In this document: positions 1 through 64,000 of the stretch, piece by piece
How positions within the stretch are numbered: the first letter of the stretch is position 1
Layout of the letters: each line of letters begins with the position of its first letter
Virus record (IMG/VR): IMGVR_UViG_3300014205_000226
Coordinates: 2,440 to 66,439 of that record
Reading direction: 5' to 3' (one strand)
DNA: 64,000 nucleotides
Source of the DNA: a virus
Taxonomy: Duplodnaviria > Caudoviricetes
The notes under the pieces: generated by a model
What the model saw: only the letters and a program-made list of their open reading frames with translations
Told to the model about the DNA's origin: nothing
Database searches by the model: none
Made by a program: the position numbers and the translations under genes

Positions 1-102
1 TAGGCACGCCAGCGTCGTTCCTTCTGTGGTGTAATTGGAATACCCGTAATCTTCACACACGCAGAACTTGCACTCGGTGCACAGGCGCTCGCCGGTCCTC
101 AC
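1..102 (-). CDS. hypothetical Cys-rich protein, 5' part only (runs off the window)
   Basis: GTG overlaps the stop of the upstream gene (GTGA); reads MRTGERLCTECKFCVCEDYGYSNY with no stop before base 1. Confidence 0.5.
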   Translation of the reverse strand, partial: MRTGERLCTECKFCVCEDYGYSNYTTEGTTLACL

Positions 103-761
103 TTCGCCATCTCCACCGCCGCCAGATAGGCCAGTCCGTCCTCGTAGGGGAGCACGTGGCCCTTCGCTTGATACTCGCTAACTTTGCCGGCTTCTTCCAC
201 CATCAAGGCCGCCCTAGTCTGCCCAACGCCGGCCACCTCCTGAAACCACGGCGCATGCGCGACCATCGGCAGCACCAGTGTGTTGTCTAGTTGCGCAATG
301 CCGCGCAACGCAGCCAACACGGTCAAATAGCAGCGCGGCATATGGTAGGCACTGGTCACGATCAACAACCGGTTCCACCCCTCAACGCGCGCCGTGTACG
401 CCAAATGTGCGGCGGATTCGCGCGTGTTCTTGCTGCCCATGTCGACCAGGATGCGGTCCGGCGAGACGCCTTGCTCGATGAGGTAGGTCTTCAGGTGTTC
501 CGCGTCCACTTGGTACGGTGGATTCTGCAGCCCGCCCGTAATCAAGATCAACGGCGCCGCTTGATTCTTGAATAGTTCCAGTACGGTCGAAGCGCGCACC
601 ATGCCATCACCCGTGAACAGCACAATCACGTCTGAGCGCAGCAGCGGCAGGCCGGTCAGGATGGCTTGGAATTGTTCGCGGGGGGTTGGTTGGTTGCCGT
701 CCGTGCATTCGCAATAGTTCGGCGTGCATTCCGCGTCGGCGTGCTTGCAGTGCGCGCTCAC
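99..761 (-). CDS. YdcF/ElyC-like (DUF218) protein
   Basis: Motifs DVIVLFTG, LILITGG, ILVDMGSKNTRESA, LLIVTSAYHMPR; GTG start at 761 overlaps the stop of 758..1078. Confidence 0.85.
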   Translation of the reverse strand: MSAHCKHADAECTPNYCECTDGNQPTPREQFQAILTGLPLLRSDVIVLFTGDGMVRASTVLELFKNQAAPLILITGGLQNPPYQVDAEHLKTYLIEQGVSPDRILVDMGSKNTRESAAHLAYTARVEGWNRLLIVTSAYHMPRCYLTVLAALRGIAQLDNTLVLPMVAHAPWFQEVAGVGQTRAALMVEEAGKVSEYQAKGHVLPYEDGLAYLAAVEMAK

Positions 762-1078
762 GACATCACCGCGTGCGTAATTGCACCGAACAGCCAGAAC
801 ATAGCAATTGTCATAAACGGCGCGAGAAGTTTCGTCGCTGTTTCCCGCTTGTCCTCTCCGTGATATGTGGCGCTGATGCCCACTATGCCAATAAGTAGGC
901 AAAGCCCGTATGCGTGCGCCATACCAATAGCAGGCGCCCCCAGCGGGATTGCGAACCACACCCACATTTTCAGAGCAACCCATGCGCGGAATAGCGCGAG
1001 CAATGGCACAAGCGCAAGCGCCCCGAGCGCAGTGGAAAGTTTACCTAGCGCTGCATACGCTTCGTCGTTGGCGCTCAT
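758..1078 (-). CDS. small multi-pass membrane protein
   Basis: Three hydrophobic stretches; ATGA coupling to neighbour. Confidence 0.7.
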   Translation of the reverse strand: MSANDEAYAALGKLSTALGALALVPLLALFRAWVALKMWVWFAIPLGAPAIGMAHAYGLCLLIGIVGISATYHGEDKRETATKLLAPFMTIAMFWLFGAITHAVMS

Positions 1079-1395
1079 GACGCGCACCTTTCTTCAAGTT
1101 CGTTCGGCAGGTCTCGCCAACGATCCGCACTCTGCATGAACCCAATCCCTGTGAACAAGAGAAACGCCAAGAACACCCAGAGGTACACCGTTTGCCACCC
1201 ATCAAGTTCGGTACGCGGGAACATAAACGCGAAGTTCGGCAGCGCGAGGAAGCACGCACTGGCGTTCGCCCACGCGCCCCATTTCTTCTTCGTGCACTCC
1301 TTGCGTAGTACCTGCATCAATTCTGGTGTCAATCCCTGATCCCCCATCAACCCCTCACTTTCGTCGTACAGTGCCAGTGCCCACATATTGGACAC
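1075..1395 (-). CDS. small membrane protein
   Basis: Two hydrophobic segments; coupled stop/start. Confidence 0.6.
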   Translation of the reverse strand: MSNMWALALYDESEGLMGDQGLTPELMQVLRKECTKKKWGAWANASACFLALPNFAFMFPRTELDGWQTVYLWVFLAFLLFTGIGFMQSADRWRDLPNELEERCAS

Positions 1396-1514
1396 TGATA
1401 AACTCGAACCTCACAACCCCATTTCTTGGCACATCAATTCGCGAACTCTTGCGCGCGGCGCTTCCGCCAATGCGTGCGCTTGTCGCGGCACATGCGTTGG
1501 ACGTGCCAGTGCAT

Positions 1515-1814
1515 TCACCCGCGCCGGCCCTTGCGCATCGCGTCCGCAAACGCGTTGCCGAACGCGCCCCCTCCGTACATAGCCGATTCGGCGTTGTCGC
1601 GCATGCGCTGTTCGTCTGCTATCCGATTGCGCTCACGGCTCACGGCATACGTTTCATGCACCTTTGCCTTCTCCCGCTCTATCCGCACAACCGCAGCCAC
1701 ATACAGCGCGACCGCCCGACTGACCCGCACCAACGCCTCACCATCGACCCCTTCCGCCTTAAGCGCAATCGCGAGGTCAGCTTTCTCTGCGTCTAATCGG
1801 CTCACCCGCGCCAC
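1515..1814 (-). CDS. hypothetical helical protein
   Basis: 99-aa ORF directly after the NeuB gene, in operon orientation. Confidence 0.55.
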   Translation of the reverse strand: MARVSRLDAEKADLAIALKAEGVDGEALVRVSRAVALYVAAVVRIEREKAKVHETYAVSRERNRIADEQRMRDNAESAMYGGGAFGNAFADAMRKGRRG

Positions 1815-2590
1815 CGTTCCACGTCGCGTGTTCTGGTCACCAGTTCGGCCAGTTGGGTGCAGGTCAGGCTAACGTTCGCTTCCAACTCAGACGGCTCATC
1901 GTCCAACTGCACATGCACTTCCAACAACTTGGCACCGAGCGTCGCGGCCATGACGCACGGTTCGATGCTGGTGCCGTGGTAGGAGAAGCCGTGGTATGGA
2001 TCGTCCCAGCTTTCGTCAGTCGAAGTGAACCGATCATGGCTCAGTGCGAAAGTCTCTTGCGGATACCCCGGCGGACAATACAACCCAACTGATTTCTCGC
2101 TGCCGCGCGAGTAGTAGTGCGGGTTACTGTCAGCGCACGCGCTCACAATCACGGGCTTGCCAGTCGCCTTGCATGCGGTGATCAGATCGGCGTGGTGATT
2201 ATCCAATCGCGCAATCTTGTGCATCGGGGAACCGAGCGCTTCCATCATCGCCAACGATTCAAGTCCGAATACGCTCGCGAACATGGGAATGCCGAGAACG
2301 CGCGCAAACGCGAACATTGGGGCAAACCACTCGCGCGGTGTCATCGCTTTAGAATAGAGCGCATGCATGCTCCACCCAGCCTCCCCCCATTGCGCTGGCG
2401 CTGGTCCATCCCCTCGCAGTGCGACCAGTTCATCCGCTGAATAGCATTGCGTCTTCACAAACGAGGCCCCCGCGTCTTTCGCGGCTGCAATCAGGCGCAA
2501 CGCGTTCTCTAGCTTGCCGTTCGCGTTGTTGGACAGCTCCGCAATCACATGCGTGCGGCCGTCGTCGATGTTGACGCCACAGAGGTTCAT
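1802..2590 (-). CDS. pseI: NeuB-family nonulosonic acid synthase, PseI-like, lacking the C-terminal antifreeze-like domain
   Basis: IAELSNNANGKLENALRLIAAAKDAGASFVKTQ, AMTPREWFAPMFAFARVLG, GFSYHG, LGAKLLEVH; ATG at 2590 overlaps the HNH stop; 262 aa. Confidence 0.85.
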   Translation of the reverse strand: MNLCGVNIDDGRTHVIAELSNNANGKLENALRLIAAAKDAGASFVKTQCYSADELVALRGDGPAPAQWGEAGWSMHALYSKAMTPREWFAPMFAFARVLGIPMFASVFGLESLAMMEALGSPMHKIARLDNHHADLITACKATGKPVIVSACADSNPHYYSRGSEKSVGLYCPPGYPQETFALSHDRFTSTDESWDDPYHGFSYHGTSIEPCVMAATLGAKLLEVHVQLDDEPSELEANVSLTCTQLAELVTRTRDVERWRG

Positions 2591-3033
2591 GCGGCCAACC
2601 TTTCGGCAGATTTTCTCGCGTTGTACGCGCGTTGGCGTGCGTTTATGTATTCGCGGTTCTTTGCATTTGCAACACGCATCCGCTCGCGGTGACACGTTTT
2701 GCACTTGCGCATTCGCCCAGTTGGCTGCTTGGCGTGCGTTGTATTCGTGTCGTCGTACGCATGACCACTAGGGCAGTGCGTGGTACTCGCGTGGTGGTGC
2801 CGGTTCCTTTCTACAGCGTCTTGTTGGTTCTGGCTAGGCGTCCCTATGTACAAGTGTTCGGGGTTGATGCAAGGCGGATTGTCGCAGGTATGGCACGCCT
2901 GCATGCCGTCAGGAATCGGGCCGTGAAACATTTCACAGACCACACGATGGGCAAAGTATTTCTTGCCTTTCGCAGATCCCTGCCCGTAACCCTGTAATGT
3001 TCTACCCCGAGTCCATTCCATACAGTCACTCAC
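2587..3033 (-). CDS. free-standing HNH homing endonuclease
   Basis: HRVV..FHGPIPDGMQACHTCDNPPCINPEHLYIGTPSQN plus C-terminal HCPSGH..CKTC motif. Confidence 0.9.
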   Translation of the reverse strand: MSDCMEWTRGRTLQGYGQGSAKGKKYFAHRVVCEMFHGPIPDGMQACHTCDNPPCINPEHLYIGTPSQNQQDAVERNRHHHASTTHCPSGHAYDDTNTTHAKQPTGRMRKCKTCHRERMRVANAKNREYINARQRAYNARKSAERLAA

Positions 3034-3995
3034 GCCCCCACCATCCGCGCCAACTCATTCGCGCTCATATAGGGCTTCGCATCGCTCGAATACGTGAAAT
3101 ACGGATCAACCAACGACCCACGGGGCGCCTCTACTGTGCCCCATGTGCGTTCGGGTGGTTCGATCACGTAATGAGATCCGCAATCCCATGTGCGGCGCAC
3201 TTCCTCGGGATCAACTAGTTGCTCGTGAAGCTTTTCGTCCTGCCGAATACCCGTAATGCGTTGTGTCGCGCCCGGGGCGATTGCGCGTGCTAACTCGGAC
3301 ATACGCGCCCCCTGCAACTTTGGCAAGAATACTTCGCCACCCCGCATCTGATCGAGGGCGAGCGCCACCAATGACACCGCATCGTCCATTGACATCAAAA
3401 AGCGAGTCATGCGCGGATCGGTTATCGTGACTTCACCACTCGCCGCTTGCTTCCGCCAAAGCGGAATGACACTGCCAGTGCTGTTGGCTACATTGCCATA
3501 TCGTGTCGCACTGAAGCGAGTCTGTGTACCCGCGCTGTACACATTCCACCCGCACCACAAACGCTCAGCAACCAGCTTGCTGGCACCATACAGTGTTGCG
3601 GGTGAGGCCACCTTGTCCGTACTCAAAAAACAAGCACGAGGCACGCCGCTCGCCACGCATGCGCGGGCAACGTTCGCTGTGCCCAGAATGTTGGTCTGTA
3701 TCGCTTCCAGCGGATTATCCGCACAAACCTCGACGCGCTTAAGCGCGGCGCTGTGAACGACTACGTCCACACCCCGGCACGCTTCTGTTAGCCTGTCTTG
3801 GTCGCGCACGTCTCCGAGCACCCAACGCACCCTGGGGTCCATATTCGCGGCGCGCAACTCCGCCTGCTTGGACTCCGACCGGCTGAACGCGACGACCCTG
3901 CGTGCCCCGTTGTCGAGACAATAGCGGACGAACGCTTGGCCAAACGCGCCAGAACTTCCGGTGATTAAGACAGACTGCTGAAAGACAGGGCTCAA
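3030..3995 (-). CDS. pseB: UDP-N-acetylglucosamine 4,6-dehydratase (PseB/FlaA1-like)
   Basis: ITGSSGAFG, FSRSESKQ, GDVRD, HSAALKRV, LSTDK, LYGASKLVAE, RYGNVANSTGSVIP, TDPRMTRF, GIRQDEKLHE; 321 aa; TTG start. Confidence 0.9.
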   Translation of the reverse strand: MSPVFQQSVLITGSSGAFGQAFVRYCLDNGARRVVAFSRSESKQAELRAANMDPRVRWVLGDVRDQDRLTEACRGVDVVVHSAALKRVEVCADNPLEAIQTNILGTANVARACVASGVPRACFLSTDKVASPATLYGASKLVAERLWCGWNVYSAGTQTRFSATRYGNVANSTGSVIPLWRKQAASGEVTITDPRMTRFLMSMDDAVSLVALALDQMRGGEVFLPKLQGARMSELARAIAPGATQRITGIRQDEKLHEQLVDPEEVRRTWDCGSHYVIEPPERTWGTVEAPRGSLVDPYFTYSSDAKPYMSANELARMVGA

Positions 3996-4010
3996 TGCGG
4001 ACAGTGTGCG

Positions 4011-4020
4011 AGAATACCAC
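4011..4020 (-). promoter_or_regulatory. candidate extended -10 promoter for the pse operon
   Basis: Minus strand reads GTGG-TATTCT (TGn-TATTCT) about 15 nt upstream of pseB; no recognisable -35. Confidence 0.4.
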
Positions 4021-4037
4021 GCGCCTTCACGAACGCA

Positions 4038-4367
4038 CTATGCGGCAATGCGATTCACCTCACAACTAGGCTCACCTATAGACTGTACCCCGCGTGGGGT
4101 ACACATTTTGTGACCCAGTACGTACGAGCCACACCCGGTCGCGTCACGCAGCCGTAATTCAAGCCACTTATTGTCACATAACCACGCGAGTGACCTTCCG
4201 ACCTTATCTGGACTAGCTTTGTAATGCAAAGCGGTCATTCTGACCTTAATGATAATCGGTTCGCAATAGTCTAATCGGTCAAGATTGCCGAGTAGTATGA
4301 CCAGTGCGAGCGGATGCTGTCGCAGCTCGGGCTGTCGAATAACCCAATCGCTCTTGCGCTGACTCAT
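4038..4367 (-). CDS. putative winged-helix DNA-binding protein (possible late regulator)
   Basis: MSQRKSDW...ASPDKVGRSLAWLCDNKWLE...GSYVL pattern; ATGA overlap with rusA. Confidence 0.5.
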   Translation of the reverse strand: MSQRKSDWVIRQPELRQHPLALVILLGNLDRLDYCEPIIIKVRMTALHYKASPDKVGRSLAWLCDNKWLELRLRDATGCGSYVLGHKMCTPRGVQSIGEPSCEVNRIAA

Positions 4368-4819
4368 GCCGCCTCGGGGCGTGGGGTGAGGGTCAGTTCC
4401 ACGCGGGGGTTCGCGCGGTCCAGTGAGCGCACCACGTGTAGCTCGCACACCTGCTTGTCGTTCAACAGCACGCCGGCCTTCTCCAGCGCGTCCATGACCG
4501 GTTTGACGGGGTTGTCGATATCGCCAACCCGTTTGGCCCGGTAGAACGTCAGCGACAGCGCCACCGTGTGTTGCATTGGCGCCTCGGTGTACTGCTGTTG
4601 CAGTTGCGCCACAAGGCTGGATTGCCAATTGATTGCCGCCTTGGACTTGATCAGCGCCATGCGCGGACCGAACCGGACGATGCGTTTGGAGTTTGTGCCG
4701 CTTTTGGGGGCGCCGAGCAACACGAAAGAGTGCCCCGCCGTGGCGCTAATGGGCGCGCTGGGGGGCTCGGAGTGGTTTGGGGGCACATTCGCCCGCGTGA
4801 CCCGTTTCGCGGCGCTCAC
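4364..4819 (-). CDS. rusA: RusA-like Holliday junction resolvase
   Basis: GDIDNPVKPVMDALEKAGVLLNDKQV, NPRVEL. Confidence 0.9.
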   Translation of the reverse strand: MSAAKRVTRANVPPNHSEPPSAPISATAGHSFVLLGAPKSGTNSKRIVRFGPRMALIKSKAAINWQSSLVAQLQQQYTEAPMQHTVALSLTFYRAKRVGDIDNPVKPVMDALEKAGVLLNDKQVCELHVVRSLDRANPRVELTLTPRPEAA

Positions 4820-4839
4820 GGCGCGCTCCGAATTCTCGC

Positions 4840-4960
4840 AATCAATGCAATTAATACAATGTTACAAGGTTGCATGAATTGGCTGTTTGGTCCCTTATAG
4901 AGAGATATATCATTCATGTAAGAGAGGGGTTGTGTTGATTGTATTAATTACTATATAGAG
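4840..4960. other. AT-rich intergenic region with nested inverted repeats (candidate replication origin)
   Basis: AATTAATACAAT (4849-4860) is the exact reverse complement of 4938-4949; inner pair TGCATGAAT (4871-4879) and ATTCATGTA (4912-4920), 8/9 match; directly downstream of primase. Confidence 0.55.
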
Positions 4961-4973
4961 TAAGGACAACGAC

Positions 4974-7148
4974 TTACGCCGCATCTTCGGTTGCTTTAAT
5001 TGCTTGAATAATTAGCGCATACCGGGGAGCGCCCGCTCCTTTGTGCGGTACGTCGCCCCATGCGGCGTACTCGGCCTGCTGCACCCATTGGATCGCGTAT
5101 TCGCGCTCGTGCTTCTTGGCGTTGCGGAGCGAGCGCGCCCGCTGCAGTTCGGTGGCGGTCATGCCTCGTCCACCTTTTTCGCGCAGTTCTTGCAAAAGCG
5201 CGTTGTGCAGCGCGTGCGTGTCGCCGTCCGCTAACCGGTTCTGTATGGCCGGCACCAAGAGCCCAATCAGATAATCGGAGACGCGGATACCCCACGCAGC
5301 GTCCACCTCGTCAACCATGGTGGCGGCAGGGTTCCGCGCTAATGCGCTGACCAGCGCGAGTCGCATGGCTTGCTCGTTGGCGCGCATCGGCAAGACGCCT
5401 AGCCGCTCTTTGTCTAGCGAGTCCGCCCGCGCGTTGCATTGCCGGCGAAAGTTGGTAAAGGCGTCGTTCGCTTCGTCTGTAAATCCGAGGCGCACCGGGT
5501 CCGGGACCATGGTCGGGTTCGTGCACGTGTCCAGATTGCCACGCGGGGCTAGCAGTGTCTGCGCCCACTCGCAGAGTTCGGCCGACGGGGCTTCGACATC
5601 CGCAAACGCCAAGTCCCCGCGCGTGGCGTCAGATTCGAGCACCAGAAAGCGATTGAGGAACCCGGAACTAATGCGGGTGGCTTTGAGTGCCCCGTACCAC
5701 TCGTCAGGGGTTGTCATGGCCAATAGCGACAACGCCGGCCGTTCGATCACCTTGCGGTCGGAGTCCTCGCGTTGCTTGGCCGTGTGGTGTGTTGTCGCGT
5801 ATTGCGGGGTGACGGCGGTGTCGTGCACGCGCCCGAACAACTCCATGACACCGGTAAGCACGCCATTCTTCATGCTGGCCGTGTCGCCCCCCCCGCTGGC
5901 CGAACCCATGAACTGCCCGAATTCGTCGATGATGGCGAGTGATTGCGGCTGCTGGTACACCGTGGCCCATACCGCAGCACGGCTGGTCCATTCGTTCGGG
6001 CCAACTAAATGCCCGGCACCCACTTTCTTCAAAAACGTCATGGCACTGACGCGTGCGTGCTCCTTGCCCGTTCCCGACTTGCCGATGATCAGAAAGTACA
6101 GGCTGCTGTAATTTTGGGCCGTCGTCGCGTACCGGCGCGCGCAAATGGTGGACGCAATCGCGAGGGCCGCCGCGACGCTGTACAGCCGAACCGGTGACGG
6201 CGCAGTCCGTAACGACCACTGCACGATTCCTTCCAAAACCCCGGGCAACGGTGCGTCTAGCGGATTCGGCGCCTTCTCTTCCGGTTTGAGTAGGCGCAGC
6301 GATTGCTTGGGCGCATGCGACAGCACCAAATGCTTCGAAATGTCTGCAACCTTTTTCCGTTCCTCGTTGTAGACGTACGTGATCATGTTCGCGATTTCCG
6401 CCTCGTCTTTCGGCGGGTCGCAATGCGTCACGTTCCACGCTTGTACGAGTTGCTGCGCCACGTCGGCGGGTACGTTGCGGCCCGCAAGCGATCCCGCGAC
6501 GGTCAGCAACGCGGCGTGGCGTTCTCCGGGGCCAATGCGTTCGCCGCTCAAGGCGCGAGCCACGCGTTCTTTGGCGCCTTCTTTGGAGGACGACTTGAGG
6601 GCTTCTGCCATTGCATCGTCCGGCATCGGAATGGCTTCTGCATCGTCGCACCATTCGTACCGCTTGCCGCTGGCGTGCAGCGACGGCGGCAGCAGGACAT
6701 ATCCGGCACCAGACCGTAGGATAATGCCGCCGACCATTGACCCATCCACCAGTTTTTCGGTGATGGTGTAGTAGCGGTGCGTGCCGTTGGCGGTCTGGCA
6801 TTCCATCGTGGGTTCAGAATACAGCCCCATGCTACGCGCCGACGCTTTGTTCTTCTCGGAGTCGATATCAAACGCCGCCATCATTTTCGACTCCGGCAGC
6901 CAGGCAATGTTTGCGTTTGGCCACTTGGTCCACCATGCGCGCACTTGCTCGATGTTACTGGACGCGTCCGACAGACCGTTCATGGTGCGTGGGTGCTTGC
7001 CGATATTCTTGTACGGGCACGCCGGCCCTTTGCTGCACGAGCACTTGACACTGCCGTCTGACTGGAATAACGGGGTGTGGCAAGGGATGAGGCGGTAGCC
7101 TTGTGCGGCATATTTGAGCGCCGCTTCGAGCATGTTGGGTGTCGTCAC
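4974..7148 (-). CDS. bifunctional primase-polymerase with PriCT and C-terminal DUF3987-type helicase domain
   Basis: GYRLIPCH, GKHP, WPNANIA, FDID, NGTHRYY, YVLLPPSLHASGKRYEW; GERHAALL; IIGKSGTGKE and IIDEF Walker motifs. Confidence 0.88.
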   Translation of the reverse strand: MTTPNMLEAALKYAAQGYRLIPCHTPLFQSDGSVKCSCSKGPACPYKNIGKHPRTMNGLSDASSNIEQVRAWWTKWPNANIAWLPESKMMAAFDIDSEKNKASARSMGLYSEPTMECQTANGTHRYYTITEKLVDGSMVGGIILRSGAGYVLLPPSLHASGKRYEWCDDAEAIPMPDDAMAEALKSSSKEGAKERVARALSGERIGPGERHAALLTVAGSLAGRNVPADVAQQLVQAWNVTHCDPPKDEAEIANMITYVYNEERKKVADISKHLVLSHAPKQSLRLLKPEEKAPNPLDAPLPGVLEGIVQWSLRTAPSPVRLYSVAAALAIASTICARRYATTAQNYSSLYFLIIGKSGTGKEHARVSAMTFLKKVGAGHLVGPNEWTSRAAVWATVYQQPQSLAIIDEFGQFMGSASGGGDTASMKNGVLTGVMELFGRVHDTAVTPQYATTHHTAKQREDSDRKVIERPALSLLAMTTPDEWYGALKATRISSGFLNRFLVLESDATRGDLAFADVEAPSAELCEWAQTLLAPRGNLDTCTNPTMVPDPVRLGFTDEANDAFTNFRRQCNARADSLDKERLGVLPMRANEQAMRLALVSALARNPAATMVDEVDAAWGIRVSDYLIGLLVPAIQNRLADGDTHALHNALLQELREKGGRGMTATELQRARSLRNAKKHEREYAIQWVQQAEYAAWGDVPHKGAGAPRYALIIQAIKATEDAA

Positions 7149-7756
7149 TTGCCTTTCCGGTCTTTGGCGTTGAGCAGGTGACACGCCGTGCACACCGCTT
7201 GCAAGGTCGCGTCATCGTGTCTTGAGTTGAATAGCATACGAGCGGGGCCCGGTGGGATGGTAAACGGCGCGGGGTTGCTCCAGTCGAATGTGGCTAACAG
7301 CGCGTTGGTCTCGGATGGCCCGAGGTCGCGCAATACCCCTGCCACGATGTCCTTGAATTCCGGGCAGACGTGATCGGTCTCGGTGCTCGGCGCCACTCCG
7401 CAGCGCTCGCATGTGTGGTACGCGCGCTGTCTGGCCATCACGTCGGGTGCCGCTAGCCTGCGAAACGCGGCGGTAATCTCATCGTCGCCTTTGTGTGGCT
7501 TCGTGCACTTGAGCCACGAGACCGCATGCCAACCAAGCGGCGGGTCGAACAACGCCTGGAACTGGTACAGTTGCCCGGGCACAGGCACCTTACGAAAGAT
7601 CGTAGGCCGGAGTCCAGCGGGCGCGCAGTAGTAGTGGCGGGTGGCAATGAGTTCGGCGATCAAGTCAGAGCCGAACACGTGGTGCATCGGCTGCCGATCC
7701 ACGACGGCCCGCACGGCTTCTTGCAACGCCTTCTGGGTTTTGAATTGTTCGAGCAT
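7145..7756 (-). CDS. putative HNH-like nuclease with a DCL/DUF3223-like N-terminus
   Basis: FKTQKAL start; CERC..TDHVCPEFKDIV..VCTACH. Confidence 0.5.
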   Translation of the reverse strand: MLEQFKTQKALQEAVRAVVDRQPMHHVFGSDLIAELIATRHYYCAPAGLRPTIFRKVPVPGQLYQFQALFDPPLGWHAVSWLKCTKPHKGDDEITAAFRRLAAPDVMARQRAYHTCERCGVAPSTETDHVCPEFKDIVAGVLRDLGPSETNALLATFDWSNPAPFTIPPGPARMLFNSRHDDATLQAVCTACHLLNAKDRKGK

Positions 7757-7777
7757 CAGTGTGGTGGTGTGAATGGT

Positions 7778-9562
7778 TCAAAACGGCAGCGCGGCGTCCG
7801 CGTCCTGCCACTGGTGACACCCCGTCTTCCGCTCCACCGCATCGCTGGGCACCGTCGCATTATTCGGCGCGCAGAACTCGGTGGTGCTGAAATGCAGGCA
7901 GGACCAGCAGGCGCGGGGGAGGGCGCCTGTTGGATCTTCCGCAAACTCTACGGCGCAAATCTCCGAGTACTTCGGGTTGTCTTTCTGCGGACGGGTCGCA
8001 ATGCGTGTGGGCTTCCTCAAATCCTCAGCCAAAGCCAGCGCTTCCTCAATCGTCGCCGGGCAGCGTTCGGGGGAGCGGGCGTTCCAGAACTTCTCTGCGG
8101 CACGGCGCGCGAATCCGTCATGTTCAATGCACACGAACTGGCTGTATGATTTGCGGAAACCACATTCATGGATCACACGCAGGGTGTCCCGCTTCCCGTT
8201 TTTGCCAGCGTTGCGCGCGTAGAGCACGTCGGTGACATCGTGCCATTCGGGTTCGATGGCGTCGGACGTGACCGCTTTCGTAGACGGCGCCGCGTACAGT
8301 TCTTTCGCCGGTTCCGGGAACGGATGGCCGCACGCCTTGCAAATGCGTTCGCCAGCGGGCCGATATTCCTCACACGCGCTGCACACTTTAACAATGGCCT
8401 CGCCCGTTGCTTCACCCTGCGCCTTATCGCGGACGCGAATAGCGTCGATTGGACCGAAATATTCCACCAGGTTACAGTGGTCCAAAATAAGACAGTCTGT
8501 CTTACCCGGAAAAATGCGCATCCCGCGACCGATGTATTGGACATACTTGGATGCGCTCTTGGTCGGTCGGAGTAAACTGATAAGCGAAACCCGCGGGCTA
8601 TCCCAACCAGTGCTCAGCACATCCACCGATACGAGGCAGCGAATCTCGCCACGTTCGAACGCATCCAGTCGGTACTTCCGCTCGTCAGTCGCCAGTTCAC
8701 CGTAGACAACGGCCGCGACAATACCGCGCTCGGTCAGCTTCTCCGCAACGTGCTTGGCGTGCTCCACGTTGCAGGCGAAGCAAACCCAATGCGAACGATC
8801 TGCCCCCCTTGTCACCATCTCATCAACGGCGCGCTCCGTGATCGCGTCCACGTCAACCGCGGCTGCCAACTCGGTGGCTATGTACTCGCCACCGCGTGTG
8901 TGGACACCAGACAGATCAACGCGCCCATCAATCTTGGGCGTGACGGGTCTTGTTAACCATCCGTCGTTAATGCCGCGCATGACATCATATTCGTACGCGG
9001 TTCCGGCAAACAGCGCGTCCTTGCCTTGGTCCAAGCGCCCGCTACTCAGTTTGTACGGCGTGGCGCTGTAGCCCACTACCAGCAGGTCAGGATTTTGGAG
9101 CCTCTGTGCCGCCAAAAACGTTCGGTACTGGCCAGTTTGTTTGTCCGCCAACTGGTGGCATTCGTCGAGGTGGATTGCGTGGAACGGTTTGTCATACGCA
9201 CGATTCACCAGTGATTGAATGCTGCCTACCGTGATCGGCCGTTGCAGGTCGCGTTGTTTGAGTTTGGCATTATAGATGCCAACGTCGCGCGGGTCATTCA
9301 ATAGACGCAACTTCGCCGCGTTCTGCACGATCAACTCCGACTGCATCGTCAGCACCAGTTGGTTGAAATCCTGGATACCGTTGGTGCGTGCCGAGTCCGC
9401 AAACTGGCGCACGTTGTTTGCGATCACGACCGATTTACCTATCCCTGTCGGCATGACAATAAGCGGCCATCCTTGTTTCGTGCGTATCCAATCAAACAAG
9501 GCGTCCGTGGCCTCAATTTGATAGTCGCGCAGTTCTATGCTCGGGAGCATGGCGGTGGTCAT
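7778..9562 (-). CDS. SF2 (DEAD/DEAH-like) helicase with zinc finger
   Basis: LRDYQ, MPTGIGKS, LDECH, SATP, GWDSPRV, QYIGRGMR, CSACEE..CKACG. Confidence 0.92.
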   Translation of the reverse strand: MTTAMLPSIELRDYQIEATDALFDWIRTKQGWPLIVMPTGIGKSVVIANNVRQFADSARTNGIQDFNQLVLTMQSELIVQNAAKLRLLNDPRDVGIYNAKLKQRDLQRPITVGSIQSLVNRAYDKPFHAIHLDECHQLADKQTGQYRTFLAAQRLQNPDLLVVGYSATPYKLSSGRLDQGKDALFAGTAYEYDVMRGINDGWLTRPVTPKIDGRVDLSGVHTRGGEYIATELAAAVDVDAITERAVDEMVTRGADRSHWVCFACNVEHAKHVAEKLTERGIVAAVVYGELATDERKYRLDAFERGEIRCLVSVDVLSTGWDSPRVSLISLLRPTKSASKYVQYIGRGMRIFPGKTDCLILDHCNLVEYFGPIDAIRVRDKAQGEATGEAIVKVCSACEEYRPAGERICKACGHPFPEPAKELYAAPSTKAVTSDAIEPEWHDVTDVLYARNAGKNGKRDTLRVIHECGFRKSYSQFVCIEHDGFARRAAEKFWNARSPERCPATIEEALALAEDLRKPTRIATRPQKDNPKYSEICAVEFAEDPTGALPRACWSCLHFSTTEFCAPNNATVPSDAVERKTGCHQWQDADAALPF

Positions 9563-10362
9563 GCAGCGAAACTCAGTTCGGCTTGGCCAGCGAACACTTC
9601 GGGCAGTTTGTCGTTCTTGCTGAGGTTGCAGAACGCGCACGACGCGCAGAGGTTGCCGATTACATGCGCGCCACCCCTGTTTAGCGGGATAATGTGGTCC
9701 ATATGTCGCTTTGCCTTCGGCACGTTCTTGCCGCACCAATAACAGCAAAGGCGCGACACTGATTTCATCCAAACGAGAAAGTGCTTGATTGTTTCAATCG
9801 CCCCTGTGTCCGCTCTTTTCTTGATAGCTCGGCGCTGCGCGTTGTTGGCCGCGCGTTTCGATGGGCTCGCCGCATAGTCCGCTCGTGCCTTTGCGTTTCT
9901 TTCATCGCGGGTTGCTTCACGTTTCGCGCGCGCTTTTTCGATTATTACATCGTGGTTACGGTAGTAATAGCGCATGCCGGAAGCGTTGGCCGCTGGCTGG
10001 ATTCGCTTCCGCTCCTCTGGCGTCAGCAGAGCTTTTCTAGCGGTGGCGTAAGCGATCTTCTTTTCCCTGTTCGCTGCGTACCAAGCAGCGTCCTTCGCTT
10101 TCATCTTTTCGGGGCTCTTTTCATACCGGGCGCGGTTTTTCTCCCGCACCCTGTCAGGGTTCGCCTTAGTCCATTCGCGCCGCTTCTCGTTTTTGCACGC
10201 CGCGCAACTGGCGTCGGTTACAATCCGAGAACTTACGTGCCCGCGCTTGCACGGATTGCCCGTGTAATACCGCGTCAACCCGCGCGCCTTCGCTTCCGCG
10301 CGGGGAATCACCGGCCGTGAATCCGGTTGTGGCACGCTCTGCAGGTCGCTCTGATTTGCCAT
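9559..10362 (-). CDS. HNH endonuclease with long basic helical region
   Basis: RYYTGNPCKRGH..CAAC; C-terminal CYWCG..HMDHIIPLNRGGAH..NL..SC..CN. Confidence 0.88.
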   Translation of the reverse strand: MANQSDLQSVPQPDSRPVIPRAEAKARGLTRYYTGNPCKRGHVSSRIVTDASCAACKNEKRREWTKANPDRVREKNRARYEKSPEKMKAKDAAWYAANREKKIAYATARKALLTPEERKRIQPAANASGMRYYYRNHDVIIEKARAKREATRDERNAKARADYAASPSKRAANNAQRRAIKKRADTGAIETIKHFLVWMKSVSRLCCYWCGKNVPKAKRHMDHIIPLNRGGAHVIGNLCASCAFCNLSKNDKLPEVFAGQAELSFAA

Positions 10363-10607
10363 AGGGGCTGCGTGGATAACGTTTCGTGCGTAAGGACAGC
10401 GGGGTAGCTGACATGGTGGGCATCCGTCGCGGGGCTCGTCAGACACGCTTTGCAAAGGTGGCCATCGCGGCGCATAACTTTTGCGCGCATTGCGGCCCAC
10501 TCGGGTGTCTTGAGAAACAGTGCGTGAACTAAATGCCAATCGGTAGCGCTGCGTTTAATGCGCATGCGGTGTGTGCTGAATCTAGTATGAAAAAGGTGAA
10601 AAGTCAC
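10308..10607 (-). CDS. small HNH endonuclease
   Basis: EWAAMRAKVMRRDGHLCKAC..AHH..CRACHNRIH; start uncertain. Confidence 0.7.
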   Translation of the reverse strand: MTFHLFHTRFSTHRMRIKRSATDWHLVHALFLKTPEWAAMRAKVMRRDGHLCKACLTSPATDAHHVSYPAVLTHETLSTQPLWQIRATCRACHNRIHGR

Positions 10608-10616
10608 GCAGTTTGT

Positions 10617-10955
10617 TTAGGCGGCGCGTGGTAAGTCGTACTTGGTGACACGCCCTTCGGTAATGCGCTGCATGGTGCCGTGATGTGCGTATCGCCAGAG
10701 CGTATTTGCGATGTACGGTTGCTTAAGTGCGAGCGCGTTCGCGATCGCGGCGGGTGTAGACGCGCCGTGTTGTGTTAAGTGCGCGACGATTCGGCGCCGC
10801 AATGGCCCTTGCACAATGCCGGCGTGTTTCAATCGCCATGCTTTTACGGTTGGCAGCGGCACGTTGTGTTTCGTGGCCGCTGCTTCGCACGTGGTGGCGC
10901 ACGCGTCTTGTACCGCTTGGCGAATGAATGGCCAGGTATAGACTGTTTTACTCAC
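10617..10955 (-). CDS. HTH/winged-helix protein
   Basis: AAATKHNVPLPTVKAW and STPAAIANAL..YIANTLWR patterns. Confidence 0.55.
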   Translation of the reverse strand: MSKTVYTWPFIRQAVQDACATTCEAAATKHNVPLPTVKAWRLKHAGIVQGPLRRRIVAHLTQHGASTPAAIANALALKQPYIANTLWRYAHHGTMQRITEGRVTKYDLPRAA

Positions 10956-11143
10956 GCGGCCACCTTCCGCGTCTCGTTCCACTTGGCGTGCGTCATCATT
11001 TTGCGGTAGAGGGGACACGGTGGATTCGGACAGCGCACGCCTTGCAGGTAGACGGGCTCCGCAGCGTGTCCGCACCATTCACACGGCGGCTGCGGCTGTG
11101 CGTGTAATCGTTCGCGGGTGCTGATGGGGATGCGGCTACTCAT
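10952..11143 (-). CDS. small zinc-binding protein
   Basis: CEWCG..RCPNPPC; coupled to neighbours. Confidence 0.5.
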   Translation of the reverse strand: MSSRIPISTRERLHAQPQPPCEWCGHAAEPVYLQGVRCPNPPCPLYRKMMTHAKWNETRKVAA

Positions 11144-11277
11144 GCGTTCCGCCCCCAGCGCCACACCGTAGACTTCGGCAAGTGGAAGTGTTCGGCGGTT
11201 TGGCCGATGGTGTGCGTCTGCAGGTAGCGTAAGACCACGCGACACAACCGCGCGGAATAGGGGCGGGCGTGCCACAT
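11140..11277 (-). CDS. small HTH protein
   Basis: TIGQTAEHFHLPKSTVWRW. Confidence 0.5.
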   Translation of the reverse strand: MWHARPYSARLCRVVLRYLQTHTIGQTAEHFHLPKSTVWRWGRNA

Positions 11278-12188
11278 TAGGCGGCTTGCTCCACGGGGAA
11301 CGCGTTCACCAGCACACGTTCCTTGTACCATTCCGGCAACCCCGCAATCACACCGCGCGAAATGTGCGGCCATGCGTGCTTAAACAGCTTGTCCTTGATG
11401 TAGTCGGCTTCGTCTTTGTGCACATCGCTGGCCACTTCTTTCAGCAGCGCGCCGATGTCGCGCGGCGTGTCTGTGAGCGTGCCCGCTTCGCGCAAGTGCT
11501 GAATCGCTTTCTCCCAGCGTGCGTCGGTGCGCAGTTCAAGGATCAATGTGGTGATCACATCGCCCGTACTCGGGTTTGATTGCTTCCACTCGTGCGCGTG
11601 CTTCTCTTTGAACGCGTCGGTCACGTACTTACCCATCAGCACCTTCTTGTCCGGGCAAAAGCGTGCGTAGTTCTTGGCGACGATGCCTTCCGGTTGGACA
11701 GGGCCAAGGATGGAATTGGCTGGCAAGAGCGCCTTGAATTGCTCCATGCTCGTGATGGTGCCTTCGTACAGAATCGGCACGCAATCGAAGCCGAGACGCG
11801 CGGCTTCCGCCTGTTTTTCAGCGGGCGTCAGGTAGTGCTGGTCGCCTTTGTCCACGTCGTAGAGCACGACATGCCCGACTGGCACACGCTCATACGCCAG
11901 TGAATTGTGTTTCGGCTTTTGCAGATATTCGCCGCGGTAGGTGTAGCCCGGTGTGAGTAGGTGCGCTCGCTCGCGAACAGCGGCGACACCGGCCGCAAAC
12001 ATTCCTTCCGGTTCGTCGATGTTGAGCGTGGCGCCGCGTGAGCGCGCGTGCAGCACGCCGTCCTTGATGCCGAACGAGAATTGCGACCCGTCAATCTTTT
12101 CCTCAACAACAACAGGCCCATCGAACAACAGCGCGGCGGCCTTGTGGCCAACAGCGAACGGACTCGAATAGCTACGTAATGCGGACAT
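11277..12188 (-). CDS. ATP-dependent RNA ligase (Rnl2-like nucleotidyltransferase)
   Basis: Motif I EEKIDGSQF, RGEY, VLYDV, VPILYEG, PEGIVAK, MGKYV. Confidence 0.82.
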   Translation of the reverse strand: MSALRSYSSPFAVGHKAAALLFDGPVVVEEKIDGSQFSFGIKDGVLHARSRGATLNIDEPEGMFAAGVAAVRERAHLLTPGYTYRGEYLQKPKHNSLAYERVPVGHVVLYDVDKGDQHYLTPAEKQAEAARLGFDCVPILYEGTITSMEQFKALLPANSILGPVQPEGIVAKNYARFCPDKKVLMGKYVTDAFKEKHAHEWKQSNPSTGDVITTLILELRTDARWEKAIQHLREAGTLTDTPRDIGALLKEVASDVHKDEADYIKDKLFKHAWPHISRGVIAGLPEWYKERVLVNAFPVEQAA

Positions 12189-12209
12189 GTGTGTTTGGAT
12201 TGAGTGTAA

Positions 12210-12428
12210 TTACAGCGAGTGAACAACAGGGACCCACCCTTCGCCCTTGCAGGTGTGGCATGGGGTCTCGGTGAGGAAGCCTTCGTGGGTGGTGAGGTGG
12301 CCCGATACGCAACCACTGGGACACACCGCTTTCCCTGCCCACCACGCCCGGTGCGCTTTCGCGTCGTAGCAGGAGTGGGGGTGGGTGGTGGGGACCATGG
12401 ATTCGCAGTGTTTGCAGTAGACTTTCAT
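12210..12428 (-). CDS. small Cys/His-rich protein
   Basis: CKHC..CPSGC..CHTCKGEG. Confidence 0.55.
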   Translation of the reverse strand: MKVYCKHCESMVPTTHPHSCYDAKAHRAWWAGKAVCPSGCVSGHLTTHEGFLTETPCHTCKGEGWVPVVHSL

Positions 12429-13519
12429 GCGGCATCTTGTTGGCAAGCGGTTGGCGATTCTTCCTCACGCATAGCGGCGTAATGGTCGTGCAACTCACGC
12501 CAGCATCCCGCGCGCAGGATGACCGGCAGCTTTTGTTGCGCGATGAGCTTTTCCAGATGTGCGTTGAGTGCGGCGCGGAATGGTGCCGGGTGCCGCGCGA
12601 TCTTCACGAGCGACGCGTGTGCCGTTCGGTCGTTGTCGTTGGTGAGCGCGACGCGCCAGCAATGTTGACAGTGCCACCCTTCGATCTGGTAACGCGCTTC
12701 ATCCTCGGGCCATTTCTTCGCCGTGATGAGGACGGTGGATACGAGTGTGCCGCTCGCCTTGAACGCTTGCGGCGGCAACTGTTCAAAAGTTCCGTACTCA
12801 AACACAAAACGGCGAAACGCTTCCGCCCATGCAGCTGTGGCAAACGTCCAGCCTTCGGGGGCGATGGCCACCAGTTGCCCATACGGTTTGAGCAGTGCCC
12901 ACGCGTGTAGGATGTGCGTGGCGTAGGCTTGCTTATCATCCGCCAATGAGAACGGCGGGTTCATTAGCACCACGTCAAACGGTTCTGCTGAATAGGTCAG
13001 GAAATCGCATTGCGTCACCGAGTGGCCGTGCTTGCGCAGCGCCGCTGCGCTCAAATCAAGCACTTCGACGCATTCGATGGTGGCATTCGGTGCGCGGCGG
13101 CGTGCCGCATCCGCGATCGCGCCCAGCCCTGCGGACGGTTCCAGTATGCGTAACGCTCTGGTGTCCGCTTCCTGAATACCGGCTGCGTCCAGTATCTCCG
13201 CGATCACCGCTGCTGGCGTCGGAAAGAACGCCGTCGGATTCTTCGGCGGCATCGTGCCAGTTTCGATCAGCGCTGAGAGCGCGTCGGCTGGGTCGTACTG
13301 GAACACGTGCGCTTTCGTGCGCCCGCCTTTCCACTCGCCGCCGATGCGCGTTAGCGCTTCGTTGACGGCTTCGTATGTGGCGCGTTCCAATTGCGCTGGC
13401 GGCAGCTTGATGTGGTGCGCTTCCACGACGCAATTGGCGAGCACACCAAGCGTAGCGGCCGATAATCGGTCACCTGTTGGCTCGGTTGGCGAGTCGAAGA
13501 ATGAGGATTGCGTTTTCAT
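12425..13519 (-). CDS. solitary DNA adenine methyltransferase
   Basis: FFPTP, ILEPSAGLGAIA (SAM binding), VVLMNPPF (catalytic); no adjacent restriction enzyme. Confidence 0.9.
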   Translation of the reverse strand: MKTQSSFFDSPTEPTGDRLSAATLGVLANCVVEAHHIKLPPAQLERATYEAVNEALTRIGGEWKGGRTKAHVFQYDPADALSALIETGTMPPKNPTAFFPTPAAVIAEILDAAGIQEADTRALRILEPSAGLGAIADAARRRAPNATIECVEVLDLSAAALRKHGHSVTQCDFLTYSAEPFDVVLMNPPFSLADDKQAYATHILHAWALLKPYGQLVAIAPEGWTFATAAWAEAFRRFVFEYGTFEQLPPQAFKASGTLVSTVLITAKKWPEDEARYQIEGWHCQHCWRVALTNDNDRTAHASLVKIARHPAPFRAALNAHLEKLIAQQKLPVILRAGCWRELHDHYAAMREEESPTACQQDAA

Positions 13520-13644
13520 CGTTTACGCTCCAACAGCGCCGCAATCGGCTCCGCCTTCACCGTCTGCTGTGGCGCCTGATACGCCCACCCCCGCGCCGTC
13601 CAGCCGAGCGCGAGGCCGGTGATGAGAGAGAGGAAGCGGCGCAT
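13516..13644 (-). CDS. 42-aa hydrophobic peptide (not in the ORF track)
   Basis: MRRFLSLITGLALGWTARGWAYQAPQQTVKAEPIAALLERKR fills the gap and overlaps the stop of 13644..14078 and the start of the MTase. Confidence 0.6.
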   Translation of the reverse strand: MRRFLSLITGLALGWTARGWAYQAPQQTVKAEPIAALLERKR

Positions 13645-14078
13645 CAGTCGTTGTAGCGCCACGTTTTCGTGGTGCCGATTTCGACGTAGTTGCGCCGAGA
13701 CAGTTCCAGTTCGATGGCGTTGCGCGCGTCCTCTAGCTCCGTTTCATCAGTCGTGATGAGCGAGCCGAACCACTCGCGGTGCGTCAAGTCGTCGCTGAGC
13801 GAGACTGTGCTCTGTTCCGTGTACATTGCGATGATCTGCTTGGGACGTTTTGCCGCTTGCTCGGCTTCCCACGCCGCCGCCTTCGTGCCGTCCGGATCTT
13901 CCGTGCTGAATCGGAACGGGTTGCGCATGTGTCGCGCCCAGTCGTGGCGGTTTCGTATTTCGACGCAACGCACAGAGGCGTAGTAGCATCCCGTGCGACG
14001 CAGCCACCAGCCGCGCACCTGTTTGCGGTAATGGAACGCAGCGAACAACAACGCGAGCAGAACGATTTTGATAGTCAT
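13644..14078 (-). CDS. hypothetical protein with N-terminal membrane anchor
   Basis: MTIKIVLLALLFAAF followed by basic residues. Confidence 0.65.
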   Translation of the reverse strand: MTIKIVLLALLFAAFHYRKQVRGWWLRRTGCYYASVRCVEIRNRHDWARHMRNPFRFSTEDPDGTKAAAWEAEQAAKRPKQIIAMYTEQSTVSLSDDLTHREWFGSLITTDETELEDARNAIELELSRRNYVEIGTTKTWRYND

Positions 14079-14356
14079 GTCCTTAGTTGGTTAAATGTTG
14101 GAGCGCGAGGCCGAGGCAGGCCGCGAGGAGGGTTTTCACGCCGCCCTCCATTCCGCGCACAACTGTGCCGCGCGTTCGGCGGTAATGGCACGCGGTACGA
14201 ACACGTAGCCCGATGTGCGCCACTGCTTGTGATGCGCGGCCCTGGTTTCTTTACTGCGCGCGCGTTTCGCTGCGCCGCATTCGTTGCAACTGTCGTGTGA
14301 CCATCGGGGAATCACCGCGCCACATGTCCGGCACTCGCCCCCCACCGGCGGCGCGC

Positions 14357-14767
14357 TCATTCGGGGGGATGGTTGGTGGGTTGGGGCAATGGCACGAGCA
14401 GCGTCCACATGTCCACTTCTACCAATCCCGCGCGCGACGGGTGCGGGTCGTGGATCAGAGTGCCATTGCTGTACACGCACATATGCCGAAAGCCGCGCTC
14501 AGACAGCCCGCTCCCAAAGTGCACGCCCGGAAGAATGACGGGCCGTTCATCATCCACCGGCATGCGCAATGGGGAGAACCCGTACTCTTTGCACGATTCC
14601 TCAAACGCGCTCCACCAGTCGTACGCGTTGATGATGTGGTCGAATGTCTCAATCGGGGCGCCGGTTACGCTGGCGAGGCACGCCGCGACGCAGTTGCCTC
14701 GCACGCCGTTCTCGGGATCGTGAAGCCGGGTCTGCGTCACCGGCTTGCGGAGAGTCGGGCCGCTCAC
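14357..14767 (-). CDS. papain-fold (C39-like) peptidase-like protein
   Basis: GNCVAACLAS..FRHMCVY..IHDPHP. Confidence 0.6.
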   Translation of the reverse strand: MSGPTLRKPVTQTRLHDPENGVRGNCVAACLASVTGAPIETFDHIINAYDWWSAFEESCKEYGFSPLRMPVDDERPVILPGVHFGSGLSERGFRHMCVYSNGTLIHDPHPSRAGLVEVDMWTLLVPLPQPTNHPPE

Positions 14768-15111
14768 TTCGCCACCGCCTTGGCGGGCAGCGCGACGCAG
14801 GAGAGGGCAGGGCCTCTATAGTTCTCCAGCACGTAGCACACCACGCCGTTGGCCGTATCATGCCAGATACGATCCGGTCTCCACTGCCGCTGCGCCTCCA
14901 CCGACCCGCATCCCGCCAGCGCGGCCAGGAGGGGGAGCGCCAGAAAAGCTCTGGCACTACCCTTGGCACTATAGACCGTCAGAAACGATGGGCGCGTGCG
15001 GGTCCGTGTGGGTTGCGTTCCCTCTGACGGGAATGTCGCTAGCCTATGGCCCCAATCCTCATAAGGTTGGGGTAACGCGTGGCAAAGTGTTGATTTCACA
15101 AGAGGTTGCAT
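14764..15111 (-). CDS. putative lipoprotein overlapping the attP arm; start uncertain
   Basis: FLALPLLAALAGC lipobox, GVVCY..ALSCV; no canonical start codon near the lipobox. Confidence 0.45.
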   Translation of the reverse strand: MQPLVKSTLCHALPQPYEDWGHRLATFPSEGTQPTRTRTRPSFLTVYSAKGSARAFLALPLLAALAGCGSVEAQRQWRPDRIWHDTANGVVCYVLENYRGPALSCVALPAKAVAK

Positions 15112-15147
15112 AAATCTCCGAGAGGTTGGCACCACTGGTGGCACTAC
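14952..15147 (+). repeat. integrase arm-type sites: two tandem pairs of TGGCACYAY
   Basis: tggcactac 14952, tggcactat 14964, tggcaccac 15127, tggcactac 15139; 12-bp period within each pair. Confidence 0.75.
15083..15095 (-). promoter_or_regulatory. IHF consensus site within attP
   Basis: Minus strand AATCAACACTTTG matches WATCAANNNNTTR and lies between the arm repeats. Confidence 0.6.
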
Positions 15148-15158
15148 AGGTAGTTCAG

Positions 15159-15233
15159 GGCAGGGTAGCTCAGATGGTTAGAGCGCTCGACTCATAATCG
15201 AGAGGTTCGCGGGTTCGATCCCCGCCCCTGCTA
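15159..15233 (+). tRNA. tRNA-Met (CAT), probably elongator type; likely attP core
   Basis: Full cloverleaf GGCAGGG..CTCGA-CTCATAA-TCGAG..GCGGG-TTCGATC-CCCGC-CCCTGCT-A; no CCA; last 3 nt are the integrase stop on the other strand. Confidence 0.9.
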
Positions 15234-16394
15234 TTCGTTGGCCGTGCGCCGCCGCTGCTCATAAGCGGCGGTTTGCGTTTCTGCGTGTTCGCGGTCGTGC
15301 GCCTTGGGTTCAAAGCGCCCGTAAATTTTGAGCGTCAATTGTGTGGACGCGTGGCCGAGCTGGCGGCTCACGACTTCCACAGGCACGCCGGCACGCATCC
15401 TGGTCGCGGCCCAATGGTGGCGCGCGTTCCGAAGGGCCAGCGCCGGTTTCAGGTTGAGCCCGGCCCGTACGATCCGGCCGTGCGAATCCTTGAGCCCCGT
15501 ACTGACCGCGTGCCGGTGCCAGTCGCTGGTGGTCCAGCGGTCCCACGTGGCCGGGAAGACGCGCCCGCTCAGTTGCGTTTTTGCATGGTCCCAAAACACC
15601 GGCCACGCCCAATCCGCGACACGGCACACCCGGTCCCGCGTGCGGGTTTTGGTGCCCCGAATGCGCACCGACTTTTCAGCCGGTAGCACATCCGCCTTGT
15701 CGATGGTCAGGGCGCTCGACAGGTCCGCAGCGGCACCATACATCAGCGCATAGAGCGCCCGCCGGGCTTCGTCCTCATGCCAGTGCACGATGCGCTCGAC
15801 CACATCCAGCTCGTAAAACAGAATCGGTTGCTCCTGCAACGCAGGGCGCGCGACCGCGTGCATCGGGTTGCTGCCGAACACCCGCTTGACCGTCACCAGA
15901 TACTGAAAAAACGAGGTCAACGAACTATGCACCTTGCGGCGCGTGTTGCGCCCGCCCGCGTGCGTGGCCAGCGTCGTCGTCAGCCAATCGGTGGTCACCG
16001 ATGACGCCAGCCGCTTCACGCCTTCCGGGAAAAACAGCCGCGCGTGCGCCTTGGCGTAAGCCGCCGTAGCGGGCGCCACGGTCCCTGCGTACACCGCACA
16101 CCATTCGTCTACTAGTGGCGTGACATCTACGTCCGCCGCGCGGCGCCGCATGGCTTCCACATCCTTATCCGTTTCTGTCCATGCATCGTACAGCGCGCCA
16201 ATGGTGCGCGGTGCGGTCAGGACCGGCTCCAGCAAATCCCACGCGCGGTATTTGTCGGCCAGTTCGCTCCACATATGTTCGATGCGTTGCGCCAACTTTT
16301 TGTCGGTCGTGTGGGTACACAACTGCTTATAGCCCACGCGGGACGCGGCTTGAAAGTAGAATGTCGGGCGCCCCTTGCGGTGAAACACCATCAT
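15231..16394 (-). CDS. int: tyrosine integrase with atypical catalytic motifs
   Basis: RIRGTKT, RNARHHWA, QLGHAS, LKIYGR; ATGA coupling to xis. Confidence 0.88.
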   Translation of the reverse strand: MMVFHRKGRPTFYFQAASRVGYKQLCTHTTDKKLAQRIEHMWSELADKYRAWDLLEPVLTAPRTIGALYDAWTETDKDVEAMRRRAADVDVTPLVDEWCAVYAGTVAPATAAYAKAHARLFFPEGVKRLASSVTTDWLTTTLATHAGGRNTRRKVHSSLTSFFQYLVTVKRVFGSNPMHAVARPALQEQPILFYELDVVERIVHWHEDEARRALYALMYGAAADLSSALTIDKADVLPAEKSVRIRGTKTRTRDRVCRVADWAWPVFWDHAKTQLSGRVFPATWDRWTTSDWHRHAVSTGLKDSHGRIVRAGLNLKPALALRNARHHWAATRMRAGVPVEVVSRQLGHASTQLTLKIYGRFEPKAHDREHAETQTAAYEQRRRTANE

Positions 16395-16636
16395 GCGGCC
16401 CGCCGTTTTTTCGTGCGCGCGGCGTTCCACTGCTTGACTTCCGCGGGCAGAAACCGGAGCATCGGCTTACCGCCAATGTCGCGCTGCCCCTCTTTCTCGA
16501 TGCGCGGGCAGTCGCTGCCGTAGATGAAACTTTCCGACACGGTACAGAACGCGGCGGCGTGTTCAACCTTCCACTCGCCGTCCATCTGCATCAGTTGGTT
16601 GGCTTCTGCCAGGATTTCGGAGAGCGGGCGGGTCAT
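16391..16636 (-). CDS. excisionase-like HTH protein
   Basis: WKVEHAAAFCTVSESFIY..LRFLPAEVKQW; coupled to int. Confidence 0.7.
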   Translation of the reverse strand: MTRPLSEILAEANQLMQMDGEWKVEHAAAFCTVSESFIYGSDCPRIEKEGQRDIGGKPMLRFLPAEVKQWNAARTKKRRAA

Positions 16637-17085
16637 GCGGCTTCCTTGAGCCCACGAGCGATAGAGCATTGCAATTCGTCCGCCCGTTGCACGGCTCTCT
16701 GTCTGCGGATTTCGTCGTACGTACGCAGCGCGTCACCTGCAAAGCTTCGCCCTGAATTGGCGCCATAGATTCTGCGCAAGTCGTTCGCTTCAATGAACGC
16801 TGCAAGCCGAAACGGCCCAAGCCGCGTAACTCGCAACAACTCATCGTCGGCAACAAACCATTCACCCATCAGCCGTGTCTGGTGGAAAATGTGGTGCAGC
16901 GCCTTTTCGTACTGTGCGCCGTTGTTCACCACGCGCAGCACTGCCAGGTTTACGCCGCACCCACACGAAAGCGCTTGTCGGCGTTTCTCGATATCGTTGC
17001 TGATACCAATTTTCACCATATCGAAAAGCGCGTTGTGCATAAAGTAAAGATGTACTCCAGATTCCTGCTCGATGTGCTCACTCAT
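16633..17085 (-). CDS. GIY-YIG nuclease (T5orf172/MUG113-like)
   Basis: LYFM..VKIGISNDIEKR..EKALH..GEWF. Confidence 0.85.
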   Translation of the reverse strand: MSEHIEQESGVHLYFMHNALFDMVKIGISNDIEKRRQALSCGCGVNLAVLRVVNNGAQYEKALHHIFHQTRLMGEWFVADDELLRVTRLGPFRLAAFIEANDLRRIYGANSGRSFAGDALRTYDEIRRQRAVQRADELQCSIARGLKEAA

Positions 17086-17353
17086 GCTGCGCGTCCGTTG
17101 GGGTGGGGTGGTGCTTGCCAGTTCTTGCGAATGCTTCAACCGTCCGCAACTGCTCATCGGTCAGCCATACGTTATCGTGCAACTCTTGCAAAGACGAATA
17201 GCTGCTCCCGTTCTCGCCACACCGATCCACACAGAACAAGTCGCCGTATACCGTAATGCGAATATCCACCCGCTTGATGCTGGACGACTGGTGCCCGTAC
17301 ACCAGACACGGCACGTCGCGAAAGACTACGGCGTTGTAGGCGGTTTCACTCAT
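17078..17353 (-). CDS. hypothetical protein
   Basis: Coupled ORF bounded by the repeated junction sequence. Confidence 0.6.
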   Translation of the reverse strand: MSETAYNAVVFRDVPCLVYGHQSSSIKRVDIRITVYGDLFCVDRCGENGSSYSSLQELHDNVWLTDEQLRTVEAFARTGKHHPTPTDAQHE

Positions 17354-17616
17354 GCTGCGTCCGTTGGGGTGGGTGTGTTCCACTTGCGTTGATAGCGATT
17401 CCATTCAGCGCGCGTGTAGTGGTTGAGTGCCAGCAGTCCGCACGAGGCGGCGAACAATGTCGCGAAGATGGCGACAAACACCTTGACTACCACATCATCC
17501 GCGTCGCGTGTGTGCCACCAGTACGAGGTGCCCAGCGCCACGCCGGAGGACAACACGCATTCCCACGACCGGCGGACGTTCTTCGCGATCATCGCGGCAA
17601 TCTCGTCATCACTCAT
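17350..17616 (-). CDS. small membrane protein
   Basis: One strong transmembrane segment. Confidence 0.6.
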   Translation of the reverse strand: MSDDEIAAMIAKNVRRSWECVLSSGVALGTSYWWHTRDADDVVVKVFVAIFATLFAASCGLLALNHYTRAEWNRYQRKWNTPTPTDAA

Positions 17617-17995
17617 GCGTCAGCGCCGGGGCGGGGGTGGTCTGAAAGGGCTGGGCGTCAGCCCATGCGTTCAACTCTTGGATGAACGGCTTTGGAAACC
17701 GGAAACCAGCCCGCTCAATGTCACGAACAAGCCGCAGCATGGCGAACGTGATGAATGGTTTGTCCCCTTCGCGAAATTCAATATTGATGAACCGTTCGGC
17801 GGCGCCGTCGCAAGCGGGGCAACTGCTGGTGCGATTCATCGGATGCGTTGGCGGCACCACGCGCAGCCGGTAACCGTTATGGCTGACTTCGCGGCGAAAC
17901 GCTGCTTTTTCACGCTCGCTGCAATCGCTTGTCATCAGCATGCGCGAACATCCGCACGGGGCCAGCCCGACGTAAACTTTCACCTCGTCCCCCAT
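17609..17995 (-). CDS. hypothetical Cys-containing protein
   Basis: APCGC, CPACDG; fills the operon gap. Confidence 0.55.
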   Translation of the reverse strand: MGDEVKVYVGLAPCGCSRMLMTSDCSEREKAAFRREVSHNGYRLRVVPPTHPMNRTSSCPACDGAAERFINIEFREGDKPFITFAMLRLVRDIERAGFRFPKPFIQELNAWADAQPFQTTPAPALTHE

Positions 17996-17996
17996 C

Positions 17997-18389
17997 TCAC
18001 CGCCCCCCGCTGGCGTCGGGGGGTTTGGCTGGCGTGTTGCGTGCGCCATCTTCGGTGTAGTCAACGTCGATAACCCGCACACCAGCCGCGACGGCACGCG
18101 ACACCATATCAGAAGTACCGCGCCCGCCCTTGAACGCCATTACCGCGTCCGGCTTGAACATGTCGAGCATACGTTGGTTACGAATCGGGCCAGCCGCGCG
18201 GTTGTGCAGCGCCCACTCAGCGGGGAAGCGCATGCACGGAATGTCCTGAAAATGTGCAACCGTATTTGCGAGTGTATCCGCGCCGCGCGCGCAACCGTGC
18301 GCGATCTCCGTGACACCGAAGTCAGCGATAGCCGCATACATTTTCTCGTAATCGTCGTACGTGCGCCCGCCTGTAATAATGACTCTCAT
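17997..18389 (-). CDS. SLOG-family (DUF2493/YspA-like) nucleotide-binding protein
   Basis: RVIITGGR, IAHGCARGAD, FPAEW..AAGPIRNQRML, FKGGRGTSDMV. Confidence 0.85.
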   Translation of the reverse strand: MRVIITGGRTYDDYEKMYAAIADFGVTEIAHGCARGADTLANTVAHFQDIPCMRFPAEWALHNRAAGPIRNQRMLDMFKPDAVMAFKGGRGTSDMVSRAVAAGVRVIDVDYTEDGARNTPAKPPDASGGR

Positions 18390-18628
18390 CCCTCCACCTC
18401 CCCTTCGATGTTTGCCCACACCGCCCAATCGTTCACAGCCTTGCGCCCCTGCTGCGCCCAACACGTCACCGCGTGCCAGAACGCGTCGCTTGGTTCCTTG
18501 TTCGTCGGCTCACCGTTCGCGCGTAGCGGCATCGGCCCTGATGCGCGCGTGTCCTCAAAGTGGTGCATCTTGCCGTTGATGCGAATCTTGTAGAACGGCC
18601 CCGCGAAACAGACGTGCAAGCCTCTCAT
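18386..18628 (-). CDS. hypothetical protein
   Basis: Coupled ORF. Confidence 0.55.
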   Translation of the reverse strand: MRGLHVCFAGPFYKIRINGKMHHFEDTRASGPMPLRANGEPTNKEPSDAFWHAVTCWAQQGRKAVNDWAVWANIEGEVEG

Positions 18629-19134
18629 CGCCCGGGCTCCGTCGTGGCGGGGTGGGGGGTGCAAAGTGTCGAATCAAACGGGCTGATACGGTTGGCCGTC
18701 ACTTGGCGAAGCTGTTCACTCAACGCCTCCACCCGCGCCCGCTCGCGTTGCAGCTCGGCGCGGAGTTCTTCGACTTGCGACAGCAGATAGGCGAGGTCGG
18801 TGGGGGCGTGGGCGATGAGGTCCATATCAGGGTGTGCCACGCCAACGATTTCGCCGCTGTGTGATTTCACGACGACCTCACCGCGATCTGCGAGTTCGTC
18901 AATACCGCGCATCAGCATGTCGCTTTGGAATTCTGGTTGCGCGCCGGACATCCCCCATCTGCGAAAGCCCATCACGTACCGGCGACCGCGATTGATAGTT
19001 GCGAGGTAGACGTTGACTGACTTACACGGCTTCGTGTAGCCAAACCACGCCCACGGCCCCGGCGTCGCCTTCGCCACCCGCTCCCGGATGGCCTCCTCTC
19101 GTCGCGCGGGGGCGGTCATTGTGGCGTCAGACAT
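18625..19134 (-). CDS. Ead/Ea22-like protein
   Basis: KATPGPW..DLIAHAPTDLAYLLSQVEELR. Confidence 0.7.
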   Translation of the reverse strand: MSDATMTAPARREEAIRERVAKATPGPWAWFGYTKPCKSVNVYLATINRGRRYVMGFRRWGMSGAQPEFQSDMLMRGIDELADRGEVVVKSHSGEIVGVAHPDMDLIAHAPTDLAYLLSQVEELRAELQRERARVEALSEQLRQVTANRISPFDSTLCTPHPATTEPGR

Positions 19135-19474
19135 TGGCGGGCTCCGTTTTTCGCTGCGCTTGATTCAGCGCGAACGCTGCGGCAAATCCTTCGTGGCTGT
19201 CCAGCTCTTCGCCAGTCTCGCACGACGTCAGGTCCACCAGCTTGTAACCATTCGGATAGTGTGCGTTGTAGTGGTCGTGCTGCCACTCACAGCCGATCAG
19301 CAAGCCCATATCGCGCCGCGCCCATCCTCGTGAGCTAGAGCAGTGCTGCGCGACAACCGTGCCGTCCTCAGCCATCGCGTAGCTCAGCACGTCCTCTGGT
19401 CCAATCCACGGACACGGCAGCGAGTACACGAAAATACTCGGCGTTTTCGTAGCTTCCTCAATCTCACTACTCAT
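19127..19474 (-). CDS. hypothetical protein
   Basis: 115-aa coupled ORF. Confidence 0.6.
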   Translation of the reverse strand: MSSEIEEATKTPSIFVYSLPCPWIGPEDVLSYAMAEDGTVVAQHCSSSRGWARRDMGLLIGCEWQHDHYNAHYPNGYKLVDLTSCETGEELDSHEGFAAAFALNQAQRKTEPANV

Positions 19475-19668
19475 CGCGCGTCTCCTGGGGTGTGGGGTGT
19501 GGTTGCGCTGAACCGCGACGGTACGAACTGGCAGAACGTTTCGCTGCCGATCTGGCCGAAGAACGCTTTACAGCGCGTGGCATGTTGGCACGCCGTATCG
19601 CACGTTCCGCCGTTCGGGATCGGTGACAGGCACTCGCAACAGTCGTTGCACTTCCGCGCGCAACTCAC
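19471..19668 (-). CDS. small Cys-rich protein
   Basis: CARKCNDCCEC..CDTAC..C..C. Confidence 0.5.
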   Translation of the reverse strand: MSCARKCNDCCECLSPIPNGGTCDTACQHATRCKAFFGQIGSETFCQFVPSRFSATTPHTPGDAR

Positions 19669-20576
19669 GGCGTCGGCTCCGTCAAGGCGGCGCGCACAGC
19701 GTTTACGAGTTCCGTTAGCCGATCCTCGGAATCAACAATTAGCTCGAAGTCACGTTCTGTCATTGTGCCGCAGCTCCACGCGTGCCACACGCGGGTGCAA
19801 TCGTACGCGCTCTGACCTAGTGTCTCTGCAATTGCATCGCGAATGCGCTCCACCATCGCTTCATCAACCGTCGCCAGCGGCAACGGGGTGGCGGATGGTT
19901 GTGCTACTGGCGGCTCCCAATTTTCCGCAAGCTCAAGCGCGTTCTCCCATGGATCGTTGCAGTTGCTATGCTCGCCAATCGCTGCGATGACATCGTCGCC
20001 GCCAGTTAACCCGACGATGGCGTATGACAGCTCATCGCACATCTTGATTGCGCGATCACGTTCCTCCATGACTTGCGAGCACGCGGCTTCCTCACGATCC
20101 CGCTCCGCCGTCACCGTGGCGAGTTGGGCTTCCGCTTCACGCATCTGCATTTCGGCCATTCCCGCCCAGTCGGAATTATCCGCCGCACCGGCCAGCGCGT
20201 TGTCCCGCTCCACCACCGTCGCCAGCGGCAACGGGGTGGCCGGGTGGGGTGTGTCCGGTGCCATATCGTTGCCGATGTCGCACTTGATGATGCCGCGTGC
20301 CTCGACGTCATCAATCGTGACACACACATCGTCGAAGTGGCTGGACACGTCAATGGCGTGCTTGATCATGTAGCGCCACTTCTCTGCGTCGTCGCGCAAC
20401 CCATCCCGCTCCACCACCAGCGCCGCGTGCTGCTGGGTGAGGGTGTTGATGTGGTCGAGTACATCGGCAAGGCACGCAGTGCTTTCGATTATGCTAGCGC
20501 GCCCAACGTCTCTCGCGCACAGCACGCGACTGCGAAACGCAAGCAGCCAGAGCGGTTCCGACATCTGCTCAGACAT
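19665..20576 (-). CDS. mosaic coiled-coil protein with internal repeat
   Basis: ATPLPLATV occurs twice, encoded by an exact 26-bp repeat (19867-19892 and 20215-20240). Confidence 0.65.
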   Translation of the reverse strand: MSEQMSEPLWLLAFRSRVLCARDVGRASIIESTACLADVLDHINTLTQQHAALVVERDGLRDDAEKWRYMIKHAIDVSSHFDDVCVTIDDVEARGIIKCDIGNDMAPDTPHPATPLPLATVVERDNALAGAADNSDWAGMAEMQMREAEAQLATVTAERDREEAACSQVMEERDRAIKMCDELSYAIVGLTGGDDVIAAIGEHSNCNDPWENALELAENWEPPVAQPSATPLPLATVDEAMVERIRDAIAETLGQSAYDCTRVWHAWSCGTMTERDFELIVDSEDRLTELVNAVRAALTEPTP

Positions 20577-21018
20577 CGGGCGCCCCCGTGGGTGGGAAGA
20601 GGGCGTCAAGTTTGGTCTTGATTCCTGAAAGTGTTTGCCCTTCCTTCGGAATTAGCGCAACAGAATTGTCGCGAGGTTGGATTAGCGAGATGCTAAAGGA
20701 ACTTACAAATTCCCGCACCCGCGCCAGCTCCGAGGCTTGGGCGTCGATGTGGGCGATAGCCGCGCGCAGGTTATGCGCCTTTATCGCGTGCATCTCACGA
20801 ATTTCTGCGCACATACTGTCGGAGTCGGCGCACATTTGATGCGACGCCGCCCATTCGAGGATCATGCGTTTACCTTCAGCGACAGCTTCCAACTTCCTTC
20901 CCGCCTGCGCCTCGGGGGATGGCTGCTGGTGGTGTCTTGCTCGCCCATACTCACAATCAGGAGCGAGGCAATAGTTGTTGTGGTACGTACACTGATTGAT
21001 TGCATCGCAACCCTTCAT
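20569..21018 (-). CDS. hypothetical protein
   Basis: Coupled ORF with a Cys-rich N-terminus. Confidence 0.55.
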   Translation of the reverse strand: MKGCDAINQCTYHNNYCLAPDCEYGRARHHQQPSPEAQAGRKLEAVAEGKRMILEWAASHQMCADSDSMCAEIREMHAIKAHNLRAAIAHIDAQASELARVREFVSSFSISLIQPRDNSVALIPKEGQTLSGIKTKLDALFPPTGAPDV

Positions 21019-21248
21019 CTCTCTGCCCATTTGCGTGTATCTCGTTGATTGGATAGCCCCAGCAAGTAGTCTGCTGACACGCGTAGTGCCTTGCAGAGCA
21101 TGACGAGCGAGCGAGCACCGGGTAGTCTGTTGCCTGTTTCGTAGTGTGAGATTTCAAAGCCTGTCACGCCACACTTGGCGCCAAGTTCTACTTGCGTGAG
21201 ACCACGCATTGCACGGGCCGCTTTGACGCGTTTGGCTACAATGTCCAT
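21015..21248 (-). CDS. XRE-family HTH transcriptional regulator
   Basis: RVKAARAMRGLTQVELGAKCGVTGFEISHYETGNRLP..LCKALRVSADYLLG. Confidence 0.92.
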   Translation of the reverse strand: MDIVAKRVKAARAMRGLTQVELGAKCGVTGFEISHYETGNRLPGARSLVMLCKALRVSADYLLGLSNQRDTRKWAER

Positions 21249-21252
21249 CGCA

Positions 21253-21966
21253 TCACTTCCCCCCGCCCGTGAGCGCGTCATCCTCACGCATCGCGCACAA
21301 TTCCAGAATGAGCGGCGTGACGCGGAGCCAGATATTCGCTCGTGCGGCTGCGGCTGCGTATGCGTCTGCGGCTGCGTATGCGTCTGCGTATGCGGCTGCG
21401 TATGCGGCTGCGGCTGCGTCTGCGGCTGCGTATGCGGCTTTGCGAACATGCATCACCACATCGTTCGCCGCGCGCGCCGTCCCGGCGTCCGTGATAACCG
21501 CCAGGGCGCGCAGCTCGGCCGCTTCGCCGGTCAACTTCGCCGCGTCAAACGCGAGCGGGAGTATCTCGCGAATCGTCCAGTCCACGGTGCGAAACATGCG
21601 ACGCCGTGTCAGTGCGACACTGCCGCGCGTGTTGAACGCTGGCACCAGCGTCGGCCAGAGCAATTCGTCACGCAGCGCGTCGGGACAGCGGTCGTTCACC
21701 GCGATCCGCAGCGCGCGAATCACGCGGCACACGCTGGGGTTGTCGTCGGAGAGTTGGTTCAGACGGTCCAGTGTGTAGTGCGGCACCAACTGGTCATTTT
21801 CCATCGCGCACGCCACGGCGTTGGCGAGTTGTTCGATGCAGACGTGACACTGTGCAGGGTCGTTCGGCACAATGCCGCGCCCCTTGCCGCTCGTGAGGTG
21901 GACGCCTTGGACCATCGCGAGGCGGTCGTCGCAGACAACAACGGGTGTGTAGGTAGGCGCGGTCAT
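21253..21966 (-). CDS. conserved-looking phage protein with Ala/Tyr/Asp low-complexity tract
   Basis: SDDNPSVCRVIRALRIAVND..RDELL; YAAADAAAAAYAAAYADAYAAADAY. Confidence 0.7.
   Translation of the reverse strand: MTAPTYTPVVVCDDRLAMVQGVHLTSGKGRGIVPNDPAQCHVCIEQLANAVACAMENDQLVPHYTLDRLNQLSDDNPSVCRVIRALRIAVNDRCPDALRDELLWPTLVPAFNTRGSVALTRRRMFRTVDWTIREILPLAFDAAKLTGEAAELRALAVITDAGTARAANDVVMHVRKAAYAAADAAAAAYAAAYADAYAAADAYAAAAARANIWLRVTPLILELCAMREDDALTGGGK
21344..21439. repeat. array of 16 hexamers in three variants (GCGGCT, GCGTAT, GCGTCT)
   Basis: Read directly; 96 bp, in frame within 21253..21966. Confidence 0.9.
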
Positions 21967-22397
21967 TTGGGGGTGTGGTTGGGGGTGTTCGTGAGCGCGT
22001 GCAGCGCGTGTTGGAGGGCGGTGGCGCGTTGGTCATGTGCAAGTGCGAGTGCTTCCGACTTCTCAACAAGCGACGGGTCATGGAAGATCGCCGCGCTGTA
22101 CGGGCCATTGCCGCGATGGTAGCGGGAGAGGCTTTGTTCGCGTGCAACAGTTTCTTCCACACACGCCACAATCACCGGCTCCACGGGCGCGGGGGTGCGG
22201 GTGTTCCATGCGGTGATGGCGTCGGCTTCTTTCAGAAACCCGACCGTGCCGCGATTGCACACACCGCAGTAAATACAGTTCACGCCGTGAAACACTTCTT
22301 GTGTCAGGCCGTTGCGCCGCATCGGGTCTGAATAGCGCACTGTGTTCGGAGCCGCTTCGCCCCCACAAAACGGGCACGGCTTGATGGGCGCGGTCAT
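21963..22397 (-). CDS. Lar-family restriction alleviation-like protein
   Basis: IKPCPFCGGEA..VNCIYC..AITAWNTR. Confidence 0.8.
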   Translation of the reverse strand: MTAPIKPCPFCGGEAAPNTVRYSDPMRRNGLTQEVFHGVNCIYCGVCNRGTVGFLKEADAITAWNTRTPAPVEPVIVACVEETVAREQSLSRYHRGNGPYSAAIFHDPSLVEKSEALALAHDQRATALQHALHALTNTPNHTPK

Positions 22398-22672
22398 GGG
22401 GTGGCCTCTGTGCGGCCGTTCCGGAACAAATCGGTCATGCAGTCAAGCACACTCCACACGCTCACATCGTACTGCTTGTGTGTCGCGTCGTTGAACACGA
22501 GTAGCCTTGGGTGTCGGTTTACGCCGACTACGCGCACATGAATAACGTTCGCGCCATGCTTGTAGCTGATGCGCGACCCCACCGGAAACGCTGCCCTGCA
22601 TTTCGCCTCGTACTCGCTTTCCGCGCGCTGTAGCTCACGAAACGATTCTGCCGCTGCTTCGATCTTGCTCAC
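22394..22672 (-). CDS. hypothetical protein
   Basis: GTG coupled to the upstream stop. Confidence 0.55.
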   Translation of the reverse strand: MSKIEAAAESFRELQRAESEYEAKCRAAFPVGSRISYKHGANVIHVRVVGVNRHPRLLVFNDATHKQYDVSVWSVLDCMTDLFRNGRTEATP

Positions 22673-23631
22673 TTTCCCCCCTCCCCGCGCGTGGGCAGCG
22701 CCCCGCCGTCGTAGAGGACGTGGACGGTGCCGTTGAGCACTTTGGCGCAATGAATCGCGTCCGTTTTGCCGTTGCCGACGTTCTCGCTCGTGTATGTGCT
22801 GTAATGCTTTTTGTCTAGACCAACGACCACCGCATACCCATACACGGGCAACTCCCGCACCATCGCCGGACGCGCGAGGGTGGCCTTGAGTTCCGCAATG
22901 GTCGCCACGATTGCTTCGATCATGTCATGATCGTCCGGCTGAAGCTGCGCCGCAGCGCGTTCCGATTCAGTGCCGGTCAACGCACCAAGCACGTTGGCAC
23001 GCACACGGTCAATGTATCCATATGCGTTGTCGCGTTCGCGTTTGACATCGGCCAATCGTTGGCCTTTCGCGTTGAGTTCGTTGATGAGATCGGCGTGTGT
23101 GGCGCGGGCTGACATTTCGAGGACGCGGCGCACGACGGCTGCCATGCCATTCTGTGCGATCATCTGTGCTTCGTGGATAACAAGCAATTCGTTGAGTTGC
23201 TGCGTCGTTGGTTTGAACGCCTCACCAGACGCGCCCGCCGTGGTGGCCGGTTGCGGGGTGGCCGGTTCGTCGGGGTTGTCGATCAGATCAAGCAACTGTT
23301 GCGCAACGGCGTGATGATTCAGCGACGCGTACTCACTCACGAGCGACGGGAATGCGCGCGTCTGGTCGTATACGCCGTTTACGAACACCTTGAATAGCGC
23401 CTTCATGTTGCGGATCGCGTCAAACTCCACTGCAACGCCACAGCCAACCAACTCCACCCGCCGCCTCACAACAGGTACCGGCGGCACAACACGTTCCGCG
23501 AAGTTGCGCGCCGTAAAGCCGCTGTCCAACTCGTCATCGGCGTACGCTTCAGCAGCGGCCTCGCACCAATCCACGATTTGCTTACGCTCATCCGCATTTC
23601 GCGGGACAAACACTCTTGCCTTATCGTCCAT
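22669..23631 (-). CDS. hypothetical protein; N-terminal domain paralogous to 23621..24019
   Basis: Shared pattern VF.P...R.Q.V.WC.AA..R..A.R..PP...V.RRVEL. Confidence 0.7.
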   Translation of the reverse strand: MDDKARVFVPRNADERKQIVDWCEAAAEAYADDELDSGFTARNFAERVVPPVPVVRRRVELVGCGVAVEFDAIRNMKALFKVFVNGVYDQTRAFPSLVSEYASLNHHAVAQQLLDLIDNPDEPATPQPATTAGASGEAFKPTTQQLNELLVIHEAQMIAQNGMAAVVRRVLEMSARATHADLINELNAKGQRLADVKRERDNAYGYIDRVRANVLGALTGTESERAAAQLQPDDHDMIEAIVATIAELKATLARPAMVRELPVYGYAVVVGLDKKHYSTYTSENVGNGKTDAIHCAKVLNGTVHVLYDGGALPTRGEGGK

Positions 23632-24019
23632 CGGGGGCCTCGTAGGGGTGGGCGCGCAGGTCCATGAGTTTGCCGTGCGCGGCGTCTCGCTGACCAGCGG
23701 GCCACGCCATCGCGATACTCACGGCATTGGCTGCCTCTTCAAGCAGCGCGCCGTTGGAGTTGTCAATCAACTGAAACACTGGCTCGTGGTATTCCACGAA
23801 CCAATCAAGCGGCTCTCCATCGCTTGCAATTTTGTGCAACTCCACCCGCCGCTTCACGCGCGCGAGCGGGGGGATGATGCGGTCTGCGACACCGCGTGGG
23901 CTTTCTTCGCCAACGTAGAAATTGGGCCGCACAGCGATAACGGCCGCCACACACCACTCCACACACTGCGCGCGCGTGGCGCCGCCCTTTGGAAACACGT
24001 CCTGCACTGCTTCACTCAT
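23621..24019 (-). CDS. hypothetical protein; paralogue of the downstream gene's N-terminus
   Basis: Same shared motif as 22669..23631. Confidence 0.7.
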   Translation of the reverse strand: MSEAVQDVFPKGGATRAQCVEWCVAAVIAVRPNFYVGEESPRGVADRIIPPLARVKRRVELHKIASDGEPLDWFVEYHEPVFQLIDNSNGALLEEAANAVSIAMAWPAGQRDAAHGKLMDLRAHPYEAPDGR

Positions 24020-24273
24020 TTTCTCGATCCTCAGAAGGTTGCCAACAGGTGGAACAACGGGTAATCCTGACGTAGCCGGCCGGGCCGTCCTCGTCCGCTG
24101 CGACCGGTAGCGCCACTTCGTACAGCGTGTCGTGCCCTTTGGGGCAGCGGTCTACGTCGTCTTCCGTTTCAAGCACAGTGTTTTCCATAGAGCGCGTGGC
24201 GGGCTCGAACCGCCGTGCTTCGCCTTCACGAATCGCGCTGGGCCCGGCCGCCTCCACACGGCCGGGGTGGGGG

Positions 24274-24762
24274 TTAGCCGGCTTTGCGGGCCCAGGTGGC
24301 GCCGGTGGTAGCGGCAGCGGCGCTGGCGGGACGCGCAGTGATAGAGCCAGCGACCCCGCCCACTTCGCCGATCTTCTTGCCGTTCGCATACAAGAACTGC
24401 TGCACCTTGTTGCCGGGCCCGAAATCGCCGTTCGCCTTCGTGACGACGACCTTGCCCATGAACGGAATCTTGTACAGCTCCTGCATGTTGCGCGGCTTGA
24501 GCACGTTCACCACGTGGCAGAGCGCGCTAAAGTCCTGATTGGCACGAGCGCGGGTGCCCTCATCTGCGTGGTTCAAGTTGAAGAACTGGAAGAACTGCCG
24601 CCCCTTCTCAGGGCCGTCCAGAACCTTGATGGTCAAGCTGTGCCCCTTCTCCTTCTGTGACGACGTTTCGACGTGAAGGACGTAGGTGTCGTTCGGCAGC
24701 GGGTCAAACTCGCCAGTGGACGGCTTGACTGCTGTGGCGTCGAAATCGAGAGTGTCTGACAT
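24274..24762 (-). CDS. DUF669-type phage single-stranded DNA-binding protein
   Basis: LDFDATAVKP..EFDPLPNDTY..GPEKGRQFFQFFNL; follows sak4. Confidence 0.8.
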   Translation of the reverse strand: MSDTLDFDATAVKPSTGEFDPLPNDTYVLHVETSSQKEKGHSLTIKVLDGPEKGRQFFQFFNLNHADEGTRARANQDFSALCHVVNVLKPRNMQELYKIPFMGKVVVTKANGDFGPGNKVQQFLYANGKKIGEVGGVAGSITARPASAAAATTGATWARKAG

Positions 24763-24816
24763 GGTGTTCGTTTCCGTTGAGAGAGTTTGCGGTGTAATCG
24801 CGACACCGCGCGCGTG

Positions 24817-25671
24817 TTACTGATTGAACGAGGCTGCGATGGCGCTGACGAGGTATTCGGCCGTTTCCGGGCCATTTGACAGCGGCACTTCCGCGTCCAG
24901 ATCGAAGCGGTTTTTTGCTTCCCATGTGGAACGCCTTTCGAGGGACAGAACCCGCCCACGCGATGCGCCGCCCTTGTACGTGATTTTCTGGCTCTTGCCG
25001 GAGCCTTCGACCACTTGGTTCGTGATCACTTTTTCGTGACAGAACCCAACCACATCGGCCCACTCGTGAATGATTTCGCGGGCGCGCTTGTGCATGGCCA
25101 AATCGTACCGGTCGTACTTGTCGCTGTCGGGCGGGTTGAACGAGGTCACGTCGGAATGCGCCAGCAACACCACGTTCATTCCGCTGTCGCGCAGCGCATC
25201 CATGCCGCTCAGGAACTCGCGCCAGATTTTGTCGGCCAGCACATAGCCCTTGCCGTACCCTGGCGCTTCAATGTCGGCCAACTTTTCACGGCTGCATGTC
25301 TCGGCCCACACAACCGGCTCGAACCAATCCAGCGTGTCAAGGACATACGTTTCGTAACTGTGCGAACCGCTCAGCATCGCGTCAACGGTGCGCGCGAACT
25401 GGCTCCACTGCGTGATGATCGCGCCGTTGCCGAACGACTTCACCTTGAGCTTGCCCTTACCGTCCTCCGTGAACGCGAACACGGGGTTCGGGAAATGCTT
25501 CGCCAGGCTGGACTTGCCGATCCCGTGCACGCCATGAAACACGAAACGCGACGGGCGAACCGTGACTTCATCGGAAATCCCGTCCAAACTGAACGGGTCG
25601 AAGCCGATGGGCTTCTGTACTTCTTTCACAAAATCGGCGGTGTCGTTCTCCGCATCTGCCAGGAATGTCAT
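24817..25671 (-). CDS. Sak4-like ATPase/recombinase (AAA_24)
   Basis: FHGVHGIGKSSLA, FTEDG, YVLDTLDW, GYGKGY, VLLAHS, EWADVVGF, EAKNR. Confidence 0.88.
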   Translation of the reverse strand: MTFLADAENDTADFVKEVQKPIGFDPFSLDGISDEVTVRPSRFVFHGVHGIGKSSLAKHFPNPVFAFTEDGKGKLKVKSFGNGAIITQWSQFARTVDAMLSGSHSYETYVLDTLDWFEPVVWAETCSREKLADIEAPGYGKGYVLADKIWREFLSGMDALRDSGMNVVLLAHSDVTSFNPPDSDKYDRYDLAMHKRAREIIHEWADVVGFCHEKVITNQVVEGSGKSQKITYKGGASRGRVLSLERRSTWEAKNRFDLDAEVPLSNGPETAEYLVSAIAASFNQ

Positions 25672-26177
25672 CGAATCACCAGCGTGTTATTGGGTTGGAG
25701 ACGAGCGCCGGGAATGGTCTCGCCCTTCTTGAGTGCGTTGTAGAGCGCATTTTTGTCTGGTATCAATTGCGAAGGAACGGTGGTCACGAACGCAGCGGGC
25801 AACGCGGCTGGCAAGCATTCCACAACCACCGAAGCTTTTACGTTCTGCACAGACAGTGAGAACAGAGAGCCCGCCACTTTCGGCCGTTCCATCCGAATCA
25901 GCACCAGCTTGGCGTACTCTTTCAGTCGGTCAACGCGGTTGTCCAATGCTTTGCGGCGCGCGGCCAGTCGCGCTTCCTCTTTCTTGAGCGTGTCGCTGGT
26001 CGCTTCCATGTTCCGCACGTACCCGCCGAAACTGTCCGCCTTGAGCGTCAGCTTTTCGATCAATTCCGTTTCCAGCGCCTCCATCTCGGGCGTAACCTCG
26101 CCGTCCAGTTCTTCATAAAACTCGTCCAGCGTTCGCGATTCGTCGCCCAGTTCATACAGCGTCAACGTGCCTGACAT
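25668..26177 (-). CDS. siphovirus Gp157-like protein
   Basis: KKEEARLAARRKALDNRVDRLKEY..PDKNALYNALKKGETIPGARL. Confidence 0.85.
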   Translation of the reverse strand: MSGTLTLYELGDESRTLDEFYEELDGEVTPEMEALETELIEKLTLKADSFGGYVRNMEATSDTLKKEEARLAARRKALDNRVDRLKEYAKLVLIRMERPKVAGSLFSLSVQNVKASVVVECLPAALPAAFVTTVPSQLIPDKNALYNALKKGETIPGARLQPNNTLVIR

Positions 26178-26886
26178 CGTTTCTCCTTGTTTCGTGCGTT
26201 CATCGAAATCCTGTGATCAATCCACGTCCGGGCCGGCAGACTCCGGCGCCCATACCGCACGCCGAGGGTGAAGATCAGAGCGGTGTAGAGGATGGCGTAG
26301 GCGTAGGGGGTCATTTGGCCGCCTCGTCGAACACTTCCCCAGCTTCGCCGTCCTCTACCAACCGCGCTGGCACAACGCGTCCGCAGTCACCGCACTCAAT
26401 CACCAGCGTTTCGCGCTGGTACGGCGTGCAGTATTTGCTGCCGCACTTTGAACAGGGCAGGCACCCGTACATGTTGCGCTTTTGCGTCACCCTTCCCTCC
26501 GCATGATTTCGTCCAGTGTCCACTTGCGGCGCGTCCGGAATTCGGCGACGGCTTCGGTCAGCGCTTTCTTCGCCTCGTCCACGCGGTTTACGAAATGCTG
26601 GCGCGCAGGGTACGGCGCGTCATGTGCGCAGTCGTTGACATACAGTCGCGTTTCCGCATCCACCCACGCGCACGCCGCATCAATCACACGCTGGCTCACC
26701 GTACACTCCCGGCAAAATGATTCCGTTCCCGCTGCGCTTCCGCCGCGGTGTTGGCCGCCGTGTGCGCCGCGTGCACCTCGCAGGCGGTGCGGTGTTTCTT
26801 GGCGACGATGAGCAGGGCATCCACGACGGTTTGCATGGCGCGGGTTTCGTTCAGCATCGCGTCTACTTCGAGCATGGCGGCGGTGA

Positions 26887-27249
26887 TCATTGGGCGCTCC
26901 GTGTATCGACCGCGATGGTGGCCCACACTCGTACGTACCGCCCCGTTTTCGCATCCTTGCGCAGCTTCGCCGTTTTCCATTCTTCGCCTTCCGGCTCTGG
27001 TGGCGACTTGAACATGTCGGATATCGAGAAGTACATGGCGCTAATGTGTGGCTTTTCTTCTTCCGCCTGTTCAATCGCGCCCTCACCGCCGCAATCAATT
27101 TCAAAGTTGCGGTAGCCCAAACGCTTCGCGACTTCCAGCGCATACAGCATGTCAAACTGCCATTTGCTGGACTTCTCGGAGAGGTTGTGTTCGAACAACA
27201 GCTTGCGGGCGATCGCTATGCCCGGTGCGATTTCTTGTACAGCGCTCAC
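26887..27249 (-). CDS. hypothetical protein
   Basis: 120-aa ORF in operon orientation. Confidence 0.55.
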   Translation of the reverse strand: MSAVQEIAPGIAIARKLLFEHNLSEKSSKWQFDMLYALEVAKRLGYRNFEIDCGGEGAIEQAEEEKPHISAMYFSISDMFKSPPEPEGEEWKTAKLRKDAKTGRYVRVWATIAVDTRSAQ

Positions 27250-27331
27250 TTGACATCCCCCGGTGTAAGGTCCAATCCAGCCAGCAGGGCACAGACGGCG
27301 AAGAACACGAAGGCTGCTACATACGGCGCGC

Positions 27332-27544
27332 TCATCGCTTCACCTTGGCTTCTAATGCTGCTTTAGCCGTACTAGCGGACCCGTCGCGATAGCCTTTGCG
27401 GTACCCGTCCTTGTGCGCTTGTGCGATCATGCCCGCGCTTTCACCCTGGGGTGCTGCGCCGCTGAACAGCACCGCCGCCAGATAGAACCCAGCGAGCAAC
27501 GCCAACACGACGCCCAACACGAGGTGCCACAGTTGGAAACTCAC
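27332..27544 (-). CDS. small membrane-anchored protein
   Basis: VSFQLWHLVLGVVLALLAGFYLAAVLF..GYRKGYRDG. Confidence 0.55.
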   Translation of the reverse strand: MSFQLWHLVLGVVLALLAGFYLAAVLFSGAAPQGESAGMIAQAHKDGYRKGYRDGSASTAKAALEAKVKR

Positions 27545-27759
27545 GACGCCACCAAAAACGCCAACTGTTCCGCGTGCTTCGCCTGCTGCTTGCGGTAGTG
27601 CACGCCGATCGCGACGTGGGGGGTTTGGATCATCTTGAGTTTGAACAGCCGCCCATTCAACAGCATCTCGCGCACGGGCTGGAAGCCGGTGCAGTCGCGG
27701 TGGACTTCGTGCGTGGTGCCGTCTGGGTCGGTGGCGAGGTACAAGGCGGTGGATTTCAT
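27541..27759 (-). CDS. hypothetical protein
   Basis: Coupled ORF. Confidence 0.55.
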   Translation of the reverse strand: MKSTALYLATDPDGTTHEVHRDCTGFQPVREMLLNGRLFKLKMIQTPHVAIGVHYRKQQAKHAEQLAFLVAS

Positions 27760-28283
27760 GCCACCTCTCCCGCTTCCCCACGTGCCGCCAACTCGGCGAC
27801 CAGCGCGTCACAGTAACGGTCCAACACGTCGCGCTGGTTGCGGCTGGCGTGCAATGCGGCGCGCAATTCGGCGGGGCTGGCATGCTCGTAATTGGTGTTC
27901 ACCGCGTACTGCGCCACGTTTGCGTGTGATTCGGCCACGGTTTCTTCGCGACCAACCAACCGCAAACACGCTTGCACCTTGCGTCCGCTCAAGTCTTCCA
28001 GAAAACGCGTCCACTGCTTGCCCATCTTGCGCATCTGGTCGCTGGATGCGTGCTGGGCAATCGTCACCGTCGCCAACATCATTTGTTCGAACTTGACGGG
28101 CCGTCCGCTTTTCGTCGCGGACGCAACCAACTGCTTCTGCTGTCCGTTGAGCGGCACGGTTTTCGTCGTCTCGCGCAAAAGCGCCTTCATCCGAATTGCC
28201 GCCTTGTCGCGCAATAGCAACGGGTTCTGTGACGGCTGCGCATTGCGCGTGGTCGGGAAATCGAGCATTCTTGTGCTAGCCAC
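27756..28283 (-). CDS. helical regulatory protein, CII-like by position
   Basis: First long gene after cro and the HNH gene; no family motif recognised. Confidence 0.45.
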   Translation of the reverse strand: MASTRMLDFPTTRNAQPSQNPLLLRDKAAIRMKALLRETTKTVPLNGQQKQLVASATKSGRPVKFEQMMLATVTIAQHASSDQMRKMGKQWTRFLEDLSGRKVQACLRLVGREETVAESHANVAQYAVNTNYEHASPAELRAALHASRNQRDVLDRYCDALVAELAARGEAGEVA

Positions 28284-28313
28284 GTGTCTTCTCCAGTTGC
28301 GTGGTGGTAGTGG

Positions 28314-28347
28314 GAAGCCCTCGTCACTAGCGGGGGCTTCTTTTTTT
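28314..28347 (+). terminator. intrinsic terminator oriented antisense to the early operon
   Basis: GAAGCCCTCG-tcactag-CGGGGGCTTC followed by T7 on the plus strand. Confidence 0.7.
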
Positions 28348-28456
28348 GCGCCTTTCGTCCCTCTGCCCTTTTTCTATTCAGTTTGGGGCACCCTGCGGTG
28401 TTCTTTTCGTATTACCGTGGGGCATGTTCTTACGCCCCTGCTTACCGCGCAGCCGC

Positions 28457-28939
28457 TTAGGCGGCTTTCTTCTTTCGCTGTTTGGCGTTGTTCTCTTTGC
28501 TGCATTTGCGGCAATAGGTTTGCTCAACCATAGGGCCGCCTATCTTTCGTCTTTGCCTCTTCACTCCCCAGTCCCTCTCGCTCATCTCATGGCCCTTACT
28601 GCATTTCGAGAAGTCGCGGCGACGCCTCTGCCTGTCTTTGGCAACCATGTCTGCTGCGTTTTCGGCCTGAGTTCCCACCCAAAGGTGTCGGGGATTTATG
28701 CAATCCGGCGTGTCGCAGGAGTGGCAAACGACTTGCCCATCTTCGATAGGTCCGCAATGCAGGAGATAGGAGACTCGATGGGCCTTCTGGACTACAAAGC
28801 CACCCTCCGTGCGCGTCGATATGATTCCATAGCCACGTTCGTTCTTGGCGCCTGTAAATTCCCAGCATCCGTTTTCTCGGACGCGAATTTTTTTCATCAA
28901 GCGCGCCCGCAAACCCCAGTCAAGCACGACAGGCTTCAT
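28457..28939 (-). CDS. HNH homing endonuclease, same family as 2587..3033
   Basis: [46 protein letters not shown]. Confidence 0.9.
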
Positions 28940-29118
28940 GCTGCCTTTGCGATCTCACGTTCCGCCCGCTTCGTGGCCGCTGCCGCGATAAATCCCGATT
29001 GCGTTTCGTCGGTTAACGTCAACGCAGCCTGCACTTTCTGGTAGTCTTCCAAGGCGAGGTGCACAGTCACAGACACGCGACCCGCCGCCCGCTTCTTCTT
29101 TCCTTTCACGTCCGGCAT
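28936..29118 (-). CDS. Cro-equivalent small regulator, ribbon-helix-helix-like
   Basis: [30 protein letters not shown]; divergent from the repressor. Confidence 0.6.
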
Positions 29119-29156
29119 TACTTTCTCCGTGTTGGTTGATGCACACACACACCGTA

Positions 29157-29193
29157 CGTCAGACAATGTCGGACACTGTCTGACAAAAGTCAA
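29157..29193. promoter_or_regulatory. operator array (three TGTC-N-GACA boxes, 10-bp period) overlapping a leftward promoter
   Basis: cgtcagaca 29157, tgtcggaca 29167, tgtctgaca 29177; minus strand TTGACT-17-GACATT. Confidence 0.7.
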
Positions 29194-29204
29194 GGGCCAG
29201 TCAT

Positions 29205-29690
29205 TTGCCTATTTCAGACAAGCCAAAAACACCGCAGGAAATGCGGGAGTGGATGCATGAGGTGATGGCCGAGCGTGGCTGGAGTGTTCCAAAGCTGGCG
29301 GCAGACATTGGCGATGGCGTCATTGACCGAACCCTGAATCGATTCCTTAAGGGGTCGAATTCGCGTGATCATTGGAGCACTTTTTTGGCCTACTGGGACC
29401 GGAGGCAAGCTCCGGCAGACACGGGCCGTCCACTCTTGGCATTGTCAGACATGCGAGGATACGCGATGTCCGTATATGATCTTCTGCAGCAGGCGACTGC
29501 GCAGCAACGACGGCTGATTGAAAGCTTGCCAAGCCAGCTTGCGGCTCCACGCTTTCATACAGATGGAACGTTGCTGCCAGACGCGTTACCTACCCACGAA
29601 GTCTCCTCAGCGGACGACCTGGAGCCTCCGGGGCGGATTGTTAAGGGCGAACCAGCGGGAAAACTCGCGGGTAGTCGCGGGCGTCGCTAA
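29205..29690 (+). CDS. CI-like repressor (N-terminal HTH, no S24 peptidase domain seen)
   Basis: One of few plus-strand genes; MAERGWSVPKLAADIG..IDRTLNRFLKG. Confidence 0.7.
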   Translation: MPISDKPKTPQEMREWMHEVMAERGWSVPKLAADIGDGVIDRTLNRFLKGSNSRDHWSTFLAYWDRRQAPADTGRPLLALSDMRGYAMSVYDLLQQATAQQRRLIESLPSQLAAPRFHTDGTLLPDALPTHEVSSADDLEPPGRIVKGEPAGKLAGSRGRR

Positions 29691-30214
29691 TTCGCGCGGG
29701 ACGGCACTACAGCACATGACCCTTAGGTCCTTATCAACGCAAGCGTACCATACCCACCCTTCGGCGTCAGGATCGGTGGTGTATACGCCTGCTTTCAACA
29801 GTCGGTTACCGAAGATCGCACGAGCGATGGCTTCAGCGTTGGTGCATACAGCAGGCGCTGGAATATTGGCGGGCAGTTGCACTGGGCATTGAGAGGCAGA
29901 GGCGGGCGGGCGGGACCACGCAAGCCCCCCTCGTCGGGGACCGAGAACGCGTGGTGAAACCGTGCAAAAGTCACGAATAAAGGTGGTACAGATACGGATA
30001 CGGCGTCGCGTTTGTTCCCGCAAGATGGAACCGAAGATAATCCGGCATGGGCTCTCTGTTTGATAATCAGTACCGTCAGCGGCGTGTCAGCGATGGTGAC
30101 GAACTCAACCGCTGGCAGCAAGGCGCCAGTGCGTTAAGACCGAAAGTGAATCGAACGTTACAAAGCGGGGCCGTCCGGTAACCCTTGCCGGGCGGGGTAT
30201 TTTTGGGAGAAACG

Positions 30215-30445
30215 ATGCGCAATTTGGTGATAGGACTGGCGGCACTGACACTGGCCGGCTGTGGATGTAAAGACCAGGCGGAACGGGTCGAAGTCGAGTT
30301 CGGGCAAGGGGCGCTGACCGAGGCGCAAGAGCTGGTGCTATCCAGGTTCCAGACCAGCGGGTGGGATTGTTCCAACTCGATCGCAATCCGGAACGCGTTC
30401 GGCGCGGTGATCGGCCGGACGTACACGTGCACCAAGTGTGAGTAG
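30215..30445 (+). CDS. small lipoprotein (possible superinfection-exclusion factor)
   Basis: MRNLVIGLAALTLAGC lipobox; GGGAGA RBS; same orientation as the repressor. Confidence 0.7.
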   Translation: MRNLVIGLAALTLAGCGCKDQAERVEVEFGQGALTEAQELVLSRFQTSGWDCSNSIAIRNAFGAVIGRTYTCTKCE

Positions 30446-30609
30446 GGGCCGTCCGAAAAAGGCATACACTTTTCTGACAGGAACTGCGGCTATTGTTGCG
30501 GCTCCGGGCGCAATTGCGGCACTGTAAAGGGTTGATTGTACCCGATAATGGGCAATAACCCCTTTACGGACTTGGATCCGATGCGTTATGGCGGGGCGTG
30601 GCCGGACAC

Positions 30610-30644
30610 AAAAACGCCCGCCGCTTTCACGGTCGGGCGCTTTT
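30610..30644. terminator. bidirectional intrinsic terminator
   Basis: AAAAACGCCCG-ccgctttcacggt-CGGGCGCTTTT between convergent units. Confidence 0.8.
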
Positions 30645-30652
30645 GCTCGTTT

Positions 30653-30729
30653 TGGGGCAGCGAATTGGGCTCGAACCAATGACCTCCGAGGGGTTAGCAC
30701 GGTGCTCTACCAACTGAGCTAAAGCCACC
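30653..30729 (-). ncRNA. degenerate tRNA-like RNA (nominal AAC anticodon, mispaired acceptor stem, ends in CCA)
   Basis: Perfect D arm GCTC-AGTTGGTA-GAGC and T arm ATTGG-TTCGAGC-CCAAT; anticodon loop CTAACCC. Confidence 0.65.
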
Positions 30730-30870
30730 TTATTCACGAAGTGGTGCGTGCGGCCCGTTTGCCCAGCACGTAGCTTGCCGCCGTCAGCTACGCCACCTAC
30801 CCGCCACGTCTGGCGGTCCTGCATCCGCTGCGAGCCTGATGACACCCTCAAGTGTCGGCAACACAACAGC
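30730..30870 (-). ncRNA. candidate structured RNA between tRNA-like elements
   Basis: Consecutive hairpins GACAC/GTGTC, CCGCCA/TGGCGG, CGTAGCT/AGCTACG, GTGC/GCAC; no credible ORF. Confidence 0.4.
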
Positions 30871-30874
30871 GGGC

Positions 30875-30942
30875 ACCCCGTGGCGGGCCTCGGACCCGCG
30901 ACCCGGCTGTGCTAGCCGCTCTGCCGACTGAGCTACACGGGG
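30875..30942 (-). ncRNA. tRNA-like RNA with a truncated anticodon arm
   Basis: Perfect acceptor CCCCGTG/CACGGGG, D arm and T stem GCGGG/CCCGC; anticodon arm is only GGCT-AGCAC-AGCC. Confidence 0.7.
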
Positions 30943-31289
30943 GTTTTCTCAAACAACGACCAGGGCGCCCACATCACCTTGCGCTCTTCGCCGTCTGCCA
31001 TCTCCACATAAATCAGCTTGTCGGACTTCTGCAGGATCAGCGTGCCTGAACCAGCCACGCCCCGACGCGCCACCATGTCACCCACCGCCCAGTCCTCGGG
31101 CACGTCCGGCATAACGTTCGGGTTCTGTGCCGAATGGTCGCCGGCGCCGCTGCCGTTGGGGTCCTCTGGTGAGAACGGGTGCTGCACGGTGCCGTCCGGC
31201 AACGGTTTCACGGCCGCGATCGCCACGCCAACCGCGGCAAACTTCGCGTCCATCTCGGCCTTCAATGATTTCAGGGTCAAGCGGGCCAT
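30933..31289 (-). CDS. hypothetical protein inside the tRNA array
   Basis: 118 aa; its stop lies inside the 5' end of the tRNA-like element. Confidence 0.65.
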   Translation of the reverse strand: MARLTLKSLKAEMDAKFAAVGVAIAAVKPLPDGTVQHPFSPEDPNGSGAGDHSAQNPNVMPDVPEDWAVGDMVARRGVAGSGTLILQKSDKLIYVEMADGEERKVMWAPWSLFEKTPV

Positions 31290-31367
31290 TGGGTCCTTGG
31301 GTAAATATGGTATTGGGGGCGGGATAACATAAAGGTTATCGGGCGTGCTGCAGTTTATAACATCAAG

Positions 31368-31455
31368 TGAGAAGCACAGGTGACGATCCTGCAGCGCCTT
31401 TTTAGGGGGCCAGATTTACAGTCTGGTGCGGCCAGCCACTATCCGCCTGCCTCTC
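31368..31455 (-). tRNA. tRNA-Tyr (GTA) with atypical T loop
   Basis: GAGAGGC/GCTTCTC acceptor, CCAGA-CTGTAAA-TCTGG, long variable region; T loop ATCGTCA; A at position 8. Confidence 0.75.
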
Positions 31456-31461
31456 AAAACA

Positions 31462-31535
31462 TACTAGCGCTCAGACTCGAACTGAGAACAAACGGTTTTT
31501 GAGACCGTCGCGTCTACCGATTGCGCCACGCTAGC
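31462..31535 (-). tRNA. tRNA-Leu (CAA) with short variable loop
   Basis: ACGGT-CTCAAAA-ACCGT; 5-nt variable region TTGTT; A73. Confidence 0.85.
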
Positions 31536-31543
31536 AAATCCGA

Positions 31544-31617
31544 TGCACGGGGTGAGACTCGAACTCACAACAGTCGGGGCTTAAATCCGATGCGTCTACC
31601 AATTGCGCCACCCATGC
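31544..31617 (-). tRNA. tRNA-Leu (TAA) with short variable loop
   Basis: TCGGA-TTTAAGC-CCCGA; 5-nt variable region CTGTT; A73. Confidence 0.8.
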
Positions 31618-31619
31618 CA

Positions 31620-31698
31620 TACCCAAGGGGAGATTCGAACTCCCACGCCGAAGCGCCTGTTCCTAAGACAGGTGTGTCTGCCGTTCCACCACTCGGGC
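31620..31698 (-). tRNA. tRNA-Leu (TAG)
   Basis: CCTGT-CTTAGGA-ACAGG; variable arm CGC-TTCG-GCG; A73. Confidence 0.9.
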
Positions 31699-31722
31699 TA
31701 ATACTAGGCTGCTACCCCTACA

Positions 31723-31794
31723 TCGCCGTTGCAAGGATTGAACTTGCGGCCCCCGCTTTATCAGAACGGTGCTCTACCACTGAGCTAAACGGCA
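31723..31794 (-). tRNA. tRNA-Ile (GAT)
   Basis: CCGTT-CTGATAA-AGCGG; canonical D and T arms. Confidence 0.88.
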
Positions 31795-31840
31795 TTCGGT
31801 ATTCGGATATGTCGAACGGTGTTGCATATGCAATGCGCTC

Positions 31841-31929
31841 TGGCCCTGTCGGGACTCCAACCCGGGAACACTTACGCTGCTGCGCGCGCCATCACGGAAG
31901 GGCGGCACTATCCTTTGCCGCTCAGGGCC
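31841..31929 (-). ncRNA. class-II-like tRNA-shaped RNA without a canonical anticodon arm
   Basis: Perfect acceptor GGCCCTG/CAGGGCC plus A73; D stem CGGC/GCCG; T loop TTGGAGT; anticodon region folds only into a 4-6-nt loop. Confidence 0.6.
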
Positions 31930-32143
31930 AACCCCCACTGCGCCAGATGGGGCGCAATCTAACGGGTGGGGCGGGGTGGGGGAAGGGGTTAGAGGTACGT
32001 TGCCGCAAGGACCAGAGCGGCAATCAGTGCAAAGAATGGCCACGCGGGTGCGTCGTATTCGCCCTCTAGCCAGCACTCGGGCTTGTAATCGCGCGCTGGC
32101 GGCGCGGGCACATCAACCCACTTGGCCCGCGCGCGACGGGCTG

Positions 32144-32455
32144 TCATGCGCGATACTCCGGAAACCACGGCGTGTCGCCGCTGCTCATGTTGTGCCGCAG
32201 TCGTTCCTCGGGTGTCCATTTCGCCCACTCTGCACGATGGATCATCCATCCCGCAAACCACGTGATCGTTCCCGTATCAACAGACAGCCAACTGGCGCAA
32301 GCGCTGTTGCTGAAGTCGCGCCAATAGTTACCCACTGCTATCGGACTGATGCAGTCGCCGTCGCCGCCCATCGTCGCCATGATTTTCGGGATGTCTTCAC
32401 GCTCGTAATCTTGGAACTGATCAAGCGATGTGTACGCACTGCGCTCACGGCTCAC
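32144..32455 (-). CDS. hypothetical protein
   Basis: Coupled ORF. Confidence 0.55.
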   Translation of the reverse strand: MSRERSAYTSLDQFQDYEREDIPKIMATMGGDGDCISPIAVGNYWRDFSNSACASWLSVDTGTITWFAGWMIHRAEWAKWTPEERLRHNMSSGDTPWFPEYRA

Positions 32456-32805
32456 AACTCCCCCGGCGTGGTGGTGGGTTCCGGCCGCAGCAGCGCGGCG
32501 AGGGCGTCATACAACTTGTCCACGCGTTCTGACAATGCACAGAAGCCTTCGCCGTATACAAATCCAGAACAACTTGCCAAGTCATTGAGCATGTCGCGCG
32601 TGATCTTGTACGGACTCCCATCCGGCAGGGCGTCGTTTGCGAGGGCGATGAGTTTTGGCCATTCGCAATCGCCATGCCCGTCATCGAACACGAACGAACG
32701 CGCGCCGCCGTGCATTCCGATAGAGCCCGTACCGAATTTGTAACTACCAAACGCCGCCCACTCGTCCGCCGTCAGCACCGACTTGATTTCCGCATCATTA
32801 TCCAT
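32452..32805 (-). CDS. hypothetical protein
   Basis: First gene after the TTGACA promoter candidate. Confidence 0.6.
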   Translation of the reverse strand: MDNDAEIKSVLTADEWAAFGSYKFGTGSIGMHGGARSFVFDDGHGDCEWPKLIALANDALPDGSPYKITRDMLNDLASCSGFVYGEGFCALSERVDKLYDALAALLRPEPTTTPGEL

Positions 32806-32811
32806 ACGCCC

Positions 32812-32839
32812 ACCTTACACCGTTTGGGCCGAATGTCAA
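32812..32839 (-). promoter_or_regulatory. sigma70-like promoter candidate for the tRNA unit
   Basis: Minus strand TTGACA-16-TAAGGT. Confidence 0.5.
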
Positions 32840-32846
32840 GAGAAAT

Positions 32847-33152
32847 TTAGCCGAATCTTTCGCGAAAACGCGCCGTTGAAATCGCCACGCAGATCGCTTC
32901 CTGCATTTTCTCGCTCATCGTTTGCGACAAACCGCCGTCATCAAGTCCGACATGGGTCATTTCATGCAGCAGCGTTCGCCATTGCTGGTCAATCGTTAGC
33001 GTTTTGTCGATGTGGATAATGCGCTTGCTGCTCTGCCAGTGCCCGTCTGCGGGCTCACCGCGACTGTTCGTGAGTTCGGTGGCGAGCACGATACGGATTG
33101 AGCCAGCGGGGCCTTCGGCGGTCGTGGGCAGTGCCGGATATTTCGTCGCCAT
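32847..33152 (-). CDS. small HExxH metallopeptidase-like protein
   Basis: IHID..QQWRTLLHEMTHV..QEAIC. Confidence 0.75.
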   Translation of the reverse strand: MATKYPALPTTAEGPAGSIRIVLATELTNSRGEPADGHWQSSKRIIHIDKTLTIDQQWRTLLHEMTHVGLDDGGLSQTMSEKMQEAICVAISTARFRERFG

Positions 33153-34549
33153 TACGCCGCCACAGCCCCCGTATGAATGTCGGTCTCGCCCATGGACCGA
33201 TGAAAGGCGAAGCCCTCCGCTGCTTTCACGTTGCCCACATACCCCATTTGATGGTGCCAACTGTCTGTTCCTGACAATGAGCGACAGCGCCGAATCACCA
33301 CGCCCGCTTCCTCGTGCACGTCGGAGCGCATCGGACGAATCACGGCGCGCTGCGTTTTCGCTTTCAGCGTGTGCAAGTGGCCGGTCAACCAGACGCGGCA
33401 TGTGGTCGCCGCCCATTCCTGTTTCGCCTCGTGCGCCATCAGCATCGGCAACTTGTCGTCCCGTTCCTTGTCGCCGTGCGTGAGTCCAATCAAACACGTC
33501 CCCCACTGCTGGTAGCTGCGTAGTCGGTCCGGATTACTGACGAGCACGTCCGACCCTTCATATATCGCGGCCAAGATTTCGCCGACGTGCCACGTGGTAA
33601 AAGTGTCATGGTTCCCAGGTTTTACCCAAATGGTCACCGGTGCAATGGCTCGCCAGCCCTCAATGATTTCACGACACAGCGCCACGCCCGCGCGAAACAC
33701 TTTCCGGTATCGGCCATCCACATCTTGCGGGGTGCCCGCCGTCGTTGTATTCGCCTGACTGTCCACATTGAAAAAGTCATCACCAATCACCAGCGCGATT
33801 CGCTCAGGCGACAACGCGGCCGCGCGCTGCATCAGGTGCCGATGCGATTGCCGCACGCGATCTAATGCGATCTGCAAGTCATAGTGTTCCGCGGTCTCTG
33901 GCGCCCATGCCAGCTTCCCGATATGCGGTTCGCCCATCGTGGCCACGTACAGGTAACCTGATTTAGTGCGGGTGCGTTTGAGTGGTGTCAGAGGACGCAC
34001 ACGCGCCGTGATACCGTCCAGCAATCCACTCGCGACTTCACTGTTAACTTGCGACTTTCTTTTTAACTGCGCCTTCACCTGATACAACGTGCGCGGCTCC
34101 GCTGTGGTGCCGCCGCCCCATGCGTTACACGTGTAAGACTCCACCGACCACACCGCCGCATCCACTTCGCAAATGGTCAGCAAGTCCTCCAGCGTGCGGA
34201 CGGGCTCAAACACCACTTGCGAGAGCGTCGCCGCCGCCCCGCCGTCCGACTCGCCCCAGCTCTTGCCGTGCGCGATCTTCGCCACCGCCGCATCCAACGG
34301 CGTTTTGCTTGCGCTGCCTAGCTTGCGGCCGTCGGCTCGGACGGTGGGTCTGCTTAACAGCCCGCGCGCCCGCAACACCTGCACCTTGTTCGAGACCCCA
34401 GTGAACGGGCGCCCTAACTGGCGCGCACACTCTGCATCACTTTCATTCGCCGCTTTGAGTGCGACCAGCCGCGCCACTTCCTCGTCAGTCCACTTCGGCG
34501 GTGCTTTTAGCCGTTCCAGATCCCGCGCGTCCCACGGGCGTTTCAGCAT
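33152..34549 (-). CDS. calcineurin-like metallophosphoesterase with N-terminal HTH
   Basis: GEPHIG, IGDDFFN, KPGNHD, THGD, GHLHT; N-terminal SDAECARQLGR. Confidence 0.85.
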   Translation of the reverse strand: MLKRPWDARDLERLKAPPKWTDEEVARLVALKAANESDAECARQLGRPFTGVSNKVQVLRARGLLSRPTVRADGRKLGSASKTPLDAAVAKIAHGKSWGESDGGAAATLSQVVFEPVRTLEDLLTICEVDAAVWSVESYTCNAWGGGTTAEPRTLYQVKAQLKRKSQVNSEVASGLLDGITARVRPLTPLKRTRTKSGYLYVATMGEPHIGKLAWAPETAEHYDLQIALDRVRQSHRHLMQRAAALSPERIALVIGDDFFNVDSQANTTTAGTPQDVDGRYRKVFRAGVALCREIIEGWRAIAPVTIWVKPGNHDTFTTWHVGEILAAIYEGSDVLVSNPDRLRSYQQWGTCLIGLTHGDKERDDKLPMLMAHEAKQEWAATTCRVWLTGHLHTLKAKTQRAVIRPMRSDVHEEAGVVIRRCRSLSGTDSWHHQMGYVGNVKAAEGFAFHRSMGETDIHTGAVAA

Positions 34550-34569
34550 AAGGTCATGGTCAGAGTAAC

Positions 34570-35022
34570 CTACACATACCGGGCAAATTGATACGCCCCT
34601 TTCCGGGGCCGCGACCGTTCAAACACGCCGATCCCGTCTGCGCTGCCATCGTCGTTGGTGTTGCCCTCAATCGTGCCGAAGCGGTCTTTTGCTACCCCAG
34701 TCACGAAGCCGACGTGGTACGCATCGGTGGGTGATCGCATCAGGAAGAACAGGTCGCCCGGTTGTGGGGCGGCCACAATAAACCCGCGCTTGGCACAATC
34801 TGCCAACATCTCATCACACCCTGCCGTCATTTTGAGCGGTGGCTTCCCGTCATACCACAGACTCAAAACAAACCCGACAAAGCACGCGCACCACGCGTCC
34901 CCAGGCTTGCCACCGCCCACGCGCTGGATGGCTTCGACCCATGGGCCGCGATTGGGGCCGCCAATCTCGCGGACGAAAGTGAATTGCTTGGCCCTCGCCA
35001 ATACGCCCTCGACGTTCGTCAT
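34570..35022 (-). CDS. CHAP-domain endolysin
   Basis: AWCACFV, PQPGDLF, YHVGFV, TIEGNT. Confidence 0.88.
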   Translation of the reverse strand: MTNVEGVLARAKQFTFVREIGGPNRGPWVEAIQRVGGGKPGDAWCACFVGFVLSLWYDGKPPLKMTAGCDEMLADCAKRGFIVAAPQPGDLFFLMRSPTDAYHVGFVTGVAKDRFGTIEGNTNDDGSADGIGVFERSRPRKGAYQFARYV

Positions 35023-35243
35023 GGCTCGGCCGCCGGCGCATGCTTACCGCTCACGTACGCATTGGCGCCGCTGAACGAGACAATGGCGCCGGTCTGCATT
35101 AACGCGTAACTGCCGACGATCCCGACAATGTGCACGGCCGCATCCGGTTTAAGGCAGACGGCAACCATCGCGCCAATTGAGACGCACCAATTCTGCCAGA
35201 GCGACAACCGCGTCAGATCGAACTTGCGGCCGGCGGTGCTCAC
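35019..35243 (-). CDS. holin-like protein
   Basis: Two transmembrane segments, directly upstream of the endolysin. Confidence 0.6.
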   Translation of the reverse strand: MSTAGRKFDLTRLSLWQNWCVSIGAMVAVCLKPDAAVHIVGIVGSYALMQTGAIVSFSGANAYVSGKHAPAAEP

Positions 35244-35548
35244 TGGTCTACCCGACCCTGCAGCTTCGCAATCGCGGTGGCGTGCTCCATGTTGACCTTC
35301 TGCTGGTCTGCCGACATCGCTTCGATCGCGTCCGTGTTCTCGCGCGTGCGCACGGACAGGTGTTCTACGCTGCCGGTCAGTTGGTTCAGTGCGGTCTCTG
35401 TTTTCTGGAATGCGGGCAATACCGTGGTGTTCACAAACCCTGCCATCCGCTTGCCAATCCACCGCGCGAACGCGACGGCCAGCCCGACAATTGCACCCGC
35501 CTTAAGAATCAGGTCGCCGTGATCTTTAATGAATTCAATGAGTACCAT
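35240..35548 (-). CDS. membrane-anchored coiled-coil lysis-region protein
   Basis: N-terminal TM segment then heptad-like region. Confidence 0.6.
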   Translation of the reverse strand: MVLIEFIKDHGDLILKAGAIVGLAVAFARWIGKRMAGFVNTTVLPAFQKTETALNQLTGSVEHLSVRTRENTDAIEAMSADQQKVNMEHATAIAKLQGRVDQ

Positions 35549-36510
35549 TACCCCTTCACCTCTCGCAATTTGTAACCGGTGGATTGCCGCGTCGTCCCGT
35601 GCGGGTACTGCATAGGCGTGAGTTCGTCGAACGTGCCCAAGATGGCGCGTTCGTGCTGCCACGTGTCGTCGACCGCGTGCAGGTAGAACACTTGCCCCGA
35701 TCGCCCCAACTGCCGCTTCATGCGCGACGCGCTGGTCATGGCTTCGCTTTCCATCATCTGCTGAATGCCGATGGTCGCGGTGCGCCGCGTCGGACGGTCA
35801 CTGTACAAATCAGAACCGCCGCGCATCGTGGTCCGGCTGGTGTCCGATTCCAGACCCCAGGTGACTTCGGTCAACGCACCGCCAGGCTGGTATGCGCCTG
35901 TGACTAATGCACGGTAGAAATCAATGAAGCCATCCTCGTTCAGCGTGTCATCCGCTTCGAATTGCCAATAGCGGGCGCTCACGGCCGCGCCCAACACCAC
36001 CACAAACGGCATACTCATGCCGTCCGCGTCTTCCAGCGAGACGCCCGAGGGCCACGTGTCGAGCCAGCCGGTGTTCACTTCTTCGGCGCTATAGTCTGAC
36101 GTGTTGGACCCGATCCAACGGCCGCGCGCGTTCACCGAAAGATTCGACTTCGGCAGCACCAGACACCGCACGCTCCGCACTTGCCCCAGATCAATCCGGA
36201 ACTTCGTGCTCGTGACCAGACAGTCGACGGTACGCGCGGGCAAGCTCAGGTCCGTGCTCTGGATATTGGCGACCGGTAGTCCAGCCTCGTAGCTCCCACC
36301 ACTCGCCACCGGTGTCACGCGGCTCGTCACGTCGGAATAGCACGGCCAACAGAACGTGGGCAGCGGCGTAACCACCACCCCGCTGTTGTCGACGGCGATA
36401 ATGAAATACATGCCGGCCGCCGCTTGGCGTTCGGCCGCAGTGTCAATGCCCCCGCTCGGCGTCGGCCCAACGCCAACTAAAGCGCGGCGTTGGGCGGCAG
36501 TCTGTGCCAT
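35548..36510 (-). CDS. putative tail-tip protein
   Basis: Beta-rich; SARYWQFEADD..GFID..RALV pattern; last gene of the tail module. Confidence 0.55.
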   Translation of the reverse strand: MAQTAAQRRALVGVGPTPSGGIDTAAERQAAAGMYFIIAVDNSGVVVTPLPTFCWPCYSDVTSRVTPVASGGSYEAGLPVANIQSTDLSLPARTVDCLVTSTKFRIDLGQVRSVRCLVLPKSNLSVNARGRWIGSNTSDYSAEEVNTGWLDTWPSGVSLEDADGMSMPFVVVLGAAVSARYWQFEADDTLNEDGFIDFYRALVTGAYQPGGALTEVTWGLESDTSRTTMRGGSDLYSDRPTRRTATIGIQQMMESEAMTSASRMKRQLGRSGQVFYLHAVDDTWQHERAILGTFDELTPMQYPHGTTRQSTGYKLREVKG

Positions 36511-37103
36511 TACGCGTCCGCGCCCTTCGTGAACGTGGTGCCGTCGTCCGCGAGGGTGGAGGTGGCCAGCGTAGTAGACCCGTCCGCACGCATCAGCGTT
36601 TCCGTGGTGGCCGTCACCGTCCGCTTATTGCGCAAGCGGTGGAAGATGTAGCCGATCTGTTGCAACAGGCTGGCGTTATTCACGGCGGGCACGCTGGTCT
36701 GTTGCGCCACCGCGCTCACGTCCACGCCGCCCAGTTCGGCGGTGTTGGTGTCGAGTTTGTCCGTGCCGGCGAACAAGGCATCGAACACGTTCGCGGAGTA
36801 CACGGTGCACCATTGCCAGTGCGGCAAGCAGTTGGCGTCCGTGAATTTGACGAGCAGCGAGCCGAGCGTGTTCGTATCGGTTGCATCCAGCACAATCCGG
36901 TAATACCCATCGGAGTCGTGCACACTGGTTGTGACGGTCGCGTGACGGATGGCGAGTGCGGCGCCCGCTTTCGACAGAATGACGCCACTACTCGCGTGGT
37001 CCAACGCCGTCGCGAGTGACACTTCCGAAGTCACACCGTCCGTTGCGTCGACCAGCGGCCCAAAGATGATCGTCTTTGAGGTGCTTTGCTTCAAGGGGAT
37101 CAT
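36510..37103 (-). CDS. putative virion structural protein
   Basis: Thr/Ser/Ala-rich, within the tail-tip operon. Confidence 0.6.
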   Translation of the reverse strand: MIPLKQSTSKTIIFGPLVDATDGVTSEVSLATALDHASSGVILSKAGAALAIRHATVTTSVHDSDGYYRIVLDATDTNTLGSLLVKFTDANCLPHWQWCTVYSANVFDALFAGTDKLDTNTAELGGVDVSAVAQQTSVPAVNNASLLQQIGYIFHRLRNKRTVTATTETLMRADGSTTLATSTLADDGTTFTKGADA

Positions 37104-37206
37104 TGGTTCCGCAGTTTAGAGTAATGCGCTTGTTTGCGCGCAATGTTGTAGGAGGGGGCGGCGCCACCGAACAGTCCGAGCAAGAGGTACCATGTAATCC
37201 ATCCCA

Positions 37207-38115
37207 TTAGGCTTCTCCGCGGCGACGGGCCGCAATCCAATCGTAGAACCCGGTATGACTCAACGCGTACCAGTTGGACGCCACCGTCTGGTGATCACGG
37301 CCGGTGTATTTGATCTGCACGTGCTTTTCTGTGGTCGCGAACGACGGGTGCGCCGTGCTGGTGGTGTAGCGCGTGACCGTGTGCCCCGCCGATTCAATCG
37401 CAGTCATGGTGTCCTCGATTTCGTCGCCAATGCCTAAGTCATACATTTCTTGCGAGCCCACGATAATGTGTGGCGTGCCACCTGCGAGACGCGCGTATTC
37501 CGCTTGCGCCAGCGCTTTCGTGCTGAAACTCGGGTCCATCAATTCAGAGCTTGGCGGATTGTTCGCTTCCTGTCCCGTCGTGTCCGCGCCCATGTTGTTG
37601 TACGTGACGTACTGGTCGAGAATCACGACGCCAGCAAAGAATCCTGGCAACTGGTAATTGTTCTGATATGCGAACGCGCCACCGGCCGAATGGCCCATCA
37701 GGATAGCGCGGTTCAAATCCAGTGAGTATTCCGCTGCGTCTGCTTTGAGCAGTTCCCAGAACGCGCGGCGCCCGATCGGCCCAGCCGGATACTCCGCACC
37801 ACCGGGCATATGCACACACAATACGGCCCAGCCGAACGTTGTCGCGTTCGCGATCACGATATCTGCCGCGAAGTGTGCGGCAACGTGACTGGTGTTGTTG
37901 CAGATGCTTGGTACGGCCGACGTGCCTTTCACATCCGGAGCGCCTGTGTACCACACAATCAACGGCACGCGGACGCCGGGCCGTGAATTGCGTGGCATGA
38001 ACAGTTTACGAGGGACGTTCCATGTACCGGTGGTGTAGGCGGCCGAATATGTCCGGTCTGCCACCCAGCCACCGGTGGTAGCATAGCGTGTTGTTTTACC
38101 GCGCAATGCCAGCAT
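37207..38115 (-). CDS. alpha/beta-hydrolase (esterase-like) in the tail-tip module
   Basis: Nucleophile elbow LMGHSAGG; YSLDLNRAIL; C-terminal GRDHQ. Confidence 0.8.
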   Translation of the reverse strand: MLALRGKTTRYATTGGWVADRTYSAAYTTGTWNVPRKLFMPRNSRPGVRVPLIVWYTGAPDVKGTSAVPSICNNTSHVAAHFAADIVIANATTFGWAVLCVHMPGGAEYPAGPIGRRAFWELLKADAAEYSLDLNRAILMGHSAGGAFAYQNNYQLPGFFAGVVILDQYVTYNNMGADTTGQEANNPPSSELMDPSFSTKALAQAEYARLAGGTPHIIVGSQEMYDLGIGDEIEDTMTAIESAGHTVTRYTTSTAHPSFATTEKHVQIKYTGRDHQTVASNWYALSHTGFYDWIAARRRGEA

Positions 38116-38858
38116 TACGGTGTATCGTCGTACAGGTGGCCGATGAACGTGAGCGATACGCGTGGCGCGTTCGTCGTCGTGTTCCACGTGACATTGAGTT
38201 CAACCGATGCACCAATCCGCGTATCTGCGGGGAACTCCCAGCCATCGCCACCGAGTGACGGGACCGGGAGAGCAATCACGCTGTAGGCAACTGTTCCGTA
38301 GCTTGCCGCCGTCAGCAGTTGCCGGGGCGAACTGGTTGAAATGCTGCCAGAAGTCGCGGCACGCAACGTAACAATCGCACCGCCTGCGGTCGTGTGCCCA
38401 CTCGGGAACGTGAGAACGCCTACAATGCTCACCACCCGCAACCGCTTGCCAGTTGGTACGATGTAGTTCGCGCCCGTGCCCGTATCGACCGCGCCGCCAT
38501 CTACGGTGAACACCCAGCCGGAACCAATCACGGTGTCCGCGGTCGCAGTGGTGGCGAAGTTGTACACGCCGAACGTGACATCTGTGCGACTGTTCTCGCT
38601 CAGTTTCTTGGTAAGCGAAACAGCCGTGGTGTTCGTCACCGCGTTCTTGATCGCTTCCAGTTCCAGCGCCGCCGCTTTCTCGATCGCAATCAGCGTACTT
38701 GACGCGTCCGACAGATTCCATGCGGCGGCATCCTGCTGCCCCATGACTTCGTTGCCGTCGGCATCGTACAGAATGGACTTCGGGTACAGCACGCCGCCGA
38801 TATCTTTCGCGGCCAGCGTCGCACCAGACCCAGGTGTTGCGGCAATATTATCAGCCAT
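38115..38858 (-). CDS. putative tail fibre-associated protein
   Basis: MADNIAATPGSGATLAAKDIGGV N-terminus; beta-rich C-terminus. Confidence 0.6.
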   Translation of the reverse strand: MADNIAATPGSGATLAAKDIGGVLYPKSILYDADGNEVMGQQDAAAWNLSDASSTLIAIEKAAALELEAIKNAVTNTTAVSLTKKLSENSRTDVTFGVYNFATTATADTVIGSGWVFTVDGGAVDTGTGANYIVPTGKRLRVVSIVGVLTFPSGHTTAGGAIVTLRAATSGSISTSSPRQLLTAASYGTVAYSVIALPVPSLGGDGWEFPADTRIGASVELNVTWNTTTNAPRVSLTFIGHLYDDTP

Positions 38859-40604
38859 TTATTTCTTCCGTAATTGAGTGGTATCGGCGCCGAGTGCATT
38901 GCCCAATTGGTTCGGCGAGTAGTCTTGTGCACGTGCGCCCGGCAGGGTGTTTCTTTGGAATAGGCCGCCGGGCATGAAGACATTGAGCGTGGCGGAACCC
39001 GGCCCCGTGCCATTGCCCGTCAGCACATAGCTGGACGCGGGGAAAATGTTGTCCGTGATCGTGGTACGCACGCCCGGCTTGCCATCAAATGAAATGGCCT
39101 TTTGCATTTGGCAATTGCACAGAAAGGTGTTGCGGTCAATGCTCACGTCAACCAAATCGCCCAGCAATTGCACGGCCATGCTGGCGGTGTTTTGGAACGG
39201 GTCTTTCCCAACGTCGTTGAAGAGGTTGTTTTGCAATAGGATGCGGCTGGTCGGGTTGGTGGGTAGGATGCCACCACCGTACGCCACGCGCCCTAGTATG
39301 TTGATGCCGCTGGTGCTGTTTTCGATGCGGTTGTTGCGAATGGTCACGTCCGCTACCGTCGTCCAACCCCACGCGGTGTTGTTATCGGACAACGTTTGCA
39401 GCAGAATGGCGAAACCGGTCTGCGCGTCGGCCCAATGATTCTGAATCAAATTCCCAGAAAACAACACGCGCCGTGCGTGCTTCAATTCGAATGCGGCTTT
39501 CACTGTCCATTTGCCACGGCCCCAGCTTAGCGGCTTGGTGATTTGGTTGTTCGTGATTGTAATGTCTGACGGGCTGACGTTCGGAATCCGCGGGTCAGCG
39601 CCGCCGAACATCACGCCTTGGCCGCTGGCTTCGATCACGTTGCCGCTAATCAGAAACGGGCCCGGTCCATTCCATCCGCCCACGCCTTGCGCGTCTGCGC
39701 CTTTGGCGTGGCATTCGGTCAATGCTGAATTGGTGACCGCTAACCGGATGCCATTGAACGCGATGCAGCGCCGAGTCTGTGCCGTAGCGGTTGAGTGCAC
39801 TAACACAGAATCGAGCCAAATACCGGACGGTAAGCTGGCTAGCGTACTCTCGTCACCACGCCCCAACACGACAATGCCGTAGTTGTGGTAGCCTTCTGCG
39901 TTGGCCGGTGGGTTATGTGCAATATCGAGACCGCGCAGCAACCAGTTAGACGCGCCGGGCGCTGTGCGGATGGCGGCTTCGGTGTTCTGTGTTTCGATGC
40001 GGCACGCGTGCAGCATGGCACAGCGGATTGTGCGGCCGTTCCCTTGCAGCACGTAATTGCCAACCCATACGCCCGCAGCCAATTCCAGCACGTCGCCCGC
40101 TTGCGAGCCATTGATGGCCGCCTGCAAGTCCGCATCGACCGCAACGGGCACCACGCGTGTTATTGATGGTGCGTGGGGTTGGAACACAGCAGGCAAAGCG
40201 GGAATAACGAATGGGCTTGTTCCCGTTTGTGCGGTGTCCGGTGGTGCGACTGCGGTGTCTACGGGAACGGGCGGGGGCGGCACATTCGGCAACGCCCCCA
40301 GCAACACACTCGCCGCCGCTTGCCACTTGTACGGCAGCAACCGCACCACCACGCTCTGCTGCGTCAGTTGCTTGCGGACGCGCAAGGTATCCACCGCACG
40401 CGCGGGCACGGTACGTACCACCACCAGCCCGCCCCATTTCCATTCCACCGCCAGCGAGTCGGGGCACGCGGTGGTGCAACGGGGCAGGGTGGTAATAACC
40501 AAGGCCGAGTCGGTGCCCTTGTCGATGGTGCGCAATGTTTGCGCGTGGGCAGCGCCGTGTATAAACACTAGCGCCAGCGCCAACCACACAAAGCGCTTAG
40601 ACAT
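38859..40604 (-). CDS. right-handed beta-helix (pectin lyase-like) protein with Sec signal peptide
   Basis: MSKRFVWLALALVFIHGAAHA-Q; Pro-rich linker; LQAAIN..GDVLELAAG; repeated ITNN/IRNN/LQNN strands. Confidence 0.82.
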   Translation of the reverse strand: MSKRFVWLALALVFIHGAAHAQTLRTIDKGTDSALVITTLPRCTTACPDSLAVEWKWGGLVVVRTVPARAVDTLRVRKQLTQQSVVVRLLPYKWQAAASVLLGALPNVPPPPVPVDTAVAPPDTAQTGTSPFVIPALPAVFQPHAPSITRVVPVAVDADLQAAINGSQAGDVLELAAGVWVGNYVLQGNGRTIRCAMLHACRIETQNTEAAIRTAPGASNWLLRGLDIAHNPPANAEGYHNYGIVVLGRGDESTLASLPSGIWLDSVLVHSTATAQTRRCIAFNGIRLAVTNSALTECHAKGADAQGVGGWNGPGPFLISGNVIEASGQGVMFGGADPRIPNVSPSDITITNNQITKPLSWGRGKWTVKAAFELKHARRVLFSGNLIQNHWADAQTGFAILLQTLSDNNTAWGWTTVADVTIRNNRIENSTSGINILGRVAYGGGILPTNPTSRILLQNNLFNDVGKDPFQNTASMAVQLLGDLVDVSIDRNTFLCNCQMQKAISFDGKPGVRTTITDNIFPASSYVLTGNGTGPGSATLNVFMPGGLFQRNTLPGARAQDYSPNQLGNALGADTTQLRKK

Positions 40605-41361
40605 CGAACACCAAATCGACGAAGCCGGCGGAACCTGCGCCGCCTGCAGAAGCGTTGCTACCGTCAGCGCCTGCACCACCACCACCGGCGCCGCTATTCG
40701 CAACGGCGGCCGCGACACCAGAGACACCGGACAGGTTACCGCTCCCACCAGCGCCGCCAGCGCCTTTGAACGTCGAACCGCCACCACCACCACCACCGTA
40801 TGTGGTGTTTGCAGCGCCTCCAGCTCCACCAACCATCAAGTCCTGCGTGCCGCCAATGGTGCCACCGACACCGTTACCGCCAGCGCCGCCAGCGGGGCCG
40901 ACGTATTGCGTGACACCTTGCAGCGATGTGACCGAAGCGCCCGCGCTGGCTGGCGCGGTGCCCGCCGCGATGCCACCGGGCCCACCAGGTAGCACAATAT
41001 TGACGCCCGGTCCCACAATCGAAGTGGAGCCACCTGCCGTGCCATTGCTGGTCCATGCTCCGCCACCGCCAGCCGCGCCAATCGTGATAACGTACGCACC
41101 GGGGAACACACGGAGCGTACCGAGAATTGTAGAACCCGCACTACCACCACTCGCGCCAACGGTTGCGGAGTTACCGCCGCCGCCACCACCGCCACCGGCC
41201 CCCGCTCTGATTTCGACGGTCGTAACACCGTACGGGAAATACACCGTGCGCGAGGACGTAACCTGCAACAACCGCCGCACCTTCTGCCGCGGCTTTGGCC
41301 CCGGGAACGACGTACGCTTCGCGGGATGCGTCTCTGGTGAATCCGGCAGAGAGCAGCTCAT
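40597..41361 (-). CDS. glycine-rich tail fibre-type protein
   Basis: Repeated GGGGG/GAGG tracts; GGAGSAGFVDLVF C-terminus. Confidence 0.8.
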   Translation of the reverse strand: MSCSLPDSPETHPAKRTSFPGPKPRQKVRRLLQVTSSRTVYFPYGVTTVEIRAGAGGGGGGGGNSATVGASGGSAGSTILGTLRVFPGAYVITIGAAGGGGAWTSNGTAGGSTSIVGPGVNIVLPGGPGGIAAGTAPASAGASVTSLQGVTQYVGPAGGAGGNGVGGTIGGTQDLMVGGAGGAANTTYGGGGGGGSTFKGAGGAGGSGNLSGVSGVAAAVANSGAGGGGAGADGSNASAGGAGSAGFVDLVFDV

Positions 41362-41801
41362 AGCGCGGTGAAGCTGGCGGCCACGCCGGTGAACGCCCAA
41401 CCGCCAGAAACAGCGGTGCCGAGACACACGTTGATCTTGTAGCCCGCGGGCAAATCAATGCCGCCCGCGAAACCGGCTTCTGCCAACAGATCAATCGGGT
41501 ACGGCGTGATGGGTGCGCTGTTTGATGCGGTCGTGACCGGCAACGGAACGTCACCGATCAGCGTGTTATTGCCTGCGGTCGCGTTGGTGCTGCCGTTGTT
41601 GATGAACACACGCGCGACGGTCGCGACATTCGAACCGGCCGCTAAGGCCATCACGGCATCGCACCGCCCGCCATTCGTGGCGGCGGCGGTGAATACGGTC
41701 AAGACGGTGCCGGTTCCATCGGTGTTGGTGTTCGCCGCGGTGAGTGAGCCCCACGCGCATTGTGGTTGTCCTGCGAATACTGGTGCGGTATTGACTGCCA
41801 T
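41358..41801 (-). CDS. small virion structural protein
   Basis: MAVNTAPVF..TNTDGTGTV..VARVFINNG. Confidence 0.65.
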   Translation of the reverse strand: MAVNTAPVFAGQPQCAWGSLTAANTNTDGTGTVLTVFTAAATNGGRCDAVMALAAGSNVATVARVFINNGSTNATAGNNTLIGDVPLPVTTASNSAPITPYPIDLLAEAGFAGGIDLPAGYKINVCLGTAVSGGWAFTGVAASFTAL

Positions 41802-41860
41802 TTAGTGCGTCCCCTTCGGCATGTACATTCCATGCCACTGAAAATTGACTAACGATTTCC

Positions 41861-42265
41861 CTACAACGCGTACTCTTCCGCCAGAAACAATGTCGCGCGC
41901 GGCGCCGACGCGGCCGGTGCGCTGGCTGTGATCACGCCACCGCTGATCGTGATACCGGAACCGGCCGCAATCTCGGCCGGTGTGCCGGTGCCATCCATCC
42001 CGACCAACGTGTTCGCCGTCCCATGCGTCAGTTCTGGCAACCCGACGACGTTGTTCGCAATCTGTGTCGCGAACGAACTGCCCAAGACGCCGCTGAACGT
42101 GACGTCACCCGTTGCGACAACCCCGCCTAATCCGGTGCGGATCTGATACAGTTGCACCTTCTTGCTGTCACCGCCCGCGGTCTCCATCTCAAACGACACG
42201 CCGTCAACTACATCCGGCGTATCCGCCTGGTCTAAATCCGCAATCCGTACAATGCTTTCACTCAT
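41861..42265 (-). CDS. putative tail fibre proximal protein
   Basis: Follows the hub gene; VATGDVT..TQIANNVV. Confidence 0.55.
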   Translation of the reverse strand: MSESIVRIADLDQADTPDVVDGVSFEMETAGGDSKKVQLYQIRTGLGGVVATGDVTFSGVLGSSFATQIANNVVGLPELTHGTANTLVGMDGTGTPAEIAAGSGITISGGVITASAPAASAPRATLFLAEEYAL

Positions 42266-43896
42266 GCCGCGACTCGGTAAATGGAAGGGCCGCACCCACG
42301 ATAGCGGCCGTCACTGGTGACGCGGTTCGCGCGCCGCATGGTGGCGCCCCATCCGATCATTTCACAGAGACCGGTGGTCGTGTCCGGTCGTTTGGTGGTC
42401 AAAATCAATGGCGTACCAACGGCATCACCGCGCAGCCGCAATTGGTAGCGGCTTTCCTTGACGCCCACCACGCTGCCGATTTCGCGCGCGTCGATCGCGG
42501 GCGTTAGTTCCGTAACCCAGCGGAACATGTGCAAGCGTTCCGCGCGCAACAGTTGCCGACGCGTCGCTTCCGCCAGCGCGTCTGATTCCGTGTTGAACCA
42601 TGTGTACTCGGTCGCCACGACGGCGCCTTTATGCCGTGTGACAATCGCATCGTTTTCATATGTGGCCGCGCGCCACTCCTTTTCTAGCACCGCGCGGCGA
42701 TCGCTGGCCACACCAGCGGCGAGCACTTGACCGGGCGCGTAGTTCCGACCCCAGTATATGGTTTGCTGCCAGGTGGGGTTGCCACGATCGCGATCCTCTG
42801 GCGTGATACGTTCGAGCGAATCTTCGACCACACGCGGGATGGTGTAGCCGACCGTGACGGGGCGTTCCAATCGCTGGAAGCGGACTTCGCCTGTCTGGTC
42901 AAACAACCAGCTCGCGCCCACCGTTTTCGCCAGTTCGTCCAGCAACGCGGTCGCGCTCACATCGTCCGATACCCAACGGCCCAGCGGCGCGCTGTTCGCC
43001 GCATCCATCGCGGTCACATCAGCCGCCCTTACGGTATACGTGCCCGCGTCGCCCTTCTCCAGCGACAACCGCAACAACATCTGCACCATCAACGAAGCCG
43101 CAGTGGCATCGGCGGGGTCTGCGTGTTCGTCTGCGTCCACTGTGATTTTGCCGTCAGGCTGCGAGCCCAACCGCACATAACACCCTTGCGAACCCGAATA
43201 GACGCGGTACGTGAAGGCGGATGGCGCGACCGTTAACAAATCCGCGTAGCTCGCGTACGTGGCACCGGCTACTAAATCGATACCCGAATCGCTCACGCGC
43301 GTCACCAACCCAGCGCGATCGCTCACTTGGTAAATCAGTAACGCCGCATCAACGATGGGCACGGGCAGCGTTGTGCAACCGTTACCTATCAAGATGGGCT
43401 TCGGCGTGCTCTTGAGGTCGGACCCGGTGCCTTCGACGCCACCCGTGCCGGCAAACAAAACCGACTGGAACGGGTGATCCAATTCGGTTTGCCGGTCGCG
43501 CATCGTGAACTGCACCGTGTCGCCCACGAATTCCGGATGCAATACCGTGCCGGTAAAGATGGCGGTCCGGCTGGAAAAGGCAGCGCCCGCGGCCAAGCGA
43601 TACACCCGCACGGCGCGATGGTCGAAGCTGTAGTTAATGAGGTAATCCAGCGCGCCGTCTTGGTTCGCCAGCTCCACACCGCCGACACTGACCGATGCGC
43701 GGCCGTACGTGGTGCCTTCGGCAAACAACGACTGCGCGATATCCATGGCCTGCGTCACGCGCTCTTGGTAGTGCGTGTTTGCGGGCGTATCCGCCGGCCC
43801 CGTGACACGGCCCACCGTCGCGAAGCGCAACGTGGTGACCGTGCTGGACCGCGGCGGCAAGCACTCCAGCTCGACCAGGAATTCGTACGCGCTCAT
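42262..43896 (-). CDS. tail hub / baseplate-like protein
   Basis: Directly after the tape measure; FAGTGGVEG..KPILIG; WLFDQTGEVRF. Confidence 0.7.
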   Translation of the reverse strand: MSAYEFLVELECLPPRSSTVTTLRFATVGRVTGPADTPANTHYQERVTQAMDIAQSLFAEGTTYGRASVSVGGVELANQDGALDYLINYSFDHRAVRVYRLAAGAAFSSRTAIFTGTVLHPEFVGDTVQFTMRDRQTELDHPFQSVLFAGTGGVEGTGSDLKSTPKPILIGNGCTTLPVPIVDAALLIYQVSDRAGLVTRVSDSGIDLVAGATYASYADLLTVAPSAFTYRVYSGSQGCYVRLGSQPDGKITVDADEHADPADATAASLMVQMLLRLSLEKGDAGTYTVRAADVTAMDAANSAPLGRWVSDDVSATALLDELAKTVGASWLFDQTGEVRFQRLERPVTVGYTIPRVVEDSLERITPEDRDRGNPTWQQTIYWGRNYAPGQVLAAGVASDRRAVLEKEWRAATYENDAIVTRHKGAVVATEYTWFNTESDALAEATRRQLLRAERLHMFRWVTELTPAIDAREIGSVVGVKESRYQLRLRGDAVGTPLILTTKRPDTTTGLCEMIGWGATMRRANRVTSDGRYRGCGPSIYRVAA

Positions 43897-46800
43897 TGTG
43901 CGGCCAATGTGCGGGCTGTCCGACCGAGCAACCGCACTGTTTCGGCGCTGTGCTCACGGATCGCGTGCAACTGTTCCACGGACTGCGCGCCAACGTCCGC
44001 ATCGACCCCGACCAACTGTTGCAGCAATTCAATCACGCGATCCTGACGCTCCGTCAGCGTGACCAACGCGGCGCTATCTGCTTGCTCCGTCGCACTCGGT
44101 CCACTCACCACCGGCACCGGTGCGATCGTTACGCGGTCCGCCCCTGGCGCTTCGATCTGGCGCTGATAGTACGCCATCGCGGTCGCATAGAACGGGTCCA
44201 ACGCGACGCGTGCGTTGTGGCGGGCCTGTTCGTTCTTGACGAGTTCAGCGATCTGGTCAGCCGCGGCTTTCTCGATCGCGAGTTTCTGTGCGTCCATCCG
44301 TTTCAGCGTTTCCGCAGTGTCCGCGCTGATCTTGTCTTTCTGCTGCTCCAGCAACGAAATCGCGGCATCGGCCGCTTTCTCGGCCGCTGTTTTGATATCT
44401 TTTTGGAACGCAATGTCACGCGCCGCCTGCTCCGCGGCCGCATCTTTCAGCGCCTGCAGGTTTTCCAATTGTGTCTGTGCGATCGCAACGGCATTCGCGG
44501 CGGCATCCCGCGCGGCGGTATCCGCACCCAGCGCCCCGCCAAATTGCTGCGTCAGTGCGTCGACCGTCGAACGCACCAACGTTTCGTCCTTCCCGAACGC
44601 GGCGCCGCTGGCGTTCACGGTGCGGCTCGCCTGCAGGAACGCGGTCGCGATCTGTGGCAATTGCGACGCGGCTTCTTTGTCGCCGCTGCGGGCTTGTTCT
44701 GCTAGCGCCGTAAACTGCGCCCGCGCCAAGTCCGCCTTGGCCGTCGGGCTCAAGCTGGACTGGTCCGACAGACCAAACGAGCGAGAGAAACCAGACAACG
44801 CGTCGTACGCACGCTTCGTTTCTGCCAGATTGGATTCCGCGACCTGCAATGCGGACTGCGCGGCCTGAATCAGTGCTTGCTGACCCTTGATCTGCTGGTC
44901 GTAGAATTCGGCCGTGGCCTTCGCTTGCGTTTCGATAATCTCGATTTGCGCGTCAGCCGCCGCGATGGTGCTGGCCAGCCGCGTCTTCTCGAATGCGATC
45001 TGATCGTCCAACGCTTTCAACTGTGCATCCGCCGCGGCTTGCACCACTTCGGCCAGCACATTCAGTGCCGCGATTTCACCAGCGGCGCGTTCATTGATCG
45101 CTTTGGTCCCGTCCTCAATCGCGCGCTGCATGCGGACATAGCTGTCCTCGGTGCGCTGCGTGAATTCGGCGAGGTCGATGTTAAACTGACTGGCACCGCT
45201 TGCTCGGAGGTCCGCGATTTCTTGACGGTTTTGGGCGCCTCTAGTGAAATCTTGCGCGGCGCGGTCATCACCGAGCGTGTTCAGTACGCGACTGATCAAC
45301 GATTCACTGGTGCGCGTGTCCGCTTCCAGCCGCGCGGCATAGAACGCCAACGCCTCGGCCGCGTTGTAAGACGCCGCCGCCAACTTCTCCGCAGCCGTGG
45401 CGGCATCCTCAATCCGACGGCGCTGCGTTTCCTGCAACGCGGCCTCATCACCAGAGCGCTTATCGGTGAAGCCGATGGCGCCGATGTTGAAGTCGGACAC
45501 GGAGCGAGCGACCCGCTGTGCTTCGGCGGCGCGTTGCTTGGCTAGTTCCTGTTCGGCAATCTGCGTCTGCAACGTCGCGCGACGCGACGCTTCGGCGACG
45601 CTGATGCCCGCCTTGATGTTGGCGAGTCGCTCTTCCTCAATGGATTGCGCGATCGCCATGGCGTCCGCTTCCGCGTCCAGCCCTTGCACGCGCAGTGCGA
45701 GGATGTCGTTGCCGGTTTTGAAGCTGGCTTCGATGGCGGCAGCTTCTTTCTTGATTTGCTCGATGCGTTGGGCTTCGAGGGCGTCTAGTTCTTTCAACGC
45801 CGCCACATACGCTTCATTGCCCTGCACAATCTTCCGCGGGTCACGCTCTCCCTTCGGCGCCCGCAACGAATCGGCCTGCTGACGCAACGTGATAAACTGC
45901 GCCCGTACTTCGGCGATGGCTTGTGACAGGTTGTTGGCAATGCCGTTCGCCACATCCCGAATCGATTGCACCGTCAACGCGTACGCGGCGCGCAGCGCCT
46001 TGTTCGCGGCTTCGTTCTCACGCGCGGCTTTCGCGGCGCCCAGCATCCCGCCGATCATGCCGGAGAGGCCGCCGATGAGGGCGCCAGCCGCTGCGCCCCA
46101 TGGGCCCGCCGCAGAGCCTACCGCCGCACCGCCAGCCGCACCGCTCAGGAAGCCTTTGCCAGCGCTGCCTGATTGAAATCCAGACTGCGCGGCACCGATG
46201 GCAATGCCTGCACCGCCCGCAACCGTCTGTAGGCGCTGCGCTGACTTGATCTGCGCTTCGATTGCACCCGTAGGAAGCTTAGCTTTCGTCGCCTTATCAA
46301 GCAGGTCAAACAATCGGTCAAGCGCCGCACTCGTTTCCGACAGCATCCGATTCACAAAGCTGCCCAGTGTGCGAAAGAACGATTCGAACCGGAACTCCCC
46401 ATCAGCCAGTGCGTCACTGATGCTTAGCCGCAGGTCGCCTTTGATCCCTGCAGCCAACCCACGTCCTGTCTTGGCCGCCTCATTGTTCAGATCCAGCAAC
46501 AACTTCCGACGCTCAAGTATCGCGTTTGTTGCCGCTGCCTCGGTCTTGAGGTTCTTTTCGTTCTCAATGAATCGCAACGATGCGTCCAACTCCGACCCGG
46601 TGAGCACGCGCCGCGCCGCAATCTCCGCATTGATAGCGTCCTGTTCAATCACGCGTCGCGCCAGCGCTTCCCCTTCAAGCTCTACTAGCTCGTACGCTTG
46701 CCTAGCGAGCCGCACACGGTCTTGGTTTTCAGCGTTCAATTGCTTGGCGCGCTCAATACGAACCGTGTCGAGCCCCAAGCTTTCCTCTTGCTTGATCGCA

Positions 46801-48131
46801 TCAATCGCTTCGCGCAATTGCCTACCCTTTAGTTCACCACGGGCCTTGATCTCTTCATTGATCGCGCGATCGCGCACGACCTGCTCAGCCGCTTCGGCAC
46901 CTGTCAAACGCGCGAGCGCCAGCCCCTGTTGCGCTAAGCGAACACGCTCTGCATTCGCTGCCGCTAACTCTTTCGCGCGCGCAATGTCTTCGGCACTTGC
47001 AATGTTAGGTAACTCTACGCCTTGAGCTGTCCCGAGTTTGCCCAACTCCGCATTGAACTTTTCGGTTTCTTTGGCAACCTCTGACGCCAGCTTCTTGTAT
47101 GCCACGAAACCAACCGCCAGCGCGGCTACTGCTGCCACCGCCCCCACAGCGCCTTTACCTACGAGCGACAGCAGCGCCATTGCATCCGCGGCTGACCGGA
47201 TACCCTTTGCCAACGAAATAAAAGCACTGATTGTGGACGTTGCCGCCAGCAGTGCCGTATAAACGGCGGCAGCCTTTGCCGCCGTTGAATAGGCCACATA
47301 GGCGATGGCCGCCGCACCGATTGATTTCGCTAGCGTGACAAATACTGCAGCATTGTCTTTTATGACGCCGAGCGCGATACCCACTGAATTCAGGAAGCCG
47401 ACAATCCCGCCTGACCCAGCGCGCGACACTTCAAACAACTCGCCGAATTTGTTGGCCACAAAGTCTAGCGCGCCACCCAGTGTGTTACGGGCGGCCGCCG
47501 CGCTCCCACCAACTTGTGTCTCCAACTCAGCCAATATGATGCGCTGGGCTTCCGCCATGCGCCCTGTTTCTGCAAGGGCGGTGATGACACGCGCTTGTTC
47601 TTTGCTGAATTGGATACCGGTGCGCGAAAGCGCGCTCAATCCTTTTTCGGGATCATTGAGCGCTTTGCCTAACTGCAGTGCCGCTCCTTTTAGATCACCT
47701 CCCATTCGCGCAGCAAGATTCGCGACCGCGAGTGTGGCCTTGTCGAACTGATCGCCGCGAATACGAGTGAATGTCAGCAGGATCGCTTGCGCGCCTTGGA
47801 CCGCTTCGTCACTGTAGCGCGTGACATTTTGCAGGCTGGTCGCCATGGCCTGCAACTGTACGACCGTGCGTCCAGCGACTCCGCCCGTGCTCTGGACCGC
47901 CGCTTCCAATTGGGCCTGCGCATCTTGTGCTGCGCGCGACTCGTCAACGACCTTGCGTATCGCTATGGCAGCAGACGCAAACGTGACAAATCCTTTGGCA
48001 AAGCCCGCGAGCTTGGACTGCGCCGCAACGGCGCCACCACCCAGCCGGTTTAGCTCTTTGCCAAGGGATTGGGTCGCGACAATCGCGCCCGTGGCATCGA
48101 CGCGAAGCCCCAGCACGGCAACATCAGCCAT
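43893..48131 (-). CDS. tape measure protein
   Basis: 1412 aa, Ala/Gln-rich helical; QLGKALNDP, LETQVGGSA; follows the chaperone pair. Confidence 0.93.
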   Translation of the reverse strand: MADVAVLGLRVDATGAIVATQSLGKELNRLGGGAVAAQSKLAGFAKGFVTFASAAIAIRKVVDESRAAQDAQAQLEAAVQSTGGVAGRTVVQLQAMATSLQNVTRYSDEAVQGAQAILLTFTRIRGDQFDKATLAVANLAARMGGDLKGAALQLGKALNDPEKGLSALSRTGIQFSKEQARVITALAETGRMAEAQRIILAELETQVGGSAAAARNTLGGALDFVANKFGELFEVSRAGSGGIVGFLNSVGIALGVIKDNAAVFVTLAKSIGAAAIAYVAYSTAAKAAAVYTALLAATSTISAFISLAKGIRSAADAMALLSLVGKGAVGAVAAVAALAVGFVAYKKLASEVAKETEKFNAELGKLGTAQGVELPNIASAEDIARAKELAAANAERVRLAQQGLALARLTGAEAAEQVVRDRAINEEIKARGELKGRQLREAIDAIKQEESLGLDTVRIERAKQLNAENQDRVRLARQAYELVELEGEALARRVIEQDAINAEIAARRVLTGSELDASLRFIENEKNLKTEAAATNAILERRKLLLDLNNEAAKTGRGLAAGIKGDLRLSISDALADGEFRFESFFRTLGSFVNRMLSETSAALDRLFDLLDKATKAKLPTGAIEAQIKSAQRLQTVAGGAGIAIGAAQSGFQSGSAGKGFLSGAAGGAAVGSAAGPWGAAAGALIGGLSGMIGGMLGAAKAARENEAANKALRAAYALTVQSIRDVANGIANNLSQAIAEVRAQFITLRQQADSLRAPKGERDPRKIVQGNEAYVAALKELDALEAQRIEQIKKEAAAIEASFKTGNDILALRVQGLDAEADAMAIAQSIEEERLANIKAGISVAEASRRATLQTQIAEQELAKQRAAEAQRVARSVSDFNIGAIGFTDKRSGDEAALQETQRRRIEDAATAAEKLAAASYNAAEALAFYAARLEADTRTSESLISRVLNTLGDDRAAQDFTRGAQNRQEIADLRASGASQFNIDLAEFTQRTEDSYVRMQRAIEDGTKAINERAAGEIAALNVLAEVVQAAADAQLKALDDQIAFEKTRLASTIAAADAQIEIIETQAKATAEFYDQQIKGQQALIQAAQSALQVAESNLAETKRAYDALSGFSRSFGLSDQSSLSPTAKADLARAQFTALAEQARSGDKEAASQLPQIATAFLQASRTVNASGAAFGKDETLVRSTVDALTQQFGGALGADTAARDAAANAVAIAQTQLENLQALKDAAAEQAARDIAFQKDIKTAAEKAADAAISLLEQQKDKISADTAETLKRMDAQKLAIEKAAADQIAELVKNEQARHNARVALDPFYATAMAYYQRQIEAPGADRVTIAPVPVVSGPSATEQADSAALVTLTERQDRVIELLQQLVGVDADVGAQSVEQLHAIREHSAETVRLLGRTARTLAAQ

Positions 48132-48471
48132 GCGCGATCACCGGATGTAAGCGTACGGCATCCAATTGCAGCAGCGCGGCGCACTCGGCCTCGTTCGGCG
48201 AATGCCCCGTCAGTACTGACCACGCATGTAGGGTCGTCCAGTTCAATGGCGCCACTCCGTCCATAGTGATCCCGCTGCGGCCATGCAAATCGTCTGACCA
48301 ATCCCGCAGATATTCCAATGCGACGGGGCACGATGGCCCCTCTAACTCCTGCAATGCGGCCGCGTACTGTGTCGAGTCGAGGCCGAACCGTTCCCGCATC
48401 TGTCGCGCGTGCTGTTCCAAGTGCGTCCGTGGCACGCTGCCGTCTTTCTGTGGACGGTCTAACGAGGCCAC
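48124..48471 (-). CDS. tail assembly chaperone, -1 frameshift extension (gpT-like)
   Basis: Open in the -1 frame from the slippery site through to the TMP start. Confidence 0.8.
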   Translation of the reverse strand: MASLDRPQKDGSVPRTHLEQHARQMRERFGLDSTQYAAALQELEGPSCPVALEYLRDWSDDLHGRSGITMDGVAPLNWTTLHAWSVLTGHSPNEAECAALLQLDAVRLHPVIAHG

Positions 48472-48488
48472 GAACGCAACGTGGTCAA

Positions 48489-48899
48489 TCAGCTCGGCGA
48501 GTTGTTCACGAAAAAACTGCCGTGTCCGTCGATGCCCGCTTCGACTTGCTCCAGGATGTGTTCAATCTTGAGCAGGGCCCGCGCGTTCGGTGTGGTGCAG
48601 TCCAGCGGCTTGCCGGCGCTCTCCCATCCATGCCAGCGCGAGACCGCGGCCGATGCCTGACGAATGCGATTCCGGGTAATGTCTTCCGGCTCCAAACGCG
48701 AGCGGCGCTGTGCTAGCATCTCGCGCTGAATCGCGTGCTTCTCGGCCCGGTAACGCTTCGCGTCACTGCCGGTCACGCCAATTGTGGAGGGCGTCCCATC
48801 TGCGGCCGTGTACTGCGCACCATTCTTCTGGTAAATCGGGATATCCGCGACGCGTTCGTCGTTCGCGAGATCCTGTTCCAACTGGGTAATATCAGCCAT
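48489..48899 (-). CDS. tail assembly chaperone (gpG-like)
   Basis: Between tube and TMP; ends ..GSFFVNNSPS over the slippery site. Confidence 0.8.
   Translation of the reverse strand: MADITQLEQDLANDERVADIPIYQKNGAQYTAADGTPSTIGVTGSDAKRYRAEKHAIQREMLAQRRSRLEPEDITRNRIRQASAAVSRWHGWESAGKPLDCTTPNARALLKIEHILEQVEAGIDGHGSFFVNNSPS
48510..48516 (-). other. programmed -1 frameshift site T TTT TTC
   Basis: AGT TTT TTC GTG in the zero frame; -1 frame reads FFREQLAELIDHVAFVASLDRPQ. Confidence 0.85.
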
Positions 48900-49053
48900 T
48901 GTTCCAGCGTCCTTTGCAAATCGGGTGCCGTACCCCTGCGACGTGGACGCTGCGCTCAGGGAGCCATCGACTGACGGGGTACGACACCACCGTGTTTTCG
49001 TACGGTGCAACGACGCGGATGGGTAGCGTCCAACCACCACCCGCGCTCCAGCG

Positions 49054-49338
49054 TTACCTGCTGCCGAACCGCCTACGCACCGGCAGTACCACATCCTCAT
49101 CACTGACCACTTCGGCCACACTCGGTTCAGGTGCTGTGGTGGTTTGTACTTCCACCACCGCGCGCACCGTCAACACTTCACCAATTGCAGCCTTCGCCGC
49201 TTCCGCGCTCACGTAGTCGCGCAAGTTCACGATCAACGCGCCCGCGTTCGGATGCTGTTGCCGCAACGCTTTGGCCTGCGCCGCAATCTCTTGCTGCACG
49301 GCCAAGACGCTACCGCTGGCACTCAGCGCGAGGCGCAT
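49054..49338 (-). CDS. hypothetical protein
   Basis: Directly after the tail tube gene. Confidence 0.55.
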   Translation of the reverse strand: MRLALSASGSVLAVQQEIAAQAKALRQQHPNAGALIVNLRDYVSAEAAKAAIGEVLTVRAVVEVQTTTAPEPSVAEVVSDEDVVLPVRRRFGSR

Positions 49339-50540
49339 TAGGCTGCGCTGGTGCTGAAGCTGATCATGGAATCGTCATAACCGGCGGCGGAACCCTTCGT
49401 GCCGGTAATGAAGTTCGAGGTCGCGACCTTGGCGCCGTCATTACCCTGGGGATCGCTGAACGACGTCCACTTGAGACGCGGCATAAAGATCGACAGGAAG
49501 TCTTTCGGCTCGGATTCCGGCTCCACCAACAGGCCGTGAAATTCGAATTCCGTTTCCGCGGTGAAGGCCGAGAGCTGCGCGAAGTCGGCGAGTAGGTAGG
49601 TGAACGAACCAGAAATGTTGGCGTTGGACAGCCACACGTCGGGCGACACATTGCCGCCGATGATCGGCAGCGTCTGGCCTGAGAGGTCGATGTTGATTTC
49701 GAAGCCGGTCAGGTACGACACATCCACACCACCCAAACGAATCGTGGCGTTCACCCAGTTGAGCGGCACCGTGGTCGACAGCGTAGCGCTGGTGAGTGAC
49801 GGCGAGTTGGCCGTGGACAGGACTTCCATGTCCATACCAACAATGCCGACTTCCACCAGCGCGGTCGCGTCGGGCTGGCCGGTGATCTTCATGGACGACA
49901 CGCGGCAGCCGCGATACACTTTCGAAATATCGAGGTCTTCGTTGTACTCGTCGAACGTGAAGCTGTGGTCGACTGGCGTGGTGCCCTGAATGACTTTCTT
50001 CGCGCGCGTGATCGTGAACGCGGTGTCCGCGGTGGAGTTGACCACCAGCGTTTCCGCAACCGACAGCGTGAGCGTGGTAACGGCCGTGGCGCGCAAGTTG
50101 CGGTCATTGTTGCCAGCCGCGGCATGCCCCGTCAGGCGGAACACATCACCGACCTTGATGCCGGCATTCAGCCAACTGCCCGCGCCCGCTACAATGCTGG
50201 TCGCATCGGTCGTGATCGAAGTGAGCGTGGCGGTTGCTTCGGTGATGGTGGCGGCCGTGCTCCAGTTGCTGCGCAGCACGGCTTCCAGCAACGCGTCAAA
50301 CGAGCCAACGCTCAAGTCGCCGCCGTATGAGCCCGCGACATTCTTGGAACCGAGCGTGCCCATCGTACGCTTGCCATCGGCGCGCACTTCGGTCGGGGTG
50401 ACTTCGGGACGCGAGAGCTGTAGGCCAGCGCCCGCACTCTTGCGGAATTCATACCCACCGGTGCCCGTGACCGCGACACCGATGGTGGTTTCCGCCTTGT
50501 ACGTGATGCGAACGCGCTGCCCAGATTGATACGTGGCCAT
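49338..50540 (-). CDS. major tail tube protein with Thr-rich insertion domain
   Basis: YKAET..EVRADG..GSYGGDLS; YRGCRVSSMKIT; FMPRLKW. Confidence 0.85.
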   Translation of the reverse strand: MATYQSGQRVRITYKAETTIGVAVTGTGGYEFRKSAGAGLQLSRPEVTPTEVRADGKRTMGTLGSKNVAGSYGGDLSVGSFDALLEAVLRSNWSTAATITEATATLTSITTDATSIVAGAGSWLNAGIKVGDVFRLTGHAAAGNNDRNLRATAVTTLTLSVAETLVVNSTADTAFTITRAKKVIQGTTPVDHSFTFDEYNEDLDISKVYRGCRVSSMKITGQPDATALVEVGIVGMDMEVLSTANSPSLTSATLSTTVPLNWVNATIRLGGVDVSYLTGFEINIDLSGQTLPIIGGNVSPDVWLSNANISGSFTYLLADFAQLSAFTAETEFEFHGLLVEPESEPKDFLSIFMPRLKWTSFSDPQGNDGAKVATSNFITGTKGSAAGYDDSMISFSTSAA

Positions 50541-50546
50541 TGTGTG

Positions 50547-51200
50547 TTATTGCAAAGTGTTAGTACTGTAAACCCGATATGGAACGGACAATGTGGACAG
50601 CACCCACCCACCATTGACGGCGCGTGGTGCGGAATAGCTCGGCGCGACATCGCCGCGCACGTGTACCGTGTGACTGCCGGCAGCGAGTGCGGTGCCACTC
50701 GTGAACAGCGCGGCGACCGCTTGCACACTCTTGCGGAGCGCGGCGGCCCCGGTATTCGCCAACGCATACCAATGCACGATGAACAAGCCCGTGTCTTCGC
50801 GCGTGCCGCCCGAGGCGGGCCCGCTGCGGAGGACACTGGGGCCCGTCACTAACGATTGATTGACCCATGGCCGGTTCGCCGTGGGTGTAAAATTCAGGTT
50901 GTCATACGCGCGCCCGGTTGGCATCAAGGCTTGCAGCGTGCGGGCCGGGGCGGTCGCTTCTACGGTCAGTCCACCTACGACGGTGATCGTGAGCGCTTCC
51001 ACTCTTTGTGCGATGACTGCGGCATTCGTTGTAAAACCAGACGGCGTGATTTCCATGCCATCGGCAAAACCATCTGTGAGGAAGCTGCCGGTTGCGCGGG
51101 TGTAGCCCGTCGCGGTCGCTGCCAAGTCCATACTACCGGTGGTCGCGACCACTACGCTTTCCGCGCGCGTCTGGAAGGCGCTGGCAATCAGGTCAAACAT
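50547..51200 (-). CDS. tail terminator-like protein with Thr-rich insertion
   Basis: AYDNLNFTPTANRPWV..REDTGLFIVHWY; insertion resembles that of the tube protein. Confidence 0.65.
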   Translation of the reverse strand: MFDLIASAFQTRAESVVVATTGSMDLAATATGYTRATGSFLTDGFADGMEITPSGFTTNAAVIAQRVEALTITVVGGLTVEATAPARTLQALMPTGRAYDNLNFTPTANRPWVNQSLVTGPSVLRSGPASGGTREDTGLFIVHWYALANTGAAALRKSVQAVAALFTSGTALAAGSHTVHVRGDVAPSYSAPRAVNGGWVLSTLSVPYRVYSTNTLQ

Positions 51201-51606
51201 TCGTGCGCCCCGCGATCGCTTTCGCTACGGCGTGGGGAATGATACGATCCGCATATGACGCTTCGGTCAGCTTGGCTGAATGGTAGCCGCCGACTTCTGA
51301 ACGCGGGTCGCCACGGGCAGGATCAAAGAACGCCACATCATTGGCGCCGTCTTCTATGTAAGGGGCGTACTCAACGTTCGTGCTGATCTGCCAAACAGTG
51401 GGCGACAGAAACTCTTGCTGGAACGAGGCTTTCAGATTGCCGCCGTCCTTAAGCGCTACCGGTTGCCCCGGCGCTCCCGTCAACTCCGATCCTTCCACCA
51501 ACGATTCTGCGACCAGTTCGGTAGCGTTGATAAAACTGCGCCGAACCCGATCTTCCGCCGTCACATTGAACGCCTTGAGCGCAGCCGAGAATGCGGCGGC
51601 ACTCAT
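51193..51606 (-). CDS. neck/tail-completion protein (HK97 gp10-like)
   Basis: GQPV..GNLKAS..STNVEYAPYIEDG. Confidence 0.7.
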   Translation of the reverse strand: MSAAAFSAALKAFNVTAEDRVRRSFINATELVAESLVEGSELTGAPGQPVALKDGGNLKASFQQEFLSPTVWQISTNVEYAPYIEDGANDVAFFDPARGDPRSEVGGYHSAKLTEASYADRIIPHAVAKAIAGRTNV

Positions 51607-51935
51607 CGCACCAACTCCAAATAGGCAAACAATACCACGCCGTCCGGCGCGTACGGTTCTACGGTCTTGATCGTGTGCGGAGCACCACTCCAGGTGCATC
51701 CCGCACCAACCGCCGGACACTCGCCGTACGTCGACGCCACGAACAACACACGCGGGTTCGCAGATTGCACCAATTGCCCATCCACGTACACCCGACGCCC
51801 TGCGCCTGCATCGGTCGCGTAGCCCGCTACCGTGGCGGTCGCCACAGAGCCAAACCCCACCACGCTGCACGACAGCGCCACGCCTTTCTCCGTAACAGAC
51901 GCCAACGCGCTCGCATGTTGCGTCGCGTAGCTCAT
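51603..51935 (-). CDS. head-closure protein
   Basis: Position after the adaptor; HTIKTVEPYAPDG. Confidence 0.6.
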   Translation of the reverse strand: MSYATQHASALASVTEKGVALSCSVVGFGSVATATVAGYATDAGAGRRVYVDGQLVQSANPRVLFVASTYGECPAVGAGCTWSGAPHTIKTVEPYAPDGVVLFAYLELVR

Positions 51936-52450
51936 CCGCGCACCGTCGAGACTTGCATGCCGCCACCCAGCACGAACCGCGCAATCAATTGCCACACCAT
52001 TGGGTAGCGACGTAACCCGGTTTTCTGTGCGAACGGGTCCGCCCAACGCGTTGTCAATGGGCCGATCGTTTCTTCGATCACGCCCTCTTTGGCGGGCAAG
52101 GCGTAGACATCGCTCGTGCCGGCGCGCAATGTTTCGAAAGCCAATTCACACGTGGCGTCTTGCAGCCAACTCGGAATCACATCTTCTTCAATCAGGGCGT
52201 CACGGTCCCCGTCCCACACATCATACCGCGGCCATGCCAGCGCCTGCGTCGACGCCACACGGCGGCCCTTCCATTGCATCGCATTGAGCGCACGGGTGGC
52301 GCTAATCACACACTGTTCTTTGGTCGTATTCGAAGCCGACGCCCAACTTGACGCATTGGCGCGCGCTTCCAAGTACGTGTCTGCGGTCGCCACGACCACA
52401 AACGCGTTACTCGAAACACCACCGACGGTTGCGTCCAGGACAATCGCCAT
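51932..52450 (-). CDS. head-tail adaptor (DnaT_2-type family)
   Basis: SNAFVVVATADTY..WKGRR..QALAWPR..DATCELA. Confidence 0.8.
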   Translation of the reverse strand: MAIVLDATVGGVSSNAFVVVATADTYLEARANASSWASASNTTKEQCVISATRALNAMQWKGRRVASTQALAWPRYDVWDGDRDALIEEDVIPSWLQDATCELAFETLRAGTSDVYALPAKEGVIEETIGPLTTRWADPFAQKTGLRRYPMVWQLIARFVLGGGMQVSTVRG

Positions 52451-52462
52451 AGGATAGAGCGG

Positions 52463-52506
52463 GGGTGCAGGGAAGCGTTAGCAATGAAGCCACACCCCCT
52501 GCACCC
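52463..52506. repeat. 10-bp inverted repeat after the capsid gene
   Basis: gggtgcaggg (52463-52472) and ccctgcaccc (52497-52506). Confidence 0.6.
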
Positions 52507-52515
52507 ACACGCTGT

Positions 52516-53661
52516 TTACCCGAGGATTTTCGCCCCGAATTCGCGGCGGATCACATTCGCGCCGCCGAGAATATCGAAGCTGAACGTGGTCTGCTTGTAC
52601 TGGCGTGACATTTCCAAACGGAGCGCGATACCCGATACCGGGTCCGTGACCGTCTGGAACGTGTTGCCCACGCCGTTGACATCAGCCAGCGGACGCGAAG
52701 CCCATGCGAACGCGTCGCGATGGAACGCCAGGTTGGCCACGTACGCGGTCCCGATCACGGCGAGCGTCGCGCCCGTTGCAGCGGTCGCCTTGAGAGGCGG
52801 ATAGAATGAAATCGCTTTCTGCACCGTGGCGGACACGGTAACCGCGGCCGTGATCACGTACTGCTGCAGCGAAGATCCCGAACCGAGCGAGAAGATGTCG
52901 CCGATCTTGACCGTGCCGGATGCGGTTGCGTTGATGACGTTGAGCGTGGTATCGCCCACAGCGCCTGCGACGGTGGAGGCCACGAAACCAGTGACCCAGC
53001 CAGTGCCCGGCGTGTAGGATGTGATGTTCTGGTCCATGTACCAGTCGAGACCGAGCTTGGTCCCGATGGTGCCATTGACAATGCCGCCCTGATCGCCGCG
53101 CTGGTCGGACTGCAGGATGTTGGCATTCAACAGGAACGCCGATTCGGCGTCCGGATCCAGCACACCGCGACGGTTATCCAACGGGGCGAGCTGCTTGTTC
53201 AGCAATTTGCGCGCGTCGCCGGCCGCGGTGAGCGAGCCCTGAAACGGCGTGGTACCGGCCGCACCGGCCGCACCATAGAAGCCCGTGGCCTTGCCCATGA
53301 TATACGTATCCACGGCGTTGGCCAGCGACTTGATGGCTTCCGACACCTGCATCGGCACCGTACCGACCATCACGGACGCGACGTCAGAATCGGTCAGGTA
53401 GAACGGCGCTTCCTGCCAGAAGTCCAGCGTGACCTGTGCGCTGGTCGGAGCGGATTCGACGTTCGCGGGCGTGGTGACAGACGGCGTGACCGCGCGCGCC
53501 GCAATGGCCGACGGGATCGGCACGTTGATGACATTGCCCTTCGATGCGGCTTCGGCGCTGTAGCTGGTGTTCACCAGGCGCGTCATGACCGAATTCTGAC
53601 GCAACGCCAACAGGCCCTGCGCCAGAATTTTCGGCAGTACTTCGGTAATCGTATTAGCCAC
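52516..53661 (-). CDS. major capsid protein (P22-coat/HK97 fold) with Thr/Ser-rich insertion
   Basis: MANTI; KGNVINVPIP; LAFHRDAFAWASRPL; FSFDILGG. Confidence 0.88.
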   Translation of the reverse strand: MANTITEVLPKILAQGLLALRQNSVMTRLVNTSYSAEAASKGNVINVPIPSAIAARAVTPSVTTPANVESAPTSAQVTLDFWQEAPFYLTDSDVASVMVGTVPMQVSEAIKSLANAVDTYIMGKATGFYGAAGAAGTTPFQGSLTAAGDARKLLNKQLAPLDNRRGVLDPDAESAFLLNANILQSDQRGDQGGIVNGTIGTKLGLDWYMDQNITSYTPGTGWVTGFVASTVAGAVGDTTLNVINATASGTVKIGDIFSLGSGSSLQQYVITAAVTVSATVQKAISFYPPLKATAATGATLAVIGTAYVANLAFHRDAFAWASRPLADVNGVGNTFQTVTDPVSGIALRLEMSRQYKQTTFSFDILGGANVIRREFGAKILG

Positions 53662-53702
53662 GTGTTACTCCAAGAGAATGAGAGCGTGCATTCGCACGCG
53701 CA

Positions 53703-54401
53703 TTAGCCAGTGACTTTGATCGTACCATTCGCGATTCCCGGCAGGTTCGCGAGAAACGCGTCATTGTCAAAGGCCGCAATCGTTTTGACTCCGCCCCCGC
53801 TGGGTGCAGACTTGGGAGCCCCGCTCCCGGAACTGCCGGTGCCCAAGAACGCATCAGGGAAGCGCGTCTTCAATTCGCTTTCCACAAACGCAGAAATATC
53901 CATGGGCGTTCCTTTGCCATCCGCAATACGTGCATTGCCGCGGTCGTCCACGACATACGATTCGTAGTCGTCATCTGTCTCGCGAACGCGCACGAAATCC
54001 GCGCCGTACTTAACCAGCAAATCAGTCATACCCTTCGTGCCGCCCGCATCCATGATGGCTTTGCGCATCGCTGAATCGACCAGCCGCTTTTCAATCGCCT
54101 TCGTCTGCTTCGCAATCTTCGCGTCGCGGGCCGACAGTTCCTTCTGGTGGTTGTCGGCCATCTGCTTCTGCAACGCCTGAAAATCGCCCTCTTTCGCGGC
54201 GCGCTGTCGTTCGGCTTCGGCAGCCGCTTCCTTCAATTTGTTGTATTCGGCCGGGTCTACGCCCTCGTAATTCTTGAGCGCTTCTTTCGCCCGCTTCGCC
54301 TCATTCAGCAATTCGTCTCGCTTGGTGATCAGGCCCTGCGTTTCGGCCTGCACCATTGCCTTCACTTCTTCTTCTGAATACGTCTTGATTTCGTCGGCCA
54401 C
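53703..54401 (-). CDS. capsid scaffolding protein
   Basis: Coiled-coil, directly upstream of the MCP; GSSGSGAP tail. Confidence 0.8.
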   Translation of the reverse strand: MADEIKTYSEEEVKAMVQAETQGLITKRDELLNEAKRAKEALKNYEGVDPAEYNKLKEAAAEAERQRAAKEGDFQALQKQMADNHQKELSARDAKIAKQTKAIEKRLVDSAMRKAIMDAGGTKGMTDLLVKYGADFVRVRETDDDYESYVVDDRGNARIADGKGTPMDISAFVESELKTRFPDAFLGTGSSGSGAPKSAPSGGGVKTIAAFDNDAFLANLPGIANGTIKVTG

Positions 54402-54529
54402 AAGCCAACTCCTGCCGGCACAACCGGCCCCAATAGAAAAGGCCCGGCTACGCTCGCGCGTAACAGGGCCACTGGGGCCACACAGACCAGCAAATGACCC
54501 TAGCCACCGGCTAGGATTCGAACGGGTGC

Positions 54530-54559
54530 AATCTAAAGTAGTGTACTCGTGTTTGTCAA
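54530..54559 (-). promoter_or_regulatory. sigma70-like promoter candidate for the scaffold/capsid operon
   Basis: Minus strand TTGACA-18-TAGATT, followed by hairpin CCTAGCC-GGT-GGCTAGG. Confidence 0.5.
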
Positions 54560-54597
54560 GGGGGTAGCGGCAGTTTCTTTCAAGTTTCTTGCGCGCA

Positions 54598-55761
54598 CTA
54601 CGCCGCCGCCTTGAAATCCGGCAACATCACCTTGCCGTTGGAATCAGACAGCCCCGGCAACCTCTTCAAAAAACTCACCGGCTTATCCCGCAACGCGTTC
54701 GGCAACGTGTCGCCCTTGAAGATGAACCGTTCCGGATCGCGGCGTCGCATCATTTCCATCCACACGGCACTGATGCACAGATCGAACTTAGAGAGCCACA
54801 CGCGCCCGTCAATCTCGCCCTCTACGGTCACCGCACTCGCGCCACTCGCCAACGCGTTGCCGCCGTCTGCGTGCATCTGGGTTGATTCGCGGAGCCATTT
54901 GTCGTACGCGGGCGTCCCCAGGATGGCGCCTGCCGGTCGCTTGCTGGTCACGCGCAGCGCGCAGTCCGCGCCCAGCACCGACACCTTCGACGCGCCCACG
55001 AACCCCGCCATATCCATCGCACGGGTGACTGTGTTCAACCCCGAGCCCGCACGGCAACCGGGCGGGTACAGCGTCAGATACAGCCAGTCCTCATAACTGG
55101 CCGATTGCATCACGCCGTCCTCGTCCGGCCAGCTCACCGCGGGTTTGTCGACACCCACGTAGTTGTGGAACCATCGCAGGCGGCGGTTGCGCCCCTGCAG
55201 CAACGCCGTCAGGTGCGGGTGAATCGTGGTCGCGACCAGGTATTCCACATCCGGCGCCGTCGCCCATTCCGTCAGCATGGCCGGCGTCTGGTCGACCGTG
55301 AACCCGTGCGTGACTTTGATGCCTTTCGCGAGCAGGTACGGCAGCGCCGAATTGCACGCCCACACTTGGTCCGCTTGCTCGCAGACGTGCAGGTAGTCCG
55401 ATAAGCTGGGCCCCGCGCCCGCGATCACGATATGCTGGCCGGTGGCTGAATCCGGACGCACCATGTGGTGCACGTTGGCCGATTCGCAGGCGTCGCGGAA
55501 AGATGCGACGCTCGTCATGGCGGGGGCGGTGGGTTGGTTGGTTGTTAGCGCTTCGTGTAGCGCCACCAGCCCAAAGTACGGCTCCAGCTTTTCGGCGGCG
55601 TTTGGTGCGGCCACCTGCAGCGCATCATGCATCGCCGCTTCCACCGCAAACGCATTGCCGACAATGAAGCTTTCAAAGTGAGCACGGACCGGGTTCTGCA
55701 ATTGGATTGTCGGGCCTTTCTTCCGTTTACTGCGCTGCATCTTGCGGCGGCTGTTGCTCAT
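54598..55761 (-). CDS. Maf-family (DUF115/MAF_flag10) nonulosonate glycosyltransferase-like protein
   Basis: IVIAGAGPSL, VWACNSALPYLLAKGIKVTHGFTVD, YLVATTIHP, GLNTVTRAMDMAGFVGASKVSVLGAD match the Maf core pattern. Confidence 0.8.
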   Translation of the reverse strand: MSNSRRKMQRSKRKKGPTIQLQNPVRAHFESFIVGNAFAVEAAMHDALQVAAPNAAEKLEPYFGLVALHEALTTNQPTAPAMTSVASFRDACESANVHHMVRPDSATGQHIVIAGAGPSLSDYLHVCEQADQVWACNSALPYLLAKGIKVTHGFTVDQTPAMLTEWATAPDVEYLVATTIHPHLTALLQGRNRRLRWFHNYVGVDKPAVSWPDEDGVMQSASYEDWLYLTLYPPGCRAGSGLNTVTRAMDMAGFVGASKVSVLGADCALRVTSKRPAGAILGTPAYDKWLRESTQMHADGGNALASGASAVTVEGEIDGRVWLSKFDLCISAVWMEMMRRRDPERFIFKGDTLPNALRDKPVSFLKRLPGLSDSNGKVMLPDFKAAA

Positions 55762-55970
55762 TCGCTCTTGATTGGAGTAGGCTTCACGACGTGCAATTTT
55801 GTGTACAGCGGCGGCGGCATCGGCTCATCCCGTTCCTGCATCACGGCCGCCATCTCGGTCGCGTGGATGTAGGCGGACGTGAGTTGCAGCGCGTACTCTG
55901 GCGTGATGCCGTCACTCAAGATGGCCAAGAAGTAACGACGGTGCAGGGCGGCGGATTCTTCGGGGGTCAT
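55758..55970 (-). CDS. hypothetical protein
   Basis: Coupled to the Maf gene. Confidence 0.6.
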   Translation of the reverse strand: MTPEESAALHRRYFLAILSDGITPEYALQLTSAYIHATEMAAVMQERDEPMPPPLYTKLHVVKPTPIKSE

Positions 55971-56329
55971 GCGACCTGCAACAATTCAAACGTTGCGGTA
56001 TTCGCGTACTCTCCCACGGAATGATTCATCGCGACGATACGAAAAGATTCGTATGTAATGCCGTCGGTTTCGATGGTGATACAATTCTCTCGAATAAATG
56101 CGCCACGCAACAAATCGAACTCAGGCGGTGATTCAGTGCCCGCTCCCCACTGGAACGAAAGCTCTGTGACTGGTCTTGTCAGGATCTTCCGGCTCTTGAC
56201 TGTTGCAGGCGCTTGCGGCTTTGGCACTGGCACACTATCGGCAATGTGCGCAGCGCCTGCAATGGCCGTCGCACCCACAGCCACCGCCGCACCAGCTCGC
56301 AAAAACTCGCGTCTATTCATGGCGTCCAA
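55967..56329 (-). CDS. protein with twin-arginine (Tat) signal peptide
   Basis: MNRREFLRAGAAVAVGATAIAGAA. Confidence 0.7.
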   Translation of the reverse strand: MDAMNRREFLRAGAAVAVGATAIAGAAHIADSVPVPKPQAPATVKSRKILTRPVTELSFQWGAGTESPPEFDLLRGAFIRENCITIETDGITYESFRIVAMNHSVGEYANTATFELLQVA

Positions 56330-56337
56330 TGTACCAC

Positions 56338-57261
56338 CTATTCATCCTTTTCGCTATAGATCGGCAAGCACCGGCAGTTGTATGTGGAATCGCCGGGCAA
56401 CTCTTCCCCATTGCTGAAATTCGCGTCAAACGGCACCGTCTCGCCGTTCATGGCGTCGTGTTCTTCTCTCACCTTGGAGTCACCAACAGTCCGCCACGAT
56501 TTCACCGCCAAGTGCCGCTTAATAATCCCCGCATCAATCGCCGCACCATAACTCGCGCGGTTCGCTTGCTTGTAACTTTGGAGCGTTGTTGTGCGGGCTA
56601 CCGTATTCGCATGTTGCGCGATCCGTCTGTTGGTGTAACTCTCCACAATCCTATCAATCTTCGCCTGCGTCAGCCCGCCCTTCTCGATCATCTTCACAAA
56701 GCGTTTATCAATGTCATACGAAACCGCTTTCGCCGCATCCCCACTCTCTAACGCCAACCGCAAGTTGCGCACATACGCGACTTGATTGGGCGCAATCCCA
56801 ATCACATCCCGCACCGTACGCGCCACCGCCAACGGCGAACGGCCCGCTTGCAACCCATCGGCAACCGCCACCCTCACCGTCTCGCGCACTTCCTGCTTAA
56901 ACGAGAGGATGCGCTCATCCAGCACCCCAATCGCCTGCATCACGCGCGGCGAGAGCGTGTTGAACGCAATCATCGGCCGCCCTTCCAGCATCGCGCCTTG
57001 GATCTGCTCCCTTGAAAACCGGAACGAGTCGACGGTGGTGTTATACAACCCTTCCCGGAACTCCGCGAACGCTTGGTTGAGCACGTCCTCGGTCAACAGT
57101 TCCGCGATCCGGCCGGACTGAATCAAATCCTCTAGACGCGACAGCGGCATCTGCGTCTGCAGGTACTGCACCGCCCGCAGCCAGCGCGCACGCTGGCCCG
57201 CCTCCATGCGGGCGGTTTTGATCTTGATTAAGCGTAGGAGGCGGCGTTCGGTGGGGGTCAT
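56338..57261 (-). CDS. head morphogenesis protein (Mu gpF / SPP1 gp7-like)
   Basis: RANTVARTT-like ANTVARTT, KSWRTVGDSKVREEHDAMNGETV..FSNG..YNCRC. Confidence 0.88.
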   Translation of the reverse strand: MTPTERRLLRLIKIKTARMEAGQRARWLRAVQYLQTQMPLSRLEDLIQSGRIAELLTEDVLNQAFAEFREGLYNTTVDSFRFSREQIQGAMLEGRPMIAFNTLSPRVMQAIGVLDERILSFKQEVRETVRVAVADGLQAGRSPLAVARTVRDVIGIAPNQVAYVRNLRLALESGDAAKAVSYDIDKRFVKMIEKGGLTQAKIDRIVESYTNRRIAQHANTVARTTTLQSYKQANRASYGAAIDAGIIKRHLAVKSWRTVGDSKVREEHDAMNGETVPFDANFSNGEELPGDSTYNCRCLPIYSEKDE

Positions 57262-57524
57262 AGCGTGCCGATCATATCACGGGAGCGCTCTTCCTCTCGT
57301 TCGTCTTTCACCCGCGCGATACTCGATTCTGTTTTCTCAATCACGCCCCGCACGTCACTAATCAGCACCGTGCAGCGCTGCCCCCAAAGATCCGGGGCAG
57401 TAAATGAATGGGTTTCCATGTACCACAACTCCCGAAACTGTTCCAAGTATTCCACGGGGAACGCCCAGTTGCCAGAGTCCTTGCAGACCAGTACAAAGTG
57501 TGGCTGTTCGTGCGCTAAGCTCAC
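57258..57524 (-). CDS. hypothetical protein
   Basis: Coupled ORF. Confidence 0.6.
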   Translation of the reverse strand: MSLAHEQPHFVLVCKDSGNWAFPVEYLEQFRELWYMETHSFTAPDLWGQRCTVLISDVRGVIEKTESSIARVKDEREEERSRDMIGTL

Positions 57525-58444
57525 TGTGCCGCCCTCACCACCAACGCAGACGGCCGCATGGTGCCGTTGTGGCGAAAGAAAGAAAAGGCGTAATCAGTCG
57601 GCCCGTCCAGCAGTTGGTAGAAGTCGACACGGGCCACGCCCGCTTCACGTGCTGCATCAATCGCGGCTTGCGTTTGTTGCGCTTGTGCATCATCAATGGC
57701 CGCATCACTCATCGCGCCCCATGCCGCTTCAATACCGTAGCGATCCGCGCCCACTTCGGTCAGCCAAAGCGGCATGGTTGGCGGCACCACCGCGCGCAGC
57801 GCCGCCGCCCGCAGCCGCACGCAACGGCCAACGTCCACGCCGTAGCAGTGGAAGGACCATGCGTCCAGCAGGGGTGTTGGATCGATTTGGTTGGCGGCGA
57901 ACCACTGGTAATACTGTTGCGTGAACAACGGCTGGTTGTCGTTACTCGAAAGACCCATGCCAACGAACTTGGCGGTCGGGTCAGCCGCACGCGCCCACGT
58001 CATAGCGAAGTAGACCGCATACGCGTAGTCGTGGCCCGAATAGCCAGCGTGTTCATTCCACTCATTGCCCATTTGCCATACGCGCCCAGGGAACCGCATC
58101 GCCAACGCTGGCATAACCACCCACGGCAACCCTGACGGCACGTTCGCGCTATACGGGAAGAAATCATGCACCACAATCAGCGGTTCAATACCGGCTGCGT
58201 CGAAGGCGGCGAGGCGGGCTGCGAACTGGGCGTCGTACTGTGGGGACGCCTCTTTGGTGTAATAGGTGATGCGCGTGGTGTGCACGCCCACCTGACCCAG
58301 CATCCCAATTTCATCCCCGTAGCCGTGCGTGCCGATGCCAACCGGCATACTGGCAGCGGGCGTAGTGGACAGCAACGGTGCCGTGGTTGGTGTGGCGTCC
58401 GGCGAACAGGCGGCCAACAGCGCGAGCGCAAAGAGGCGTTTCAT
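57521..58444 (-). CDS. lipoprotein glycoside hydrolase (clan GH-A TIM barrel, GH5/GH39-like)
   Basis: Lipobox MKRLFALALLAAC; WQMGNEWN (acid/base), WSFHCY, LWLTEVG (nucleophile). Confidence 0.8.
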   Translation of the reverse strand: MKRLFALALLAACSPDATPTTAPLLSTTPAASMPVGIGTHGYGDEIGMLGQVGVHTTRITYYTKEASPQYDAQFAARLAAFDAAGIEPLIVVHDFFPYSANVPSGLPWVVMPALAMRFPGRVWQMGNEWNEHAGYSGHDYAYAVYFAMTWARAADPTAKFVGMGLSSNDNQPLFTQQYYQWFAANQIDPTPLLDAWSFHCYGVDVGRCVRLRAAALRAVVPPTMPLWLTEVGADRYGIEAAWGAMSDAAIDDAQAQQTQAAIDAAREAGVARVDFYQLLDGPTDYAFSFFRHNGTMRPSALVVRAAQ

Positions 58445-58523
58445 TTTTGTATGAAAGGGTTACCAGAAATGAACCAACAATAGGCAACCAAACGTTGCCC
58501 CATTCAGCGAAGCGAAAGGGCAG

Positions 58524-58727
58524 TCAGCCCCCGTCCGCTTGCAACACTTCCTCCAACACATCCACAATCCGAAAGTCACCCGTCGCGGTCAACGCGTACT
58601 GGAACTTGCCTCTCACCGCAACGTCCTTCCCATTCAACCGCAACACCGGATCGGTCACGGTGTGCGGGTTGCCGCTGTGTGGTGGGACGTCGCCACCGCA
58701 GCAGGGGCCGCCGATGTATTGGCTCAC
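58524..58727 (-). CDS. hypothetical protein
   Basis: GTG overlaps the upstream stop. Confidence 0.5.
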   Translation of the reverse strand: MSQYIGGPCCGGDVPPHSGNPHTVTDPVLRLNGKDVAVRGKFQYALTATGDFRIVDVLEEVLQADGG

Positions 58728-58846
58728 TTTCCCACCAACCGCTTCACCCACCGCAGCGCCTTCCGCCAGTTCTTTTTGACGTAGCTGGTCGCGACATCAA
58801 CCGCCGCGTCTTTCGCGGCGTCTTTGATCGGGTCGGGTTTGGTCAT
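58724..58846 (-). CDS. short amphipathic peptide
   Basis: MTKPDPIKDAAKDAAVDVATSYVKKNWRKALRWVKRLVGK; ATGA coupling. Confidence 0.5.
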   Translation of the reverse strand: MTKPDPIKDAAKDAAVDVATSYVKKNWRKALRWVKRLVGK

Positions 58847-59319
58847 GGTTTCTCCAATGTTTGCACGAGTCGGTTCACATACCATTGCGCCTTCTTTGCG
58901 TCTTGCAATGTATCGTCTTTCTTGCCCGCGCGCCACAAGTATTTCACCACTTGCCCGCGACAGTACGCCGCGAATCCGTCAGCGCCCAATGCGCTTTCAA
59001 TCGCATCGATGCATTCCACCGCGCCCGCGGTATAATGCGGCGGGTGGTTCACGGGGTCGGGTTTGTTGACACTGGCGGCGTAGATGCACGGGTGCGGCTC
59101 CCCTCGCATGCCCGGCGTGTTGCAGAGGACGCACAGACTATTCACGGAGTCGGGCGCCGTTGCAATCGGGTTATGCTTCGGCGCATGCTTGCATGTTGAG
59201 TAATGGAACCCCGCGCCGTTGCAGCCATGGCACACGGGCACCGTCGATGTCGTGACACGCGCAACCCGACACGGCGTCGACGCGTCACAGTCGCAGATGG
59301 GGTAGGCGCAGTCGCTCAC
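58843..59319 (-). CDS. DUF3310 protein (T7 gp1.7-related nucleotide kinase-like) with Cys-rich N-terminus
   Basis: DPVNHPPHYT..ECIDAI..YCRGQVVKYLWRAGKK..DAKKAQWY. Confidence 0.85.
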   Translation of the reverse strand: MSDCAYPICDCDASTPCRVARVTTSTVPVCHGCNGAGFHYSTCKHAPKHNPIATAPDSVNSLCVLCNTPGMRGEPHPCIYAASVNKPDPVNHPPHYTAGAVECIDAIESALGADGFAAYCRGQVVKYLWRAGKKDDTLQDAKKAQWYVNRLVQTLEKP

Positions 59320-60875
59320 GCCGCCACCTTCTGCTGCGGTTGCTTGGCAGAAGCGGCCATCTCAAACTGCGCCTCCAATTGCGCCGCTGCTTTCTCTTCT
59401 TCGGCAATCATGGACGCCTCCATCTCCCTTTCAATTCCGGTCAAATCTTCCGACTCATCAATGATCCCGCCCTTCTGCATCGGCACCAATGCCAAGCGCA
59501 CGGGCAACTTCATGTCACGCACCGCACCAGACAACGCCGTCAGCATCTCCGGCGCCATGCTCATATCCGTGTACTCACGGTTGATCGTCAAAGAGCCGCC
59601 ACCGGTCTTGATGCCGCGGAAACGCGCATGGAAGCCGAGCGCACGTTCCGCGCCGTCTTGCAACCCTCGCGCCGTCACGCTCAACTTCGAATCACTCGCC
59701 CCCTTATCAATTTCCTTGCCTTTCGCGGTCTCGGCCGCACGCTTCTGCGGCGCCAACATGGCCAGACTCGCCGTGCCGATATCAGACTTCAAATCGTCCA
59801 GCGCCAGCTTGCACGCGCCCAGCGAGGCGCCGTCGTGGCTAACATAGGCTGCTTTGGCGTCCGGGCTCGTGAACTGGAAGCTCGTATCCGGCCCCAGCAC
59901 CAGCGGCCCTTCACTCTCGCCACCCCCCGACACCGTAAAGATCGGCACGCACGTCTTGTGCATGCTGTTTGCGTAGTCGCTGTACTGCTGGTAGTGCGCA
60001 ATGTTCAGGTATGCGACATCTTCCAGTGTCGGCCGTGACACGAGGCGGCCCACGCGACCGCTGGTCACCACTTCCGCGACCGGGATTTCTACCTGGTTCC
60101 GGAACACCCCGTTACTCATGATCTGCACGGTGTTCTCTTTCGTGATCATTTCCACACGCCACGTCACCACGCCGCCTTCGTTGGCCAGCACGCGGTATAC
60201 GGTCTGTTCTTTCTCGCCATAGACGCCTTCGGGCACCATGGTCGTTTCGCGGATCACCAACTGCGTCAGGATCGTTTGCCCGTTCTCGTTCGATTCGCGG
60301 AAGCTGACGATCTGCCCCTTCCGGATCGGCACCCAATACGGACGCATGCCATACGCTTGCTCTTCACCGCGCGTCGGCACCAGCCCGCCGGTATCCGCGT
60401 AATCCACCAGAATCAACGCGTGTCCGTCAATCATCGCGTCCTGCAGCAAGTCGCGGAGAAACACGTCCCCGTGCGTGCCGGCCAAGTCGATGTTCTCCCA
60501 ATCCGTCGCAATCACGCCCGGCACATCTTCGCCCAGCACCGGGTCTTTCCGCATAATGAACCCGACCAGACCTTCAATCGCGGTCCGGAACATGTTGAAA
60601 AAGACGGACCGCTTCAACCGAGCATTGTAATTGATCGGATCTTCGCCCGGTGCTTTCGGCAGGTATTGTGTGGTCTTGTCGTGCAGCGCGAACTGGCCTT
60701 CGAAGCAATCGCGGGCCAACCACATCGCGGCCTCTTGTTTCTCCACCGCGCCGCTTTTCGTGCTCGGCAGGTTCGGCTTGGTCATAGACAGCGAGCCAGC
60801 GCCGCCATTGGTGCGGAGCGGGCCGTTGCCGGGTTCGTTGCCGCCGGGATTGTACTGCAACATGGGTGCGGTCAT
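59316..60875 (-). CDS. portal protein (DUF4055-type)
   Basis: YLPK..Y.ARL.RSVFFN..IEGLVG; DIDLAG-like ENIDLAG; PTLEDVAYLNIAHYQ. Confidence 0.9.
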   Translation of the reverse strand: MTAPMLQYNPGGNEPGNGPLRTNGGAGSLSMTKPNLPSTKSGAVEKQEAAMWLARDCFEGQFALHDKTTQYLPKAPGEDPINYNARLKRSVFFNMFRTAIEGLVGFIMRKDPVLGEDVPGVIATDWENIDLAGTHGDVFLRDLLQDAMIDGHALILVDYADTGGLVPTRGEEQAYGMRPYWVPIRKGQIVSFRESNENGQTILTQLVIRETTMVPEGVYGEKEQTVYRVLANEGGVVTWRVEMITKENTVQIMSNGVFRNQVEIPVAEVVTSGRVGRLVSRPTLEDVAYLNIAHYQQYSDYANSMHKTCVPIFTVSGGGESEGPLVLGPDTSFQFTSPDAKAAYVSHDGASLGACKLALDDLKSDIGTASLAMLAPQKRAAETAKGKEIDKGASDSKLSVTARGLQDGAERALGFHARFRGIKTGGGSLTINREYTDMSMAPEMLTALSGAVRDMKLPVRLALVPMQKGGIIDESEDLTGIEREMEASMIAEEEKAAAQLEAQFEMAASAKQPQQKVAA

Positions 60876-60882
60876 TCATTCC

Positions 60883-62340
60883 TCATTGGTGGTAAGTCCC
60901 CTGTCTCATCGTATGGCGAATTGTGAGCTTCGAATCAGCCCCAGCGGCTGCATCTATTTGGTCATCATGCTTACCATTCGGGAAATCGGCGGCTTCCGCC
61001 CGAAAATCATCGCGCCACTCCCCTGGACATAGCACGACGTTGCCCGCTTCCGCTTTAGATGCAAGCGGTTCCGCACGGTGTATCTTCTTGCCGGTTGGAT
61101 GCTCTGTGTTCACAACAAGCCCGACATTCTGCAGTCTCCGCACCAGCGCAGCCGTCCGTTCTTCGCCTGCGATACCTGCCTCTGTTTCAATCCACCATGT
61201 TAACCGCCCCCTGTACCTCTGCAGATCGTCAATAGCTACTCTCAATAGCTCGACATCGCGTTCGTGAATGCTTTTCCGGAATCGTGTGACATCGACAATG
61301 GCCGTGCGCTGGTCCGCCATACGGCACGCCAACGCACCAGCGGAATAGTCCGGATCATGCCCCTTGCCTTTCGGTTCAGTGCCTGCCAAATCCCAGTAAC
61401 GAACAAGCGAACCCGTCGACGGTATTTCGTCTATCAATTGCCACCATGACCACTTGAACATACCGCCTTCGCGCGGACGCGGGCGCCCTTGCAGCAACGA
61501 TGCAAAGCCATATGCACCTAGCTCTTGGCGCTTTTCTTCAAGCCATTCCGTGCCACGAAGTTCAGGCCAGAGCGGTTCCCCTATCACGCGACCCAGCGCG
61601 TCGTTTTCTTCCGCTTCTGCTGGCAAATCAACAAAGGTCCACCGATCACGCTGCTGGTCCAGCAAACGGCCCGCGGGGTCGTCTTGGTGCCAGCGACTCA
61701 TTGTCATAACCACAACTGTGTGTGGCTCGCATCGGGCCAAGATATCGTTTGTCAACCAATCCCATACCTGGTCGCGCTTAGCCAGAGATTCCGCATCGTC
61801 GCGTGAGCCAATTGGGTCGTCGATAATAATGACATCCGCATTCACGCCAGCCACGCCAGCGCCAGCGCCGACTGCCTGCACGCCACCGCCCGATTGCGTT
61901 TCCCACTCGCCTGCAGCGTTACGGTCTGCGCTCAGCGCAATACCGCGCGAACCTGCGAGCCGCCGAATGTCACGACTGAACTTTTGCGCGCGACGTTCGT
62001 TGTATGAGCAAATCAGAATGCGCGTCTTGTTGTTCATCTCCAAGCGATAGACCGAATACGCAATCGTATTGTGCTCTGTCTTACCGTGGCGGATCGGGAC
62101 TTGAAAGTATACCCGGCGCAGTCCGTTGAACGTCACGTCGTCCAGGTAGCGCTGCATCTCCACAAAGTGCGGCGCCGTCCACTGATACTCGGGGCGTGCA
62201 TCCGTCATCCACTCGCCGAACTGCTTGACGATGGGGCCGGTGCCGGGCACAAAAACACCGCGCTCGCGCAACCGCTTTCGCTTCGCGATAACCGCCAAGG
62301 CGCGTTGGTCGCGGTCGGCGCTATTTCGGGAGAGTATCAA
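60883..62340 (-). CDS. terL: terminase large subunit
   Basis: VPIRHGKTE, IIIDDP, MSRWHQDDPAG, YWDLA, FPNGKHDDQIDA. Confidence 0.93.
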   Translation of the reverse strand: MILSRNSADRDQRALAVIAKRKRLRERGVFVPGTGPIVKQFGEWMTDARPEYQWTAPHFVEMQRYLDDVTFNGLRRVYFQVPIRHGKTEHNTIAYSVYRLEMNNKTRILICSYNERRAQKFSRDIRRLAGSRGIALSADRNAAGEWETQSGGGVQAVGAGAGVAGVNADVIIIDDPIGSRDDAESLAKRDQVWDWLTNDILARCEPHTVVVMTMSRWHQDDPAGRLLDQQRDRWTFVDLPAEAEENDALGRVIGEPLWPELRGTEWLEEKRQELGAYGFASLLQGRPRPREGGMFKWSWWQLIDEIPSTGSLVRYWDLAGTEPKGKGHDPDYSAGALACRMADQRTAIVDVTRFRKSIHERDVELLRVAIDDLQRYRGRLTWWIETEAGIAGEERTAALVRRLQNVGLVVNTEHPTGKKIHRAEPLASKAEAGNVVLCPGEWRDDFRAEAADFPNGKHDDQIDAAAGADSKLTIRHTMRQGTYHQ

Positions 62341-62980
62341 TGCTCCCGCCTTTGGCCAGATGATCCAACTGTTCGTCCGTCAGTTTGTCGTAATCGAGAT
62401 TGATATTGAGCGTCGGCTTGTCGATGCCGACGTGTTTCGCAAGGATCGGGAATACCGCCAGTGGATTGTGCATGACGATTTCGGGGCCGTGCGGCGTGTG
62501 CTTGACACCGGCATACAAAGCGGCGCCTTGTGGCGACAGGTTCCGAGTATCTTTAAAGTGCGCGACCGCGACGCCATTGCCTCGACAGATTTTGCACGCG
62601 GGGTTCGGCGTGCCGTGTGGATCTGCGTTGTCTGACGGCGGAAAGCAATCGGGGCAAGGTACGCGCCGATGTTCCGCCAGTTCGTTGGCATTCGCCATGA
62701 ACAAATCCATCAGGCGCTTGAGTACAATGTCTTGAGTGATTTCCATACGTTTATTACGCGCCTCAATCCCTTCACGAATCGCGGCCTGAATGTGCGGCTT
62801 CGCCAGCAGCTTGCACGCGGATGCGCTCGCCGTTTTCGCGCTGTATCCGGCTGCAATGTACGCGGAAATAGCGTCCAGTTTGTCGTCTGCCAAATAGTGC
62901 TGCACAAACAACTCGTGCCGTGCGCTGTACACATTCGGGCGCGGTCCCATCTTCTTGCGCCGCTCCCCGTAGCGCGCCAT
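62321..62980 (-). CDS. terS: terminase small subunit with zinc-ribbon insertion
   Basis: HELFVQHY..AYIAAGYSAKTA..LLAKP.I..AI; CPDC..CKICRGNG insertion. Confidence 0.85.
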   Translation of the reverse strand: MARYGERRKKMGPRPNVYSARHELFVQHYLADDKLDAISAYIAAGYSAKTASASACKLLAKPHIQAAIREGIEARNKRMEITQDIVLKRLMDLFMANANELAEHRRVPCPDCFPPSDNADPHGTPNPACKICRGNGVAVAHFKDTRNLSPQGAALYAGVKHTPHGPEIVMHNPLAVFPILAKHVGIDKPTLNINLDYDKLTDEQLDHLAKGGSIDTLPK

Positions 62981-63201
62981 CACCTCGCCACCACTTCCAC
63001 CAACGCTTTGCAGCGCGGGCAGGCGCACACGGGGCCGTTGCCGGTGCGGGGGGCGTGGGTAACGACGCGCGCGATGGCCGGTGTGGCGGCCGGCACTTCC
63101 AACAGCTTGCGCGCGCACGCAGGACACCGCACGTCGGCGTAGGCCAGCGTGACGGTGACGGTGAGGCTGACGGTGGCGAGCGCGCGGAAGATGGTGCTCA
63201 A
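62980..63201 (-). CDS. Com-like zinc-finger protein
   Basis: VRCPACARKLL..CPRCKAL. Confidence 0.6.
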   Translation of the reverse strand: MSTIFRALATVSLTVTVTLAYADVRCPACARKLLEVPAATPAIARVVTHAPRTGNGPVCACPRCKALVEVVAR

Positions 63202-64000
63202 GACAACGCCTTCCGCAAAGCGCGCGCGTTGCGTTGTGCTGATTCAAGACAATTCGTCTGCATCTGGAGCAAGCGGGGTTGCAGGGATTCGGCGTTGGGG
63301 CAGTGTCCTACCAATGGCGTCCCAAAAATGGTTTGGTCGAAGACAGGGTGCTTGAACGCCGGTTCCTGATAACTCAACCGCCACGCCCCATACGGCATCT
63401 CGCCGCCATGCTTTACCACGTCGGCTTGCAGCGCCAATGCGCGTTCCGGCGTATCACACGCCATCGCATAGCACCAGTAGTCATGGTGCGAACCAGCGGG
63501 CACAAACTGCGGCTTTACCCATTCACACCCTTGGATTGCTTCACGGTACATTGCCGCACACTCTAACCGGATTTGTTTCAATACGTCGATGTTCGCTAAT
63601 TGTTTCAATCCGAGCGCGGCGGTGCAGTCGTTCATTCGATAGTTGAACCCAACTTGGTAGTGCCTCGTGAAGTCGGGCGCTTTCAATGTCGCGCTATCAA
63701 TGCGCGCCTGTGTGGCGGACATGCGATAGCCCAATGATGAGAACTCGCGCGCTTTGGTCGCTAGTTCTTCTGAATTGGTGAGCAATGCGCCGCCCTCGCC
63801 GGTTGATAGCAGCTTACTGGCCTGAAAACTCAGGCTCGTAAACGCGGCGCTTTTGTTGAAGCGAAACGTCTGCGCGGCGTCGTCGATCACGGCGCTTCCG
63901 CCGATGTCAGTATGCAATCCGTACAACGATACCGGCAACCACGCATCATAGGCGTTCGTGTCGTCGCCCATTGTCCACGTGTCTGGGTCAATATCCACGA
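63198..64000 (-). CDS. DegT/DnrJ/EryC1/StrS sugar aminotransferase (PseC-like), 5' end outside the window
   Basis: VDIDPDTW, PVSLYG, VIDDAAQ, SFQASKLLSTGEGG (PLP lysine), GFNYRMND..AALG. Confidence 0.9.
   Translation of the reverse strand, partial: VDIDPDTWTMGDDTNAYDAWLPVSLYGLHTDIGGSAVIDDAAQTFRFNKSAAFTSLSFQASKLLSTGEGGALLTNSEELATKAREFSSLGYRMSATQARIDSATLKAPDFTRHYQVGFNYRMNDCTAALGLKQLANIDVLKQIRLECAAMYREAIQGCEWVKPQFVPAGSHHDYWCYAMACDTPERALALQADVVKHGGEMPYGAWRLSYQEPAFKHPVFDQTIFGTPLVGHCPNAESLQPRLLQMQTNCLESAQRNARALRKALS

Follow-up and report, generated by a model that had tools for sequence, protein, structure and literature searches.

We describe a complete genome of an uncultured temperate phage carrying genes for a CMP-nonulosonate pathway and for a minimal Maf-type transferase, and consider it somewhat probable that the pathway is late-expressed, is of the pseudaminic-acid type and acts together with the transferase to glycosylate a protein of the phage's own virion. 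The window, i.e. the whole stretch of 64,000 nucleotides that was analysed, comprises bases 2440-66439 of an IMG/VR record of 66,439 bp. A 123-bp repeat is present at both record ends and falls within the aminotransferase gene, showing both window ends to be contiguous on a circular map, and the closed circle comprises 66,316 bp (~66.3 kb). Since the record is circular, the genes at opposite window ends form one cluster. The original prediction had named a dehydratase, a synthase, a DUF218 protein and an aminotransferase, and all four genes are indeed present on the minus strand with matches to PF02719, PF03102, PF02698 and PF01041, respectively. The relevant features are:

3030..3995, minus strand: PseB/FlaA1-type UDP-GlcNAc 4,6-dehydratase (inverting) of 321 aa, heading the sugar cluster (PF02719, TIGR03589, PDB 2gn4)
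2587..3033, minus strand: HNH homing-type endonuclease between pseB and the synthase gene (PF13392, PHROG HNH families)
1802..2590, minus strand: NeuB/PseI-type nonulosonate synthase of 262 aa consisting of the TIM barrel only (ORF 1802-2704, likely start 2590; PF03102, TIGR03586)
758..1395, minus strand: pair of short ORFs, 1075-1395 and 758-1087, predicted to encode membrane proteins (hydrophobic translations)
99..764, minus strand: DUF218/YdcF-family protein (ORF 99-983; the relatives' conserved part starts near 764; PF02698)
63198..64000, minus strand, cut by the window end: DegT-family sugar 4-aminotransferase (PseC/LegC-like), C-terminal 266 codons (PF01041)
record bases 124-334, outside the window, minus strand: N-terminal 71 codons of the aminotransferase (PF01041; whole protein ~337 aa)
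56338..63247, minus strand: packaging/head genes that connect the sugar cluster with the Maf-like gene, in the same order in relatives
62321-63247, minus strand: terS (Terminase_2)
60883-62340, minus strand: terL (Terminase_6N/6C)
59316-60875, minus strand: portal (DUF4055)
56338-57261, minus strand: MuF-like head gene (Phage_Mu_F)
54598..55761, minus strand: minimal Maf-type (MptE-like/DUF115) transferase, 387 aa, between the MuF-like and the scaffold/major capsid genes (PF01973)
53703-54401, minus strand: scaffold (weak Phage_scaffold match)
52516-53661, minus strand: major capsid protein, with the scaffold directly downstream of the Maf-like gene (44% identity to annotated Vibrio siphophage major capsid proteins)

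The 2.4 kb beyond the window contain a KdsB/NeuA/PseF-type cytidylyltransferase, a conserved orphan of 129 aa (u129), a GroES-like gene and the N-terminus of the aminotransferase. DUF218 and u129 both lie between the synthase and the cytidylyltransferase. The cluster follows immediately upon RusA and a small putative regulator, where lambdoid phages have their late genes; scans for promoters and terminators gave nothing above chance. Most cluster genes are joined by start/stop overlaps of 1-13 nt, the final one being that of u64 and the aminotransferase gene, and the longest terS ORF is overlapped by the aminotransferase ORF. The original view of a single translationally coupled run applies to the 4-nt overlaps of PseB/HNH and HNH/NeuB but not to the stretch from NeuB to DUF218, where three short ORFs and a single gap of 119 nt intervene. 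The HNH gene (PF13392, E 3e-14; PHROG HNH families, E 1e-37) is peculiar to the present phage, its relatives having no HNH gene at that site, and the membrane-protein ORFs, with a weak PHROG 'membrane protein' match, are likewise phage-specific without counterpart in relatives and lie outside the conserved module.

The enzymes resemble those of pseudaminic acid synthesis to different degrees. The dehydratase (PF02719, E 5e-79) matches the TIGR03589 PseB model over its full length with 335.6 bits, below the cut-off of 407.75, compared to 203.6 bits for FnlA and 57 bits for LegB, and among solved structures H. pylori FlaA1/PseB (2gn4) comes first with 268 bits, CapE/FnlA reaching ~190 and PglF ~110. 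It retains the STDK and YGxxK motifs (D-K, Y-x3-K) and shows 46-59% identity across all related loci. The synthase (PF03102, E 4e-33) scores 137 bits against TIGR03586 PseI, as PseB under the NCBIfam equivalog cut-off, and as this match ends at position 255 of 327, having started at position 2, the enzyme has no SAF domain; a six-frame search detected none in the whole genome. The synthase-family profile is nearest to C. jejuni PseI (8h2c, 161 bits; NeuB, 83 bits). Both enzymes group with the nonulosonate pathway, as the original prediction had proposed: the dehydratase lies nearest to PseB, with FnlA/CapE next and PglF and LegB far behind, and the synthase lies nearest to PseI, followed by SpsE and NeuB. 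Residues K46, Q48, K125, S150, H205, E224 and H226 are invariant in the synthase, an Asp replaces Glu134 of NeuB and an Arg the adjoining Ser. More than 480 short homologues were found; identity is 39-59% among phages and at most 33% to any cellular synthase (185,579 species searched with a single representative genome apiece, one phage-like MAG contig aside), the nearest cellular ones including SAF-less cyanobacterial synthases. Both pieces of the aminotransferase match PF01041 (63198-64000, E 3.9e-30), the reading frame is continuous across the 123-bp terminal repeat, and the PLP-lysine motif S-x-S-K is invariant. LegC (160 bits) and PseC (158 bits) tie for this enzyme, and its best solved relative is perosamine synthase. 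For the cytidylyltransferase, KdsB models outscore PseF. Judged from their sequences, dehydratase, aminotransferase, synthase and cytidylyltransferase all keep their catalytic motifs. Because of the LegC/PseC tie, 'pseudaminic' stays a best guess for the sugar, whose stereochemistry is inferred.

Two canonical steps have no recognisable gene. The suggestion that PseF, PseG and PseH might lie in the then unseen gap was borne out for a PseF-like cytidylyltransferase only: six-frame searches of the whole genome found neither PseG nor PseH nor any GNAT, and there is no NeuC-type gene in the genome. DUF218 (PF02698, E 1.7e-18; weak match to YdcF 3ca8) is conserved with 31-43% identity in the same slot directly after the synthase gene at all loci covering it, and this conserved position makes it the likeliest candidate to replace PseG, the UDP-sugar hydrolase. 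A search of 79 bacterial nonulosonate loci with a DUF218 HMM recovered no member of this family, and fusions were likewise not found. That the phage builds its own nine-carbon sugar without host donors, as originally proposed, is supported by the phage-encoded pathway genes as to the building but not as to the donors, since UDP-GlcNAc, PEP and CTP still have to come from the host, which may also have to supply an acyltransferase.

A use for the sugar is offered by a Maf-type transferase encoded in the capsid module, which the original prediction had overlooked. The Maf-like protein matches PF01973 with 41.3 bits (cut-off 34.6), as do all family members (52/52). Its AlphaFold2 model (pLDDT 93.5) has Maf 5mu5 as top Foldseek match (E 1.3e-8) and aligns in VIA-align with Maf residues 238-501, the catalytic core of the Magnetospirillum enzyme (Z 16.3, rmsd 3.7 Å, 226 residues), followed by the archaeal pterin kinase MptE (Z 13.3), CMP-sugar sialyltransferases scoring Z 7-10. 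An HMM of the phage Maf family recovered large Maf-like ORFs adjoining nonulosonate synthase genes at six bacterial loci. The protein is presumably a CMP-nonulosonate protein glycosyltransferase, and the major capsid protein, with a Ser and Thr content of 17.6%, is the most likely acceptor. No flagellin was found in a six-frame search of the genome, and a Pfam listing of at most 25 families for another 59 ORFs includes no other glycosyltransferase family and no base-hydroxymethylating enzyme.

Beyond gene identification, we infer a model according to which the PseB-type enzyme would dehydrate UDP-GlcNAc and the DegT enzyme would then aminate the sugar at C4, UDP being removed in a PseG-like step for which DUF218 is the best candidate. 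Condensation of PEP with the free sugar would yield a 5,7-diamino-tetradeoxy-nonulosonate, to be activated to the CMP-sugar, from which the Maf-like enzyme would transfer it, still in the cytoplasm, to Ser/Thr of a virion protein, either ahead of head assembly or while it proceeds. For the N-acylation (PseH), lacking a phage gene, a host enzyme may act, or the 7-amino group may remain free.

The order PseB, SAF-less NeuB, DUF218, u129, cytidylyltransferase, aminotransferase, terminase, portal, MuF, Maf-like, scaffold and capsid is found at 21 IMG/VR loci and in one mis-binned MAG contig, and at least 12 distinct viral contigs from different samples carry sugar genes and Maf together. Capsid relatives of at least 55% identity have Maf and, wherever the contig extends that far, the sugar genes; those of 42-51% identity have neither, and Maf and the sugar genes may occur together because one clade gained them once. 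The Maf-like gene is always accompanied by the sugar genes, and some relatives have a second Maf-like copy just after the capsid gene. As originally assumed, these are phage genes rather than a flanking host locus, given the circular assembly, the PrimPol/RusA replication genes on one side and terS-terL-portal on the other, and the recurrence of this arrangement on the viral contigs.

Virion glycosylation by a pseudaminic-like sugar has to be weighed against other readings. One, concerning the chemistry alone and compatible with virion glycosylation, is that the pathway is real but makes another product, be it a different stereoisomer among the 5,7-diamino nonulosonates (a legionaminic, acinetaminic or 8-epi form), a 7-amino form without acetylation or an ulosonic acid of different chain length, turning 'pseudaminic-like' into a misnomer. 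The dehydratase being plainly of PseB type (336 bits versus 57 for LegB; FlaA1 268 versus PglF 110) and the synthase profile favouring PseI over NeuB speak against it, leaving it a tentative possibility that draws on the LegC/PseC tie and the perosamine synthase structure, the lack of both PseH and PseG, the SAF-less synthase with its Asp and Arg replacements, the KdsB-leaning cytidylyltransferase and the SAF-less cyanobacterial synthases among the nearest cellular ones, such genera falling in the published tree into a group with scattered NeuB and LegI labels and without a concentration of PseI (PMC8208679). We regard it as rather unlikely that the pathway and the Maf-like enzyme serve lysogenic conversion, acting on host flagellin, pilin or S-layer or feeding host glycans, so that changed receptors exclude superinfecting phages or host behaviour is altered, instead of decorating virions. 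The tyrosine integrase adjoining a tRNA-Met marks the phage as temperate, so that lysogens might express the genes and host proteins be acted upon; flagellins are to our knowledge the sole known acceptors of Maf enzymes and the phage has none, which makes a host target conceivable; and prophage enzymes altering capsule pseudaminic acid are known from Acinetobacter (PMC12053666). However, the Maf-like gene is locked between MuF and scaffold/capsid in every relative, with the second post-capsid copy in some, the overlap-chained sugar genes lie directly upstream of terS and away from the integrase/immunity region, and both terminal domains seen in bacterial Maf are missing from the phage protein.

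Placement of the sugar on modified DNA bases rather than proteins appears highly improbable. Diverse sugars on phage DNA are known (bioRxiv 10.1101/2023.12.21.572611) and packaging genes adjoin the cluster, but that report mentions neither a nonulosonate nor a CMP-sugar, and the above listing of at most 25 Pfam families includes no thymidylate-synthase-like hydroxymethylase, TET/JBP or DNA glycosyltransferase family, with nothing but an N6-type methyltransferase turning up; the sole transferase resembles Maf and sialyltransferases and is encoded within the head module. Hardly credible is an artefact, either host sugar genes mis-assembled to a phage or a Maf-like protein that is in fact the pterin diphosphokinase MptE and unrelated to the sugar genes. 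The CheckV completeness figure of 78% and the MptE HPPK as second-best structural match would fit, but the identical order on independent viral contigs, the distance of the phage-type synthase from cellular homologues, the even GC content across the circular join, the lack of further folate/pterin genes among the ORFs scanned and Maf outranking MptE in both structure searches argue against it.

The canonical CMP-pseudaminic acid pathway of H. pylori and C. jejuni comprises PseB-PseC-PseH-PseG-PseI-PseF. The phage shares PseB-, PseC-, PseI- and PseF-like enzymes with catalytic motifs, PseB and PseI being the top-scoring named families, and differs by lacking PseH and PseG, DUF218 and the 129-aa orphan being conserved instead, by its SAF-less synthase, by scores all under equivalog cut-offs and by the PseC/LegC tie. 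Maf-dependent O-glycosylation of flagellin with pseudaminic or legionaminic acid in Campylobacter, Helicobacter and Aeromonas (and Magnetospirillum magneticum Maf, PDB 5mu5) likewise shows genetic linkage of a CMP-nonulosonate pathway to a DUF115/MptE-like transferase. Bacterial Maf has ~630 aa, whereas the phage protein of 387 aa has neither its N- nor its C-terminal domain, and unlike the flagellin systems the phage has no flagellin gene and its transferase gene lies inside the head-assembly block.

In agreement with the original prediction, no system of this kind was found for any phage in the literature searched. Mycobacteriophages Che8 and Rita reportedly rely on conventional GT-A/GT-B glycosyltransferases and on the sugar nucleotides of their host, whereas the present phage encodes an entire sugar-nucleotide pathway for a nine-carbon acidic sugar and a Maf-type transferase. 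The own capsid proteins of Che8 and Rita are modified by phage-encoded transferases in the host cytoplasm (Freeman et al. 2023, Cell Host Microbe, PMC10527164, as relayed in PMC11256854). Apart from these mycobacteriophages, no tailed phage is known to have a well-documented glycan coat. EpaA/EpaB of an Acinetobacter baumannii prophage are likewise phage-borne and act on pseudaminic acid metabolism, but constitute no de novo pathway, and the abstract does not mention a virion-module transferase (PMC12053666). Environmental SAF-less NeuB-family synthases (PMC8208679, whose text does not mention phages or viruses; PDB 6ncs, 290 aa) likewise consist of the TIM-barrel only with catalytic residues kept, and Glu134 is often Asp in them as in the phage family; the phage enzymes, by their mutual identity and their distance to cellular synthases, form a separate family.

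We found that the 66,439-bp IMG/VR record, of which bases 2440-66439 form the window, closes as a circle of 66,316 bp, its first 123 bp being identical to its last 123 bp, and that this terminal repeat falls within the aminotransferase gene, which runs in frame from record base 334 downward through the join into window positions 63998-63198 and comprises about 337 codons in total. All four genes named in the original prediction, i.e. a PseB-type dehydratase, a NeuB-family synthase, a DUF218 gene and a DegT aminotransferase, were confirmed. The sugar cluster and the Maf-like gene are composed as follows (window coordinates unless record bases are stated):

99-983: DUF218 domain (PF02698, E 1.7e-18, 67.2 bits, cut-off 27.6)
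1802-2590: NeuB-family synthase (PF03102, E 4e-33, 115 bits)
2587-3033: HNH endonuclease gene, separating the dehydratase and synthase genes with a 4-nt start/stop overlap on either side
3030-3995: dehydratase (Polysacc_synt_2, E 5e-79)
54598-55761, minus strand: Maf-like gene
63198-64000: C-terminal part of the DegT-family aminotransferase, PLP lysine present
Record bases 1-2439, minus strand, after DUF218 and in this order: 100-aa Cys-rich ORF; u129, a conserved 129-aa orphan ORF; GroES/Cpn10-like gene; possibly a 58-aa ORF; 213-aa cytidylyltransferase (CTP_transf_3, PF02348, E 9e-12); 64-aa ORF; N-terminus of the aminotransferase

The gene content marks the genome as belonging to a tailed, temperate phage. 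Packaging and head functions are represented by terS, terL, a DUF4055 portal, a MuF-like protein, a scaffold and a major capsid protein that shares 44% identity with its Vibrio siphophage counterparts. Further structural and lysis genes code for a head-tail adaptor, a tail terminator, a tail tube, a tail assembly chaperone and a CHAP lysin. Also encoded are PrimPol, RusA, a helicase, repressor-type HTH proteins and a tyrosine integrase adjoining a tRNA-Met gene. The minus strand carries nearly all genes and the GC content is even (57-64%).

The dehydratase matches PseB (TIGR03589) best among the NCBIfam families, with 335.6 bits over the full length, which is below the cut-off of 407.75 (FnlA 203.6, LegB 57), and among solved structures H. 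pylori FlaA1/PseB (2gn4, 268 bits), followed by CapE/FnlA (about 190) and PglF (about 110). Aligned to 2gn4 it retains the STDK and YGxxK motifs, suggesting an inverting UDP-GlcNAc 4,6-dehydratase/5-epimerase of PseB type, i.e. an extended SDR with the D-K and Y-x3-K elements. The synthase reaches 137 bits against the PseI model TIGR03586, below the cut-off of 340, and its family profile is nearest to PseI 8h2c (161 bits). K46, Q48, K125, S150, H205, E224 and H226 do not vary across 28 sequences, pointing to a PEP-condensing enzyme of the NeuB family with the two metal-binding His and the catalytic Lys/Glu of PseI. The protein stops at position 255 of 327 of the PseI model and therefore misses the C-terminal SAF (antifreeze-like) domain of the canonical pathway synthase, which (PF08666) was found nowhere in the genome in six frames at E <= 0.1. 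PseC is the aminotransferase giving UDP-4-amino-4,6-dideoxy-beta-L-AltNAc; the phage aminotransferase scores 160.5 bits with LegC and 157.8 bits with PseC, a tie with cut-offs of about 420, and its best match in the PDB is a perosamine synthase (155 bits; H. pylori PseC 66). The cytidylyltransferase is, by its profile matches, a KdsB/NeuA/PseF-superfamily enzyme: it matches the cytidylyltransferase 6oew, then KdsB and NeuA, and carries the QARxxSTRLPGK loop. Members of its family match the PseF model TIGR03584 weakly (7 of 14) and KdsB subfamily models (14 of 14), and in 58 of 80 loci the family HMM matches a gene located beside a nonulosonate synthase.

PseH is an N-acetyltransferase (GNAT) and PseG a UDP-sugar hydrolase of GT-B fold. 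Together with PseF, both had been suspected to lie in the unseen gap between the window ends or to come from the host; the guess about the gap held for PseF, in that the KdsB/NeuA/PseF-superfamily enzyme is located there, and failed for the other two. Six-frame searches of the whole 66-kb genome at E <= 0.1 revealed neither TIGR03585, PF00583 (GNAT) nor PF00132 (hexapeptide acyltransferase) for PseH, and neither TIGR03590 nor PF02350 (NeuC/LegG-type epimerase) for PseG; the inserts that vary among relatives likewise contained none of the three domains sought for PseH. Compared to the CMP-pseudaminic acid pathway, the phage misses these two defining features.

DUF218 is conserved in the region instead of PseG. 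The protein exceeds the Pfam gathering score as a YdcF/SanA family member (DUF218/YdcF-SanA-ElyC), its Atlas neighbours are DUF218 clusters, it gives a weak profile match to YdcF (3ca8), and comparison with relatives places its likely start near 764. Residues invariant among the phage copies include G53, D54, R58, G78, G79, T115, S139, H142 and R145. To our knowledge no biochemical activity has been assigned to the DUF218/YdcF/SanA family, nor did we find one in the literature searched. As its gene has a fixed place immediately behind that of the synthase, and the pathway has no UDP-sugar hydrolase, DUF218 is, by position only, the best candidate for carrying out the PseG step. HMMs built from the phage proteins found no homologue of DUF218 or u129 in 79 bacterial nonulosonate loci, PF02698 was not found in five small genomes holding NeuB homologues, and searches for longer, fused DUF218 forms gave none, a weak piece of evidence. 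The u129 family comprises 261 homologues, all unnamed and lacking a Pfam domain, and u129 itself matches no Pfam, NCBIfam or PHROG family. Its predicted model is confident (pLDDT 90.5) and gave no match in Foldseek and no usable match in the Atlas; VIA-align matches to FGE/EgtB-C/C-type-lectin-like folds were weak (Z 5-5.8) and are not counted as an assignment.

Between u129 and the cytidylyltransferase gene, the cluster contains a gene for a GroES/Cpn10-like co-chaperonin (record 1336-1710, minus strand), also present in at least two related loci (L019:5074-5373, L025:4724-5050). The T4 GroES analogue gp31 is required for capsid protein folding, and by analogy a link of the phage gene to head assembly is possible. 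An overlapping 196-aa ORF (record 1163-1753, minus strand) was rejected as a gene, since it mostly overprints the GroES-like gene in another frame.

The protein whose gene is flanked by the MuF-like gene on one side and by the scaffold and capsid genes on the other suggests how the sugar might be used. It matches PF01973 (MptE-like/DUF115) with 41.3 bits (gathering score 34.6), as do all members of its family alignment (52/52). The top Foldseek match of its AlphaFold2 model (pLDDT 93.5) is the Magnetospirillum Maf glycosyltransferase 5mu5 (E 1.3e-8), and VIA-align superimposes both over 226 residues (Z 16.3, rmsd 3.7 A), followed by the archaeal pterin kinase MptE (Z 13.3) and CMP-sugar sialyltransferases of families GT29 and GT42 (Z 7-10). 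The modelled structure is thus consistent with the central DUF115/MptE-like catalytic domain of Maf with its sialyltransferase-like fold. PDB sequence searches with the protein or its profile gave no Maf match, the relation being found by fold search only. In IMG/VR a single-protein scan gave no match and an alignment-based scan did. With its flanking domains, Maf has a full length of about 600-650 aa. In contrast to bacterial Maf, the phage protein of 387 aa misses the N- and C-terminal flanking domains and aligns only to residues 238-501, the catalytic core, of the 632-residue 5mu5 chain; representatives of its family mostly have 280-460 aa. There is also no flagellin acceptor (PF00669) in the phage genome. 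In six bacterial loci, the HMM of the phage family detects large Maf-like ORFs that neighbour nonulosonate synthase genes. Capsid proteins of the Maf-bearing clade are slightly richer in Ser/Thr (16.3% compared to 14.9%), to which we give no weight because the sequences are not independent.

Several relatives encode two Maf-like paralogues, arranged in tandem or with one on either side of the scaffold/capsid genes (L111:13952-14767, L122:10185-10898, L124:3640-5654; in L135 the second match follows the capsid gene). These pairs are reminiscent of Campylobacter with its multiple Maf genes and hint at more than one acceptor or sugar. Some relatives have a Cys-rich, zinc-ribbon-like insert (CxCGH...CxxC) in the middle of the catalytic domain, which is absent from the copy in the window (L016:9971-11059, L019:12591-13688, L015:18315-19421).

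The short synthase has more than 480 metagenome homologues, the best 120 listed having 228-297 aa and 46-59% identity, and occurs on 21 IMG/VR loci and on one 39-kb contig from the bin of a Gemmatimonadaceae MAG. The gene order is constant across relatives: dehydratase, synthase, DUF218, u129, cytidylyltransferase, aminotransferase, terminase, portal, MuF, Maf-like, scaffold, capsid. Sugar genes and the Maf-like gene occur together on at least 12 distinct contigs, and no contig was found carrying one and demonstrably missing the other. Capsid-protein relatives of at least 55% identity come with the Maf-like gene; at 42-51% identity, both Maf and the sugar genes are absent within 10 kb upstream, the sole exception being L151, which has Maf. 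The gene pattern thus argues for a genetic linkage of the Maf-like gene to the CMP-nonulosonate pathway, a sister clade being jointly without both. Other synthase homologues are at most 33% identical (one representative genome per species, 185,579 bacterial and archaeal species). Among 50,697 deposited phage records there was no Maf homologue and one distant synthase homologue only, in a 484-kb phage, and PHROGs holds no family for the synthase, cytidylyltransferase, DUF218, u129 or Maf-like protein; the first 8 kb had no megablast match among deposited phages. The family is abundant in metagenomes and nearly absent among deposited phage genomes.

The binned contig (L025; CBHTUR010000039.1, 39,321 bp, "Gemmatimonadaceae" MAG bin) carries the whole module of terS, portal, MuF, Maf and sugar genes and is clearly a phage contig, either mis-binned or a prophage. 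Its binning is a weak hint to a Gemmatimonadaceae host; as the best tRNA-Met match of this MAG to the att-side tRNA of the phage is only 85% identical, no host is assigned. Peculiar to the present phage are the HNH gene, two membrane ORFs, the 100-aa ORF and the 64-aa ORF; inserts of relatives in the same places are a T5orf172/GIY-YIG-like endonuclease, Cpn10, an alternative cytidylyltransferase and weak, sub-threshold sulfotransferase-like ORFs. Homing-type endonucleases thus land in the sugar cluster here and in a relative, in which the T5orf172/GIY-YIG-like gene (L004:5661-6608) lies between the cytidylyltransferase and aminotransferase genes. In two further relatives this position is taken by the sulfotransferase-like ORFs with a P-loop (GCGRSGTH; L019:6064-6546, L013:14216-14797), which score 22 bits with Pfam Sulfotransfer_3, below the cut-off of 27, and may provide a tailoring step.

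Together, the genes make a phage-encoded nonulosonate pathway highly probable, supporting the original interpretation and extending it by the genes of the gap, a Maf-type transferase and the relatives. The sugar cluster begins immediately after RusA and a small putative regulator, and start/stop overlaps chain most of its genes, the last one being between the 64-aa ORF and the aminotransferase, whose ORF also overlaps the longest terS ORF. In lambdoid phages the late operon begins at this position, so the arrangement fits late expression. Building on the observed gene identities, catalytic residues, order, overlaps and Maf linkage, we lean slightly towards a model running from the pathway through to virion glycosylation, according to which, late in infection, UDP-GlcNAc would be converted by the PseB-type dehydratase and then the 4-aminotransferase, UDP would be released from the sugar with DUF218 as possible agent, the free sugar would be condensed with PEP by the synthase, the product would be activated with CTP, and the minimal Maf would attach it to Ser/Thr of a virion protein. 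No phage gene accounts for the N-acylation, which may fall to a host enzyme or be left out, the 7-amino group then staying free.

The main rival to virion glycosylation is an action on host proteins in lysogens, which the temperate lifestyle and flagellin being the sole known Maf acceptor would favour; the fixed position of the Maf-like gene in the head module argues against it. A use of the sugar for DNA glycosylation is unlikely, because neither a base-hydroxymethylating enzyme nor a DNA glycosyltransferase was among the families listed in the Pfam scan of 59 further ORFs, and a mis-assembled sugar cluster is in practice excluded by the recurrence of the gene set on independent contigs. As to the product, Pse5Ac7Ac has the L-glycero-L-manno configuration, and the phage enzymes may instead make another stereoisomer or a non-acetylated form, consistent with the aminotransferase tying between LegC and PseC (160 and 158 bits).

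Nonulosonic acids are sugars known from the surface of animal cells and, in bacteria, from flagella, capsules and LPS. Glycosylation of phage particles is documented mainly in mycobacteriophages, using ordinary glycosyltransferases and host sugar donors. We liken the phage system, known on its side from genes and a model, to the Maf-dependent glycosylation of flagellin with sugar supplied by the CMP-pseudaminic acid pathway, and classify it on this basis as a putative streamlined form of bacterial nonulosonate-plus-Maf protein glycosylation, relocated to the late operon and head module of a phage. The documented phage precedent is the virion glycosylation of mycobacteriophages (Freeman et al. 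2023, as represented via PMC11256854); in contrast to this type, with GT-A/GT-B enzymes and host sugar nucleotides, no glycosyltransferase family was among the matches listed (at most 25 families) in the Pfam scan of 59 further ORFs of the present phage. SAF-less synthases occur in environmental bacteria according to a large-scale study, which does not mention phages or viruses (PMC8208679). In the literature searched, we found no description of a phage with a nonulosonate pathway plus Maf; one review contains pseI only as the abbreviation of a viral auxiliary gene.

A tentative joint reading, to which we give somewhat less than even chances, is that a widespread, uncultured lineage of temperate siphophages builds its own capsid coat of a negatively charged or zwitterionic pseudaminic-type sugar. 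The minimal Maf would recognise a capsid protein and not flagellin, DUF218 would replace PseG, a UDP-sugar hydrolase activity being the long-sought function of its family, and u129 would be a new pathway or targeting component. The SAF-less synthase would act without N7-acetylation, so that the product would be Pse5Ac7N. If true, virions can bear sialic-acid-like coats, which bears on phage adsorption, aggregation, grazing, stability and immune recognition. A minimal, flagellin-independent Maf would then allow learning about acceptor choice of these poorly understood transferases, DUF218, a very large family for which no chemistry is known, would gain a concrete, testable role, and compact enzyme sets would become available for pseudaminic-type sugars, which are hard to synthesise.

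Promoter and terminator scans stayed at chance level, and Rfam gave no match in the gap region. CheckV estimates the completeness of the whole record at 78%, even though the record has terminal repeats and its genes for replication, lysogeny, packaging, head, tail and lysis form a full set; missing close reference genomes have probably affected the estimate. ARAGORN places the tRNA-Met gene at 15159-15233, immediately adjacent to the integrase gene, and another six tRNA genes at 30653-31794, i.e. Val at 30653-30728 and a tight array of Tyr, three Leu and Ile at 31367-31794. The ORF at window 4038-4628 (minus strand) is credible only from an internal Met onwards (about 109 aa), a part with a conserved counterpart upstream of pseB in L025. 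In this GC-rich genome, the ORFs at record 1163-1753 and window 4038-4628 probably represent much shorter genes.
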